The notes under the pieces: generated by a model | Databases searched by the model: none | The model's input: only the letters and a program-made list of their open reading frames with translations | Told to the model about the DNA's origin: nothing | Shown here: piece after piece, positions 1 to 64,000 of the stretch | How positions within the stretch are numbered: the stretch's first letter is position 1 | Layout: every line of letters begins with the position of its first letter | From: Octopus bimaculoides | Lineage: Eukaryota | Direction of reading: 5' to 3' | Assembly (NCBI RefSeq): GCF_001194135.2 | Contig: NC_068988.1 | Location: 72,823,104 to 72,887,103 of the forward strand | Length of the DNA stretch: 64,000 nt | Translations under genes and position numbers: made by a program

Positions 1-14
1 TATATATAGATTCC

Positions 15-203
15 CATGCCAGTGGCATGTAAAAAGCACCCACTACACTCTCGGAGTGGTTGGCATTAGGAAGGGCATCCAGCTGTAGAAACATTGCCAG
101 ATCAGATTGGAGCCTGGTGCAGCTGCTGGCTCTCCAGACCACAGTGAAACCGTCCAACCCATGCCACCATGGAAAACAGATGTTTTATGATGATGATGAC
201 GAT
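15..203 (+). repeat. Solo RTE 3' tail
   Basis: aaaagcacccactacactctcggagtggttggcattaggaagggcatccagctgtag...(GAT)n, as at 44820-45005. Confidence 0.8.
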
Positions 204-1509
204 TGTCACTCTCCACTTGACATTTTACACTGATCACTCTTCTGTACTACAAATTATCTCCCTTTCTTAACCACCATACATTGCTCCCCCACCCCACCCC
301 AGGCATGATATCTGCCTCTCCACTCACTCTTATGCAACCCACACATCTTTACTCTGTCTACTCTCCCTCTCATCCTTCCTCTGTTTGCTGTATTATTACT
401 ATTCTTCTACTTCTCTCCTATGTTTGTACAATCAGTCATTACCTACTCTTCCCTTCACCTCATATGTACTATCAGCCATGCCTCCACCCTTGTTCATCAC
501 TCACTACTCTCATCTCTCAATTCTACCCAATTTCTACAGTTATCACCTACTCTTCCATCCATCTATTTATCATTAACCGCTCTTCAACTCTTATTCTTCA
601 TTATATTTTCCCTCTCACCCATTCCCCCATCTCTAATCATCCTTCACTACTTCATGTACTCTTGCAGCCTCTACTCACCCACACTCCCTGTTCTTCTGTC
701 AACACTCACCTCTGTTCACCTTCTTTTAGCTTCAAGGTTCACCCCTGACACTTCATCATCACGATTTTATCTTTCTTTCCAGCTTCACCTATACATTCTT
801 CTATAATGTGAGTAGCCATGTAGCTCCTTTACAACAAGAAACTTTTCAGTTCTGACTCCTTCTTCACTTTAATTTCTCACCTCCATACATAAAGCCAACT
901 TCCTCTACAGTAGCTCCACTCTGCTGAAGGGAATCTTAGTTTTGCAAGCTGCATGGGATAACCTCACAGGTGCTGGTAGTATAACTCTGTAAAGTAGATG
1001 GCATTCAGAAAGGCATCTAACTTTAGAAAGCATGCCTGAGCAGACATTGCAACAATGTCTAACTGCCTGATCCATGCCAGCATTGAAAATGGTGGTTAAA
1101 AGGTGATGATGTTGAGTTGATGAGGATTCCTTCTCATAATGTCTCTTTTTTATCATACTCTTTAAAGTTATTATGAACTGTCTAGGGCTTGATTTCTAAA
1201 GAAAATTCTGCATATGCAAAAAGATTGTAAGGTGGAAATAGCAAAAAAACTTAAATACCTGTGAGTATTGGAAAATTCAACAGTCTTTCATATAAAAAGT
1301 TGATAAGCATTCAAAGTTGAAATATGTATTTGATGAATAAGCTTCAAATTCCTCTAGATATTATTTTGTTAATAAATCAACACAATATGTAAAGCTTTTA
1401 TATTTAAAACTTATAACTCTTCCTGCATATATTTCTAAAATGTAGACTGCCTAAGGGTTTCACTTAATATTCTGTATAATCAAGAATTTGGAGGGGTTTA
1501 GTCTAATAT

Positions 1510-1905
1510 CTTTTCTTTTATTCTTTTACTTGTTTCAATGCTGAGGCACTGCCTTGAATTTTTAGTTGAATGAATCGACCTCAGTACTTATCTTTTTTTT
1601 AAGCTTAGTACTTATTCTATCAGTTTCTTTTGCCAAACTGCTAAGTTACAAGGACGTAAGCACACCAACATTGGTTGTCAAGTGGCAGAGGGGGAACAAA
1701 CACTGACACAAAGACATACATACATACATACATATATACATACATACATACATACATACATTTACATACATACATACATACATATACAACAGGTTTCTTT
1801 CTGTCTAGCAAATCTACTCACAAGACTTTGGTTGGCTTGTGGCTACAATAGAAGACACTTGCCAAGATGTCACACAGTGGGACTGAACCCAGAACCATGT
1901 AGTTG
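1510..1905 (-). mobile_element. tRNA-derived SINE family A
   Basis: Matches 47529-47920 in reverse; internal (TACA)n. Confidence 0.8.
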
Positions 1906-2692
1906 GAAAACAAGGAAAGAACTGACATAACTTACCAATCCACTTGACAAAACTCCATGGAAAAAGACAACTTCTACATAAGTTCCTGTTTTCTTACCAC
2001 TCATCAGCCGCCAGAAGTTTAAGAAAAGAGACTAAAAGAATTAAAAGGATAAATTAGAAAAAAAAAACAGCTGATCCTGTACTTATTTTGGAAAGAAAAG
2101 TGGATATACAATATTTTTATATTTTAAATGTTAATGAAATAATTTAGAAATAGTTTGCAAAAAAATAAAATCAATTCTAAATCACAAATGTTTCAGCTTA
2201 GGAAACTGAGAAGGATAAATATCTCTGTGGATAATATGCTTTTGTATTGCCGGGTGTGTTTCCTGAGGGAAAAATTGAACTTGGCACTGAACAGCAACAA
2301 AATACTTATCAGTTCCTCACCACTTAGTTGCTTCAAACACAGTATTATACTAGAGTCACCTATCAGTCATAAAACAATTAGTAAAACTGCTACTTGTTTT
2401 CAGATATTGTTTTCCAGAAACTTACCTACCCTCTAATCTATGATGTTTAATCATTAATAAATGATAACTAAGACATTATTAATTTCTGTTATCTAATAAT
2501 ATTTTTCTATTTTTCACATCAAGGTACGAAAAACATCCCATTAGCTCAAAGGAACTGATGTCTCTAACATAGCTCCTTCCTTTCTTTAAAGATGAGCAAA
2601 AATAAATAAACAAAAATAATAATTCCTCCCTCTACATCGTAACAATCAGTTGTGAGAAATAATACTATAATAGTATAAAGCATAATACTTAC

Positions 2693-2934
2693 TATACACA
2701 TCGAAAAAAGAAGACACAATAAAAGAATGATATGTTTGGAGATTTGTAGAGATTCTTCAGGTAATTCTTCTTGGGAAGTAATTTCTATTTTGTCAATATC
2801 AGAATTTGCAGTTGAAGGTTCTGCTTGAAAGTAGTTCTCAAGAAGATGTACTTTAGAATCATTCAGATCTGTGGAATTTGGTGATAAATCTAAATCTTCA
2901 ATACTTTGTTCTTCAAAACTTGTAAAATTTACAT
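2693..2934 (-). CDS. GPR155: GPR155 coding exon 10
   Basis: cttacag|AT GTA AAT ... TGT ATA|gtaagt; NVNFTSFEEQSIEDL...QISKHIILLLCLLFSMCI; 242 nt. Confidence 0.88.
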
Positions 2935-5900
2935 CTGTAAGAAATTCATATATTTTCTATAATTTGTCATAAAATATCCAATTTGTAAAAACTTTTGTTA
3001 ACCTTCATAAAAATCAAATACAATATGGGAGTAGCAGAGAATATAATCTCATCTAGTAACCAGCTCAATATTTCATAAACCAAACTCTCAACAACATGGA
3101 CATAGTAGATCCCTAATTACTGATATGTAGTCTATCGGTGTCCGATGACAACAAAGTCTGTGTTCTCAGTGATGAGAGCACATGTGACTCCGCAGTTCAA
3201 AGCTGGAAGCACACAGATACCCACAGATGTCAGTGATAGTCTGTTGACTGGACTGAGGTGGATTCTACCGTGATGTCTTTCTCTTGTAGCATCAAGACCC
3301 TGTCACCTGTCTTCTTCAAAGGCAGCTGCTGCTTGTGAGGTGAGAGACCTCTATGCTGATCTGTTTGCAGCTGACGCTTCAAGTTCATGTAGTTTAATGC
3401 TTCTCCATTTGAGGTTACTTTTCAGAGTGTCTTTGTACCTCAGTTTAGGTCTTCCTTGTTTGCATGAGTTCACCATACAACAGCTGTCTGAGCACACAGT
3501 TATCAGTCATTCTGATGACATGGCCAATCCAGCATAACTGAGCCTTCAGCAACATTGACTCAATGCTTGTTTTACAAGCTCTGTGCAGCACTTCTTGGTT
3601 TGTCACACTGTCCTGCCAGCAAATGCCCTTGATCCTGTGCAGTGTCCTTGTGGGGAAACTGTGCCAGCTGTTTGATGTGTCAACAGCATGGGGTCCATGT
3701 TTGACATCCATAAAATAGTGTAGAAACAACTACAGCTTTGTAGATTTTGAGCTTGGTCAATAGTTTGACACCTTTCTGCTGGAGGACTTTCACTTTCAGT
3801 CTTCCAAGTGCTTGGCTGGCCTTGTAGATTCTGGATGAAAATTTGCTGTCAAATGATCCATCAGCTGAGATTGTAATGCCAAGGTACCTGAAACTCTCCA
3901 CACACTTAAGCTGGATTCCTTCAATAGTGATGTTTGGTTGAGGGCAAATTATGCTCAGGGCTGCTTGGACTCCATTTTCTCAAGGCTGATGGTCACTCCA
4001 AAAGAGCCTTGATGCTTCTGCAAAGTAATCAACAATGGTCTGCAGGTTGTTTTCGTTGTGTGCCATAAGTCATCTGCAAATAGGGCTACAGTGATAAGCT
4101 TTTCCACTGTCTTGGTTCAAGCAGAGAGTTGGTGGAGGTCAAAAATAGCCCTGTCTGAGTGATATTTGATGTATATGCTCAGGTCCTAGGTCTTTCACTG
4201 TGTAAAGTAGGACTTGTGTGAAGAACAAGTTGAATAAAACAGGGGTGAATATGCAGCCCTGTTTAATGCCATAGGAAATACTGAAAGAGTTGGTGCAATC
4301 ACCATTGCAAAGAACTTGACCGATCATATAGTCACAAAAGATCCCTAATTACTACAGAAGAAATATTCACATTTATTTGATTGCCCCACCTTTTTTTTTT
4401 TTTGCAATTTTTTCTTTTTTACAATTTTCATAATTGAAAAGTTTACAGTTCAGTATATATTAATATCAAAGGTGGTGTCCAATTAGTTTGTCAAAGGTCG
4501 AATCACCTGGTTAACTCAGCAGCAGCAGCCAAGTTAGAATGCCACCAGGTTATTAAACAAATACTGAAACAAATTAATGAACTAGCATTAAGGAATACCG
4601 GCTTGCTATTAAAATTAAGATGTGGAGAATAACAAAAGTTGGAATGGAGTGATGAAAAGAAAAAGAAACCGAAAATAATAAGGTAAAATATTTACTTTCA
4701 TAAATTTTTCTCTTTAGTTTCTTTCATTTTTTTTATTGAACACATCAAAACAAAGGCATAGATAAAATGAAACATATAGAATATAGATGGTTTTATGAAT
4801 TATACTTATGTATTGATACGTAAGAAAATTATAATTTAAAAAATAAAATTTATTTATTGAAAATACTTTATTAAGCTAAAAATTTGTCAAGAACAAAAAT
4901 AACAACTAAAAATTAAAGCAAATTACAAAATACTGGGATATTAAAATTTCAGATTGCAGCAGATAGCTTCTACAGATCCGAACTTAGAAAATTTAGGTTT
5001 AAAATTAAATCTGCTTACAATTAACATTACCATATTTGGTAATATTGACTACAGCTGCTAGCTGCCCTAATGTCCTTGAATGTTATCAAAAGACCCATTG
5101 ACATTTTTTTCCAGCTAATCTTTTTTTATGTCAGTTTTGCATTAGAAAGAGCATTCACCAGTAGAAACCAAACCAAACAAACACCAGAGCATAATACAAT
5201 CCTTGGGCCTACCATTAAAGTCATGTCAGCCTAGAACACAGACATTAAATGATGATGATGATAATGATGACGATTTTGATGAGCATTGACAGATAAAAAA
5301 GAAAGTTTTAATTTTCACAAAACCTTTTAGCAAATCTATGTAAACCCTGAAATTTGGGTTTCTCAAGAGATTTCTCTTACTGCAGCCAGAAGTTATATGA
5401 CTCTAGACCTACATCAATAAGATATCTCTCAACTCTCTTTAAAAATTACACATTTACTTACAAAAATATACGACAAACAATACATTACATATATTTTTAC
5501 TTAGTAATATTAGAAACGTTGTTGAAGATATTTCCTTTTTCTCACACTTGTAATTACATCTACTTCATTTAAACCCATCACACTACAAGAAGATTATGAG
5601 GACAAAGTAGTGAGAAGGATTTTAAGACATTAGACCTCACAGAGGAGATAACAAGAGACTGAGACTTCTGGTGGTTTGCTTGGTTAAGAAGATATACCAA
5701 GCTAAGTAAAACTGTGCCATTCATACAAACAGGCATGCCCTCTACGGCCTCTCAGCCAATAAGTTCTTTTCTTGAGAACTTGCAGGTGCTAGTGACACAT
5801 ATAAAAAGCACTTGTGCCAGTGTCATGTAAAACCACTTGTGCCGGTGTCATATAAAAGTGCCCATGATGGTGCCATGTAAAAGCACCCAGTATACTCTGT

Positions 5901-8900
5901 AAAGTGATTGGCATTAGGAAGGGCATCCAGTCATAGAAACCATGCCAAAACGTCAACTGGAGCTGGGCAGCTCTTCAGTTGGCCAGCTCCTGGCAAACTG
6001 TCCAACCCATGCCAGCATGGAAAGCAAATGTTAAATGATGACAATGATGAGCAAATGCTTCCAGGATTTTCATTTTTTTTGTTCTAAATCATGTCTATCC
6101 TATTTCTAATGTCCTATTTGCTATCTCTGTATTGCTTCTTTTGACTGGTTTCTTTTTGTTAGATGAAGTTTTGCAATTTGGTATTGTTTGTACACGTAAT
6201 CAACACATTTTTCATGATTGAAAAACGATGATGATGATGATGATGACTTTTCAGGAATTAATCTCATTGTTATCTCCTCTCTATTTCTGGAATTACATAT
6301 TAAACAAGACCCACTCAGAATACCTCAAAAACCACTTGCAACAACTATTCAACACCTATTTGTTTCCCAAACTTAAGCAATAACCACTTTTTCCATGCAT
6401 GCAGATTTTAACTGAAGCCAGAATAATAAAATGAAACAACTTGGCGATGTTCTGACCTAAACTCTGATAACCAATTGACTAACAATGATGATGAATTGTC
6501 CTGGTTCCATCAAAGTACATACAAACTTCAAACAGAAAGCTTTTTATAATAGAATATTTATAAACCATCAACTCTTGTTCTCAAGAAAACTTACTTGTTT
6601 GATTTGTTTGGTTTTCAAATTCAAAGAAATGGTTAGCTTCAACATCATTATTAATACTTGATGGTTGTAAAGTTTCTTGTAATGAATGGTTAAACTCTGC
6701 ATTTTCAGATCTTTCCTGAGGATTTTTGTCAGTTTGATTAGAATTAGAAGACATAAGCTGATATTTGTCTTTTTGTTTCCTCTGTCCAATAATCAGGGCA
6801 GCACTGGTTATTGTTATTGATATTAAAAGGATTACAAACTTTATCACAATCTATAAAAATAAAAACAAAAAAGAGGCAAGATAAGAAAAATTTAATAAGT
6901 TGATGATTGGAGAAATTGTTTTTCGACCACTACTTTGATGGCATTTGTTCGTTTATGTTATAAAGTCATGCTATACAACACAACATGGTTGTCATACTAT
7001 ACATGTACAGAGTAATGTCACAAGTGCTAAGACAGGAACAAAAAACTATGGTTCGTTAAAGATCTCAGCAACAACTGAGATGTTTGTGATATCATTACAA
7101 ATTAAACAAATAATTAAATGGCATACCTGAATGAGACCATATTGTAGAGTAGGATCTATACTAACAGAATAATACTTCCAGCTGATTAAGAAGAGGATCC
7201 CTGTCAGGAAAACTGGAAGCCTAACACAGAAAGTATAGTCAAAAATGTTTTCTCCATAAGTAGATCAAAGAAGAACTTGCAAGATACATTATTTGAAAAT
7301 CAAACAAAATATTACAGGAGAGGATGACTAAACTAGTCATTATTAGTTACTGAGTTTTAAAATAGTTTCCTTTTTTATCAAATAATAACAATAACTTCTC
7401 CAAAGGGAAACTAAAATCTGAGCAACTTCAATTTTTACCTAACTTGAAAAAAAATAACAATAGTGAAAAACAATGAGTGAGTGTTTGTTTACTCATCTCT
7501 GAAGACCTCACAATGAGAAGTAGGGGTGAAATTGTACCTGGGATCTGTGATAGGGGTTCATTGAGATGTTATCAACATAAAATGTTTTGTATATTGTAAG
7601 AAAGTTATAAACCTGTAGACTGCAGAGAATGGATGATAGAACACACGTTTATGTACTACACTGAAGAGAATATTCAGATGTTGTGAGATTGAACACAGAA
7701 TATTTTAAGTTAAAAAGTACTTAGCCAGCATTGTTTTTAATTAGTGCAGTGATGCATATTTTTCATGAGTAGGTACTGAGAAACTGCTGCTGAAAGCTTT
7801 GTAAACAAATGGAGTGAATATTAAATCATTGTAGGTTGTCATTTTAGATGATTCAGGCCCAGTAAAATTTTGGCATGCAAGTTCGGTGAAGTATCCAAGG
7901 GAGGGAATTAAGATATTATTAGCGGTAATGTTGCACAAGAGAAACCAAACTAAACTTCAGTGATAAAACAGTACTAACAGTACTACAGTGATAAAATAGT
8001 TGGTAGTTGTACAGAATATTAGGAAGAACATGTGCATTGTTGAATTATAGAATTAAGTTTTTTCAAGAAAGTGATGGTTCTACAGAATATTGGCAGCATG
8101 TTTGAGAAATACAATTATTCAGTTTCTAAAGACTACACATTTAGCAGCATTGGTATGTTGTTCCTTAGAGTTTTAAGTGTATGCAAGATTTTGTACCATG
8201 TAAATATTTTTCTTGCATTTTAAAGAGTGTTTTGAAATAAAGGTGCAAAATTACAATGAAGAGAAGAGGATGTGAATAAAATTACTTGGATTTCTAGTGA
8301 AGTCTGGTTGGGGTTCTTGATGCTGCTTATTGTTTTTAATAGGATGTATTCTGGTTTTCTATTTTATAGTAATTCTTTTAAGTAAACTGCCTTGTTCTTA
8401 CATGTAGCTAAATTTCTGTTGTGCCTCATTCCTGTGTTAACTTTTAAATTGCTCTTAAGTTGTTTATTTAAATGTAGAGAATTTAGCAAGAATATATTGC
8501 CACTTCACCTTGAGGTGTTGTCTCGGTTACAAATGTAACACAAAGTATTGCAAGATTGAAATCTCCTATTTTGTAGAGCAGAGGTATATGGCTTGATGGA
8601 ATGGTGGACAAGGTTGGTAATGATATATGTTGGTTATATCTGTTTTAATATAGGTAGTTCTTATTTCAAATGATTTTAAGATGATATCAAAAACCAAAAG
8701 ATTCTGTTCAAGTGAGATCTATGTTTTTGAGTAAATCTCTGTATTTACAAAAATATGTTAAACCTGCTTCAGCATTTTTCGTTTTACAGCTCAGAAGAGG
8801 AAGAGTAGATCTTTAAGACTAGTGGGAGGAAGAGAGGAATTTATCCTTAAAATGGAGACCTAGCTCAAATGTTTGTAACAGGGCAAACTCCACTAAGGGC

Positions 8901-11900
8901 ACTCAAGGACTAGATGAAACCACAATATAGATTTGTGTAAAAGATGATTGATAACTGAATAGAATACACAAAAGATCTTTCTTTGTCAGCAAATAGTAGT
9001 GGTAGTGATTGTGTGATGGTAATGGTAGTGGCGATGATGTTATGCTGATGACAACAAAATTAAACAATGTTTTGTCCAATAATCAATTTGCAAACAAGAG
9101 GAAGTACTTACCCAAAGCCAATTAAAGAAAACAGAAAATGGTTTTGCAGCCAGTCTGTTTTTTGTCGAGTGCGAAGAATACAAATAGTAATACTAAGTAG
9201 ACAGGTCCAACTATTGGAAGATAAATCACCAACATTGATAAAAATGAATTCCACATAATGTTGCCAGTTGAAAAGCTTTCTATCAGAATGGCAGCAGATC
9301 AGTCCAATAGCACGAAATATCTGTAATAAATAAGCAGGTGGAATCACAACAATCATAAACAATTTACAGTTAAACATAATCTTGATTTTACATTTGATAG
9401 AACCCATAAGTACAACAATTATTAAAAGTAGCTTTATTTTATGAAACTGCAACTAACCAGTAACAAAACCAAACTGTTATTAACCTTACATGAGTTATCA
9501 CTTAACAACAATGATTTTTTTCTTCAATAGGAACAATGACATGAATTTGTAGGCCAACTGAATTGACTGGAACTTACTGAAATGAAAGGTAAAGTAAATT
9601 CCAGCAAAATTTATATTTAGAATAGCAGAGTAAACTTAATACTGTAGGTGTTTGCTCTGGCATGCTGCTATTTAAGCTAACTCACAACTCTTATTTTATT
9701 AATGATAATCATTACCTGTGATATGGCAAGGCATAATGTAAACAGATGAGGAACTTTTTTCCAACGACGCGTGATAACAAATATTACACAAATCCAAACC
9801 TTTAACGAAAAGAAAATACTTTTTAAATGGATTATTATAAATAACATGTGAGGAAATATAACTAAAACATAAAATTAAGAAATAAACCAATATGATATAG
9901 ATAATGTTTTGCTGTACATGTTCATTTAAGCCTGAAACCTGTAGTGGTGTGTACAGAGAAGATAGGGGAAACAGATTAGTTTAATGTGATGCTACCTCAA
10001 CTCTTTCATATTTACAAGTGGTGAATAATCTAGCATAGAATTCAGATCTACTGCAGCAACTAGTATTTCAACCATTTTGACATTGTAAGACTTAATGTGA
10101 TATAAGTAGTCTTATCAAAAAGAAACTGAACTTCTAAAACAGCAGACCAACCATCCACTACGATGCTATATACATGAGTAATTTTCACCTTTAGTCTAAT
10201 AACAGCCACATCACATGTCAGTTATTCATTCATATAGAGGTGCAAAAGTGAATGTAGTTACAGTGCAGTGGGCAATTTGTTGCAAGTTGAACAAAGGATT
10301 TTGGGAGTGATGATCTTGTCTTAGAACATTTAAATAGAGAAAAACTTTATGAAGATTTTTCCTAATGTTGTAACAAGCCTATGGGATGAGAAATGTTTAA
10401 ACTGTACACAATGTCACAAGTGGCACCAATGTTTCAAAGATCACTTCCAAAGATGATCTCAAATCTGATGACCTTCCATTGTGAAAGTGCTTCCAGTGAT
10501 CCATGCAAATTATCACCTGACTGTGAAAGAACCACCTTTGCAAAAATTTGAGCCAACTTTAAAAGGACAACTGAAAACGCATTGTGCCACCACAAAGTTT
10601 GTGCTGTTTGCTAACTGATGAACAACAAGAGAACTGTGTCACAGTCAGTAAGGAGTTGTTCCATCATTTAAATACTGATGAAAACTTTCTGGAAAGTGCC
10701 ACAGTAGGTGAAAAAACATGGGTGTACATCTGTGATGTCAAAATAAAAAGGTAATCATTGCAATGTGTTCTTCAACAATGTGCTAGATCATCATTGCTGC
10801 AATTAAAACAAGTATGGCTGAGTCAGCCAAATGTGAAGGTGATGTTGATCAGTTTTTTTGACTGGAAGAACATCATAGGTTTGCTACATGTGGTCAGATG
10901 ATTAGTAAAGAGTCTTAATTGGATGCCCTGCAGTGTTTGAGAGAATTAGTATAAAGACAGAGGTCTGATGGATGGACAAATGAAACATGGATGTTGCATA
11001 ACAACACAATTGCTCAAATGTCACTCCATGGCCTTTTGGCAGAGCATAAGATGACTTCTGCAACCCAGCTGCTTTACTCTCTGGATTTGATACCACAAAC
11101 ATTTTCATAGTCCCAAAGTTGAAATCTAGTCTAGCGTTAGAAAATGAATGTAAAACAGTTTTTAAAAGTGTTTAATAAATAAACAATAATTGATATAAAA
11201 AGTGAGCAAAGTAAAAATCATCTACTTACACAAAAAACGAGAGAAAGTGTGCTGATATCAAATGTAGTATCTCTAATGATCTTAGAGTAAATGGAAGGGT
11301 GATGAGATAAGAATGTCATCATTCTGGCAGAAATGAACATCAGTGGAGCTGAGAAAATTGTGCATAAAACCAAGCCACTTGCAGTCTGTAAAGGCAAAAC
11401 ATCATAAAATGTATACCTTGATAAAACTGATTTTGTTAGGTAGGCAAAGCAACTGAAAATTATGAGGGAAAGTCAGTTATTTACTCATTAGTTAATTTGA
11501 AAAGGAAGAACAGTAATTATAACCTTTTAAATGGTTGGATTTTGAGTTCAAGAGCAACGCCATTGTACAGTTTGTGGAGATGACACTAAAACATAATAGT
11601 TACACTGAATGAATCTAGAAGAGTGATGATAGAGTTAACAAACTCAGATAAGCAGAAATCATTGAAGTTGTAATAAAAAAGAAAAGTAAACAAGACACAG
11701 TTCAACAGTTTGATGATGATCCAATGTTTGAAGATGTCTGTAAATGTAAGATGAGTTTCCTTTCCTGGTATGTAGTCTATTGTTAGTGAAGATGGTGAAT
11801 GGTACAAAGCAGCTGACATATCATTTGTACTATAAATATTAATTGAGCTAAATTAGTTGGTAACTGAAAGTTTCCAAAGGAGCCAAGCATGTGTAGACCA

Positions 11901-14900
11901 ACTTCAATTTGTATTATTATCTCATTTATTTGGGATAATTTCAGAGCTCTGATGCCTTCCTCAAGGGCACTGGAAATGTAAATTAAGTGACTCAGCTACA
12001 ACCAGGAATCATAACTGAGTCACAGACGCAACTTGTAGAAAGCATACTTGATTCAGACAAAAGTTAACACCTTTTTGAGATGTTAGCCATGAAAGTTCTA
12101 TCACTAAAATCATGGCAACAACAGAAACAAACACTAGGCTGTTAACAATAGCTCTCAAGTTTTCAAACTAACTGAATCAGGTCACCATAAAACAGTGCCA
12201 CTTGAACAAACTATCAATACATAAATCTTCTAACATATACTCTCTGGTAGCAGGAAAACCACCACAAATTCAAATAATAGATATAATCACGTGATCAAGA
12301 TCACGGTCAATGACTGACCAGGCTGTCTGCTGTTGTTACACATCGCTCATCACAATGTGTTTTGCATTGTTTTAGCCTTCAAATGGCTCAATAAGCAGTC
12401 CAACATTCTCCCCCTCCCCCCCACACACACACACTGATCAGAAGGGGGATTGAAGCAACATGAATTGAAGTGCTTTGCTCCAGAACACAATGCACTGCCC
12501 AGTCTGGAAACTGAGCCCACAATCTAGTGATCATGAGTGCAACAGCCTAACTACGAGGCTACATGCCTTCACAATAGATATAATATAATATAATATAATG
12601 AACTTATCGTATCCAGTGCTCAGGTGCACTACAACTCATCAGAAAAAGTAACCAAACATGCATGAACAGTATATAGAATATGCACAGGAAATGAACAGTG
12701 AATTTAAGGCAGCATGCAAGTTTTGAAGGATGTAATGTCTCAACAGCTAACAAATGATGCAGATAGTTTATTCCAAGCTTCAGCAATTCTGAGCCTGAAG
12801 AAATATTTCTAAAAATCATGGTTGTTGTATTGTTTCTTGATCTTGTAAGCATGTCCTTGAGTGTTAGACATAAGGAATTTGGGAAGATGCCTGAGGTTAT
12901 TGTTGGAAAGATGGTGGACAATTTTGTTGGTGTCTACCAACTTAGTTGCCAGATGTCAGAGCTTTAATATGTCCAGAAAAGCAAGATGTTCAGAATATGG
13001 TAGTTGCCTGACAGCCAGAATTCATCTGCTTGCACGTTTCTGAACAGATTCCAGGAAATTGATATGCTGAGCAAGATAGGGGTTCCAGCTTTAAATAGAT
13101 AGCCAGAGAGCAGCTAAAAAAGGTCTTATTGAGTGATGCTATGACACCCTCAGCTTTCTTGATAATTTTAGAAATGTGGTTTGTCCAATGCAAATTGCTG
13201 TTGACAAATAATGCCCAGGTCACATTCACTATCAGACTTCTTAAGATTGGTGTTATTGAAGGAGTATGTAAAAGCTAGATTTTTCCTCCCATTTTTTACA
13301 ATTTTATCATTTCATTTTTTTGCTGAATAGACAATATATTTTACACTATTGAATTATTAATGCTAAAGAGCTTATATTGATGATGATGATTAACAATGAA
13401 GTTGCTAACTATAATGGAGAAGGGAAAAAAGAAATGATGATGCATATGATGATGATGATGATGATGATGATGATGTCAACTAGACAGCATCAAATAAAAT
13501 GTAGCAACAGTATTGTTGTTTATAAATATGGTTACAGCAATATTAAAGATGATTATAATGAACACTATTAAAACAACTACAACAGCAATAACAAAAACAA
13601 TAATAAAAAAATAATGATATTTCTATTTTTAGGCACAAGGCCAGCAATTCTGAGGTAAAGAATTTTGTTAAAATTGATGACCCAAGTACTCCACAGGTAC
13701 TTTATTTTATCAACCCCAAAAAGATGAAAGGCAACATTAATATTTATGAAAATGAAAACCTAATTATAGTAGTGATAAGGTTAAAGATTTTGACCATATG
13801 AGCAATGACAAGCTTGATTGTAACATCCTTAAATAGCAAACTCTAGAAAACAGTAAACTTACAATAGTAGTAGCAATGGAATACTGGCTTGCATAGATGA
13901 AGGCTGACGGAGCAGTAGGGAATGTTCCATAAAGAAAGCCATTCATACTAAGTGAGCTTGTCTCATTTGCATTAGCCCCTGGCTTGACAATATAGATAAC
14001 TTGCCAGGTTACAAGTGGTAACAATAGTCTGAAAAAATAAGATAAAACTGGTTAGAAACAATAAACAATAAACAAACATTTTGTGTTGTACACTCAACAA
14101 GCTTGGCATGAGAATGAATATTGTACCCTACTCACTTTCATCAAAAAGCAAGTAGTTCTGCCAGAACTCACTGTGCTATATGGAAGCAAGACTGAGAAAT
14201 AGGTAGTTTAGCCATCAAATTGAGAAAATCTAGCTTCCAAACCAAAGTTCTTGCTATAGAGGTGGGAAGATGGAGGTTTGTGGACAAATCTGTCTATGAT
14301 CTGGAACAGCTTTCAGTTTCTGGGAGAAATAGAACCTCAACTCTTAAGGAGTAATGAAAGAGGTGAATTTCCAAAGGTATAATTTACCCTTTGTTCAACT
14401 GTGTCTCAGACTAAGTTGGTGACAACATTCAAGGTACCTTGGCTCTGGGGTACTTCAAGCACCCAGGAAGGTGCAGGTTGCAATACAGACAGTAGAAGAG
14501 AACATGGTAGCAGAGGGGTATCCAGGAGTCATGAACTGGATGTGGCTCTACTCCCATATAGTGTAAGGAGTTAAGGGTCAAATGATTTGCATGAGGTTAG
14601 GAGGCTTCTTTGCTGAAGGCCTTCTGCTATTCAGCTTTCCCTAGCATTTTTTACTACCAGAGGGGGTGGTATACTTCAAAAGATTTACATGAGAGGGACA
14701 AATGAGTTATTGCTTGTTTCTTATTATCTCTTATCAATATTTTGATCTCAAAGTACAAATACAAAATAGATGTGGAGATAAATTTCTACATGTATTTCTT
14801 TCAAATTCCAAGAAAAATCTTTCTTTTGGCACATAAATCTATAAAATATATGATAATTATACAGTAAAACTATCGCAGTCAACAACACCTAACCAAGCTG

Positions 14901-17900
14901 AAAATATAAATTACTTATCATTCATCATTGACACTCTGTCAGCTACAATGACAAGGGTTCCAGTTGGTCAAATCAACAGAACAGCCTGCTCATGAAATAA
15001 ACATGCAAGTCACTGAGCATTCCACAGACATGTATCGTTAACAAGTTACTACGAAGATTCAACATGATACAGAATGTGACAAGGCTGATCCTTTGAAATA
15101 CAGGTACTACTCATTTTTGCAAACTGATTGGACTGGAGCAACGTGAAATAAAGTGTCTTACTCAAGGACACAATATGCCATCAGGAATTGAATTCCTGAC
15201 CTTATGATCATGAGCTGAATACCCTAACCACTAAGCCATGAGCCTTCACTATGAGTGACTATACCCAAGTTGAGACAAACTACCACCTGAGTAAATTAGG
15301 AAAGTAACAGTAACAATACTACCCTTAAAGCAAATAGATCCCTCTCCTTGGAATGAAAAAGGTTCTAGGTCTGTTAGAACAAGTAACCACAATGATAAAA
15401 AAACAGTATACATACACATGCACACATACATATACGTTAATAAACATACATTTATATATATTCATATAATGATGGCTGTCAATTCATAGATGAGTATAAG
15501 CATCACTGACATATCCTAGATGCGAAAGACAATGACTGTCAGCAATGTCCGAGGTGAAATTTAAATTCAATAACAGCTTGCACAACACCAATACAACTCT
15601 CACCTACAAAGCCAAATAGTCCAGAAACAAGCAAGAGCAAAATCTCCGGCTTCACAATGAGGTGGATGTTATTTCAGAATTTCCTTCTCCTAGAGTGATC
15701 TCTAAACAAAGACTAGGGATCTCCTACTCCCAGCTATTGGGTGGGCATTGATTCTACTGACTTCATTTGTCCTTTAATAGATTTTGTTTTTCACCCTGCA
15801 GGGTGTCTATCAAAAGTCACCTCCTGTACCAAGCAAGCTTCTTAAGTGACACAAAGTTCAACCCACTCACACACATACATAAACAGCCATAACCTCACAT
15901 GCACACACACATACGTACATACATGTGTTATCATTACACACACACACACACACACAGACCTGTGCGCATGCACATACCCACACATGCCTCCTTTACTTGC
16001 ACTCTCCTGTCTTAGAAAGAACTTTTTCTTCACCCATTCCCTTCCAGTCATTTCAATATGTGACCGGGTGTGTATCGTTGGCGATTTTCTTTCTCCGTCT
16101 TCCCTTGTTTAAACTTTTTCTATATATCTGATGAAGAGATCCACTCAGAACATGAAATCCTCTTTCTTTTCTTTCCTTTCCTGAGCGTCCAATANNNNNN
16201 NNNNNNNNNNNNNNNNNNNNNNNNNNNNNNNNNNNNNNNNNNNNNNNNNNNNNNNNNNNNNNNNNNNNNNNNNNTTTTTATATTATTAATAAATTCATAA
16301 ACTCATCAATAATATACTCAGGAAATCAATATTTAATATTTTGAAAGACATACATCCAACATGACACGGCAACATAATAAATTTAAAATTTAAAATTTAA
16401 AATATAAATATCAATACATATAAAAATCTGAATATAGATAAATATATGTGTGAATATATATGCGTATAAAAATTTATGCGTAATTAAGCATGAATATTGT
16501 AAAGTCTAAAATATAAAATATAAAGGAACCTAAAATTTAAAGAGTTAAATATCTTACGATCGTTTCGCGGATATTACTATAATCACAAAGTGATCTAAAG
16601 ATCATCTTATTATCAGTAATTCCGCTCTTCAGAGATGCATTAAGAACCAATAGTATATATATATAATATTAAAACATTAGAAATACCTCTGTAGTAAGAA
16701 GTTTGCTTCCCAACCACATGGTTTCGAGTTCAGTCCCACTGCATGGCCTCATCAGGTCGACCAAAGTCTTGTGAGAGGATTTGATAAAAAAATGAAAGAA
16801 GCCCATCATATATGTGTGTCTTTGTGTCTATGTGTCATTGTGTCTATGTGTCTTTGTGTCTATGTCCCCACCACCACTTGACAACCAGTGTTGGTGTGCT
16901 TACATCCCTGTAACCTAGCGTTTTGGCAAAAGAGAATGATAGAATAAGTACTAGGCTTTAAAAAATAAGTCTTGATTTGTTTGACCAAAACCTTTCAAGG
17001 GGGTGCTCCACCATGACAGCAACCAAATGACTGCAACAAGTAAAAGATAAAAAAATAAATTCTGTAATTGAAAAGCATAGGAAACTAAAGAAATTTTTGA
17101 TAAAACAAAGGTAGGGTAACTGTCAACACATCTGCTTCTAACCCATTTACCATCAAGCAACCAGTAATCATCATAACACATAAGCCATCAAAATTCACAT
17201 TGATTTTTTTGTTTTTGTTTTTTTGAGTTTCATTTTTTTTTTTTGTAAAATAAGAAATATAGACATACGTTTTAGCAAGAACCAATAAAAATGGAACAAC
17301 TAATTGGATACCAAGCTGATTCTTAGTTTTTCCAACCAAATTCAGACCAAGGTAGAAGAGGGCAGATGCAGCAAATGCATTACCTGGAAAAGAAAAATCA
17401 CATTAAAATACAACAATAAAAAAAAAAGTTAAATAAAGTTTATAATGTTCAGTGATTAAAAATAATTTTGATTTTTGAAATTGTTTAAACATGTATTTCA
17501 TAAGCAAGATAATTATCCTCACAGTATATTTTTATCATAACAATTTATCATAAACAAACAGAAACTATGAGACACACATCTTGTAGAATGACACCAATAC
17601 AGATTCTTGATGATCTACTTGCAGTATTTTGAATAAGTTGCACATTCACATCAAAGAGACACATAACAAGTTACTGCAAAAATAAGGTAAAATTAAAACT
17701 GCTGCTTATAAAATATGGGATTGGTCTTATTTACAAATTATATTTTTTGATTTCAAAGTCTGTGTTTTAGTGACCAAGATTATTCACATCAACCAATACA
17801 AAATGAATGAATTGACTTGGACATTGACTTGGACATTATACTGAATTTTTTCATAAGTTTCAAGATCTCCTTTTAAAGGTGAAGGAAATCAGATAAACAA

Positions 17901-18003
17901 GACTATACATGAATCAAATTTTTCAGCGATGATCATTCGATAGTAGTAGTTGTCAACTGGCTGTCAGCTGGTCAACATGTCTTTGTTTACATCAATTCTC
18001 TCT

Positions 18004-18040
<37 letters not shown>

Positions 18041-18219
18041 AAGTGAGTGATAAGTGACATGTGTTCTTAACCTTCCCCCTCCCTTCCCCCTCTCTTAAGA
18101 ACACATGTCACTTATCTCTCGCTTTCTCTCTCTCTCTCTCTCTCTCTNNNNNNNNNNNNNNNNNNNNNNNNNNNNNNNNNNNNNNNNNNNNNNNNNNNNN
18201 NNNNNNNNNNNNNNNNNNN

Positions 18220-18266
<47 letters not shown>

Positions 18267-21200
18267 GTGATAAGTGACATGTGGTTTTAAGAGAGGGGGA
18301 AGGGAGGGGGAAGGTTAGGGTTAGGAGTCCCTGCAGTCTGCTACCTGCTGGCACGCCCTTTCCATCTTTCTTTATGGAAATTGCCAAATTGATGTAAACA
18401 AAGACATGTTGACCAGCTGACAGCCAGTTGACAATCAGCGAATGATCGCCAATTTTTCTTAACCATCTCTGTTTTTCAGTTTATTTTTTAAATAATTAAG
18501 ATTTTTAAGAGGTTTAGTAAAATATCAGTAACTATATATCTTGGTATATAGTACATTGGTACTATATGACACAATATATAGATTTTGATGGGAAATCAAT
18601 ATGGATAGTCTTAAGTAGCTTAATATTAAAAGTGTTAAGAATATTAGAAGCATAAATGAAGTGTTCAAATGGAGAATGAATGATGGACTCAAAATAAAAT
18701 CATATAAACAGACTACCAAAAATGTTTTTGCACTCATATGCTAATTTGGAAATTGTAGAAACACAATGCAGCACATGAATTAAGATTAAATATAATAAAG
18801 TATTAAAAACATTGTTACTTACCTAACACTGTCAGAATATTTTTTATAATGATGGGAATTGTTTGTTGAAAGATAAAATTGAACATAATTCCCAATATTG
18901 TCATAAATACTATGGGATTTTTGATTACATCCACAAGAATTTTTAAATTTACATAAGGTCGTTTTCTGTTTTCTTGAAAATTATTAGGATTTCGATTTTT
19001 ATGTATTTCCATCATAATGAAACAAATAGGGTTAATCAAAGCTAACGAGATAGGAGCAAACAGGTAGATATATTTAAGATATATTGAATTGTCACCATAT
19101 AAGGCTTTCACTGCAATAAAAAGAAGTAGAAATACAGGTAATAAAATAATTTGATAAAATTAACTGATTAATATATACTTAATAAAAGCTTATATTGTTT
19201 AAAAAAATAAACTCTTCCAATAGGACATGGCATTTTTCTGAAAAGTGAATAATTCAATATGTTAACATTGACCTCTATTTGTAATGGAATACGTTGCATA
19301 ACCACAGACAGATTTTATTTCAGTGTAATTTTAATGTGTTTTCCCATGCTGGCCTACAATGTATCACCACTTTCAATCTTTCATTAATTCATGTGTGATT
19401 CATTATCCCAAGAACTTACTACACAATTTCTCATGTCTTCCTCATCTCAGGCACCTTCAATCATCGGCCTATATCCAATAATCATTATTTTTTTATTCAT
19501 ACTACATTCCTGTACCAGTGCAGTTGTTGTCTCTCTTGTATACATTGGTTTACTTCTGTTCAATTAGGATCTGCTTTTCATCCATATTAATATTATTCAT
19601 CTAACCATTATGCTCCTTGCATTTCTCTCTAGCCTCTACAGATCTTCCACAACCAATACCCAAGCCTCACTACTATGTTGCATCAGGCATCTTAAACATG
19701 CTTCACACTGACTGCCTTTTGCAGAGATAAATTGCCATTTTTTTGCAAATAGAAGTGACAGTTCCCTGAACATCTACAGTTCCTTTCTTATGAGAATTTC
19801 AGACATTGCTATATTAATATTTTAAAAATTAAAAAGTTATTGCTTTGAACTCTGGACTATTCTTCCTGATTTAGGACTTTACTTCCAACTCTGCAACAGA
19901 TTTTGCTATAAGAACCAAGTCATCAGCACATTAAAGTACCCAATGTTGATTAGTCTGGAACTCTTCTGTTAAAGTCTCAAAAACTATAACAAATAGAAAG
20001 GGACCAATGTGAAAGCCTACCAATACACTGTATCTCTTTCTGAACTTGCTGCCAACTTTAATCTTATACATGGCTTGATTGACACTCACAAGCCAATCAT
20101 CTACATCTAGTTCTTTACTGTCCACCAGACTAGTTTTAATAGTCTGGTGGACAGTAATAACCTTTTTTCTATGTATAACTTTAAATGCAGAGTAGCTTCG
20201 TTTTAAATGAAAACTACTCCTGCAATTGCCATCATCAGAAATATGCCATCTATGGCTCTGAATTTTAGTACAAGCACAAATTGCATCATATACAAGTTAA
20301 CCATATTCTGTAATAACTTTGTTATAACTCTCAACTAGTTTAACAATTTGTGTAAAATCTCTGAAAAAATAACCCCAAATATATGAGATCTGAAGGTCAA
20401 AGGCTAATGATAGCTTGGTTAATTGGGATGTAGTTAATAGAATCAACCACAATACATATCGAGTACATATATTTTATCAATTCTTGACAACTAGAAGATA
20501 AAGTTAACTCTTGTAGTAACTGAATAATTCAGCAGCATTTGATAAGGATGCTGAACCTTTCATACAAGATGACAAAGGACCAAGATACTTGATGCCTTGC
20601 TGTACTCAAGAAGACCTGTACTCTACAGCAGAAGTGTTAAGGTCACTCCTCCTGATGAATAGGATTGGCCTGCAAGAATTTTGTGTTGGTGTCATGTAAA
20701 AAGCACTCAGCACACTCTGTGAAGTGGTTGGCATTAGGAAGGGCATCCAGCCATAGAAACCATGCCAAATCAGACTGGAGCCTGGTACAGCTCTTCAGCT
20801 TGCCAACTCTGGTCAAACCATCCAACCCATACCAGCATGGACAATGGACATTAAATGATGATGATGATGATGATATGCTAACAACAATCTCATATAAAAA
20901 TGATTATGACAACAATATATAGTCTCAAACATTTTCTGCTGCTGGAGCTGTTAGTTTTCTATCCATTGTTTTTCATGCACCAAAGTTAGGCCTAGAGCTA
21001 TCTCGCTGTTTTTTTTCCAGTTACTATTCCTTCATCGTCATCATCATCATCATCATCATCATTGTTGTTTAATATCTGCTTTCCATGCTGGCATGGGTTT
21101 GATGGTTTGACTGAGGGCTGGTGAAACCTGATGGCTACACCAGGCTCCAATCTGATCTGGCAAAGTTTCTACAGCTGGATGCCCTTCCTAATACCAACCA

Positions 21201-22685
21201 CTCCGAGAGTGTAGTGGGTACTTTTTACATGCCACCAGCATGATGATGACACCTTCTCAAAGTCATATATATATGTACCATGCTTAAAGTACATATTATA
21301 GGAATTCAGTCTTCTTGGAGAATATAGAGAAAAGAATCAAATATATTAATAAAAATAAAATAGAAATATTGCCCAATTAACACAGCTCCTTGGATCCTGA
21401 GTGCCTTTATCAGAGACCACTGTTTTGCAAATATTTGATCAGATAACACATCTGAGGATAACTCAATATTTTGATGTATTGCTTTCTAATGTAGTGACCC
21501 TTGAGTCAGTGTTTCTTCCTCCCCTCTCTAATTCTAGTAGAGATTTAGCTATAAGAACAAGGTCATCAACGTAGAGGAGCTCCTAAAGGTTACCAGTCTT
21601 AAATTTGTCTACTACGGCCTGGAGGACTGATAAACATGAGGAGACTGAGGAGTGATCATTGGTGAACACTAAATTCATTGCTATACTCATTGCCAATTTT
21701 CACCTTATTGACAGCATCCCTGTACATGACTTGTACAGCTGTCACCAGCTTCTTCTCAATCCCTAGCTTCTGCACTGACCACCAGATAAGGGAGTAGACC
21801 CTGTCAAAGGCTTTCTCCATGTCAACGAAATCCAAGTAGGGGGGTTTATTTTTAGCTACATGCTTCTCCTGCAGTTGCCTTACTAGGAAGATAGCATCAA
21901 TAGTACTTCTCCCTGGCATAAAACCAAACTACATTTCGTCTAGGCTCTCTTTCAAATTAGTTAAGCTACGACCCTCTCTGTAACTTTCATGACCCAGTCC
22001 AGCAGTTTGATACCTCTGTAGTTATTTCTGTCTAAGGTGTCACCTTTGTAGCACTTGACTAAAATGCTGCTACACCAGTAGTTGGATGTAACTCCATTGT
22101 GGACAACTTGATTAACTATACGAGTAACTTGGTCACAAAATATATGGTAGCGTTTCAAATTAAAATAAAAAATAAGTCAAATAAAAACCTTCGAATTTTA
22201 TTTGTCATATGAGTGAGGCAATTATGCTTAAAATACTCACTTTATTACTAAGCTAGAAATAGCTGATGCAAATAATTATTAAAATATACTGTATACTTAC
22301 ATATTGGATAGCCAAGGGCAAAATCATTGCTACATGTAGTAAAAATACCAAAAATACCAGCATAACCAAAGTTGATTGGACGGTAGGTAATAAAAGTAAC
22401 TAATATGACCAAAGTGAAGATGATGAGTTTAGAGACTAAGACACACAAAATGAATTTGTAGTTAACTTCTTCCCAGTGGAGTTCCCACATTCCTTGCATG
22501 ACCATCGCTGGTAAGCAGAAATTCCATACAAAAATTCCAATGCTTTTTCCAGTTTTGAAAGTAATTATTTTTGTCCATCCAGCCCAATAACCAGCAAAGA
22601 TAACAGCAAAACATTGTACAATAGCAGGATATAAATTGTTTATGGAACAGTCTCCTGGGTTGGGTACAATTGTAGAGTTGTTCAT
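2693..22685 (-). CDS. GPR155: GPR155/LYCHOS orthologue (PIN-like transporter domain + GPCR-like domain), 10 coding exons in window, 3' part outside window
   Basis: Spliced translation MNNSTIVPNPGDCSINNLYPAIVQCFAVIFAGY...NDFALGYPI|LKALYG...YGTFPTAPSAFIYASQY...SAPLMFISARM...KKVPHLFT...QISKHIILLLCLLFSMCI follows the human GPR155 motif order (recalled: NDFALGYPI, TFPTAP, SAPIMYVSA, QLTRHVLL). All 10 exons have AG/GT ends and consistent phases; total 1995 nt. Confidence 0.93.
3122..4338 (-). mobile_element. 5'-truncated RTE-clade LINE with 15-bp target-site duplication
   Basis: RT peptides SYGIKQGCIFTPVLFNLFF, FRYLGITIS...IYKAVVVSTLFYGCQTW, LKAQLCWIGHVIRM; AGATCCCTAATTACT at 3107-3121 and 4339-4353. 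Confidence 0.85.
5690..6050 (+). repeat. Solo RTE 3' tail
   Basis: Same tail motif plus short repeated gtgtcatgtaaaa units. Confidence 0.75.
6595..6850 (-). CDS. GPR155: GPR155 coding exon 9
   Basis: tttttatag|ATT GTG ... ACA A|gtaagt; TM segment IVIKFVILLISITITSAALII then a polar loop; 256 nt. Confidence 0.88.
7127..7220 (-). CDS. GPR155: GPR155 coding exon 8
   Basis: gtgttag|G CTT CCA ... ATT CAG|gtatgc; GLPVFLTGILFLISWKYYSVSIDPTLQYGLIQ; 94 nt. Confidence 0.9.
7480..8750 (-). mobile_element. Degenerate Penelope-like element (RT thumb/linker region)
   Basis: Minus-strand peptide VFDIILKSFEIRTTYIKTDITNIYHYQPCPPFH (~8590-8700) resembles the PLE FLD...YRKPT...YLHxxSxHP motif; decayed hammerhead-like core at ~7494-7545. 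Confidence 0.5.
9112..9320 (-). CDS. GPR155: GPR155 coding exon 7
   Basis: ttattacag|ATA TTT ... TTT GG|gtaagt; IFRAIGLICC...SSNSWTCLLSI...FSLIGFG; 209 nt. Confidence 0.9.
9716..9799 (-). CDS. GPR155: GPR155 coding exon 6 (different frame from ORF-track 9699..9890)
   Basis: ttcgttaaag|GTT TGG ... TCA CAG|gtaatg; VWICVIFVITRRWKKVPHLFTLCLAISQ; 84 nt. Confidence 0.9.
10230..11130 (+). mobile_element. Mariner transposase relic
   Basis: Frameshifted peptides CLNCTQCHKWHQCFK, LLTDEQQENCV, GEKTWVY, WMLHNN, PKLKS in mariner order. Confidence 0.75.
11230..11385 (-). CDS. GPR155: GPR155 coding exon 5 (absent from ORF track)
   Basis: cctttacag|ACT GCA AGT ... TTT TGT|gtaagt; TASGLVLCTIFSAPLMFISARMMTF...TTFDISTLSLVFC; 156 nt. 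Confidence 0.92.
12650..13260 (-). mobile_element. CR1/L2-type LINE RT C-terminal fragment
   Basis: LFVNSNLHWTNHISKIIKKAEGVIASLNKTF. Confidence 0.55.
13625..13745 (-). mobile_element. SINE family B, 3' fragment
   Basis: taggcacaaggcc...caaccccaaaaagatgaaaggcaa. Confidence 0.6.
13863..14028 (-). CDS. GPR155: GPR155 coding exon 4
   Basis: ttttttcag|A CTA TTG ... ACT ATT|gtaagt; LLLPLVTW...FLYGTFPTAPSAFIYASQYSIATTI; 166 nt. Confidence 0.92.
14230..14690 (-). mobile_element. Degenerate LINE 3' fragment
   Basis: Weak similarity to the CR1/L2 C-terminal SFxPRTxxLWNSLP region. Confidence 0.35.
14930..15250 (-). mobile_element. tRNA-derived SINE family C
   Basis: Minus head GTGAAGGCTCATGGCTTAGTGGTTAGG...GGAATTCAATTCC; fragments also at ~12290-12570 and ~29900-30200. 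Confidence 0.7.
16275..16680 (-). mobile_element. Hammerhead-bearing AT-rich insertion (pLTR/retrozyme-like), truncated by an N-gap
   Basis: Very AT-rich, keeps CpGs, contains the 16551-16636 hammerhead; no ORF. Confidence 0.45.
16551..16636 (-). ncRNA. Minimal type-I hammerhead ribozyme motif with long stem II
   Basis: Minus strand: ATCT-CTGAAGA-GCGGA...TCCGC-GAAAC-GATC-GTA-AGAT. Stem I ATCT/AGAT, stem II GCGGA/TCCGC extended, palindromic GATC loop, GUA cleavage triplet. Confidence 0.8.
16685..17050 (+). mobile_element. tRNA-derived SINE family A
   Basis: gcttcccaaccacatggtttcgagttcagtcccac (B-box) and the family 3' tail. Confidence 0.8.
17269..17383 (-). CDS. GPR155: GPR155 coding exon 3
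   Basis: ttttccag|GT AAT GCA ... AAA AC|gtatgt; GNAFAASALFYLGLNLVGK...LVLAKT; 115 nt. Confidence 0.92.
17925..18450. mobile_element. Foldback/MITE-like element with nested inverted repeats
   Basis: Perfect 48-bp inverted repeat 17950-17997 / 18387-18434, inner hairpin ~18040-18130, (GA)n/(TC)n tracts, N-gap in the middle. Confidence 0.65.
18823..19110 (-). CDS. GPR155: GPR155 coding exon 2
   Basis: ttattgcag|TG AAA GCC ... TTA G|gtaagt; KALYGDNSIYLKYIYLFAPISLALINPICF...KNPIVFMTILG; 288 nt. Confidence 0.92.
19620..20140 (-). mobile_element. Degenerate RTE LINE RT fragment
   Basis: DWLVSVNQAMYK...VLVGFHIGPFLFVIV, homologous to 43260-43440. Confidence 0.7.
20670..20875 (+). repeat. Solo RTE 3' tail
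   Basis: Same tail motif, (GAT)n end. Confidence 0.75.
21035..21245 (-). repeat. Solo RTE 3' tail
   Basis: (CAT)n then the reverse tail; tail-to-tail with 20670-20875. Confidence 0.75.
21560..22150 (-). mobile_element. RTE LINE RT fragment
   Basis: PGRSTIDAIFLVRQLQEKH...DMEKAFDRV; NYRGIKLLDWVMKVTERV. Confidence 0.88.
22301..22685 (-). CDS. GPR155: GPR155 coding exon 1 (ATG at 22685)
   Basis: Minus strand ttttccag|cataATG (acceptor AG 22691-22690, so an upstream UTR exon is implied); ends ATA T|GTAAGT; 128 codons + 1 nt. Confidence 0.9.
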
Positions 22686-23254
22686 TATGCTGGAAAACAA
22701 GATATTGCAGCAATAAAAACATATCCAGATGACAACAATAGTATTTAAAATAATGAGCAGAAATAACAGTTCAACAAACAACAATAACATATACAACAAT
22801 GACAACAACAACATAAATAATAAATAGCAGGGAAAAACATATTTGATGAGCTCTAATTATAACTACTATTTGCATTATATCTCATAAATATTTATCAATA
22901 ATAACTGTAAACCGTGGCTTATAGATTGATCCAGTATACAAGTCAATCTTAAAGATTCTTAGGTGTTAGGCCCATACCTACTGTATTGATCAACTCTCAA
23001 ACAGATAATATGCTTACTGATGCTGTCCCAGAGACGTTCTCAGAGCTTCTCAAACTTTTTTAATTATCACCTCTTTTATTTCACTAACTTTTCCAATGCA
23101 CTCTTGCTACAATTCAATGCTCCCTTTCTCATTCTTAAGGTAATATCAGGCCAGAATAACTTAATTCCAGGTACAAGTTTGATGTGGCTGACTACTTACC
23201 ACAACAGGGTCCTACAATAAGTGAATATCTGATACATCAATGCTTAATCATTCA

Positions 23255-23450
23255 TCACATCATCATCATTTAATTTCTATTTTCCATGCTGGTGTAGGTT
23301 GGACAGTTTCACAGGAACCAGCAAGATGGTAGGCCATGTTGAACTCCAGTGTCATCTTTGGCATGATTTCTACAACTGGATACCTTTCCTAATGCCAACC
23401 ACTTTATAGAGTGAATTTTACATGCCACCAGTACTAGTTAGGTTGTTATG
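23255..23450 (-). repeat. Solo RTE 3' tail, diverged
   Basis: Reverse tail motif. Confidence 0.65.
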
Positions 23451-24289
23451 TAATTTGCAAAACAGAAAAGAAAAGGGGGGGAAAAGGAAAGGAAAAGAGC
23501 TCTCACTACTAAAGAGAATATTTGAGAGGGAAAGGTGGAAGTGGGTGGTTGTATGCCAGGTATTGAAAGGTTAAAGTATGACAGAGAGACAAGCATGGGT
23601 GTCTTGCTATAGAGGAATTACATGACTGAAACAGATAAAAGAAAGGTAGTGATGAAGTGCTGGAGCAAACACTCAAGTTACAAGAAAGTGAGCTTAAGAG
23701 AGGATAGAGACAGTGAGTCATGGGAGGGGATAGGAGTGTCAGGGAAGAATAAACAGGTGGAGGTTAATGTAGTGAGTGATGAATAAGGATGAGGTTGTGG
23801 ATGATGGGAAATACCAGTATATAGAGGGGTAAGGTGGGAGATATTGAGTGGATCAGGAAGGAGAATCAAACAGAAAGTAGTAGGATGATGTGCAAGGCAT
23901 AGAAATAGTAGAGAGGGAGATATAAAGGGGCTACAGTAAGTGGGACATGATGGTAGATATGAGAGGGCATTGAGAATGATAGCAGATAAGAGAGGTGTTT
24001 GGTTATAATGGAGAGTAATACAGGGGAGAGAGAGCAGTGGCTGAAGGTACAGAAAAGGGGTGATTGATAGCAATAGTGTGGTCTGAGAGGATAAGAAATA
24101 GAAATGGTTCCAGGGAGAGGGGAGGGATGTAATATGTGCTAATTCTGCTCTCAGGTGAGTACAGCAGCCAAGTGGTATCATAGATGGAGGAAGGATGAAA
24201 ATGAGGAAAAAGCTTGATGTGTTAGAGAAAGGGGAGAGAGGGGAACAGGGTTTCTCATGTACAAGCATAACCTAATGATTTTAGGAAAT

Positions 24290-24745
24290 CCGTTTTGCTC
24301 TAATGGTCTTCTTAAGCACAGCAAAACACCAACCATCTCAGTCCCTTGTCATCTCCCCCATAAGGCTCAACGTCTTGAGATCAGCCTTCAATATGTTACT
24401 TCATCCTATGTCTTTCTGAGTCTCCTTCTTCCATGAGTTCCTTCCATTTTAAGCAATCAGCATTTCTTTATGCAAACTGTCCTCATCTGTATACTTCACA
24501 TGACCAAACCTAAACAGTCTTCTCTTTTGCACACATCTGATTTCTCATGTCTAACTTTTCTCTCAATACATTTACACTTTGTCATGCATACTAACATTGC
24601 ACATTCAGCAAAGCAAAGTAACTTCATACCTATCTAGTCTTCACATGTCCTCTACATTCAGGGCACATGTCTCACTACCATGTAGCATCATACAATCTGC
24701 CTATTGCTAACAGAAGTAACAGCTCTCAACTTTCACAATCCTATT
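24290..24745 (-). mobile_element. Degenerate RTE LINE 3' ORF fragment
   Basis: Reverse complement resembles 43930-44390. Confidence 0.6.
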
Positions 24746-24759
24746 CTTATTCTTTTCTT

Positions 24760-24965
24760 CTCTAGGCACAAAGCACAAAATTTTTGGAGAGGGAAGCCAG
24801 TTGATTAGATTGACCCCAATACGCAACTGGTACTTAATTTATCAACCCCCAAAAGGATGAAAGGCAAAGTCGACCTTGGCAGAATTTGAACTCAGAACGT
24901 AAAGACAGATGAAATACCGCAAAGCATTTCGCCTGGTGTGCTAACGTTTTTGCCAGCTCGCCGCC
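24760..24965 (-). mobile_element. tRNA-derived SINE family B
   Basis: Minus head GGCGGCGAGCTGGCAAAAACGTTAGCAC...GAGTTCAAATTC. Confidence 0.8.
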
Positions 24966-25459
24966 TTATCCTATTCTAGTGACTACACTTTCAGAACATC
25001 CTCCCCTACTGCTTATCAGGTCACCTTAGTTATCAACCTCAGTTATTGGTTTCAATCCAACATAGGTATGTATTCTTTGGGCTTCAAATATAACTCCATT
25101 ACTACCAGTTGAGATTTATTTATGCATTCTGATTTACAATTGCATTTTCTAGATGATCACACACAAACACATATATATTGTACAAGTTTATACAAGCTTT
25201 TTAAACATGTCAGTGTATTGTGATATTAAAAGATGACACACTCATAGCTGCAATCAACAATGTACAAGCAGGTATGTTTGCATATATATGCATGTGCAAG
25301 TCAGTAAGTATATCACATAATGCAACAGGTGCAATGACCACCTTTGTTACCTGTATGGAAATACCCACAGATTTTGACAATGTTTTTTAAAATATACTTT
25401 AATTTATTGTTCTTATTCATTTCAAATGAATATACAAATTTCGAAGTATATTATTGTTG

Positions 25460-25601
25460 TTAATGTTGGCATTAAGAAGGGCATCCAAACAGAGAAACCA
25501 TGCCAAATCTGACAATGGAACTCAGTGTAGTCCTACAGCACATCAGATCCTGTCAAACTATCCAATTCATGCCACTATGGAAAATGGACATTAAATGTTG
25601 T

Positions 25602-25632
<31 letters not shown>
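25460..25632 (+). repeat. Solo RTE 3' tail, diverged
   Basis: ggcattaagaagggcatcc...(GAT)n. Confidence 0.7.
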
Positions 25633-25633
<1 letters not shown>

Positions 25634-26189
25634 GTCATTGCTACTGTAATTGTTATAACTGCTTGGATCATAATTAACAAGCAGTTTATCATAACATCAC
25701 ATTTAAAACTTTTGTAAAATTTAATAGAAGACAAAAACTAAAAAATACTATACAGATGTATCTATCACCTCACCACCATCCCCTTTGTCCGCATTACTCA
25801 CAAAAATGTTCAACTACCTTCCCCAAGAAGCAGTACTACCCACTTGACAAACACTGTTCTAGCTGATTATTATAATACATATATACTATTAAAATTACTA
25901 CAAAATACTTAAGTAAGCAATACTTACAGATGACTGCCCTAGAGTAGACTTAACTGCCAATTATAATATACATACCATACATCATATAATAAATTGATAC
26001 CACTTCTGTGAAGTACTTAAACCATACTTACCACCACCTCCTGCTATTTGCATCAGAGATGTGTACAAATAGACAATGACATTACCAAGCCCACATGACC
26101 AACACTCAAAATGGTTAGTCCTTTGTTTTAACTGTTCAGATTTCATTGTGATCACTTTCAGATATTAAAGCTGAATATATTTTATTCCC

Positions 26190-27420
26190 ATGGCTCCATC
26201 AACAAAAAGAATGAAATATGAAGCTACTTTCAGACTAAAAGTTGTTGCATTTCAGATTTCTTCAAACAAAACTGCAGCAATATAGAAGTGCAGAAGAAAT
26301 GAAAAGCTGGTACATGATTGGAAGAAAAGTAAAGCTTCCCCGAAGATGCCAAAGAAGAAATGTGTTGCAAGAATTGGCATCCATGAATAGCCTGATTTGG
26401 AAAATTACTTTGAAGGTTGGATAAATGAAAATAAAGTGGCAAAATGTGTATCATAGTAAATGTACACACACCATCAGAAAGAATAAAACTGTGGAATTGC
26501 CTGAGATAAAATCTCTTCATAGACTCGTGTTAAAACTACAATATATTTTGAAGTGAGACAAATATCATCACTGTAGTAATTCACAAGAATGACAAACACA
26601 TTTTGCCTTTCTTGAGGCTTGTCAATGCAGTACACAAGTGTCACATGTTTAAAGAAAATTTGTGCCTCAATATTGAGTGAATAAGATTCACTGATACTGA
26701 AGAAGCTTGCCAGGCTGTAGACAAAGTCAATAAATGCAATTAAAACACCATTAAATTAAAATTGCAATCTATGTATCATACTAAAGGCATATACATCATA
26801 AGAAAGCATGAAGCTGTAGAATAGGTTGAGATAAAAATCTTTGTATACTTATTGTATTAAAAGCAATATATACAGGAGCAAGGCAAACATTGTAGCAGCA
26901 GCGATTTATGAGGACAACACACACTTTATGCTTTTCTTGAGGTTTTTCAACACTGTGCACCCCCAACTGTTAATAGCATAAACAAAATTCATGCCTCAAT
27001 ATACATCAAATAAAGGATTCATTGGTATCACAGAAGCTTGCCAGGTCGTAAGCCCCAAGAAAGGCAAAACACATCTGTCATTTTCATGAGTCACTGCAGC
27101 AACAATGTTTGTCTCAATCTGATATCTATTGTCTTTTTAACACAAGTCTATAAAGAGATTTTATCTCAGACAATTTCATAGATTCATGTCTTCTCACGGT
27201 GTGTACATTAGTAGGATATATAAGTGATGATTTTAATTTAATGCTGTTTCATTTGCATTCATTGAGTTTTTGAAAACAAAGTGGTTATAGAGTCACCTAA
27301 TCTAACATACTCAAGAACTTAAGCAGGCAAAAAACACATCCAAATGAAAGCAAGTGTTTCAAGGCAACAGAAGCAGCAAAAGACAAAAATTTGCACAAAA
27401 TCCCTCTTTAGACCTTGTAG
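26190..27420 (+). mobile_element. pogo-type transposase relic (Brinker-like + CENP-B HTH) interrupted by an ~800-bp repeat insert
   Basis: MAPSTKRMKYEATFRLKVVAF (~26190), KMPKKKCVARIGIHE*PDLENYFEGWI (~26330-26425); continuation SKCFKAT-like at ~27340-27400. Confidence 0.55.
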
Positions 27421-27449
27421 AAAAAAATTACAAATTTCCAGAGATATTT

Positions 27450-29300
27450 AATTAAACTGAGAAAATAAATGACCATAATGTAATGGCTGAAACCAGTGTA
27501 GGAACAATGACATTGTTGGGAGAAAGAACAAGGGAAATGTGGTTAGTGTGAGACCCAGAGGGTGGCATATTATGCATGGTGAGAGAAGGAGCAATAAGTG
27601 AGATAGATGGGTTAATTCAATGTGACACAAGATCAGCCAAGTCTGAGGAACAAAGGCTATTGTAATAGTGATAAAAGGGGTAAAGTGAGAAAACAATGTC
27701 TGTAGGCCTGAGGCTGTGTATGCTGGTGTATATATATACGAGGCTTCTTTCAGTTTCCATGTACCAAATTCACTCACAAGACTTTGATCAGCCTAAGAGT
27801 ATAGAAGAAAATACTTGTCCAAGTGCCATGCAGTGGGACTGATCCCAAAACTATGTGGTTGGGAAGTAAGCTTCTTGACTATACAACCGAGGCCAGGAGG
27901 AAGGGGCTGTGACTATGTCCTTCCCAGACTCTCTAAGATCAGTTAGATCAACATGGTTGATGGGCCTTTTGAGCAACTGCAAGGAGATAGCTGTAGGATA
28001 AAAGGGTAAAGAGGGAATTTAAGAAGAATAACATTGTGGAGAGAAAGAACAAGGGAAATGTGTATGCATGATGAGAGAAGGAGCAATAAGTGAGCCAGAT
28101 GGGTTAATTAAATGTGACACAAGATCAGCCAAGTGTGAGGAACAAAGGCTATTGTAATAGTGATAAAAGGGGTAAAGTGAGACAACAATATGTCTGTAGG
28201 CCTGAGGTTGTGTATACTGGTGAGTGACTTCATGCCATACCATTAAGACTTTGTTTAGATGCAGTCTGCTACTATATTTGTATTATGTTTAGTAGCACTG
28301 TGTCCACTGGTATTTGATACCATCCTGAGATCATCGATATTGGTGTTGTTACTGTTCTACTTGAACAATTACAAGCTGGTGGCTGCACAAAAAACATGGG
28401 CAAAGAAGGAATTCCTGACTGACATTCTGGAAAGGAATGACTGGATGTAGTACATAGTATAGAATGACATGAATAATGAAGAAGACAGGAGTACCTGAGT
28501 GGAAGTGATCCAAGTCAACCAGTTCTGAGGATCAGAGGCCATTGTAATAACAGGAAAAGAAAAGGCAGAGACAAGAGACAGCATGTCTGTAGGCCACATG
28601 ACTTCATACCTATCAATTTAGCCATCTTTCTTTGGTGAAGTCTAGGATATATGTGTGTTGCAGCAGCACCGTTCCATCAATGGAATCAATACTCAATCAT
28701 GGGAGTCACCTGAGCCTTATAGAGGATTACTAGTTGTTGAGGGATGAAGTATTTTCTGACTGTGAAGAAGAAGGTCACTATTGAATAATTGGCAGAGTAG
28801 GAAGAGTTGTCATTTTCGGTAATGGGAAAGATTCTAGCATGATTCTGAAGATTGGGATACACCATTGGGATGAAGGAGAGAGGAGGAGAGAGAGAAGAGA
28901 GAAGGATGTTTAGCAAAGATGGGGACTAGCTCTAGAACGCACTGTTTAAGGAAGGAACCTTGTATTGGCCAGCGGGCTTGATGGTTTCAAGTGTTCAGAG
29001 GTGCTTTCATACTTAATAGTGAGCTTAATGGAGTGAAGAGGGATAGTTTTGGATAACTTTTACCAAATCTGTACATTGTGGGATTGAATGCAAAGCAGGT
29101 AGCAAATATGGAGGTTTTCTCCATGGAGGTACTAGTTACAGAAGCATTTATTGTTGAGAAATAGAAAGAAGGATATTCTGCAAAATTCGTACTTAAATAA
29201 GAGAACAAAATGACCAGCTGCAATATGGGAAACAGGAGAGCTTGTGGGCCATGGATGCTAGAAAGCAATCTCTGCATTTCAGAGGATGGTCTTCCAGGAA
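27450..29300 (-). mobile_element. CR1/L2-type LINE fragments with internal duplication and a SINE insertion
   Basis: QQLVILYKAQVTPMIEY; VSLYPFYHYYNSLCSSHLADLV present at ~27510-27715 and ~28040-28210. Confidence 0.65.
27735..27890 (-). mobile_element. SINE family A, 5' half
   Basis: Reverse of the family head. Confidence 0.75.
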
Positions 29301-29813
29301 TTACTGTAGTGGATAAAAACTTAAATTTGTAAGAGTGGGTGATTTTTTTTTCTAAGTCTTTTGAAAGTTACATAAAAAATATATACTTTCTAAATGAAAA
29401 AAGTAATTTAAAACTTTCAATAGAAACAATCTTTTTTTTAATCTAACAAAACCTAAATTATTTGGAAAAAAAAAAGTCAAAACAAAGAAGGCAGAGAGAG
29501 GTGTTATATTGCAAACAATTACACCATATGAAGGAGTGCCAGGTCTTCCTTTTTTAAATTTTAAACACATTTTGATTGGTTAAACTTGTGCAATACCCAC
29601 AAGTACTTCCCCATCCTTAATTTTACNNNNNNNNNNNNNNNNNNNNNNNNNNNNNNNNNNNNNNNNNNNNNNNNNNNNATATTGAAATATTTTTCGATTT
29701 GACATAATTTCTGTCTTCTATTCATACTTCAAATTTTAGTCTTGGAGGGACAACTTTTAAGAGTTATTTTTCAATTGATATAGCATGCAGAGGAATCAGA
29801 GACAAATCTGGTT

Positions 29814-29859
<46 letters not shown>

Positions 29860-30599
29860 TACAATAAGTGCATTATACAACATTAGTAGGTGCAGTGCAT
29901 TTGAATAGTTTAGAAGCTAGCTTCACAACCATGGGGTCCCAGATTCAATCTTGAACAGACTGCCACTTTCTATAGTCTCAGTCTGACTCATACCTTATGA
30001 GTAAAATTGGGTAAATGGAATAGAAGCCCATCAGGATTGTACCTGTGACATAAAAGTACAGCCTTGTCATACACTGTATCACACTGATTCAGTTTGAGAA
30101 TTATATTAAGGGTACAGTGTCCATAGAATACTCAGCCATTTATATGTTAATACAGGATTAGATAATTCAACTTATCAAACAACTGAATCCTCATCAAGTG
30201 ACAGAGATCCCTCACCACCACTGTATATATATATATATATATATATGAACCCATAATGTGTGTGTGTGTGTGCATAGAGGTAATAAGGTAGATAAACACA
30301 GTTAGGCTGGAGACATATTTACATGGAACACAAGATACAGATTATAAAATAATGAAAAAAATATATATTGAAAAAATTATGTAATGCCCTATCTCAACAG
30401 CTGTTTCAAGAAACCAAACTTACATAACCATATTTATAAGTGACATGTGCATAATGTCATAGGTGTGTGACCAACAAGTTCAGATAAAATTGTTAAAGTA
30501 AGTTAGGCCTCCCTTTTCAAAAAAAAAATGGCAAATGCAATCTTCTAGTAGTCTTTACAAGCATAAAGTTTTAAAGAAAAGAGGAAGGAATAGGAGTTG

Positions 30600-31450
30600 G
30601 AGGAAGCAAAGAGAGAGGGTAATTAAGAAGCAAGACAAGATAAACATATAATCTGACAAAGACCAGATTTAAAGAAAATAACATTAATAGCTGGCCAAAG
30701 AAAAAAGGTATTCAGTAAACCTAACAGAGGGATTCAGAGTAGTAATTCTCAAACAGTAAAGCAGTTAAGAATATCAGAAGCGATAGGCATAGGAAAATTA
30801 AGCATTGAGGTAAGAGTGTGGTAGCAGTGGGGAACAAAAAAGATACTGTGAGAAACAAGAATTTTAGCTAAAATGAAGAGAAATTATAATGATTGTACAT
30901 AATGGGCAAAGGCGCTATAGATTTTGTGCTTGCAAGAGATTGCATAAGAAGATCAATCAATAAAGAGGTCTCGTTCTGGCATAATATTGTGAGTGGTTCC
31001 TGGCAACCACAACCTATAGACCAAGATAAGGTATAAGGTATGCCAAGACTAGGTGATAGGGAAAGGAATTGTTTAGAGGACTTATTTGAGAAGGAGCATA
31101 GGTGAGTAAGATAGTGTCACTTGAAGTTGATAGTACCCCCTATGTAGATCCTAGCCTGGTGGCAACGCAGAGTTGTGACCAGACATTTATATACTATGTT
31201 ATAATGCAAGCAAAACCCATTTATCAAACAGTCTTTGGGGACACAACAGCAACAGGTTTTCTCACTGCCAGTGTGATTGTGCTCTGTCTATATCCCATGT
31301 CGGTCAATACAATTGTTTATCTGAGAGGTAGGAAAAGAGGTGTTAGTGTCTCAACTATGGAGGTAGGAAGGGTTTTGATAATCAAGGAGATGTAAGTTGG
31401 GCTTATGATTGTAGCCAATAGGTAGACCTAATCAATAGCAGTTGTTTTGA
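30600..31450 (-). mobile_element. Degenerate CR1/L2-type LINE fragment
   Basis: Purine-rich plus strand resembling the antisense of a LINE RT; no clean ORF. Confidence 0.4.
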
Positions 31451-31589
31451 ATAATATTTATTCCAGGACCAAGGTTATTCAGGCTATATATATGTACAGG
31501 TGTTATAATCCAACACTTGTTACATGGAAATAAAAATAAACCGAATTTTCCAGTCTTTGTTTTTAATATATCTATATCTATGTGTCTTG

Positions 31590-31735
31590 GCAGCAGTATT
31601 TTCCCCCAACACCGTTTGACAGGTGGTGTTGGTTTGTTTACATCAGTGGCTCTGGGATCGATTAATTCAACTAATACCCTTCAATGTGGTAACCCAGCAT
31701 GGCCACAGTTCAATAACTGAAACAAGTAAAAGATA
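31590..31735 (+). mobile_element. SINE family A, 3' fragment
   Basis: ggtgttggtttgtttacatc...ccagcatggccacagttcaataactgaaacaagtaaaaga. Confidence 0.6.
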
Positions 31736-32570
31736 TGGGGGGGGGGGCACAATGAGTAAGATTCACTGCATTTTTGACTTTAAGACAAAATATATTTTTT
31801 ACACATGTTCACTACTTACAAAAGCAAATGACCTTCTCTAAATTCATTAAAAACACTATGACAACCTGAACACTATTTCAGAAAATTATCTCCATTCTCT
31901 TTGAACATATAAAAGACAAATTTAGTGGGGCAAAATAAGTAAAACACAATAAGATTTTGCTCTCTCTTCAGTTCAACAGAATTATATTTGAGAAAAGACT
32001 CATACACATCGAGATCCATCTTTGATCATGGAAAAATGGCACTTGATAATGAAATTAACAAAAATTGACTAAATCTAAAAAGTTAGCATAAAATATTCTC
32101 TCTGGCTTCTGCATGATCTACAGGAGTTACTCTCTTCATGATATATTTATGCATCATGCAGTTAAAGAGAAGAAACTATTGAAATAAGTCATTACTGATT
32201 CTGCCCCAGTTTAAACATCATGTTTTGAAAATTGAAAATTATCAAATTAGACACTAGTATGGGGAAAAAATTAAATTGAAATCCAACAAAGAAAAGAATA
32301 TTGATCACTAAACACCAAAAATTATCCAAATATTTTATTAGCAAGCTCAATTATAATTGGGTCAAGGTTGAGGAAAAATGAGTTCAAAAAAAGTACCTGT
32401 CACCTGACTGTTTCAAACTCTCTCAACTTCAACAACAACAACTATGCTGACCAATTTTTACTCCCAATGATGATACGATACTTGCAAAGTAATGGTAGAG
32501 AGAAAATAATGAGAAATCAGAAACTAATCATTTTGCCATCCTACCTACCTATTGTATGTATATGTATATA

Positions 32571-32575
<5 letters not shown>

Positions 32576-32601
<26 letters not shown>

Positions 32602-33365
32602 NNNNNNNNNNNNNNNNNNNNNNNNNNNNNNNNNNNNNNNNNNNNNNNNNNNNNNNNNNNNNNNNNNNNNNNNNNNNNNNNNNNNNNNNNNNNNNNNNNN
32701 NNNNNNNNNNNNNNNNNNNNNNNNNNNNNNNNNNNNNNNNNNNNNNNNNNNNNNNNNNNNNNNNNNNNNNNNNNNNNNNNNNNNNNNNNNNNNNNNNNNN
32801 NNNNNNNNNNNNNNNNNNNNNNNNNNNNNNNNNNNNNNNNNNNNNNNNNNNNNNNNNNNNNNNNNNNNNNNNNNNNNNNNNNNNNNNNNNNNNNNNNNNN
32901 NNNNNNNNNNNNNNNNNNNNNNNNNNNNNNNNNNNNNNNNNNNNNNNNNNNNNNNNNNNNNNNNNNNNNNNNNNNNNNNNNNNNNNNNNNNNNNNNNNNN
33001 NNNNNNNNNNNNNNNNNNNNNNNNNNNNNNNNNNNNNNNNNNNNNNNNNNNNNNNNNNNNNNNNNNNNNNNNNNNNNNNNNNNNNNNNNNNNNNNNNNNN
33101 NNNNNNNNNNNNNNNNNNNNNNNNNNNNNNNNNNNNNNNNNNNNNNNNNNNNNNNNNNNNNNNNNNNNNNNNNNNNNNNNNNNNNNNNNNNNNNNNNNNN
33201 NNNNNNNNNNNNNNNNNNNNNNNNNNNNNNNNNNNNNNNNNNNNNNNNNNNNNNNNNNNNNNNNNNNNNNNNNNNNNNNNNNNNNNNNNNNNNNNNNNNN
33301 NNNNNNNNNNNNNNNNNNNNNNNNNNNNNNNNNNNNNNNNNNNNNNNNNNNNNNNNNNNNNNNNN
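32576..33365. other. (TG)n microsatellite followed by an assembly gap
   Basis: Poly-N; other gaps at ~16195-16274, 18148-18219, 29627-29678, 34424-35099, 39645-40131, 47338-47507, 55910-56255, 58804-58903. Confidence 0.95.
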
Positions 33366-33624
33366 CATTCTACTCCATTCCCTAATATTGGATTTATTTC
33401 CACATACACAGTAATCGCTGTTGCTAACCATAAACTATAAAGCAATTTTTTCAGCTTACTGAACTTCATTACAGGAAAAATTTTCAACCTTTTATATCAA
33501 TAAACCACTATTGTCCCAGAAATTTGGTTTTTTATACCTTCTACAGACAGCTCGAAACTTACTATCTTCCTACATCTTAATCCTTGGATCTTACCTTTAC
33601 TTATACACACACACACACATATAT

Positions 33625-34110
33625 ATATAGGCATAGGCGTGGCATGTGTGAGAAAGAAATTGGCTTAGAAGGTGCAAATCCAAGTCCAATTCAGAATGTA
33701 CGAAGCATTTTCGTTGCCCCCATCCCAAAAAAGTTTAGGTGATCTGCTTGCACCCCCTGTACCCTCATTTTTGAGCCTATGTGGGATTCAGCCCCACTGT
33801 ATGCCACCTTGAGAAAATATCTGGATGTGGTAGATGAAAACAGGAAGATGCCAGCCGTAATTGTGTGTGTGTTTGTGCATATATTTCTGTGCATGTGTGT
33901 GTGCGTCTGGGCGTATGTATGTGTGTGTGTTGGACACCACTTGGCAACAGCTGTTGGTTTGTTTACATCCCCATAACTTATCAGTTCAGCAAAAAGCAGC
34001 TGATAGAATAGGTAGCTGGCTTTCTGTAACAAATAAGTACTGAGGTCTATTCATTCAATTAAAACCTTTCAAGGTGGTGCCCCATCACAAGCATAGTCTA
34101 ATGACTGAAT
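33625..34110 (+). mobile_element. SINE family A composite copy
   Basis: Head-like ataggcgtggc and 3' part gtttacatccccataactta...gtctaatgactgaatc. Confidence 0.6.
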
Positions 34111-34218
34111 CAACTGAATCAAGATATATATATATATATATATAGGTAAGTGGTAGGTTTGCCTCGATCCTTCAGGAGTAGTCTGAAGCACACCACAAAC
34201 TTCGAATATACCCTTCAA

Positions 34219-34270
34219 CACTCTGAAGAGATCGGCCAAACTACTGGCTGCATCGAAACGTACGTAAGTG
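34219..34270 (+). ncRNA. Minimal type-I hammerhead ribozyme motif
   Basis: CACT-CTGAAGA-GATCGGCCA aactac TGGCTGcATC-GAAAC-GTAC-GTA-AGTG; stem I CACT/AGTG, 9-bp stem II with one bulge. Confidence 0.82.
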
Positions 34271-35749
34271 ACTAAGACATAATATACAAAATGACTCATT
34301 ACATAACCTAAACCTCCACACTGACTCATTTCACAAGTTCCACATAATAAAACAACGGCTATCTAGTCCAACGAAAATGCTTTTTCTTGTATTTGTTGCT
34401 CCATTCTCCAAGTAAATATATATNNNNNNNNNNNNNNNNNNNNNNNNNNNNNNNNNNNNNNNNNNNNNNNNNNNNNNNNNNNNNNNNNNNNNNNNNNNNN
34501 NNNNNNNNNNNNNNNNNNNNNNNNNNNNNNNNNNNNNNNNNNNNNNNNNNNNNNNNNNNNNNNNNNNNNNNNNNNNNNNNNNNNNNNNNNNNNNNNNNNN
34601 NNNNNNNNNNNNNNNNNNNNNNNNNNNNNNNNNNNNNNNNNNNNNNNNNNNNNNNNNNNNNNNNNNNNNNNNNNNNNNNNNNNNNNNNNNNNNNNNNNNN
34701 NNNNNNNNNNNNNNNNNNNNNNNNNNNNNNNNNNNNNNNNNNNNNNNNNNNNNNNNNNNNNNNNNNNNNNNNNNNNNNNNNNNNNNNNNNNNNNNNNNNN
34801 NNNNNNNNNNNNNNNNNNNNNNNNNNNNNNNNNNNNNNNNNNNNNNNNNNNNNNNNNNNNNNNNNNNNNNNNNNNNNNNNNNNNNNNNNNNNNNNNNNNN
34901 NNNNNNNNNNNNNNNNNNNNNNNNNNNNNNNNNNNNNNNNNNNNNNNNNNNNNNNNNNNNNNNNNNNNNNNNNNNNNNNNNNNNNNNNNNNNNNNNNNNN
35001 NNNNNNNNNNNNNNNNNNNNNNNNNNNNNNNNNNNNNNNNNNNNNNNNNNNNNNNNNNNNNNNNNNNNNNNNNNNNNNNNNNNNNNNNNNNNNNNNNNNT
35101 GTTTCTGTTCATAATTTCAAAATAATTTTCAGATGAAAAAGTGTGTGATTTAAGGGAGATTTAGCTGTTGTTTTCAGCACATCCCACAACCACCAGGTAC
35201 TTTCCTCGTTTCTTTGTCACTCGGGAAAAAAAAAACATTTACTAACAGAGAAGTATGCTCTTAAAATAAATGATCTTTTTCATAACCGTTTTATGTCACT
35301 ATGAAAAAATCCCAGCACTGATCTCAGGCTCTCCGATAGCTGTGAAGATTTTAGTTGGGGGTAATAAGAATCAAAAAAGATTTTTTTTTTTTGCATAATC
35401 GTATGAATTCCCATGTACAGAACACAAATTTGCAAAGATTTTCTGTAAATTCCCAAAAATGAAAAGGTTATGAGGGGTTATATGGGATGCTTAAATAGGA
35501 ATTCCGCAAAACACCACCAGCAAGCACAGTTGGGGGCCTCTGGAGGAGTTCACTCCGAGGCAATCATATTAAACAGGTGTCCGGTTGAGGATAATTTCCT
35601 CTCATCTACTAATCTGGAAAGTTCCGTAAAGGGGACATGAGCTCTGCTCTTCCTAAATTCACACACACCTGTGTATGTGTGTGCAACACACGCATATTTC
35701 TTGTGTGTAATATATATATATATAGATAGATAGATAGATAGATAGATAG

Positions 35750-36950
35750 GCAATCTTACAGAAGCCGCATATTTCGAGGTGCCTTTTACTTTCTGGCGCA
35801 AAACTAAACAGCGCGGATTACACTTTCCAAAATAGCTAATTAATGTCGTTTGATGCTATATTCAAATATATTTCATCGTTATTTACAACTAACAAATACT
35901 GTAATGTTGTTGTAAATTTCTCACTCGAAACTATACAATCTACTGAGATATACGAAATAAAATAACACTGCATAAATATTATATGAAATTACTGAGGAAA
36001 ATAGTGACTGGGACCCGAGACATTTTATTTGATAATTATTTTTCTATAACGTGTTTTTTTTATTACCCTCAGCTCAGTATTGTTTAATGTTTTAATATGT
36101 AACATACATATATATATCCATGCATATTGTAGGAATTGGAATGTAGTCACTTCGGCAGTTTTCGAAGTCTCTAAGATGAAGTAGTAAACTGTCTATCTGT
36201 CTCTTTAAATTGTCGTATCTTTGCCTTATGTTTGTATGTTCCAAACAATTATATCATATTTGATTACTAAGAGCAATCAGTATGAAAATATAAATTGATA
36301 AGAGAAAGTCATAAGTAGAGATATTATCAGATATAAAAACAGGTGATACAATAAAAGCAATAAAAACTCGCATGCTTTGTACTTGACTTTTCCTCATCTT
36401 GCAGCACGAGACGATAGAATGTTTAAAAGATATAAAATTAATGCCTTACCTCTATCGTTGTTCTAACAAGCAAATACTCTGTATTCCTCAATATTTTTTG
36501 TTACATAACTAGGACTGTTACTAAAATTAAAACATTGATGAATAGACGTTTAGTTATGCATATCCAGCAATGTGGGATGAACACGACGCCATGTTGGAAG
36601 CGAAAACGTTCGGTGTCTGCTAATTAAATTACACCAACACAACGAGTGTTACAGCTTCATTCACAGACTAGCTTATTGATATATTGACTATATTGGCCTT
36701 TGAAATCCGGCTATAATGGGATAGTGAATACAGATTTTCTTACGTTTCTGTTGCGAAAGAAAAAAAATGTATCTCATTCCGAACAACGTTTTCTGAGAGC
36801 CAGTACGTTCTTGTACCCTTCAGCAGATTGAAATGATGTCCTTTGTGGCTGGGCAAAATGTATAACCAGTTAATGTAACTTTCTGAAATGCCTAATGGAA
36901 AACAAATGTAAAGGAACGGAGATAGGAACGAACGTTCAAGTTATAAGCTG
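35750..36950 (-). promoter_or_regulatory. Candidate GPR155 promoter / non-coding first exon
   Basis: Non-repetitive and visibly richer in CpG than its flanks; minus-strand donor GAG|GTAAGG (GT at 36449-36448); coding exon 1 begins with an acceptor. Confidence 0.3.
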
Positions 36951-37099
36951 GATATTTTACTTTCTGGATAAATTAGTCAAAGAAATTTTTAAGATGAGGA
37001 ACAGAATTCAGAGGGTTTTGGGGAGAAATAGTTGACCAAAATATTGTAGTCTGGAAAATATTGTGACCTTGTGGGAGTGATGAGGAGACAGGTGTAACG

Positions 37100-37460
37100 G
37101 GTAGGTTGGAGCAAGTGTGGTGTGGAGTTTGCTAGTTCAGAGAAGCAAAGAGTGTTTTAAAGTGGCTGAAGAGGCAGAGGAAAATAAGGTATCTGGGCTC
37201 AGTGATTGTTATAGGTTGGCGAATGATACTTCATGAATTGGCTGAATAGCCCTTCTAAATGTTGTCTAGGGTATTTATGAGTGTAGTTGTAGCAAAGGTC
37301 CCCGATATAATAGTTTCTTTGATTGCATGTGGAGCATAGGATAGCTGTCCCCAGATGTAACCTTCTTATATGCAATCTCTGATGACTACCTCTCATTACC
37401 AGGATCAGTTGCATATGTTCTCTTGTTGGTGTTAACCTTATGCTTACCACTCTCCTCCTT
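37100..37460 (-). mobile_element. Penelope-like GIY-YIG endonuclease fragment
   Basis: AILCSTCNQRNYYIGDL...RQHL...HSPTYNNH matches the PLE IxCxxCxxxYIG pattern. Confidence 0.45.
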
Positions 37461-37849
37461 TCTCAACCAAACTTGGAACCAGCTTTGAAGGAGTTGGAGA
37501 TTTTAGACAATGTTTTTTGGTCACTCAGTTACTAATCAGAAATTAAGTATTTTCGACCATCTGAAGAAGATTTGTTTGAAATATGCAGATATGGCATTGA
37601 GGGATCATTATAAGCATTTGTAGCAACTTTGAAGCCTTTTGTTAAGCATCATTCTTGTGCAGGGACAGTTGATGCAAGACTTTTTCTTTGATATGTATTG
37701 TAATTATGCTTTGGTGCTGCTGAAGAAAACTATATTGCCATGTGACCATTACATGAGGTTTTCAAGGACTGTTCATGGATGTGGTGTGTGTGCCTGGCCT
37801 GGAATGCGCATGCGTGTGTGTGTGTGTGTGTGTGTGTGCGTGTACAAAC

Positions 37850-38230
37850 AGCTATGCTTCATGATAGTGAGACATGGGCCCAGAATGCAGATGACATGCA
37901 TAGAATGGAGAGGAATGAAGCTTGTATCTTCTTATAGATGTGCAACATCAGTGTGCATGTATGACTGAAAATGTGCTGAGAGGAAAGTTACGCTCAAGCG
38001 GAATCATGTAACATGCAAGAGAGAAGACTACGATAGATTGGAACATGTGAATGAAGATAGCTGTATAAAAAAGAAGTGCCAATCACTGGAAGTGGATGGT
38101 ACCTATGGAAAAGGGAGACCTAGAAAGACATGAGATTAAGTACTAAGGGCTAATCTCAAAATGTTGAGCCTCACAGAAGAGATTTCAACAGACCAAGATG
38201 TCTGGTGATATGAAGTTCTTGAGAAGACCT
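37850..38230 (+). mobile_element. Degenerate RTE LINE 3' ORF fragment
   Basis: Resembles 43980-44390 (ggaaaagggagacctagaaagacatg). Confidence 0.6.
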
Positions 38231-38854
38231 ACCTACCTCAGAAAAACTGCATTCTCAAAGCACTGTGTATTCCACTCACATGTAACATTAATTCACATGC
38301 CCTATCCCAATGAAACAAGCTACACCTCTTATTCAAGCACTATGCTTATTTCTTTCTGCCATCTCTCTCTCTCTCTCCGTCCTCTCCCAGCCAGTTGTAT
38401 CATTGCTATCTTGTTAGCCCCCCACTATATACCCATGTTTTATCACTCACTGCATTCCCCCACTTTCCTCCCCCTCTCCCCCTTTTGCACTTCCTTGCAC
38501 TTCTTACTTACGCTGGGCAATCCTCTTTCATTCCATTTATATTCATATCCTGGTACCTTGAGAGTATGCCCTGCCACATCGCCACCATTTCTCTCACTCT
38601 GTCTTGCTCTCTCTTATTCTTGCTTTCTCTCACTCTTGCTCTCACTTTCTCTCTCTCTTTCTTTCTTTCTTTCTCTCTTTCCTTCTTTCTTTCTCTCTTT
38701 CCTTCTTTCTCTCTCTCTCTTCTACTGGGGTAACTATGTATCTCTTCTATAGCAAGACACTTGTTTCTGTCCTATCTTTAACCTCTCATCACATTACACA
38801 ATACTACTCCTCCTCTCAGTTAAGGAATCTTTATCTTGCAAGTTACTTGGTGAC

Positions 38855-39600
38855 TTTACCAGTGTTGGTGCCATGTAAAAAGCATCCAGTCCACTTTGTA
38901 AAATGGCTGATGTTAGGAAGGGCATCCAGCTGTAAAACCATGTGAAAGCAGAGCTTAATTCAATCCTCTGGTTTACTAACTTCTGTCAAAATGTCCAACC
39001 CATGCCAGCATGGAAGACAGATGTTAAATGATGATGATGATGATGATGATGATAATGATAATGACTGATATATTGTAATGCTATGCAACTTTATAATAAT
39101 CCTTATCATTATTATTGTTGATATTATATATATATACACACACAAGGTCAGCTGCATAACGAAGTGCAAAGCTCTAATTTTAGAGGGAACCTGTAGAAGA
39201 GAGAGACCCAGGAAGATATAGGACAAGGTGGGGAAATATGATCTTCAGTTGTTGAATCTCATGGAAGTGATGACAAGTGACTGAGACTTCTGGCAAGTTG
39301 CTGTTCTTGAGAAGATACATCAAACTAAGTGAAATTGTGATTGTGACCAGTGCTGGTGACATGTAAAAGGAACCCATGCCAGTGATATGTAAAAGGCACC
39401 TGTGCCACAATAGGTAAAGGGGTATCCATGCTGGTGATACATAAAAGACACTCACCGTAAAGTGGTTAGCATTAGGAAGGGCATCCAACCATAGAAACTG
39501 AACCAAAACAGTTGACTGGAGCCTGGTGCATCTCTCTGGCTTATAGCTCCAGTGAAACTATGTAACCCATGCCAGCATAGAAAACGGAGGTTAAATGATT
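38855..39600 (+). repeat. Two solo RTE 3' tails (~38855-39065 and ~39340-39600)
   Basis: Tail motif occurs twice. Confidence 0.7.
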
Positions 39601-39602
39601 AT

Positions 39603-39644
<42 letters not shown>

Positions 39645-40245
39645 NNNNNNNNNNNNNNNNNNNNNNNNNNNNNNNNNNNNNNNNNNNNNNNNNNNNNNNN
39701 NNNNNNNNNNNNNNNNNNNNNNNNNNNNNNNNNNNNNNNNNNNNNNNNNNNNNNNNNNNNNNNNNNNNNNNNNNNNNNNNNNNNNNNNNNNNNNNNNNNN
39801 NNNNNNNNNNNNNNNNNNNNNNNNNNNNNNNNNNNNNNNNNNNNNNNNNNNNNNNNNNNNNNNNNNNNNNNNNNNNNNNNNNNNNNNNNNNNNNNNNNNN
39901 NNNNNNNNNNNNNNNNNNNNNNNNNNNNNNNNNNNNNNNNNNNNNNNNNNNNNNNNNNNNNNNNNNNNNNNNNNNNNNNNNNNNNNNNNNNNNNNNNNNN
40001 NNNNNNNNNNNNNNNNNNNNNNNNNNNNNNNNNNNNNNNNNNNNNNNNNNNNNNNNNNNNNNNNNNNNNNNNNNNNNNNNNNNNNNNNNNNNNNNNNNNN
40101 NNNNNNNNNNNNNNNNNNNNNNNNNNNNNNNTTTGATTCACTAGTCTGTTAAACAGCAGCATAGTCGAGATGGTATGTTTTCTTCTCTTACTCTTGTTAT
40201 TTGCAAACATCTTCAAAATGACTTTCTAAAATGAAATTCCATTAT

Positions 40246-40333
40246 GCAGCTGAGGAGTACATTTTCATTGTACATTCTATGTGGTGTTCTCACTACATGA
40301 ATAAATGGAGCTTGTACGAAACGTACGTACTGC
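40246..40333 (+). ncRNA. Minimal type-I hammerhead ribozyme motif with long stem II
   Basis: GCAG-CTGAGGA-GTACA...TGTAC-GAAAC-GTAC-GTA-CTGC; inner hairpin ATGTGGTG ttct CACTACAT. Confidence 0.8.
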
Positions 40334-42039
40334 TATAACCTATTGAATTTTTGTTGCTTATCTTCAAATTTTATTCACCAAATCTCTTGATTTTGTTTTT
40401 GGTTTTTACCCTACCAAATTCTGGTGCCTCAAACATTTTAAGTACCACATTTAATCTTTTGATTAAATCTACATTATTATATATATATATATATATATAC
40501 ATAACCAGGTTGTGTGTATATGCTGTATGCAGTTCTGTACATACACTGTATATGACACTATATGCTTTGAGCAGCATATGTGTATTATAGTTATTGTGTT
40601 TGTTCATAGTTCAATTAATTATATTCACCTTTTGTTCCTCTCCCACCTTCTAATGCATGTCACCATACATTTTTCAGCTTCTTTATAGCTTTTTAATTCT
40701 TTATATTCTCAAACACATCTTACTCACCACCATATCACTCTCCCATTACATTTTGTCTCTTTTTCCCACTTTGCTTGTCTTCTTTGGTATTTGGTCCTCT
40801 CTTAGCTTTACTTTACATTCTCACTTTTCTTCCACCTCATTTGATCTGGACCTCACCACACCCCTCCCATTTTAGCTCATACATTATTTCCACCATCTCT
40901 TACATTGTTTTGTTTTCTTATCTTCCAACATTTCTACAACCAGATGCCTTTCTTGCCTCCAACCCTCACTTGTTTCCAGTAAGTTAATATTTCCCTGTAG
41001 CTAGATATGTTTTTCTCTTGATTGCTAAACTATAAATATTCTATGAAGAAAAAGAAAAGAAAAACACATTCTAGACTAATTATTTTCCATCTATAAGAAA
41101 TTTCTTGCTACATAAGATGTTTAATTTATTAATTTATATACCCCAAGTTATATCATACTGATGATTTCTAAAAAGAATGAAAGAATGTTATACATGATTA
41201 CCAATCACTAGATATTTTACAATTTCATAATAAGTCAACAAAAAATATTAAATATGTATATTCTATCTGTCTTCTTCCTTCCTTAATTTCAGATTCAAAC
41301 TTCCAACCCTGTCAAATATTTTGACTCCCCTATACTAACAGTCCATCAAGGGACTCCACATATGTATGTATGTATATATATGATGCTGTCCACTCATGAC
41401 TGAAGAAGACAATCACTGACTACTGACAATGCAAAATGCCATCATTGCCCATGCATGAGGTTATTGAACCAGCAGTCAGCTTCAACCAGGTCCATGTCCA
41501 CATCTTCCTTCTAGACTGGGCATTGGATAGTCACCTTGCCAATGATTGCACAGCCTAAAATTTTAGGTTCAATAAGGCTTGCATAGCACCTCAGAGACCC
41601 TCTCTACCTTATTGACATGATCCTGAGACAAGCCAGGGCAAGATATCCAGTGCTGATATGGGTCACAGGCTCAGGAATGTGAGAGCAGTATGATTAAGTG
41701 CAAGCAAAAGATCCCCAAAATGCTCTGTGCCATTCTGTATGTTTTATATATCAGAGTCACCTTCTCCTAGAGACAAACTTTAGCAAAAGCTAAGAGGTTC
41801 TCACTCTCAATGATCTTCTAGCATACCAGACATCAACCAGGAATTCCTGAAGTTTTGTTTTTAATTCTACTGGATGTGTAGCAAGCTTAGTGGGAGTACC
41901 GGTTTAGTCACTGACGGCCTAACTATACAACAATTTGTATTGGATTCCATATTACCATTAACATTCATGAGAGACCTCACAAGTGACCTGATATTCAATA
42001 AGTGTGTGTGTGTATATACAAAGGGTGTGATGGTTAAAT

Positions 42040-42610
42040 TGTTGCCATTTTATATTTTTAATTTCGTGCATGCACATTGTTTTTGATTTTGTTGACTACA
42101 CAGTATAGTACAGTCAGTTGGACACCATCTGTGAGAAAAACAGCACTCTGACACAATTCACTCTGCCAGAATTTTGGAAACGACATGTTATACTGCTTGG
42201 CATTCGTGCTGGAAGCTCCAATACAAACAAATGGTGAACCCATAGAACAACTGTTGGCTTGCCATGTCCTCAAAACATGTGCCAAGAGTGATAAAAATCA
42301 AACATCCAGTCAAAATCATGATGTTTGGAGTGATCACTAGTGAAGGTGCTATTATGCCTCCATTCAGCTTCCCACACGGCCTCAGACTCAACATGGAAAC
42401 CTATATCAAGTGCCTGAAGGAGGTAGTGCTGCCCTGGGTCAAGAGGGTGGCTGCTGGAAAACCCTATTTCTGGCAACAGGACTCTGCACCATGCCACACA
42501 AGCAGGAGAACCCAGTCATGGCTCTCAGACAATTTCTGTGATCACATCACCCCTAACATCTGGCCACCTAACTCCCCACACTGCAACCCTCTTAATTATT
42601 TCTTCAGATC
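42040..42610 (+). mobile_element. maT (DD37D-type) Tc1/mariner transposase fragment
   Basis: HPVKIMMFGVITSEG...WQQDSAPCHTS...WPPNSPHCNPLNY; 37 residues between the QQD aspartate and the PL(D>N)Y position. Confidence 0.8.
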
Positions 42611-43039
42611 TGCTACTACCTACCTACCACGCCTTCACAAAAACAAAAGAGAGAGAGACAGAAAAAAGGAAAATGTCCCACTTATTTGAAAACAATGAAA
42701 ATATTTTAAAAAAACATTTCATTTCATTTTTCCACAATTTAATCACTTTCATGTTTTATTCTAAGTTGAAAAAGTCGCAAAGACTGAAACCAGTACTAAA
42801 ATGTTCTTCACGATAAAATTATTTTAGCATTTTCTACCTTGTCCTATTTCCCTTATGTGTGTGTGTGTGTGACTCATATGAGGAGTCACAACGTGAAGTG
42901 GATGAATTGTAAACATTAGTGAATGGTAGTAATAGTAGTGTGGGTAGTGTGAGTATGTTATTGATTGTCTATTTGGTTGGATTTTTATTTTCCTGTCTTC
43001 TCACTAAACACTCATACATCATCTTCAATAGGAGAGTCT

Positions 43040-45002
43040 GTCATATAGTAAGGGAGAGAGTCAGTTCAGATGAGATGCAGTTTGGGTTTGTGCCAGGGAA
43101 AAGCACCACTGATGCTATATTTCTGGTAAGACAGCTGCAAGAGAAATACCTAGCCAAAGATAAACCTCTGTTCCTGGCTTTCGTTGACATGGAGAAAGCC
43201 TTTGACAGGGTCCCCCGATCCCTTATCTGGTGGTCAATGAGGAAACTAAGGGTAGATGAATGGTTAGTGAGAGCTGTGTGAGCCATGTACAGGGATGCTG
43301 TCAGTAAGTTGAAAGTTGGCAACAAGTATAGTGAAGAATTCAGTGTAGGGGTAGGGGTCCACCAAGGATCAGTCCTCAGCCCCCTCTTATTCATCATAGT
43401 CCTCCAGGCAATAACAGAAGAATTCAAGACAGGATGCCCCTGGGAGCTCCTCTATGCTGATGACCTTGCTCTAATTGCTGAGTCACTATCAGAACTAGAG
43501 GAAAAGTTTCAGGTGTGGAAGCAAGGATTAGAATCGAAGGGCCTTAGAGTCAACCTAACTAAAACCAAAGTTTTAATAAGTAGGAAGGCAGACAAACCAC
43601 AAATCCCTGATCAATCTGTAGAAAAGGCGTAGGTAGAAACGCCATAAAATGTACCCAGTGTAAGCTATGGACACAGGTGCAGCAATATCAAAGGAAGGCT
43701 AACTGGGAAGACAGTTTTTGTATGTGGCAAATGCTCAGGTTCTATAAACACTGAAAATGTGCAAAGAACAGCTTCTGTCACATTCCAGGGAGAAAAACTA
43801 GAAGTAGTTGATAGCTTCCATTACCTAGGGAACCAAGTTAGTAGCAGAGGTGGATGCTCTGAAAGGGTAACTGCTAGAATAAGAATAGCCTGGGGAAAGT
43901 TCAGAGAGCTACAACCTCTGCTAGTGACAAAGGGTCTCTTGCCCAGAGTAAAAGGTAGACTGTATGATGCATGTATATGAACAGCCATGCTACATGGCAG
44001 TGAAACATGGACTGTGACTGTTGAAGACATGCATAAGCTTGCAAGGAATGAAGCCAGTATGCTCCACTGGATGTGTAATGTCAGTGAGCATACATGACAG
44101 AGTGTAAGCGCCCCGGGAGAAAAGTTAGATTTAAGAAGCATCAGATGTGGTGTGCAAGAGAGACGACTGCGCTGATATGGTCATGTGTTGCGAATGAATG
44201 AGGACAGCTGTGTGAAAAATTGCCATACCCTAGCAGTTGAGGGAACCTGTGGAAGAGGTAGACCCAGGAAAACCTGGTATGAGGTGGTGAAGCATGACCT
44301 TTGAACATTGGGCCTTACTGAGGCAATGACTAGTGACCAAAACCTTTGGAGTTATGCTGTGCTTGAGAAGACCTGACAAGCCAAGTGAGACCATAGCCTG
44401 TGGCCTATGCCAGTGGGTGTAACCAGCCCATTTATGAATATCCCTCATTCATTAGACAATAAACTTTGCTTGCGAAGACCTATTGAGGCAAGTGAAATCA
44501 AAATCAAAATCGCTGTCATGGCCGATGACAGTACCGTCTGATTAGCACTCGTGCTAATGGAACATTAAAAGCACATCCGAGCGTGATCATTGCCAGGGCC
44601 ACGGATTGGCTCCCATGCCGGTGACACATGAAAAGCACCATTCAAGCATGATCATTGCCAGCATCGCCTTACTGGCACATGTGCCGGTGGCACGTGAAAA
44701 ACAACATTTGAGCATGGTCGTTGCCAGTGCCACCAGACTGGCTCCTGTGCAGGTAGCACATAAAAACATCTTTTGAGCATGGTCATTGCCAGAACCACCT
44801 GACTGGCCTTCGTGCCAGTGTCACGTAAAAGCACCCACTACACTCTTGGAGTGGTTGGCATTAGGAAGGGCATCCAGCTGTAGAAACTTTGCCGGATCAG
44901 ATTGAGCCTGGTGCAGCCTCTGGCTCACCAGTCCTCAGTCAAACCGTCCAACCCATGCCAGCATGGAAAGCAGACATTAAATGATGATGATGATGATGAT
45001 GA

Positions 45003-45005
<3 letters not shown>
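43040..45005 (+). mobile_element. RTE-clade LINE 3' half (RT pseudogene + 3'UTR + GAT tail)
   Basis: QFGFVPGKSTTDAIFLVRQLQEKY, VDMEKAFDRV, VHQGSVLSPLLF, LYADDLAL; stops/frameshifts; ends in (GAT)n. Confidence 0.92.
44560..44835 (+). repeat. ~60-bp degenerate tandem array in the RTE 3'UTR
   Basis: 4-5 units of gagcatg(a/g)tc(a/g)ttgccag...ctggc...gtg...cac(a/g)t(a/g)aaaa; also at ~58670-59020. Confidence 0.7.
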
Positions 45006-45034
<29 letters not shown>

Positions 45035-45036
<2 letters not shown>

Positions 45037-45470
45037 CTTTTCTTTTATCTTTTACTTGTTTCAGTCATTTGACTGTAACCATGTTAGGGCACCATCTTGA
45101 AGGGTTTTAGTCAAACAAATCAACCCCAGGACTTTATTTTTTTAAGCCTAGTACTTATTCTATTTGTTTCTTTTGCTGAACTGCTAAGTTACAGGGTCGT
45201 AAACATACCGACACCAGTTTCCAGGCGGTAGTGAGGGACAAACACAGACACAAAGACACACATAGGTAGGTGCATACATACGTACATACGTACATACATA
45301 CATACATACATACATATGTACAATGGACTTCTTTCAGTTTCCGTTTACCAAATCCACTCACAAGGCTTTAATTGGCCTGAGGCTATAGTAGAAGACACTT
45401 ACCTGAGGTGCCACACAGTAGGACTTAACCTGGAGCCATGTGGTTGGGAAGCAAACTTCTTACCACACAC
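45035..45470 (-). mobile_element. SINE family A
   Basis: Both halves in reverse, with internal (TACA)n. Confidence 0.8.
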
Positions 45471-46729
45471 ACACACACACACACATATACAGACATATTC
45501 CAGTATTGGAATAAAAACAAAATGGCGTTAAATTATAATTCAATTTGTGCTACTCAATAACAAGTGGCACAGCTGCACAGTATCAGTTCATATTGATGCC
45601 CATAAAGACAGATAAATGATACTATATAAATGATACATAGAAATAGATTTTTTTTACCACCACCCATGAATGCAGACACACAAATACCTGAATGCACACT
45701 CACACACAAACACACACATGCTCTCTCTCTCTCTCTCTCTCTCTTTCTTTCTCTCTCTCTCTTTCTCTCTTTTTCTTTCTCTCTCCCTCTCTCTCTCTCT
45801 CTCTCTTTCCCTCTTCTCCTATACATTCCCACTCACATCCATACAACTTCATAAATATTGAACCTAAAACAAAAAGACAGATGTGAAGCTAAACCTGGAG
45901 TAGAGAAAGCATGTCACTGCAAGGTCATGAATAGTAATGAAAAGACTTTGGTAAACTGATGAACTAATTAACTAAATGATTAATCAAACAATGAATTATT
46001 TCCTTGATTAAGTAGCTAACCAATTGACAAATAAGTAAGAACTGAAATTGAACTATGTATCTTTTACTTTGAATCATAGCTCAATCTGTGATTATATCCT
46101 TTAATTCATTATTTTGAGCAATGGTTGGCAAGTTTGCTTTGGCAATGCTGAAGATATTTTGGTGACACGGATTGTGTGTCACTATAAATGGTATGACCTG
46201 TTCTTGTTTTCCTCATTTGTGTGTTGTCCTAAGTTGTTGTATAAGTATTTCTATAGCATACTGTATATCATTTTCTATAAGTAGAGACAGATGTTTTGTT
46301 TGAGCAGAAATTCTTAGAGTTCTGTCAGGGGTTTGTCTCTGGTATTCACATCTTCCACGAAGGTACAAATTTTTCTGGCTAGGCAGTATGAGATATTGTG
46401 TTTGTATGTGTTGGATGGCAGAATTTAAAATTCAGGTATTGATGCACACCTGTGTGTTTATAGTATATATCAGTGATGATGGTGGTGTCACTTTTAATTA
46501 CCATTAATTACTATTTTAATTACCATTTTAACTACCAGAAACAGTTGTTGGATTTATAACACCTTTCATTCACTCCTCTAATTTTCTGTCATTTGTACTC
46601 TGTGTACGTTGGTCCTATTAATATAAATATCTATATATTTATGTTTAAAAATTCATCATCTGCAAGTTTCCACCTTCTGCTTTCTCTTGTTTTGCATGTA
46701 TATTTATATACATATTTTGTATTCTTTTA

Positions 46730-47080
46730 TTCTTTTAGTCTTTCACTTGTTTCAGTCATTTGACTGAGGCCATACTGGAGCATCGCCTTAAAGTGTTTTA
46801 GTTGAAGAAATCGACCCCAGGACTTATTCTTTATAAGCTTATGTGCCAAATTCAGTTGTCAAGCGATGGTGGGTGGACAAACACACACACACATAAATAT
46901 ATACAGATATATACATATCACAGGATTCTTTCAGTTTCCTTCTGCCAAATCCTTTCACAAGGCTTTGGTCAGCCCGAGGTTATAGTAGAAGATACTTGGC
47001 CAAGGTGCCACACAGTGGGACTGAACCTGGAACCATGTGTTTGGGAAGCAAGCTTCTTACCATACAATCATACCTGCACC
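46730..47080 (-). mobile_element. SINE family A
   Basis: Both halves in reverse. Confidence 0.8.
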
Positions 47081-47302
47081 TAGAATATTTCTTACCCTAA
47101 CTATTATATTTAATGTGTCTAATTTGTTTATCCACATAATTACATCTATTTCAGCTCAACTTGATCCATCTTATAGCCATTCTTTAACTTGTGGAATCAA
47201 TCCCCTGTAAAGACATCGGAGTTTAAGTTTGAATCTGTTGAGCACTACAAAGTGTTTTCTATACTGAGAAACTGAGAATCTCTGGGTCTTATCTATGGGG
47301 TA

Positions 47303-47337
<35 letters not shown>

Positions 47338-47528
47338 NNNNNNNNNNNNNNNNNNNNNNNNNNNNNNNNNNNNNNNNNNNNNNNNNNNNNNNNNNNNNNN
47401 NNNNNNNNNNNNNNNNNNNNNNNNNNNNNNNNNNNNNNNNNNNNNNNNNNNNNNNNNNNNNNNNNNNNNNNNNNNNNNNNNNNNNNNNNNNNNNNNNNNN
47501 NNNNNNNATATATATATATATATATATA

Positions 47529-47920
47529 GGCGCAGGAGTGGCTATGTGGTAAGCTAGGTGCAAGGATGGCTGTGTGGTAAGAAGCTCGCTTCCCAACCAC
47601 ATGACTCCAGGTTCAGTCCCACTGCATGGCACCTTGGACAAGTGTCCTCTACTATAGCCTCAGGCCGACCAAAGCCTTGTGAGTGGATTTGATAGATGGA
47701 AACTGAAAGAAGCCTGTCATATATATATCTTTCCGTCAACTGCTTAAAACTCCCACTTCTCTCCTTTTGCATTCTTATGCAGCCAACCCTGATTGGATGG
47801 AGTATGCCATAACAATTGTGCAATGCCGCGGCACCACAAATACCTTTCTTGACTCACTGCAATCTCTTCAAGGTAATGCCCCAGCATGGTCACAATCTAT
47901 TGACTGAAACAGGTAAAAAA
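47529..47920 (+). mobile_element. SINE family A
   Basis: GGCGCAGGAGTGGCTATGTGG (A-box-like) and GGTTCAGTCCC (B-box-like). Confidence 0.8.
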
Positions 47921-48094
47921 TATATAGCCCAAAACCTTCTTCTTGGAGGGAATATGCAAGTTTGTGAACTGCTGTTTCAAGTGCGTTGAAAAGGGAGGAC
48001 TATATAGAAAAATGATGTACTTGTTTATCCCACGCTTTTGTGTAAATACATTGAAAAACAAGGGTGCATATAATTTTTGACTCTCCTTCGTGTT

Positions 48095-48129
<35 letters not shown>

Positions 48130-48399
48130 CAGTGATGAAAGGTGACTTAAAAACCAGGGTATGCAATCCATGATGAGGCCGTGGAGCCTTAAATCCACTT
48201 CCTGGAAAATGATTCCACTCCCCCATCTGTAAATGTGAGAAAATGCATTTCTACCCACAACCCATGCTTCAGGCTTGTTAACCCTCTCCACTGGAATTAA
48301 TATCTCCCCATTGATAATATCTTGACAATGGACTAGCCATAATGACCATTTCTGGTTAGGAGAGGTATTTAGAAAAAAAAAAAACTGCAAATAATGAGA

Positions 48400-49700
48400 C
48401 ATCTAAAGCATTCCAGTCTTCTGAATTTTCTAATATAGCTGAAATAGCTCAGACTACTCAGTAATTTTGTCAGAGAAAATGGATACTTCTCGAGACAAAT
48501 AATTCCAAAGTGTCTTAGGTAACTTTGGAAATTGCCTTAACGATTTCATCCAGTAGTGCTCTTTGAACCATCAACTTGGAGAAAAATGTTAAAATTCCTT
48601 TTAAAGACTGGAAGAAAATTCGACATTCAGGAATACTTGAAGCCAATTACAAGAGCACTAAATTAAGTGACTGTGTGTAACAATGTACAAATATGACGAT
48701 CGCACCAAAAATTTTCTTTTCTTCTTGTTCATAAATGTTCAGCCATTATGTTCATTCCATCATAAATTTGTGCAATCAATTTTTGGCCATTGTTGAATTC
48801 ATTAACAAATTTTCTAACTTCTATCAGTGATGCAGTTTTTCTGTCTTTATTGACATCAATGTATCCGAAAAACCTTTCTCAAAAAACCTTCTCATTTTAT
48901 CAACAAATCACAAAACACATGACAATTGAGATCTCATTCAAAGATACGTAGTCTCATCAAACATACAGTAACAAATGATGTTTTTATGATCATTGCCTTA
49001 ATTTCACCTTCAATTGTAGCTGATATACAATTAATCATCTTGTTTTGAATATTACTTGAAAGTGCAGAAAATGCACAATTGACATTTTTCCTCACAAAAT
49101 CTAGATGCAATCTTAAACAATCATTGTATTCTACTACTGCTTCACATATAGCTAGAAAATTACCCTTATTTTTGATTCTTCTGTTTCATTGTGTTCTTGA
49201 AATGCTAATTCTCGACAGGCCAAAATTTCAATACAATGAAATAACCTTTCGATATTTCATAATTTTTCTCGACTTACCTATTATGCAACTTAATAAAAGT
49301 TGCTATCTAGTTATCAATCGTAGTATTATCATTATCATTATCAACCAAAGATTTCCAGAGCAATTATGGAATTTCCAGAGCAATTATGGAATTCAGATGG
49401 TTTTGAGATTTTTTTGTGTCTTGTCAAAGCTGTAATAAAATTTTTCAACTCACAGTAGCCAGTAGTTATCCATGTGTTCTCATGTTGACAAAATAAGACA
49501 TGGAACACAGAACAATTTGTTCAAAATGGGACATCCTGTCATCCACTCATACTGTTCATAATGTTTGGAATCAAAATAATGATGACATTCCTTGCTCCCC
49601 ACTTTGGTTTTGATTTTCAGTTCAAGCTTTGACTTCTCTCTTCTGAGAAAGATAATATTCTTCTACTCTTCAAAGTTTCTTGTTGCAAAAGCTTGGGAAA
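48400..49700 (-). mobile_element. Degenerate hAT-like transposase relic
   Basis: Minus peptide MFDETT...SQLSCVL*FVD (~48880-48970) resembles hAT DETTDIS..EQLS..IRFVD. Confidence 0.45.
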
Positions 49701-50929
49701 ACAGAGAGGAAACTGAGCTAATTGACTCTTTTGCCATCCTATAGGTGAATGAAAACATGAAAACAGGAAAAATGTTACTGAGGTATAATTTTTTTTAATG
49801 AATTGAAGCTTTATTCTAACAAAAAATTTGGGTGCTAGTTTACTCTTTTTGTGTGACCATTTTCGAATAATTTTAAATATTTAAAATTAAATCTTAAAGC
49901 AGCTGTTTCCAAACTTTTTCAGACTGCACCCACCCAATCCCTAGGCACCCAGTCCACATTCCTAGTGCCTACCACACACACACTGCAAGCATAGACATCT
50001 TCCTTCAGAGGATTCAACACAATTGTATTTCACAAATACAATTTATCCTAGTTAACCCATTTTGCTGTTTTTGTAATACGAGAGAGTAAATTTACATTTC
50101 ATCTGTAATTACATTGTTTTCATATTTTTAATGCGATGGTTTTACATTGTGCAGGGATACCAACCCACATTCAATAATTTTCAGTCTATTTTACTTTATT
50201 CAGAAAAAGTCTGGGTAACTGTACTGAAGCCCCACTCTACTACATATGATGTTGAGAAGACAATAAAATACATCTTGACTTTGTTCTGAAAAGCTGTCCG
50301 AAAAGTCCTTTTGTAGCCAAAAATCATGGTAATGTTTTTAGAACTTTGTCCTCATCTCAATGTCCTTTTAAGGTGAAACCAGTTCTTCCTCCACTATTTT
50401 TGTTTTCTCTTGATTAATATCTTGGAATGGATTGCCTAGCATGTCTCTGTGCATGTGAACAATATATGTAAAAGTCATCTTCTAATTTGCTTTTTACCTT
50501 CTTTGTTTCAGAGAGGCTTGGAAACTGGAAGAACTCACAGCAATTTATGTTATATTTGAATAACTGTAACTTGGAAAGAAACATGGAGAGAGGTGATTTT
50601 ACTTTGACAAGGTTTAACCTCCAATTATCAATTAACTTCAATGAACTTTGTGAATATATCTGCCATTCATGTCATGTTTAATGTTTCTTAGTTCACAAAG
50701 AAGAGAATTAGAGTTTTGGAATAATTCAATAACCATTTTCAATATTATAGTACTCTACGTTTTGGACCACTTGTAATATGCATTTTTAGAGAAAAAATTT
50801 CATAACTCTTCCACTTCATTTCACTTTTCATGATTAAAATCATCAGAAAAAGCTCCCAGAGAAATTCCAATTTATGCATGATAATATTTTGATTGACAGA
50901 ATTCTGGTTTAAGCACCCCGTGTAACCCT

Positions 50930-51230
50930 TCGCAACGCTTTTATTTTGGGAATTTCTAGAAAAGTTTTGTGTTTCACACATGGGAATTCATATGATTATA
51001 CAAAAAAATTTAGCTTTTCATATGATTATACAAAAAAATTTAGCTGTTCTTTTTAGAACATCTCTTGACCACCTAATACTTCCTTGTTTCTTTGTCTCTG
51101 ACAGAATTTATGGGAGGGGGATAAAATTTTTAAAAAATTGTTTCATGATCATATAAATTCCTGTGCATAGAACACAAACTTACAAGAATTTTCTGAAAAC
51201 TCCAAAAAATAAAAAGTTATGAGGTGCTTC
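50930..51230. mobile_element. MITE-like element with imperfect ~80-bp inverted repeats
   Basis: ~50935-51015 is the approximate reverse complement of ~51135-51225; a related arm occurs at ~35385-35475. Confidence 0.55.
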
Positions 51231-51609
51231 ATCATTCCATTAAATGTGTTTATAGGGAGAAAAAGTTTGAAAAACATCAATACATACCAGAGTGACAAAG
51301 AAATATATATATATACAGATGCATAACTATATATAACTATTTAAATAGTTTCTTTTCTACAATCTAGCTCCCTTAAAATTTTCTCTAATCTAAGCAGTGT
51401 GGTATAGCTTTAATAAGAATAGGATAGTGTTAAATTCCTCCTGCTCTGTAGAATCTTAGGTGATCAAATACGGGATTGATTACGGCATTATGAAATTTTG
51501 AAATGCCAATGCAAAACTCATGTAAACAAATGAAAGAATGTATAATTCTCTGTTCTTTGTGCTTATATATAAATAAAGGTCATCACTCCCATCTCTAGCC
51601 ATACGTAAT

Positions 51610-51656
51610 ACACACGGACTCGAGTTTCTTGGTGGTTACCCGTCCTCAGCATGTGT
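51610..51656 (-). ncRNA. Minimal type-I hammerhead ribozyme motif (left palindrome arm)
   Basis: Minus strand: ACACATG-CTGAGGA-CGGGTAACCACCAA-GAAAC-TCGA-GTC-CGTGTGT; 7-bp stem I with one G-U, TCGA loop, GUC triplet; stem II imperfect. Confidence 0.72.
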
Positions 51657-52167
51657 TAATCACCAGCTAGTGATGAAAACTCACCCCACTCGCAAAATAC
51701 TGTATGCTTTTTCCAGTGACAGTTCGTCGCTGATCTCGAAAAAGGAGAAATAAGCTATATTAAATCTCTGAGCGAGATGTAAACAATAGCAATACGGAAT
51801 CGTAACATATAATTGCCAACCAAGTGTGGCGTTCTATATGGGACAGTGCTACTGGCGTTTATAACCCCAGGAAGACATCTCTTTCAGCTGCTTCCCTCAC
51901 AAATACTAATCAGACACAGAATGTTTGTCGTTAGCCAGATAGAAAAGATGTCTGCCTGGGGCTATAAACGCCAGTAGCAGTCTCATATAGGACGCCACAC
52001 TTGGTTGGCAATTATATGTTGCGATTCCGTATTGCTACTGTTTACATCTCGCTCAGAGATTTAATATAGCTTATTTCTCCTTTTTTAAGATCAGCGACGA
52101 ACTGTCACTGGAAAAAGCATACAGTATTTTGTGAGTGAGGTGAGTTTTCATCACTAGCTGATGATTA

Positions 52168-52214
52168 ACACATGCTGAGGACGGGTAACCACCCAGAAAC
52201 TTGAGTCCATGTGT
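52168..52214 (+). ncRNA. Minimal type-I hammerhead ribozyme motif (right palindrome arm)
   Basis: ACACATG-CTGAGGA-C GGGT aacc ACCC A-GAAAC-TTGA-GTC-CATGTGT; perfect 7-bp stem I, GUC triplet; C.A mismatch at the base of stem II; loop TTGA vs TCGA in the other arm. Confidence 0.72.
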
Positions 52215-52372
52215 ATCACATAAAGCTAGGGATGTGAGTGTTGACCTCCCCACACAAATACTAATCGGACACAGAATGTGTGTCGTTAGCCAGCCTGGAA
52301 AAGATGTCTTCCTGGGGCTATAAACGCCAGTAGCACTGTCCTGTATAGGACGCCACACTTGGTTGGCAATTC

Positions 52373-52407
<35 letters not shown>

Positions 52408-53067
52408 GTATGTAAGATCCAGGGATCAAGGTGTAGGAAGAAAGTTAGCTTCAAGCAATCTGTAGTAAATATCAAAAAACAACTTTCAGGGACAACAGTG
52501 GTTTATTTAGATGGAAGGTTGTGGATTTTTTCGTATCAAAGAACGATAAGCTGAAAAAGTTCTTTTTATATTCCACAGTAGGCGACCAGGGTTGCCAGGT
52601 GTGTGAATAAGAATTACAGAATGGAGATATCCTTGGCCTGAAGAGTAGCTGGCAGTATACACCTCATTTGGATTTTACCACTTCTGAAGTTCCACTCGCT
52701 ATAAAACATATGTAGCCCGGATCTTTCCAACTCCATTCCATAACTCTTATGTACACACACATACATATATACACCTTCCTGCAACTTAAGGGTACACCTG
52801 GACATTCTTCACCAGCTCTCTCTTCTACTTTTCCAACTGGGGTTAGTATCGACTAACCTCCTTCCATACTCCTAAAAATTGCTAGCCTTGTGCCTAAATT
52901 ACAAACTATTATTTTACCCTGCATACATAGTAGGCAGCTACTGCAAATTAATGTAAGAAGCATAGAAACGATTGAAGGACCAACGTTACTTGAGATGGGA
53001 AGGTGGGTAGGAAACGTCATTAAGCGAGAACGTATCGAGAAAATACGAGACATTAGCATTGCTATCG

Positions 53068-53075
53068 CTTCCGGT
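53068..53075 (-). promoter_or_regulatory. ETS-type element (CCGGAAG) just 5' of the DCTN4 ATG
   Basis: cttccggt in a CpG-retaining stretch (~52970-53100); ETS sites are common in housekeeping promoters. A single short motif only. Confidence 0.25.
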
Positions 53076-53082
53076 TGCTGTG

Positions 53083-54420
53083 ATGGCGACGTATCGTGAT
53101 ATTGATAAGGTGAAATACCTTTGTGATTGTGGCAAGAAGCATCCAATTTGTTGGCTTTATCTATGTCGACATTGTTTTAAGCTCCGATGTGGTGACTGTC
53201 TTCTACATGAAGTGGATTCCCACTTTTGTCCTTGTTGTCTTGAAAATCTACCTTCAACAGAAGCTAAGCTTCGTAAAAATCGATGTGGGAGTTGTTTTGA
53301 TTGCCCCAGCTGTGGACATCTCTTGTCTACTCGAGCTACAAACACTTTTATTGTCAACCCAGAGGATCCGACGAAAAACATCCCGAAAAAGATGTACTAT
53401 TTAGCTTGTGGATTTTGTCGTTGGACTACCAGAGATATTGGTATTGGTGACAAACCTGTTGCTACGGGAGGTTGGCAAGATCTGGAAAGCCCGCATCTTG
53501 ATAGAGTTACTATGCTTTTAGAATACTATAAAAAGCTTTCACTGAAAGAGAACTCTGAAAAAGAACGTGAGAAATTTATTAAGAGGCGTGGTCATATTTA
53601 TTATACCGATAAATTTAGTTTGGCGACCGTAGCTCTGAAACGCAAAGCATTAAACAGTCCTTCGGCAGCCTTACACGATGATGACACCACAATTCTAGAG
53701 ATAGAACCTGCCGAAACAGTCACTGAATTCCCCGAACTTGACGATGAAATATTTGCTACTCCGATTCAGCTGAACAAAATTACTACTATCGACCAAAGAC
53801 TATCATCACCAGAATTCCAACCAGTACAGGTGAATAATATGTATCCTAGACACAAGCATTTACAAGTGAGGAAGTCTGTCAGATGTAAGAAATGTGATCA
53901 TAATCTCATCAAACCTGACTACAACTCTGCTTCGACCAAATTTAAAATTCAATCAACTGCCATGTATCATGTACCAGAGCTTCGAATCTCTAACTATAAT
54001 GTATTTTCTCCAAAGAAAGAGAAAAAAATTAGCCTGACCTTATCAAACCCTGCTATTTACAATATGGATATTGAATTTAGTCTTGTCCAAGGCGAAGATC
54101 TGTATTCAACTGCCAAAGTGGAGCTGCCTAAAAAGAAGATTGTTTTGGCACGACGTGATGAAGATGCATTATACGAAGGTAGCAGTTCTCTTGAGAATGT
54201 GTTCGATGATGATCCAGCAGTTATTGTGTCTCGCAAGCTGAACAAAATTATCTTTGTTATTGGTGTTACACCTGTAATTTCTGAAGGTGAGGTAAGGGTT
54301 GCATTTGTTATGCGCCATACTTATAAAAACGTTACTCTCGGTCTCCCGAGCGAAAAAGAAGAGGTGCAAACAGTTTGGTTAGATCATACAATTTATGCTC
54401 AACTTGGACAAATCCAGTAA
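53083..54420 (+). CDS. DCTN4: Dynactin subunit 4 (p62), single-exon 445-aa ORF, probable retrogene
   Basis: Uninterrupted ORF with p62 motifs HEVDSHFCPCCLEN, KNRCGSCFDCPSC, KKMYYLACGFCRWT, YPRHKHL, RCKKCDHNLIKP, DDDPAVIVSRKLNK. AATAAA directly after the stop. The upstream TTG at 53059 is not the likely start. Confidence 0.95.
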   Translation: MATYRDIDKVKYLCDCGKKHPICWLYLCRHCFKLRCGDCLLHEVDSHFCPCCLENLPSTEAKLRKNRCGSCFDCPSCGHLLSTRATNTFIVNPEDPTKNIPKKMYYLACGFCRWTTRDIGIGDKPVATGGWQDLESPHLDRVTMLLEYYKKLSLKENSEKEREKFIKRRGHIYYTDKFSLATVALKRKALNSPSAALHDDDTTILEIEPAETVTEFPELDDEIFATPIQLNKITTIDQRLSSPEFQPVQVNNMYPRHKHLQVRKSVRCKKCDHNLIKPDYNSASTKFKIQSTAMYHVPELRISNYNVFSPKKEKKISLTLSNPAIYNMDIEFSLVQGEDLYSTAKVELPKKKIVLARRDEDALYEGSSSLENVFDDDPAVIVSRKLNKIIFVIGVTPVISEGEVRVAFVMRHTYKNVTLGLPSEKEEVQTVWLDHTIYAQLGQIQ

Positions 54421-55878
54421 AATAAAGGACCATATGAACAAACGCCTGATGATCTTTGTATGTTGGTTGTCATGAAACAATGTATAACTAACTTTGACAT
54501 CGCATAGCCTTCATTAATAATGCTATTTTTTATGTTGCCAAAATGTATAATTTACCTCCCGTTTTGTATTCGGTATACACTAATGCTTCATTAAGTGAAG
54601 AACGTAATTATTGCAAAGGATTTAGGATGAATAATAATCGATATTATAAATACTAAAGGTAAACTGTACGTACGTAGTTCACGTCCCGATCAAGGGGCTT
54701 TTTTTTTGTCTCTTTTGTCTAAAATGCCTAAGATAATCAACACTATGTTGATGGGGCTATAATTATGTTAATATCATTAGAAAAAAAGAACAATTCTTTT
54801 TGAAGGAGTTTCGGATTATTCTTCCAACTGCCGATTTGTTTACTTATGACTTCCATTAAAATGCATGTTTTGAATTGACATTTTGCAGATATATGTTTTC
54901 GAAAGTGTTGATTATCAAGTGTGGAATTGTCAGACAATTCAGAAAGATAAATAGTGCAAATTGCTACAGAAATTGGTGATAACAAAGGCTAGAGGAAATG
55001 GAGCGGAACAACGATCTGAAACTTCTAAATTTTTGTTTATTCAAATTTTATCAGTAGAATTGTTGTCTACATCCCCAAAAATATATATCTGCAAAATTTC
55101 ATTTAAAAATATACACTTTTCAGTATGTGGCGAGGAAACCAAGTGAAGTGGGGGGACCAATGTGTTGTTACACCTCTTCATCTTACTGCTTGTTGCCTAT
55201 TCTTTAGTTCATATATAAACCTGTTATAATATTCTTATTAAACTGACAAATAATTGCTGTTAAATGGTTTTGGATAACTAGTGAGATACATCTGCAACTT
55301 TAGAATTACTTATTGTCAGCTATACAATTATGGTCTTGTGATTTCGTCCCTTAATTTAATTTAGTAATATAATACACACACACACATAATATCTCTAAGT
55401 ATGCAAATAATACCCTGATGTAATTTACTGTGCATAATCATTTGTATGTAATGTGGTTTGAAGCAAAATGATACTGAAACATTTGTAATCAGTAATCTAA
55501 CCAATGCTATATTGATATCTTCATCTTCTTCCTCCACTTATAATCTGTGCATACACACACACACACACACATATATATATTTATATATTATGTATATATA
55601 GGAATAGTGATACTAATAATCTGGTATCAAAACTCAATATGCATATGCTTCAGAAAAAAGCATTAGTTGAGTATAGGGTGTAATACATAAAATAAAGGAC
55701 AAGAACTTATATAATGAACTTCATAGCTAAGTACTTTTATATCACCTTATAATTTCATTGGAGCTCTGATGAAGCCATTAGGTGATACACAAGCACTCAG
55801 CTATGAATGTATTGCAGCTTGTAACAGAAACAACTGTAAACTAATGAAGTTCATTACATAATTTCTTGTCCCTGTGTC

Positions 55879-55909
<31 letters not shown>

Positions 55910-57489
55910 NNNNNNNNNNNNNNNNNNNNNNNNNNNNNNNNNNNNNNNNNNNNNNNNNNNNNNNNNNNNNNNNNNNNNNNNNNNNNNNNNNNNNNNNNNN
56001 NNNNNNNNNNNNNNNNNNNNNNNNNNNNNNNNNNNNNNNNNNNNNNNNNNNNNNNNNNNNNNNNNNNNNNNNNNNNNNNNNNNNNNNNNNNNNNNNNNNN
56101 NNNNNNNNNNNNNNNNNNNNNNNNNNNNNNNNNNNNNNNNNNNNNNNNNNNNNNNNNNNNNNNNNNNNNNNNNNNNNNNNNNNNNNNNNNNNNNNNNNNN
56201 NNNNNNNNNNNNNNNNNNNNNNNNNNNNNNNNNNNNNNNNNNNNNNNNNNNNNNNCAGATATAATTAGAAATGCTTTTATTTAAAGTCAGTATGTAATTG
56301 GGAAACTTTTTTCATGGATTCACTTTGGCAATTAAATTGAAAAATTTATTTTACCCTGAACACCATTGTTATAATTTCTTGCACAATTCATTATTGCCAG
56401 TATTCTGAAATAATGACAAATGTATTTTTCTGAAATAAAATTTATCTAATACTCTAGAAATGTCTTCTTTTGTCTCTAGCTCTAATTTTCAGAAGCAATT
56501 CCTCAAAATACTTTAAACTTAACAAAAGTTGATTTAGAAAAAAAATAAAATGTGAAGTAACTTGGTCAATAATATTGATTTCCCCAGGCAAAATGTCTCA
56601 CTGAATAATTTGCATTATGTAGAAATATTTTTAAGAATGTTTTCTTTTCTATCTAAAATGCTGACGCTTTTTTTTGATCTAAGGGAAATAACCCATTTAT
56701 CAAGATACAAGAATTTTAAAAAGTTTATTTCAAAATATTTTTTTTCTTTTGTTCCTCATGTACACTTAAGAGTACAAAAATAATATCCTATTCTCAGGAT
56801 TACAAACGAAACCACTACTGATTTTGTGTTAGTTTTAATCCAAATAGCAACTTAAACAATAAAAATATTATCTCCTAGATCACAGGCCTTCAAAAGTTAC
56901 CCATCACTTCCTCAAATGGATGACGGCATTGAATATAAAAGAGACAACTATTCGTTGAAGCACTTATAGTTTGTTTTATGTTTTGTTATTTTGGGTCACC
57001 CATGTATGTGAAAGGGAACAGTTTTTCTGTTGCAAAGCAGACTTCTCTATGATCAAAGGCATTCCAGCTGTGATCATTCTCTTTGTTTTTTTTCATATTG
57101 TATGTATCTAAGATTACAGTATCAAAGGTGTCCATTCATTTTTAAGGTAGTAGGGTGTGATTTAAGAAGAATCTGGCTGCTGTTTCTAACTGGTGAGCGA
57201 CCATGTAGAGGCTCTTGTATATGTGGCAACTAGAATTACTGAAGACTATGCAGCTATCATAAGTTTTGCTGCTGATATGCATTGCTAGAAAGGCATAAGC
57301 TTCTTAGAAGTTTTTGAACCAATCTTTGTAAAGGCACTCAAGTTTCTCACTTAGGTTATTTGTTACATGAATGTATTTTACAATCGCTCCAGTTGGTAGC
57401 CAAGTAATATGAAGCAAAAGTCATGTTTTGCAGTCCAATTTACTCAATACAAAAGATTTCCAGAATCTCCATCCACAACATAGGCTCAG

Positions 57490-57870
57490 ATGTGGGTGTG
57501 TTGTAAGAATTTTGCTTCCCAACCACATGACTCTGAGTTCAAACCTAATGCAAGGCACCTTAGGCAAGTGTTCCACTATAGCACCTGGCTGACCAAAGCC
57601 TTGTGAATGGATTTGGTAGACAGAAAATAAAAGAAGCCTGTCGTATATGTATACATCTATGTATGTATTTTTGTTTATCTCCACCCACCATGTGACAACA
57701 GGTGCTGGTTTGTTCATGTTCCTGTAACATAGTAGTATGACGGAAGAGACCAATAGAATAAGTACCAGGTTTAAAAAATAAGTACTGGGATTGATTTATT
57801 TGATTAAACCTTTCAAGGTGGTCCCCAGTACGACTAAAGTACAATGACTGAAATGAGTCAAGGATAAAAG
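57490..57870 (+). mobile_element. SINE family A
   Basis: Head, middle and 3' tail present. Confidence 0.8.
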
Positions 57871-57969
57871 ATCCCCTTTGGCTTTTTCATAATAAAGGTT
57901 GTCATTACCCAGTTATTGTGTATCATTATCAACATCATTTTACATTTGCTTTTTCATTCTTACATGGAT

Positions 57970-59185
57970 TGGTACTGTGAAAGTGTAGCTGCTGGAATAA
58001 GAATAGCCCGGGCAAAGTTCAGAGAGCTCCTACCTCTGCTGGTGACAAAGGGCCTCTTGCTCAGGTAAAAGGTAGACTGTATGACACACGTGTACAAACA
58101 GCCATGCTACATGGCAGTGAAACATGGGCCGTGACTGCTGAGGACATGCGTAAGCTTGCAAGGAATGAAACCAGTATGCTCCGCTGGATGAGTAATGTCA
58201 GTGTGCATACACAACAGAGTGAAAAGTTGGACCTAAGAAGCATTAGTTGTGGTATGCAAGAGAGATGGTTGCTCTGGTATGGTCATGTGGCGAGAATGGA
58301 TGAGGATAACTGTGTGAAAAAGTGTTACACCCTTGCTGTTGAGGGAAACTGTGGAAGAGGTAGACCCAGGAAGACTTGGAATGAGGTGGTGAAGCACGAC
58401 TTTCAAACATTAGGCCTCACCAAGGCAATGACTAGTGACCGAGACCTTTGGAAATATGCTGTGCTTGAGAAGACCCGGCAAGCTAAGTGAGACTATAACC
58501 CATGGCCTATGCCAGGGGTGTAACCAGCCCACTTATTCGTACCTTTCCTTCATTGGACACTAACTGCTTGCGAAGACCTGTTGAGGCAAGTGAAATCGAA
58601 AACAAAATCAAATTTGATGACAGCACCGCATGACTGGCATCTGTGCTAGTGGAGCGCTAAGAGCACCATCTGAGCGTGATTGTTGCCTGGGCCACTGACT
58701 GGCTCCCGTGCTGGTCGCACGTAAAAAGCACCATTCGAGCATGATTGTTACCAGCGTCGCCTTACTGGCATGTGAAAAACAATATTCAAGCGAGGTCATT
58801 GCCNNNNNNNNNNNNNNNNNNNNNNNNNNNNNNNNNNNNNNNNNNNNNNNNNNNNNNNNNNNNNNNNNNNNNNNNNNNNNNNNNNNNNNNNNNNNNNNNN
58901 NNNATTGCCAGTGCCGCTGGACTGGCTCCTGTGCAGGTGGCACGTAAAAAACACCATTTGGACATGGCCATTGCCAGTACTGCCTGACTGGCCCTCATGC
59001 CGGTGGCATTTAAAAGCACCCACTACACTCTCGGAGTGGTTAGCATTAGGAAGGGCATCCAGCTGTAGAAACTCTACCAGATCAGATTGGAGCCTGGTGC
59101 AGCCATCTGGCTCACCAGTCCTCAGTCAAATCGTCCAACCCATGCCAGCATGGAAAGTGAACGTTAAACGATGATGATGATGATG
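57970..59185 (+). mobile_element. RTE-clade LINE 3' end, same family as 43040-45005
   Basis: LHGSETWAVTAEDM...WYGHVARM...GRGRPRKTW; same 3'UTR and GAT tail; one N-gap. Confidence 0.9.
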
Positions 59186-59219
59186 ATTGGATGAAGTTTT
59201 TGCCATCTCCCTCATATGA

Positions 59220-59580
59220 TTCAGTTTGCTGAGTTCAGTATTGACATCTTCATATGTCTTCCTCTTCCATGGCTTCTGTCATTCATAAATACTAACATTA
59301 GCCATCCTGCAGAGCATGTTTACTTCATTTCTTTCCAGCCTTGCTTATACTCTACAGTCAAGATTCACGTTTCGCCATCATGCATCATTGTACTTTATAT
59401 ACAGACATCTTATAATATGCCCTTTTCTCAGAGAGAAGCTCTCTTTATTGCCAGCAAAAGTAACAATTCTCTAACCTTTTCCATCTCATTCTTACTCCGG
59501 CTACTATGCTTTCACAACATCCACCTCCATTGCTCATCACATCACCTATGTGACAGACTGTCAACTGTTTGGGGGAAGCC
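59220..59580 (-). mobile_element. Degenerate RTE LINE fragment
   Basis: Reverse complement resembles the GSETW-encoding region. Confidence 0.5.
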
Positions 59581-59626
59581 TTATGGATGATTGACAGAAT
59601 TTATTTTGCAGTTGCGCTTATGATTA

Positions 59627-60861
59627 ATGATGTGGTATCAAAAATTTCCAAGACTAGTTATGTTTAATAAAAAAATAACTTATTTACCCAAGTTTTAACA
59701 TCATCTTCCTTGAAATAGTCATCTTGTACAGCAATACACTGGTCCCAGCGTTCCTGCCACTTTTGGAATCCAGCCTGAATGTTGTTTTCTGAAAGTGAGC
59801 CAAGGAGTCTCTGTGATTCGCTCTTGATGTTGTAGCGACACAAGTCATAAACGGCAGTAATATGACATAATGGCCATGTTTGCCTGAACAAGTATAATTG
59901 TTAGTTTCCCATTGGTTAAAATTACTACCCATATTTGAATTCTAAACTTTTGTCAAAGAGAAATCTTTCACGAAATACGGTTCTTAGAATTCAAGTATGA
60001 GCAGTTATAATAACCCTGATTTGGGGGAAATTGATTAGTGATCGTTGGTTGTCACTAGACTCCACAACACTCATACCTAATGATCATTGGTTGTCACTAG
60101 ACTCCATGACACTCATACCTAGTGATTGTTGGTCATATTATACTTGTTCGGGCAAACATGACCATTATGTCATATTACCACCGTTTATGACTTGCATCAC
60201 TACAATCTCGACAACAGTGTTAAAATGACAACCTTTGAGCTGCATTTTCATCTTGGGGAAGAGATGAAAGTCCGCAGATGCTAAATCTGGTAAATAGGGT
60301 GAGTGCAAAAGTGATACCATGCTTTTGGTGAGAAACTCATAAGTGAGGAGAGATCGGTGACAGGATGCATTGTCATCGTGAAGAATCCAATTCTTCACAC
60401 TCCACAGATCTGTTTGCTTTCACCAAATGCTCTCTCTCAAACGCTTCAAAATGTTGCAGTAGAACTCTCGATTGATGGTCTGGCCCTGAGGGATGAATTC
60501 TTGATGCACATACTGCAGATGTTGAAAAAAGCAATGATCATGCTCTTGATTGAGCTATCATTGCTATAAGCTTGCTGAAGCATGCTCAATGCCACTGTAG
60601 CAGACTTCTCACCAAGTTTAACACAAAATTTCACATCGGCTCTTTGTTTCAGCTTCCTAGCTATGACAAAAATCACAAACTACAGCCTACATGTGATAAA
60701 AAAAACACAAATTTCGTAACTTCCAAACTAAACACAGTGATGTCCCTTGGTACACTGCCTAATGAAAGTCAATGCTAGCTCTCCCTGTGCATGCAACCAT
60801 GTAGTGCCATCTGTTGGAGCACTACAGAACTAGTCCAGGAACTTTTTGATACCACCTTGTA
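59627..60861 (-). mobile_element. Near-complete decayed mariner element with both TIRs
   Basis: TIRs gtggtatcaaaaatttccaagactagt (left) and actagtccaggaactttttgataccaccttgta (right); QRADVKFCVKLGEKSAT; WILHDDNASCH...HSPYLPDLASADFHLFPKMK. Confidence 0.88.
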
Positions 60862-61279
60862 TCTGTCACATATGAAGTCTACCTTCCCTGTCAACCTGTG
60901 ATCCCACTACACCTCTTGTGCATTCAGATATTACATTGGGTTGTATGGAATTCTTACCTATTCTTTTTCTGCATATGGAGCATTGTCACTTCCTCAGTAG
61001 AGTTTTGTCTTCATTTTTGCCAAAACTTTTACCTATGTTAGCTTCACTTTCAAGTCTCTCAATTTTAGATTTTGCTTTTTAGTTTTGGATTTTCTTTCCT
61101 GTTATATTTTTGGCTGATTCAAGAAGAACTTGGGCTTTGATATACAAGAGTTCCCAAAGGCAGCTGGTATTAAACTCATTTGTTATGGTTTGAAAAACTG
61201 TAATAAACTGAAGGAAGCTGAGATCTGAGCTCTGATAAACACCTAACCTGTAAACTAGATTCATTGCTAACTCTTGTCT

Positions 61280-61910
61280 TGCTGACAGCGCCTCTGTACA
61301 TAGCTTGCATAACTCTTATAAGCATTTCAACTATACCTAATTTCCTTAGTAACCAATAGATTTCAGAGCATCTTTCATTCTCTGTTCTTGCATAAACATG
61401 AACTGAATTTTATGTAGGTTAATTCTCTTCCTAATCAGTTGTGCTATAACTCTGTCAGTAACTTTAATGACTTGGCCCATTAACTTGATGCCTTGGTAAT
61501 TGCTTGTTACTGGAGCCCCTCCTTTACTTTTTGTAGCAAATTATTATATGACTATGCCATTCATTGGATATGACGTCTCTGTGTGTTCTCTGACTAAACT
61601 ATGTAACTAGGACATGATCTACTTTATCAGATATTTTCAGTATCTTGGTTATAGTCCTGCCTTTGACATTCTTAATCACGTTTTTGACTGTACAGCAGTT
61701 TTCTCTCTCTTGCTACATCCAAAAACCTCTCATAGAAGCTTTTCCATGCTTCTTGTTTTCAGCATCAGTGAGGGCAAGTGTGCTGCTATCATTTTGTTCA
61801 CATTTCACCCCACTGACTTCTTGATTCTGTGTAGTACTCTGCATTGTAATCTGAAATACTTTGGGCCTATGATCCTCACATCACAAAACATATGCTTGTT
61901 GTTAGGATAT
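61280..61910 (-). mobile_element. Degenerate RTE LINE fragments
   Basis: Minus peptide KGGAPVTSNYQGIKLMGQVIKVTDRVIAQLIRKRI. Confidence 0.6.
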
Positions 61911-62109
61911 TAGAGCTGTCATATTAGTCTACATGATAAATGCAGAACACATCTAAAACTCAGAAAAATTACTCAAGAAAGCAAATATTTGTGAAATATG
62001 TATGTAGCAATGTGACATGTTCTGTTTCTTTAACGCAATCTTACAACTTGCCTTGTTATCTAGCTTCAACAAAAAAGAGCAGTAGTAATTGCCAGGTACT
62101 ATCTTTGTA

Positions 62110-62245
62110 AAATAAACACAGTGATGTCATTTGGTACACAGCTTCATAAAAGTCAATGCTAGCTCTCACTGCACATGCAACTGTGTGCTGCCATCTGCTG
62201 GAATGCTACAAAACTAGTCTGGGAACTTTTTGATACCACCTCGTA
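62110..62245 (-). mobile_element. Second, solo mariner 5' terminus of the same family
   Basis: Diverged copy of ~60725-60861 including the TIR. Confidence 0.75.
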
Positions 62246-63644
62246 TCTGCCACATATGAAGTCTACCTTCCCTGTCAACCTGTGATCCCACTACACCTCT
62301 TGCAGCTTCTGATTGACCATCATTACTCATTGAAATTCAAAGATTAATCAAATGAAAAATTGTTTTGAACTAGATAATTTTTTTTGTTCATCTGAAAGTG
62401 CCTCCACAGAAAATGTGTGTAGAGAAAAAAACCAATCTTTATGGAACATTAAACCCAAGTGCCTCCTTTTTTAGTTTTTTTGCAATTCCATTGGATGTTT
62501 CATGTATAACATGATGGTAATTGATAATATAACAGGGTTTTAGAGAAAGTGTCTTTGAGGCAAAGTCTCAAAAGAGTTGTTAATGTAGTCTCTCTTAGAG
62601 TTAGGGATTGCTGTGTAGCAGTTTCTATAGTAAAGTATAGTTTTACAACTTTATAATATTCTTTGTGTTTTGTGGGGTTTGGAATTTCTGCAGATATAAT
62701 ATCAATCTCATTAGAGTGAATTTTGTGCAAAAAAAAAAAAAAGCCAATTACAATTTGTGTGTGAGGTAGGCTTTTTTTTTTTTTTTGCCATTCAGTTATG
62801 TACAAGTGGTAATGTACTGATTAAGACGTCTGTGACTTAATTATAACATCCTTCAATTCAAATATCTGGTGATAAAAAAATGCTTGCAATTTGGTTGTAT
62901 CTATAAATGTATAACTATCCTGGAAAAATGCTCTGTCTGGATGTTACATTTAGGATTGTAGATAAGTAATGAAAAGATCAGTACATTTGTAATTATGCGA
63001 AATGATAAAGTCATGGTATTCAGTGTTCTCTCAAGCATACAGCTTCCTATAAAACTGAACAGAGGAATACAAATATGTCTGAGTCTTGACCCAATAATCC
63101 AGCAATATCATTGTTGTTAATGCCATGTTATAAATGCACATAGGATTCTGAACATAGTTCCTTTTAATAAGTTTTTATGGAGCACAACCATCTGACACTA
63201 TATTAATATACATATCAACAACACGTTGGTGAAAAATATTTTATCATTGAAGACAGTTAAATAAATTACTTTGAATCATCAATCAATAAGTATAAAGCAA
63301 AATGAAAATATTTTGGAAGTGATTCCACCAACTGAAATACCAAAGTGGCGTCCACTTTTTCAGTTGACAAAAACAAGGATTATTACAAAGCATCATTTTT
63401 GAATTTGATGCAACATTTACAACATTTCTAAACAATTCTTTAATTTGCCATCTGCTTTCCAACCATAATAACTCACTTCGTTACACTTTGGAATATTAAA
63501 TTGGGGAACTTTTTCTCTAACTTGGTAACTTGAAAGTTTAGAGGTGAAGTACATTTTAAAGCATACTAAAAGCTTCTAACATAAGAATTTTTTCTGTGAA
63601 GCATTTCTTACAACTTCAAAATAAGTTCTAATTTTTTTTTCTCT

Positions 63645-64000
63645 AGTCTAGGCACAAGGCCTGAAATTTTGGGGGAGGGGGCTAGTCGATTAGATCAACT
63701 CCAGAATGCAGCTGGTACTTAATTTATGAACCCTGAAAGGATGAAAGGCAAAGTCAACCTCAACAGAATTTGAACTCAGAACATAAAGACATGAAATACC
63801 GCTAAGCATCTCGCCCAGCATGCTAACGTTTCTTATTTCTTTATTGCCCGCAAGGGGCTAAACATAGAGGGGACAAACAAGGACAGACAAAGGGATTAAG
63901 TCGATTACATCAACCCCAGTATGTAACTGGTACTTAATTTATCAACCCCGAAAGGATGAAAGGCAAAGTCAACCTCGGTGGAATTTGAACTCAGAATGTA
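63645..64000 (-). mobile_element. SINE family B, two adjacent copies
   Basis: Same motifs as 24760-24965; the second copy runs off the window. Confidence 0.8.

What the first reader, a model, noticed from the sequence alone, without database searches (positions are those of the whole stretch)
16551..16636. Sense-oriented hammerhead inside GPR155 intron 3
Seen: the motif is on the same strand as GPR155, between coding exons 3 and 4. Predicted cleavage is after GUA, between 16555 and 16554. Stem II extends as GCGGA/UCCGC, AUUACU/AGUAAU, AUAAU/AUUAU and UGAUC-uuua-GAUCA. CpGs are kept, suggesting a young insertion. Inference: cleavage would cut nascent pre-mRNA. As a lone minimal copy with a 4-bp stem I it may be slow unless it dimerises in trans with other family transcripts, giving a possible trans-regulated cut.
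Basis: partly seen in the sequence, partly recalled or inferred. Interest (0 to 1): 0.72.

Follow-up and report, generated by a model that had tools for sequence, protein, structure and literature searches.

The report
Solo retroelement-type minimal hammerhead in GPR155 intron
The motif is a real, complete minimal hammerhead ribozyme lying in the sense direction inside an intron of the GPR155/LYCHOS gene, but it is the ordinary kind that Penelope-like retroelements scatter by the thousands through animal genomes, and a single copy like this one is expected to cut poorly or not at all.

Summary
On the minus strand, 16636→16551 reads AUCU-CUGAAGA-[60-nt stem II]-GAAA-C-GAUC-G-UA|AGAU, with cleavage predicted between 16555 and 16554. 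It lies in the sense direction, 713 nt into the intron between GPR155/LYCHOS coding exons 3 (17383-17269) and 4 (14028-13863). Exon 3 is on the same gap-free 1873-bp contig, so scaffolding does not decide the orientation.

It is not chance. The window holds three such motifs, with a 4-bp stem I, a G10.1-C11.1 pair and a perfect 8-nt palindrome ACG(AU/UA)CGU. A strict descriptor found none in 300 shuffles.

The architecture matches the minimal, dimer-dependent hammerheads of Penelope-like elements and animal retrozymes. HH1 sits at the 5' edge of a roughly 0.6-kb block that keeps its CpGs (o/e about 1.5, against about 0.2 around it). The block spans an assembly gap and starts just after a (TA)n tract, which suggests a young retroelement fragment.

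Folding favours stem II only. The active monomer fold is 2.8 kcal/mol worse than the best fold. A homodimer could form helix III, but the other two window copies cannot partner it. No Rfam model matches, and I found no copies outside the window.

Published tests report single minimal copies as inactive, and slow intronic ribozymes as not disturbing splicing. It is a new member of a known kind, and a regulatory role is unsupported.

The parts
16551..16636 (-). Complete minimal type-I hammerhead motif (HH1)
   Evidence: Read directly. Found by descriptor scans. 0 of 300 shuffles give a strict hit.
16633..16636 (-). Stem I, 5' strand AUCU
   Evidence: Pairs with AGAU at 16554-16551. The next pair out is C/A, so the stem is 4 bp.
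16626..16632 (-). Core box CUGAAGA (C3-A9)
16566..16625 (-). Stem II, a 60-nt imperfect hairpin of 21 bp closed by G10.1-C11.1, with UUUA end loop
   Evidence: It is the only helix that persists in every context fold.
16562..16565 (-). Core box GAAA (G12 A13 A14 A15.1)
16555..16562 (-). Helix III and cleavage triplet. The perfect palindrome ACGAUCGU occupies 16562-16555, so it shares A15.1 with the GAAA box. GUA is 16557-16555. The predicted cut is between 16555 and 16554.
   Evidence: This is the only ACGATCGT in the window. It forms an 8-bp intermolecular helix in the predicted homodimer.
16551..16554 (-). Stem I, 3' strand AGAU
16065..16652 (-). Inferred young insertion carrying HH1 at its 5' edge. 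It is a CpG-undepleted block that spans the N gap, and its boundaries are approximate.
   Evidence: 13 CpGs at 16065-16623. CpG o/e is 1.47, against 0-0.28 in the flanking intron, SINE and exon. P=3e-8, or 4e-5 without the hammerhead. No other copy of the block in the window.
16653..16664 (.). (TA)6 tract just upstream of HH1, a possible insertion target
   Evidence: Craig et al. report insertion bias toward microsatellites, with (TA)n for Naiad-clade elements (PMC8557442).
16195..16274 (.). Assembly gap (80 N) inside the inferred insertion, 277 nt downstream of HH1
   Evidence: All three hammerheads lie within 277 nt of a gap (P=5e-4).
16690..17061 (-). Old SINE copy immediately upstream (unrelated neighbour)
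   Evidence: 66-88% identical to at least 7 other copies in the window. Homology ends at 16687-16694. CpG o/e 0.20.
17269..17383 (-). GPR155/LYCHOS coding exon 3, on the same contig as HH1
   Evidence: Aligns to human residues 249-289 (E=9e-5). cag|G acceptor and AC|gtatgt donor.
13863..14028 (-). GPR155/LYCHOS coding exon 4
   Evidence: Aligns to human residues 290-346. ttcag|A acceptor and G|gtaagt donor; phase is continuous with exon 3.
14029..17268 (-). Intron that hosts HH1. The cut site is 713 nt from the donor and about 2.5 kb from the acceptor.
34219..34270 (+). Sibling minimal hammerhead HH2: CACU-CUGAAGA-stem II-GAAAC-GUAC-GUA|AGUG
40246..40333 (+). Sibling minimal hammerhead HH3: GCAG-CUGAGGA-long stem II-GAAAC-GUAC-GUA|CUGC

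Best explanation
HH1 is the hammerhead of a recently inserted, non-coding fragment of a hammerhead-bearing retroelement. The fragment is most likely a 5'-truncated or non-autonomous derivative of a Penelope-like element, that is, a solo pLTR or retrozyme-type monomer. It landed next to a (TA)n tract in the intron between GPR155/LYCHOS coding exons 3 and 4, in the sense direction.

In its element of origin, this kind of ribozyme has almost no helix III of its own. It becomes active only when two copies pair through the palindrome ACGAUCGU to build a double hammerhead, or when the element's protein assists. That arrangement suits processing of tandem or multimeric element transcripts.

As a single copy in a host intron, only stem II folds stably. 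Self-cleavage of GPR155 pre-mRNA is therefore expected to be rare and without consequence. The motif is a passenger, not a host regulatory device.

Shown here: the motif, its non-randomness, the gene context, the CpG block and the folding energetics. Inferred: retroelement origin, youth and low activity.
For: 1. Emergent shared architecture. Three window copies share features the descriptor did not impose: G10.1-C11.1, exactly 4-bp stem I, H17=A, and a perfect 8-nt palindrome ACG(AU/UA)CGU. Their stem II sequences and flanks are unrelated. [quoted passage not shown]
2. Short helix I (4-5 bp), a large helix II and a small palindromic helix III are the published traits of PLE min-HHRs and their fly, rotifer, shrimp and mosquito variants.
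3. A CpG-undepleted block of about 0.6 kb surrounds and follows HH1, in a region with CpG o/e of about 0.2.
4. All three hammerheads lie within 277 nt of an assembly gap (P=5e-4). PLE insertions are reported to break short-read assemblies (PMC8557442).
5. (TA)n tracts lie directly upstream of HH1 and HH2, and one lies downstream of HH3. PLEs show insertion bias for microsatellites, with (TA)n reported for the Naiad clade.
6. Folding: the best monomer fold has stem II only, and the active fold costs +2.8 kcal/mol. The homodimer gains -11.8 kcal/mol through an 8-bp helix III.
7. Published behaviour of the class: single min-HHRs are inactive and dimers weak. The Anolis PLE hammerhead needs its protein and leaves no RNA-seq read ends in vivo.
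8. Intronic copies are commonplace: about 43% of Xenopus retrozyme copies overlap introns.
Against: No reverse transcriptase or GIY-YIG coding sequence adjoins HH1. The 276 nt downstream is AT-rich and full of stops, so the link to a PLE rests on ribozyme architecture alone.

No second copy of this subfamily was found anywhere. There is none in the window, none in the metagenome pattern scan and none by peptide look-ups, so I have no family alignment or covariation.

The unpaired nucleotide between A9 and G10.1, reported as typical of PLE min-HHRs, is absent. No Rfam hammerhead model scores the motif.

CpG retention could also reflect a locally unmethylated patch rather than youth. The gap could hide a second copy, which would change the activity prediction.
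Confidence: 0.72

Rival explanations
1. HH1 is not alone. It is the first unit of a tandem (retrozyme-like) array or a fuller Penelope-like element that is collapsed into the N gap at 16195-16274. A second identical hammerhead would then be transcribed in the same intron. The two would form a double hammerhead in cis, and the GPR155 pre-mRNA (or an element transcript) would be cut appreciably, perhaps releasing a small circular RNA.
For: The CpG-rich block continues on both sides of the gap. All three hammerheads abut gaps (P=5e-4). PLE and tandem structures are known to break short-read assemblies. The homodimer is strongly favoured in silico (ddG -11.8 kcal/mol).
Against: The gap is sized at only 80 N, while other gaps in the window range from 52 to 764 N, which suggests sizes were estimated. 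Eighty bases is too short for another monomer plus hammerhead. The sequences on the two sides of the gap share no similarity with each other or with the hammerhead's upstream flank, so no repeat periodicity is visible. Even dimeric min-HHRs cleaved poorly in vitro.
Confidence: 0.15
2. The sense-strand hammerhead is a working cis-element of GPR155/LYCHOS. It cleaves the nascent intron and lowers mature mRNA output. Its activity is gated by trans factors, either same-subfamily transcripts that dimerise with it or a Penelope-like element protein.
For: Sense orientation on the same contig as exon 3. Intact core and intact CpGs. There are precedents for sense intronic ribozymes affecting host mRNA (Cpeb3, PMC10919898) and for protein-assisted PLE hammerhead cleavage (PMC11167929).
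Against: There is no conservation or expression evidence. The monomer fold is unfavourable and lacks recognisable loop-loop tertiary contacts. The window's other copies are incompatible partners. Bimolecular pairing with a rare trans transcript, in the minute or so before the 3' splice site is made, is kinetically implausible (inference). Slow ribozymes in introns do not affect splicing. Its youth argues for a passenger rather than a selected function.
Confidence: 0.05
3. The motif is a chance match to a permissive hammerhead descriptor in AT-rich sequence.
For: The relaxed descriptor does hit shuffled sequence at 0.37 per window. No Rfam model supports the motif.
Against: No strict hits occur in 300 shuffles, against 3 observed. 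The three copies share unimposed features, including the 8-nt CpG-rich palindrome, in a window with CpG o/e of 0.25. They are also non-randomly close to gaps.
Confidence: 0.02

Closest known systems
Minimal hammerheads (min-HHRs) of metazoan Penelope-like elements (Cervera & de la Pena 2014, PMC4209133)
   Same: Type-I topology, canonical core, G10.1-C11.1, 4-bp helix I without a defined loop 1, and an enlarged helix II. Helix III is reduced to a small palindrome that implies dimeric action. Most copies are solo, dispersed and highly variable within one genome. There is an association with microsatellites and with assembly breaks.
   Different: Helix II is far longer here (21 bp over 60 nt, against 6-8 bp). 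The unpaired nucleotide between A9 and G10.1 is absent. No pLTR/ORF context is visible. Helix III keeps 2 bp plus a tetraloop, as in the fly, rotifer, shrimp and mosquito variants, rather than being absent.
Type-I hammerheads of animal non-LTR retrozymes and satellites (newt satellite 2, Schistosoma Sm-alpha, mussel and axolotl retrozymes; PMC7229834; preprint 10.64898/2026.07.22.740005)
   Same: Helix III of 1-2 bp capped by a palindromic tetraloop, dimer-dependent cleavage, non-coding AT-rich carrier sequence of a few hundred bases, and frequent intronic copies.
   Different: Those have a 6-bp helix I and 4-bp helix II with loop-loop tertiary contacts, and they sit in head-to-tail tandem repeats of 170-400 bp. 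Here there is no visible tandem, a 4-bp helix I and a very long helix II.
Conserved intronic sense ribozymes of vertebrates (HH9/HH10 hammerheads; the CPEB3 HDV-like ribozyme, PMC10919898)
   Same: A self-cleaving motif on the sense strand of an intron of a protein-coding gene, with cleavage in principle competing with splicing.
   Different: Those are single-copy, deeply conserved, stably folded as monomers and experimentally active. HH1 is a young repeat-derived copy with an unstable monomer fold and no conservation evidence.

Membership tests
Hammerhead ribozyme (general definition) | Conserved core C3 U4 G5 A6 N7 G8 A9 ... G12 A13 A14 ... with H17 not G | tested here: met
   CUGAAGA, GAAA and GUA read directly. 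Found by the descriptor scan.
Hammerhead ribozyme (general definition) | Three helices around the core, with G10.1-C11.1 and A15.1-U16.1 closing pairs | tested here: met
   Stem I is 4 bp, stem II is 21 bp closed by G-C, and stem III has A-U and C-G pairs plus a GAUC loop. Stems I and III are not in the best predicted fold.
Hammerhead ribozyme (general definition) | Site-specific self-cleavage giving 2',3'-cyclic phosphate and 5'-OH ends | not testable with these tools
   Needs in vitro transcription and cleavage, or RNA-end sequencing.
Rfam hammerhead families (all curated hammerhead models in Rfam 15) | Covariance-model score at or above gathering threshold | tested here: not met
   No hammerhead hit at gathering score over the whole window. 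None at E<=10 on 2.2-kb and 191-nt slices around HH1 and HH2. This is expected for minimal variants, which the original authors found with RNAmotif descriptors rather than with these models.
PLE-type minimal hammerhead (Cervera & de la Pena 2014) | [quoted passage not shown] | tested here: met
   4 bp in all three window copies.
PLE-type minimal hammerhead (Cervera & de la Pena 2014) | Helix II larger than the canonical 4 bp | tested here: met
   21 bp over 60 nt, much larger than the published 6-8 bp.
PLE-type minimal hammerhead (Cervera & de la Pena 2014) | Palindromic positions 15.2-16.2 and loop 3, implying a dimeric helix III | tested here: met
   ACGAUCGU is a perfect palindrome. The predicted homodimer forms the 8-bp helix with ddG of -11.8 kcal/mol.
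PLE-type minimal hammerhead (Cervera & de la Pena 2014) | Unpaired nucleotide between A9 and G10.1 | tested here: not met
   A9 is followed directly by G10.1 in HH1, HH2 and HH3.
PLE-type minimal hammerhead (Cervera & de la Pena 2014) | Belongs to a within-genome consensus family with covariation | tested here: inconclusive
   Three copies share the architecture, and their stem I and II sequences differ while still pairing. No second copy of the HH1 subfamily was found. The genome itself is not searchable here.
Penelope-like element (as the carrier) | pLTR-ORF-pLTR structure with RT and GIY-YIG endonuclease | tested here: not met
   There is no long ORF next to HH1. The RT fragments in the window match Pfam RVT_1, lie far from any hammerhead and look LINE-like from their motifs (my reading). 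Only a truncated or non-autonomous fragment remains possible.
Animal non-LTR retrozyme | Head-to-tail tandem repeats of 170-400 bp, each with a type-I hammerhead | tested here: inconclusive
   No tandem period appears around HH1. The insertion does run into an 80-N gap.

The most novel reading that the evidence does not exclude
The sense-strand copy could make GPR155/LYCHOS pre-mRNA conditionally cleavable. The hammerhead would stay silent as a monomer. It would be switched on when same-subfamily element transcripts or the Penelope-like element's own protein are present (protein-assisted cleavage, as shown for the Anolis element). Output of a lysosomal cholesterol-sensing gene would then be coupled to retroelement activity.
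Probability: 0.04. Interest if true: 0.6.

Novelty: new member of a known kind. Interest (0 to 1): 0.22.

Why it matters
If the ordinary reading is right, the value lies mainly in annotation. It documents Penelope/retrozyme-type minimal hammerheads in this CpG-depleted invertebrate genome, three distinct subfamilies within 64 kb. It also shows that they mark young insertions and assembly gaps, and that Rfam models miss them entirely. A sense intronic copy would matter biologically only if it cleaves. It would then be a natural case of a host gene made sensitive to retroelement activity. Present evidence makes that unlikely.

Tried and rejected
- Rfam scans over the whole window at gathering score, and over slices at E<=10, found no hammerhead family.
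- An exact or up-to-3-mismatch search for further HH1 copies in the window found only HH1 itself.
- BLAST of the HH1, HH2 and HH3 blocks, and of the left side of the gap, against the window found no shared flanks and no tandem or inverted partner.
- A metagenome pattern scan for the HH1 subfamily gave 0 hits.
- I used the 37-aa and 43-aa reading frames across the hammerhead as handles to find repeat copies in public assemblies. The exact look-up found nothing on record and the homology search found no candidates.
- I considered that the hammerhead belongs to the adjacent SINE and rejected it. SINE homology ends at 16687-16694 in every copy. Other copies carry no hammerhead. HH2 sits on the opposite side and strand of its neighbouring SINE piece.
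- I considered heterodimers with HH2 or HH3 and rejected them.
- I considered that the scaffold orientation of the 1.9-kb contig could fake the 'sense' call and rejected it, because exon 3 lies on the same contig.
- I left the third large protein search unused. The idea was to look for the orthologous intron in the relative that is 83% identical at the DNA level (L001). That relative's only recovered contig (L001) is 1.4 kb, so I judged the chance of reaching the site to be about 5%.
Full report
**Observation**

On the minus strand the window reads, from 16636 to 16551: AUCU CUGAAGA GCGGA-AUUACU-G-AUAAU-AAGA-UGAUC-UUUA-GAUCA-CUUUGUG-AUUAU-AGUAAU-A-UCCGC GAAA C-GAUC-G UA AGAU. Stem I is 4 bp.

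RNAfold prefers a slightly different middle register (-20.2 kcal/mol). Helix III is only A-U and C-G around a GAUC loop, and the eight bases ACGAUCGU form a perfect palindrome.

**Is it chance?**

A descriptor scan of both strands finds three motifs: HH1 (minus, 16636-16551), HH2 (plus, 34219-34270) and HH3 (plus, 40246-40333). In 300 dinucleotide-preserving shuffles, the relaxed descriptor hits 0.37 times per window, and reaches three hits in 2 of 300 shuffles. A strict descriptor never hits. It requires a palindromic helix III of 10 nt or less, a stem I of at least 4 bp, and G10.1-C11.1.

The three copies also share features the scan did not impose: stem I of exactly 4 bp, H17=A, and the palindrome ACG(AU/UA)CGU. 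The motif is real. No Rfam hammerhead model scores any copy, at gathering score or at E<=10 on short slices. These are therefore minimal variants outside the curated models.

**Gene context**

Minus-strand reading frames align to human GPR155/LYCHOS in the PDB sequence set:

| Window coordinates | Human residues |
|---|---|
| about 22.8-22.25 kb | 33-155 |
| 19110-18823 | about 160-255 |
| 17383-17269 | 249-289 |
| 14028-13863 | 290-346 |

The first block also hits Pfam Mem_trans. Splice sites (cag|G...AC|gtatgt and ttcag|A...G|gtaagt) and reading phase agree.

HH1 therefore lies in the sense direction in the intron between coding exons 3 and 4, 713 nt from the donor and about 2.5 kb from the acceptor. 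The window has nine N gaps, and HH1 sits on a 1873-bp contig bounded by two of them. Exon 3 is on that same contig, so the sense orientation does not depend on scaffolding.

**What carries it**

The window is strongly CpG-depleted (o/e 0.25, against GpC 1.02). Between 16065 and 16623 there are 13 CpGs (o/e 1.47). The flanking intron, the adjacent SINE and exon 3 have o/e values of 0-0.28. At the background rate the excess has Poisson P=3e-8, or 4e-5 when the hammerhead itself is left out.

This block spans the 80-N gap at 16195-16274 and begins just after a (TA)6 tract at 16664-16653. That tract follows the 3' end of an old SINE copy at 17061-16690. I read the block as a young insertion of about 0.6 kb with the hammerhead near its 5' end.

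The block has no long ORF and no other copy in the window. All three hammerheads lie 115-277 nt from an assembly gap (P=5e-4). HH1 and HH2 each have a (TA)n tract upstream. HH3 has one about 145 nt downstream.

**Comparison with the literature**

Cervera and de la Pena (PMC4209133) described minimal type-I hammerheads in the flanking repeats of Penelope-like elements, scattered by the thousands through metazoan genomes. Their traits are:
- a short helix I (4-5 bp) and an enlarged helix II;
- a conserved G10.1-C11.1 pair;
- an absent or small, palindromic helix III, implying dimeric action;
- extreme sequence variability within a genome;
- mostly solo copies.

Variants with a small palindromic helix III occur in flies, rotifers, shrimps and mosquitoes. 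Craig et al. (PMC8557442) report that PLE insertions break short-read assemblies and show insertion bias toward microsatellites, with (TA)n reported for Naiads. They also report PLE remnants in cephalopods. A 2026 preprint argues that animal retrozymes are non-autonomous PLE derivatives, and finds about 43% of Xenopus copies in introns.

HH1 fits this class in all but two respects. It lacks the unpaired base between A9 and G10.1, and its helix II is unusually long. HH3 also has a long helix II.

**How it probably behaves**

The best monomer fold contains stem II only. The full hammerhead fold is 2.8 kcal/mol worse. With 30-100 nt of flank, the CUGAAGA box pairs with neighbouring sequence instead.

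Two HH1 copies are predicted to pair through an 8-bp intermolecular helix III (ddG -11.8 kcal/mol). HH2 and HH3 cannot partner HH1, because neither the palindrome nor stem I matches. ACGATCGT occurs nowhere else in the window.

Published tests of this class point the same way:
- Single min-HHRs showed no detectable cleavage, and dimers only weak cleavage.
- The Anolis Poseidon hammerhead cleaved only with its element's protein, and no RNA-seq reads ended at its site.
- Synthetic intronic ribozymes disturb splicing only when fast (Fong et al. 2009, as summarised in PMC10919898).

My best explanation, at confidence 0.72, is a young, non-autonomous or truncated retroelement fragment whose hammerhead is a passenger in the GPR155 intron.

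**Rivals**

- The gap may hide a second copy, which would allow cis-dimer cleavage (0.15). The CpG block crossing the gap and the gap association favour this. The 80-N gap size and the lack of any repeat period argue against it.
- Chance (0.02) is excluded by the shuffles.

**Limits**

I found no external copies. The metagenome pattern scan gave nothing, and using the frame across the hammerhead as a peptide handle gave nothing. The only relative found is a 1.4-kb contig covering exon 1, 83% identical at the DNA level, which does not reach this intron.

There is therefore no family alignment, no covariation test and no orthologous-site test. The organism is not identified by any tool result. 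The repeat content and the closest hits suggest a mollusc, possibly an octopus. That is my inference only.

**Verdict**

HH1 is a new member of a known, abundant kind, and the interest is low to modest.

Noticed in passing
window 34219-34270 (+) and 40246-40333 (+): Two further minimal type-I hammerheads with a GAAAC-GUAC-GUA palindrome and 4-bp stem I lie upstream of GPR155, 154 and 115 nt from N gaps. Their flanks are unrelated to each other and to HH1. HH2 and HH3 could pair with each other through helix III, but their stems I do not match.
   Followed up: partly
window 30392-30524 (-): Possible U3-A8 core-variant hammerhead: UUUU-UUGAAAA-[8-bp stem II with G.U pairs]-GAAA-CAGCUG-UU|GAGA. 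The palindrome ACAGCUGU could be a CpG-decayed ACGGCCGU. The AT-rich core makes chance plausible.
   Followed up: no
window 53059-54420 (+): A single uninterrupted 453-aa ORF matches Dynactin_p62 (Pfam E=2e-28). This intronless copy of a normally multi-exon gene could be a retrogene.
   Followed up: partly
window 54590-54700: A CpG-rich patch contains the palindrome GTACGTACGTA, with GUGAAGA about 70 nt upstream. It resembles a hammerhead but lacks a valid core (C3 replaced, no GAAA).
   Followed up: no
window 16690-17061, 45034-45467, 57499-57869, 47570-47724, 46726-47060, 27734-27881, 1594-1913, 33935-34144: An abundant old SINE-like family has at least 8 copies, 66-88% alike. Its conserved 3' part reads GLNLEPCGWEA when translated. 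Several copies end in microsatellites.
   Followed up: partly
window 42919-43632 (+), 21656-21919 (-), 42264-42689 (+): LINE-type reverse transcriptase fragments match Pfam RVT_1, one of them inside GPR155 intron 1. There is also a weak, below-cutoff match to the DDE_3 transposase family (E=3.5e-4). None lies next to a hammerhead.
   Followed up: partly
window 17950-18147 and 18238-18434: An inverted repeat (80% over 202 nt, rich in (AG)n/(TC)n) is centred on the N gap at 18148-18219. It could be a palindromic structure or an assembly artefact.
   Followed up: no
whole window: CpG o/e is 0.25 while GpC o/e is 1.02, which indicates strong historical CpG depletion. Local CpG-rich patches therefore stand out as candidate young insertions.
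   Followed up: partly

What the first reader, a model, noticed from the sequence alone, without database searches (positions are those of the whole stretch)
51578..52371. ~670-bp palindrome carrying a hammerhead on each strand, just upstream of the DCTN4 retrogene
Seen: ~305-bp inverted arms around a ~55-bp spacer, then a direct ~125-bp restart of the monomer (period ~355 bp). Hammerheads lie at 51610-51656 (-) and 52168-52214 (+), so a transcript from either strand passes one sense ribozyme near the end of a long hairpin. Established: inverted-plus-partial-tandem terminal repeats with hammerheads typify Penelope-like elements, and retrozyme monomers are a few hundred nt. Inference: it could terminate or insulate read-through toward DCTN4, make dsRNA (ADAR/siRNA substrate), or mark the event that delivered the retrogene. 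The arms differ by multiple substitutions, several at CpG, so this is not an assembly mirror.
Basis: partly seen in the sequence, partly recalled or inferred. Interest (0 to 1): 0.8.

Follow-up and report, generated by a model that had tools for sequence, protein, structure and literature searches.

The report
Decayed Penelope-type hammerhead repeat insertion
This is an old, non-coding retrotransposon relic of the hammerhead-carrying Penelope/retrozyme kind, inserted in the head-to-head plus partial-tandem layout typical of those elements about 700 bp upstream of an intronless dynactin-4 gene; nothing found ties it to that gene.

Summary
Window 51577-52377 contains three pieces of one 356-bp non-coding unit. 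They are an inverted, 5'-truncated copy (51577-51890), a full direct copy (51891-52246), and the first 131 bp of a second direct copy (52247-52377). The pieces differ pairwise by 8.0-8.5%, with 6 of 25 arm substitutions at CpG. This fits one old insertion, not an assembly mirror.

Each strand carries a type-I hammerhead motif with a complete catalytic core, a 7-bp helix I and a palindromic helix III. Both motifs are weak. Rfam Hammerhead_1 gives 18 bits against a gathering score of 34. A C·A mismatch closes helix II, and the minus-strand copy has a second helix II defect.

The inverted-plus-partial-tandem layout, the ribozyme just upstream of the insertion ends, and the (TA)n target match published Penelope-like element insertions. 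Unit size and GC match molluscan non-LTR retrozymes.

There is no ORF and only one sense ribozyme per strand, so the locus cannot release monomers or circles. Any read-through transcript would bury the ribozyme in a ~310-bp hairpin.

I found no evidence linking it to DCTN4. Family members and orthologous loci could not be retrieved. Verdict: ordinary transposon relic, a new member of a known kind.

The parts
51564..51574 (.). Candidate left target-site duplication TATATATAAAT, separated from the element by AA
   Evidence: Read directly from the sequence. The same 11-mer recurs at 52397-52407. The context is low-complexity, so this is a candidate only.
51577..51890 (-). Inverted copy of the 356-bp unit. 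It is 5'-truncated (lacks unit positions 1-45). Its 3' end (...GTGATGACCT) forms the left edge of the insertion.
   Evidence: 312 aligned columns with 8.0% mismatch to the direct copy. nhmmer E=1e-120.
51610..51656 (-). Hammerhead motif of the inverted copy: ACACAUG-CUGAGGA-CGGGUAACCACCAA-GAAAC-UCGA-GUC|CGUGUGU. The predicted cut lies between 51617 and 51616. Helix II is reduced to 3 bp.
   Evidence: Core found. RF00163 scores 18.0 bits over model 1-45, E 0.028 on an 83-nt search. The motif fails my helix II criterion.
51891..51935 (+). Palindrome 'spacer'. It is unit positions 1-45 (CTTCCCTCACAAATAC...), present in both direct copies and absent from the inverted copy. It contains an AC-rich hairpin (GACACA/TGTGTC, best preserved at 52268-52285).
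   Evidence: Three-way alignment. It forms the central loop of the predicted fold.
51891..52246 (+). Full-length direct unit (356 bp, GC 42%, no ORF)
   Evidence: All six reading frames are broken by stops except one antisense stretch, and that stretch has no protein relatives.
52168..52214 (+). Hammerhead motif of the direct unit: ACACAUG-CUGAGGA-C-GGGU-AACC-ACCC-A-GAAAC-UUGA-GUC|CAUGUGU. The predicted cut is after C52207, 40 nt upstream of the unit end.
   Evidence: Core found. My descriptor gives helix I 7 bp and helix II 4 bp. RF00163 scores 17.8 bits, E 0.032.
52247..52377 (+). Second direct unit restarting at position 1 and ending at position 131. It forms the right edge of the insertion, as a one-sided extension.
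   Evidence: 8.5% mismatch to the full unit and 8.1% to the inverted copy.
52378..52407 (.). (TA)n microsatellite abutting the right edge, with the candidate right target-site duplication TATATATAAAT at 52397-52407
   Evidence: TRF reports period 2, 16 copies, 52373-52404. Sequence read.
53083..54420 (+). Neighbour, not part of the element: intronless dynactin subunit 4 (p62) coding sequence, 705 bp downstream
   Evidence: ORF. Pfam PF05502. Full-length matches to molluscan DCTN4. The Haliotis orthologue spans 18-23 kb.

Best explanation
A single, old retrotransposition event placed a short (356-bp), non-coding, hammerhead-bearing unit into a (TA)n microsatellite of a mollusc genome (probably a cephalopod). 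The unit is either a pLTR-derived non-autonomous partner of Penelope-like elements or, in the other nomenclature, a non-LTR retrozyme.

Inferred mechanism, by analogy to the anole PLE studied in vitro: the PLE RT/GIY-YIG protein nicked both strands of the AT-rich target and primed cDNA synthesis from both. Each cDNA started at an internal site a short distance downstream of the hammerhead on a more-than-unit-length RNA. One cDNA gave the direct 1.37-unit copy, whose right end lies 170 nt past the cut site. The other gave the inverted 5'-truncated copy, whose left end lies 40 nt past the cut site.

The three pieces have since decayed neutrally by about 4% each, including CpG loss inside the ribozyme. 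In the element's life cycle the hammerhead serves to process multimeric element RNA. At this locus there is only one sense ribozyme per strand, with a weakened helix II, so no unit-length or circular RNA can be released. The copy is a dead relic with no demonstrated role for the neighbouring DCTN4 gene.

Shown: the repeat anatomy, the divergence, the motif, the lack of an ORF, and the target context. Inferred: both-strand priming, the RT start sites, the identity of the mobilising enzyme, and inactivity.
For: Anatomy: an inverted 5'-truncated unit, a full unit and a partial tandem unit. Pairwise mismatches are equal at 8.0/8.1/8.5%, a star-like pattern expected from one event.

Unit boundaries: the outer end of the inverted copy (51577 = 52247) and the start of the full unit (51891 = 52246) fall on the same unit boundary. 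The unit therefore has defined termini.

Non-coding status: the element has no ORF, and the one open antisense stretch has no protein relatives.

Hammerhead:
- All core nucleotides are present.
- Helix I is 7 bp, helix II 4 bp and helix III 2 bp, with a palindromic tetraloop (ACUCGAGU).
- A match this good is found in only 1.3% of simulated windows.
- RF00163 is the top Rfam hit on the correct strand for both copies.

Target: (TA)16 at the right edge, TA-rich sequence at the left, and a shared 11-mer.

Literature match:
- PLE insertions are 5'-truncated partial tandems, often with an adjacent inverted 5'-truncated copy. They carry hammerheads in the pLTRs and prefer microsatellite targets, (TA)n for the Naiad clade, with (TA)n drawn as a preferred target in that paper's figure 1 (PMC8557442).
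- Paired hammerheads 100-700 bp apart on opposite strands were already reported (PMC4209133).
- The purified anole PLE protein cleaves and extends both strands of AT-rich DNA. It starts reverse transcription internally, ~85-92 nt downstream of the hammerhead cut (PMC11167929).
- Mussel retrozyme units are 350-390 bp, and retrozymes generally have GC <45% (PMC7229834). This unit is 356 bp with GC 42-44%.
- Invertebrate retrozyme hammerheads have a 2-bp helix III capped by a tetraloop. An active axolotl family has a mismatch at the base of helix II.
- Retrozymes are reported to derive from PLE pLTRs (bioRxiv 10.64898/2026.07.22.740005).
- Octopus genomes carry active Penelope families (PMC13282606).
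Against: - No second copy of the unit was found in the window, in the fetched loci, or in the metagenome, prokaryote-genome and viral collections. Repetitiveness in the genome, a family consensus, a link to an autonomous PLE, and covariation in the ribozyme are all undemonstrated.
- The hammerhead scores half of Rfam's gathering threshold.
- The motif lacks the G10.1-C11.1 pair that Cervera & de la Pena list as highly conserved. A C·A pair closes helix II in both copies.
- The isolated motifs do not fold significantly better than shuffles (z -1.9 and -0.8).
- The one-sided extension is 131 bp, not the 30-40 bp 'tail' described for PLEs.
- The candidate target duplication lies in low-complexity DNA and could be chance.
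- The host is identified only as a mollusc by protein similarity.
Confidence: 0.78

Rival explanations
1. The element is a remnant of an autonomous Penelope-like element rather than a dedicated non-autonomous unit. On this reading it consists of solo or stacked pLTRs left after extreme 5' truncation or internal deletion of an ORF-bearing copy.
For: PLE copies are heavily 5'-truncated, and most genomic PLE hammerheads occur as isolated motifs from truncated elements. Retrozymes and pLTRs are sequence relatives, so the two are hard to separate from a single locus.
Against: The tandem period is 356 bp, with a clean unit-end to unit-start junction at 52246/52247. The template therefore already repeated at 356 bp, not at the ~3-4 kb of an ORF-bearing unit. 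No RT or GIY-YIG coding remnant lies inside or next to the element.
Confidence: 0.15
2. The repeat is some other kind of element or a local duplication-inversion, and the hammerhead resemblance is fortuitous or long dead. The ribozyme label would then say nothing about its origin.
For: The Rfam score is only 18 bits against a gathering score of 34. There was no hit when 1.1 kb or the whole window was searched. A C·A pair closes helix II. The two motifs are copies of one ancestor, so they count as a single observation. MFE folding is not significant.
Against: The complete 13-nt core, three correctly placed helices and a palindromic helix III are found in only 1.3% of simulated windows. The motif also sits where PLE and retrozyme biology predicts, a few tens of nt upstream of the insertion ends, inside an inverted/tandem architecture at a (TA)n target.
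Confidence: 0.07
3. The element is a foldback or MITE-like DNA transposon with ~310-bp terminal inverted repeats, inserted at a TA site.
For: There is a near-perfect long palindrome with a short loop, TA-rich flanks on both sides, and no coding capacity.
Against: The structure is not symmetric. The 'loop' and the 131 bp beyond the right arm are parts of the same unit repeated in direct order. The right end of the palindrome (52247) is therefore an internal unit junction, not an element terminus. A foldback model does not predict the partial tandem or the hammerhead.
Confidence: 0.03
4. The palindrome has been co-opted. It might be a hairpin-RNA source (ADAR substrate or endo-siRNA precursor), or a terminator/insulator protecting the DCTN4 promoter. 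Alternatively it might mark the event that delivered the DCTN4 retrocopy.
For: It lies 705 bp upstream of the DCTN4 start codon. Its predicted hairpin is -553 kcal/mol. Inverted repeats are the main ADAR substrates in animals, and octopus shows very high hyper-editing (PMC5625713). PLE reverse transcriptases can retrotranspose host genes in trans (PMC8557442).
Against: - There are no expression data.
- The three pieces diverge equally and at a neutral-looking rate, with CpG decay inside the ribozyme.
- The element has its own candidate target duplication, and ~700 bp of unrelated sequence separate it from the gene.
- The intronless gene is shared with relatives far more diverged than the element's copies are from each other.
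- The related transcript or contig L001 begins about 325 bp downstream of the element's right edge and does not include the element.
Confidence: 0.04
5. The palindrome is an assembly artefact (mirror join) in a gap-rich short-read assembly.
For: The window has nine N gaps and many microsatellites. Craig et al. note that PLE inverted/tandem structures confuse short-read assemblies.
Against: The arms differ at 25 substitutions plus indels, with a transition and CpG bias typical of real decay. The nearest gaps are more than 3.5 kb away.
Confidence: 0.01

Closest known systems
Penelope-like element (PLE) insertions with pseudo-LTRs and hammerhead motifs (Evgen'ev & Arkhipova; Cervera & de la Pena 2014, PMC4209133; Craig et al. 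2021, PMC8557442; Frangieh et al. 2024, PMC11167929)
   Same: Partial tandem plus an adjacent inverted 5'-truncated copy. A hammerhead lies in the repeat just upstream of the insertion ends. The target is AT-rich/(TA)n. There is an extension at one end only. Helix III is short and palindromic, which implies dimeric action. Pairs of motifs on opposite strands a few hundred bp apart have been reported.
   Different: There is no RT/GIY-YIG ORF, and the unit is only 356 bp. The one-sided extension is 131 bp rather than 30-40 bp. The hammerhead looks more like the canonical metazoan type I (helix I 7 bp, helix II 4 bp, helix III 2 bp plus tetraloop) than the PLE 'minimal' form (helix II 6-8 bp, no helix III). 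A C·A pair replaces G10.1-C11.1. Sequence homology to any catalogued PLE could not be tested.
Metazoan non-LTR retrozymes (Cervera & de la Pena 2020, PMC7229834; Li, Clavereau & Pollet 2026 preprint, 10.64898/2026.07.22.740005)
   Same: A non-coding unit of a few hundred bp (mussel units are 350-390 bp) with low GC. A type-I hammerhead with a 2-bp helix III capped by a tetraloop. A moderately self-paired monomer (67% paired, z=-2.4). Co-existence with PLEs in molluscs. Dispersed monomer and dimer derivatives are described as non-mobile offspring.
   Different: Retrozymes are defined by head-to-tail arrays in which every unit has a sense hammerhead, so that monomers are excised and circularised. 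Here there are only 1.37 direct units with one sense ribozyme, plus an inverted copy. CircRNA expression and self-cleavage are untested. The loop 1-loop 2 tertiary contacts of canonical motifs could not be assessed.
Hammerhead-bearing satellite/SINE-like repeats (newt satellite 2, Schistosoma Sm-alpha; as summarised in PMC4209133 and PMC7229834)
   Same: A ~330-bp unit carrying a type-I hammerhead whose weak, palindromic helix III requires two copies for efficient cleavage.
   Different: Those repeats occur in long tandem arrays or as high-copy dispersed SINE-like elements. Copy number here is unknown, and only one locus was seen.
Palindromic or inverted-repeat transposon copies that form edited dsRNA (for example the frog Harbinger palindrome and inverted repeat pairs; PMC5625713)
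   Same: A long, nearly perfect intramolecular duplex would form if the locus were transcribed.
   Different: Here the palindrome is a by-product of the insertion mechanism of a retroelement. No editing or expression evidence is available.

Membership tests
Hammerhead ribozyme, type I (Rfam RF00163) | Conserved catalytic core: C3-U4-G5-A6-N7-G8-A9, G12-A13-A14, A15.1-U16.1, H17 | tested here: met
   CUGAGGA ... GAAA-C ... GUC is present in both copies, on the strand that is sense for each copy.
Hammerhead ribozyme, type I (Rfam RF00163) | Three helices in the right places (open helix I, capped helix II, capped helix III) | tested here: met
   In the + copy, helix I is 7 bp, helix II is 4 bp (GGGU/ACCC, loop AACC) and helix III is AC/GU with a UUGA loop. 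In the minus copy, helix I is 7 bp (one G·U) and helix III has a UCGA loop, but helix II is reduced to 3 bp by a C-to-A change, so it fails the descriptor.
Hammerhead ribozyme, type I (Rfam RF00163) | Watson-Crick pair (usually G10.1-C11.1) closing helix II next to the core | tested here: not met
   Both copies have C opposite A at this position (CUGAGGA-C...A-GAAA). An active axolotl retrozyme family tolerates a U·U mismatch here (PMC7229834), so this weakens the motif but does not exclude activity.
Hammerhead ribozyme, type I (Rfam RF00163) | Score at or above Rfam's gathering threshold (34 bits) | tested here: not met
   Scores are 17.8 and 18.0 bits with a full-length model alignment. The hits appear only when 83-nt stretches are searched.
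Hammerhead ribozyme, type I (Rfam RF00163) | Site-specific self-cleavage | not testable with these tools
   This needs in vitro transcription of monomer and dimer constructs.
Penelope-like element (autonomous) | Single ORF encoding a telomerase-like RT plus a GIY-YIG endonuclease | tested here: not met
   No ORF lies within 51577-52377 other than a 134-aa antisense stretch with no relatives. The RT fragments elsewhere in the window are RVT_1/LINE-like and lie 6-9 kb away.
Penelope-like element insertion architecture (autonomous or non-autonomous) | Partial tandem (pseudo-LTR) organisation | tested here: met
   1.37 direct units with a unit-end/unit-start junction at 52246/52247.
Penelope-like element insertion architecture (autonomous or non-autonomous) | Inverted 5'-truncated copy directly adjacent at the 5' side | tested here: met
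   51577-51890 is the reverse complement of unit positions 46-356 and abuts the direct copy with no intervening DNA. This is the feature described in PMC8557442.
Penelope-like element insertion architecture (autonomous or non-autonomous) | Hammerhead motif in the terminal repeat, with insertion ends (RT start sites) shortly downstream of it | tested here: met
   The ends lie 40 nt (left copy) and 170 nt (right copy) downstream of the predicted cut sites. In the anole PLE the corresponding distance is ~85-92 nt.
Penelope-like element insertion architecture (autonomous or non-autonomous) | AT-rich / microsatellite target | tested here: met
   (TA)16 at the right edge, TA-rich sequence at the left edge, and a shared TATATATAAAT.
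Penelope-like element insertion architecture (autonomous or non-autonomous) | 30-40-bp 'tail' present at one end only | tested here: inconclusive
   A one-sided extension exists (52247-52377), but it is 131 bp long and is a restart of the unit.
Penelope-like element insertion architecture (autonomous or non-autonomous) | Sequence relationship to the pLTR of an autonomous PLE in the same genome | not testable with these tools
   No eukaryotic genome or repeat library is available. Pattern scans of the metagenome, prokaryote and viral collections found nothing usable.
Metazoan non-LTR retrozyme | Non-coding unit of ~150-450 bp with GC <45% | tested here: met
   The unit is 356 bp. GC is 0.42 for the full unit and 0.44 for the inverted copy.
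Metazoan non-LTR retrozyme | Head-to-tail array with a sense hammerhead in each of two or more units, so that a unit-length RNA is excised | tested here: not met
   The second direct unit stops at position 131, before its hammerhead (unit position ~278-324). There is only one sense motif per strand.
Metazoan non-LTR retrozyme | Highly self-paired monomer RNA | tested here: inconclusive
   The circular fold of the cut-to-cut monomer is -94.3 kcal/mol with 67% paired and z=-2.4 (2 of 200 shuffles as stable).
Metazoan non-LTR retrozyme | Expression as linear and circular unit-length RNA | not testable with these tools
   No transcriptome data can be mapped here.

The most novel reading that the evidence does not exclude
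The palindrome is not inert. It is transcribed from upstream of DCTN4 as a ~310-bp hairpin RNA and has been retained as a source of edited dsRNA or endo-siRNAs against its own hammerhead-element family, or as a boundary for the DCTN4 promoter. A more modest version: its junctions are a natural in vivo record of the both-strand priming and internal RT initiation so far shown only in vitro for one lizard PLE.
Probability: 0.04. Interest if true: 0.55.

Novelty: new member of a known kind. Interest (0 to 1): 0.2.

Why it matters
The finding matters little on its own. It is a correctly spotted but ordinary transposon relic.

Its modest value is as a clean, fully resolved single-locus example in a mollusc of the Penelope-type inverted-plus-tandem insertion geometry built from a 356-bp non-coding hammerhead unit. 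Both insertion ends fall shortly downstream of the ribozyme, and one end coincides with the unit boundary. [quoted passage not shown]

If the family is abundant in this genome, it would be worth cataloguing for repeat annotation and for interpreting dsRNA and editing signals near genes.

Tried and rejected
Rfam searches:
- At gathering over the whole window there were no hits.
- At E<=10 over 51400-52500 there was no hammerhead, only chance miRNA/snoRNA hits on the (TA)n tract.
- Hammerhead_1 appeared only on 83-nt stretches, and sub-threshold.

Attempts to find family members:
- An exact-pattern scan with the 26-mer ribozyme core found 0 metagenome hits.
- A conserved 21-mer found one metagenome contig, L006, sharing only 25-30 nt. 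I treated this as chance. The same 21-mer found 0 hits in the prokaryote-genome and viral collections.
- A protein search with the only open frame of the repeat found nothing.
- nhmmer with a three-copy profile found nothing else in the window or in the fetched loci.

Comparative test of co-occurrence with DCTN4:
- Contigs encoding the 95% (L001/L002) and 77% (L003-L005) orthologues were fetched.
- L001/L002 reach only to about window 52700, and their similarity to the window starts at 52781.
- L003-L005 share no alignable non-coding DNA with the window.
- None of these contigs carries a hammerhead-like motif.
- The test is therefore uninformative. The window's own protein is not on record.

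Other rejected readings:
- tRNA-derived SINE: no tRNA-like gene was found.
- Tandem-repeat finder reports only the (TA)n tract.
- Retrocopy hallmarks for DCTN4: I looked for a poly(A) remnant downstream and found none.
- Assembly mirror, foldback/MITE, and co-delivery with the retrogene were each considered and rejected, as set out under the rival explanations.
Full report
**1. What is in the sequence**

Window 51577-52377 (801 bp) is built from three pieces of one 356-bp unit.
- Self-BLAST aligns 51577-52247 with its own reverse complement (675 columns, 88.6% identity).
- It aligns 51891-52019 with 52246-52377 (89.4%).
- The repeat finder gives the same arms and a direct spacing of 355-358 bp.

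A three-way alignment resolves the layout:
- 51577-51890 is an inverted copy of unit positions 46-356.
- 51891-52246 is a complete unit in direct orientation.
- 52247-52377 is a restart of the unit, positions 1-131.

The 45-bp 'spacer' of the palindrome is simply unit positions 1-45, which the inverted copy lacks. The outer end of the inverted copy (51577, equivalent to 52247) and the first base of the full unit (51891, equivalent to 52246) fall on the same boundary. That boundary is ...GTTGACCT | C(T/C)CCC(T/A)CACAAATAC.... The unit therefore has defined termini.

No other copy exists in the 64-kb window.

**2. Age and authenticity**

The three pieces differ pairwise by 8.0%, 8.1% and 8.5%. 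Between the arms there are 19 transitions and 6 transversions, and 6 of the changes are of CpG type. Equal, star-like divergence fits one insertion event followed by neutral decay of about 4% per piece. It rules out an assembly mirror, and the nearest N gaps are more than 3.5 kb away.

If the host is an octopus, a published calibration (JC 0.09 for about 25 My, PMC13282606) would put the event at roughly 10 My. This rests on an unproven host assignment.

**3. The hammerheads**

Both copies carry CUGAGGA...GAAAC...GUC on the strand that is sense for that copy.

The + copy reads ACACAUG / CUGAGGA / C-GGGU-AACC-ACCC-A / GAAAC-UUGA-GUC | CAUGUGU.
- Helix I is 7 bp.
- Helix II is 4 bp and is closed by a C·A juxtaposition.
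- Helix III is 2 bp with a tetraloop.
- The predicted cut is after C52207.

The minus copy retains CpGs that the + copy has lost: ACUCGAGUC | CGUGUGU. This gives a perfectly palindromic ACUCGAGU, the feature that lets such ribozymes act as dimers (PMC4209133). It has also lost a helix II pair (ACCC to ACCA).

Statistical support is modest:
- My descriptor (core plus three helices) matches the + copy. It matches in only 1.3% of simulated windows of the same length and first-order composition as the ungapped ~61 kb.
- Rfam finds nothing at gathering or at E<=10 over 1.1 kb.
- On 83-nt stretches RF00163 Hammerhead_1 is the top hit on the right strand. It aligns full-length at 17.8 and 18.0 bits, half the 34-bit gathering score.
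- The isolated motifs do not fold better than shuffles.
- The two motifs descend from one ancestor, so they count as one observation.
- Within the 47-nt motif the copies differ at 3 positions, about the same rate as the rest of the unit. There is no sign of constraint since insertion.

**4. What kind of element**

The unit has no coding capacity. All frames are broken except one antisense stretch, and that stretch has no relatives among 5.8 billion proteins. It is not tRNA-derived.

The architecture matches what Craig et al. describe for Penelope-like elements (PMC8557442):
- strong 5' truncation;
- partial tandems forming pseudo-LTRs;
- hammerheads in the repeats;
- an extension at one end only;
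- a bias for microsatellite targets such as (TA)n.

Here the right edge abuts (TA)16. The left edge is TA-rich, and both flanks share TATATATAAAT (51564-51574 and 52397-52407), a candidate target duplication in low-complexity DNA.

Cervera & de la Pena had already noted pairs of such motifs 100-700 bp apart on opposite strands.

The unit's size (356 bp), its GC (42-44%) and its 2-bp helix III capped by a tetraloop match molluscan and other invertebrate non-LTR retrozymes. Mussel units are 350-390 bp (PMC7229834). [quoted passage not shown]

Because the tandem period is 356 bp, the template RNA itself repeated at that length. I therefore favour a non-autonomous unit over a truncated ORF-bearing PLE.

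**5. Likely mechanism (inferred)**

The purified anole PLE protein cleaves and extends both strands of AT-rich DNA. It starts reverse transcription at internal sites ~85-92 nt downstream of the hammerhead cut, near an AC-rich stem-loop. The interval between its two start sites is the 'tail' (PMC11167929).

In this locus the two insertion ends lie 40 nt (left, inverted copy) and 170 nt (right, direct copy) downstream of the respective cut sites. An AC-rich hairpin sits at unit positions ~23-40. Priming from both nicked strands on a more-than-unit-length RNA would give exactly an inverted copy facing a direct copy. The different start sites would explain the one-sided 131-bp extension.

This is an analogy, not a demonstration. 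The extension is also longer than the canonical 30-40 bp tail.

**6. Consequences at this locus**

- Each strand has only one sense ribozyme. Neither a unit-length RNA nor a circle can be excised, and the dimeric ribozyme cannot form in cis.
- A transcript through the region is predicted to fold into a ~310-bp hairpin (-553 kcal/mol, z=-43). That hairpin pairs the sense ribozyme with its antisense copy.
- The copy is best seen as a dead-end relic.
- If transcribed, it would be a generic ADAR/dsRNA substrate like any inverted repeat (PMC5625713). No data bear on that.

**7. Relation to DCTN4**

The ORF at 53083-54420 is a full-length dynactin p62 (Pfam PF05502), with 100% coverage of molluscan orthologues. 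It sits in one uninterrupted exon, whereas the Haliotis gene spans 18-23 kb. 'Intronless, probably a retrocopy' is therefore reasonable, although no poly(A) remnant survives.

The best named relatives are a chiton, abalone and bivalves at 50-57% identity. Unnamed Logan contigs give 95% and 77%. The host is therefore a mollusc outside those classes, probably a cephalopod; this is an inference.

The element lies 705 bp upstream of the gene, separated from it by unrelated sequence. Its pieces are only ~8% apart. The gene is shared with species whose coding DNA is 72% (L003-L005) and ~87-89% (L001/L002) identical to the window, and the one short alignable non-coding stretch upstream of L001's ORF is 73% identical. 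The element therefore looks younger than the gene and independent of it.

The direct test, presence or absence at the orthologous site, could not be done. The related contigs stop at about window 52700, about 325 bp short of the element, or share no alignable non-coding DNA.

**8. Verdict**

- The classification as a Penelope-type/retrozyme-type hammerhead repeat is supported by anatomy and literature. Genome-wide family data are lacking.
- The functional speculations are unsupported.
- This is a new member of a known kind, of low general interest.

Noticed in passing
window, whole: The loose pattern CTGANGA-N6-30-GAAA occurs 18 times against 5.1 expected from dinucleotide shuffles (maximum 11). 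Only the site at 52175(+) passes a test that also requires helices I-III. The excess is unexplained and may reflect A-rich composition or other repeats.
   Followed up: partly
window 53083-54420 (+): A full-length dynactin subunit 4 coding sequence sits in a single exon, whereas the abalone orthologue spans 18-23 kb. No poly(A) remnant or flanking duplication was seen downstream, so any retrocopy origin is old. Whether an intron-containing parent gene still exists in this genome is unknown.
   Followed up: partly
window 42264-42689 (+) and 42919-43281 (+): A Tc1/mariner-like DDE_3 transposase fragment lies next to an RVT_1 (LINE-type) reverse-transcriptase fragment. Together they form a nest of degraded transposons about 9 kb upstream of the hammerhead element.
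   Followed up: no
window 58104-58490 (+): A 128-aa ORF resembles the C-terminal part of LINE reverse transcriptases but has no Pfam hit. It is probably another decayed non-LTR element.
   Followed up: no
window 22248-22814 (-): An ORF matches the Pfam Mem_trans domain (PF03547, membrane transport protein). It is probably an exon of a host gene on the minus strand.
   Followed up: no
window 16195-58903 (nine N runs): There are nine assembly gaps of 52-764 bp, several of them (where the flanks were read) bordered by (TA)n or (CA)n microsatellites. This points to a short-read draft assembly of a microsatellite-rich, ~35% GC genome.
   Followed up: no
L001/L002 positions 1-78; window 46724-46789 (-): Two independent Logan contigs of the 95%-identical DCTN4 orthologue start at the same base. 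Upstream of about window 52781 they lose similarity to the window, and their first ~67 nt weakly match a different place in the window on the other strand. This suggests that a different repeat occupies the upstream region in that species.
   Followed up: no
L006 640-669 (metagenome contig Ga0007796_10027435): A 25-nt exact (30 nt at 93%) match to the unit's GCCACACTTGGTTGGCAAT segment lies in an otherwise unrelated 2-kb metagenome contig. I treated it as a chance hit of the 21-mer scan.
   Followed up: partly
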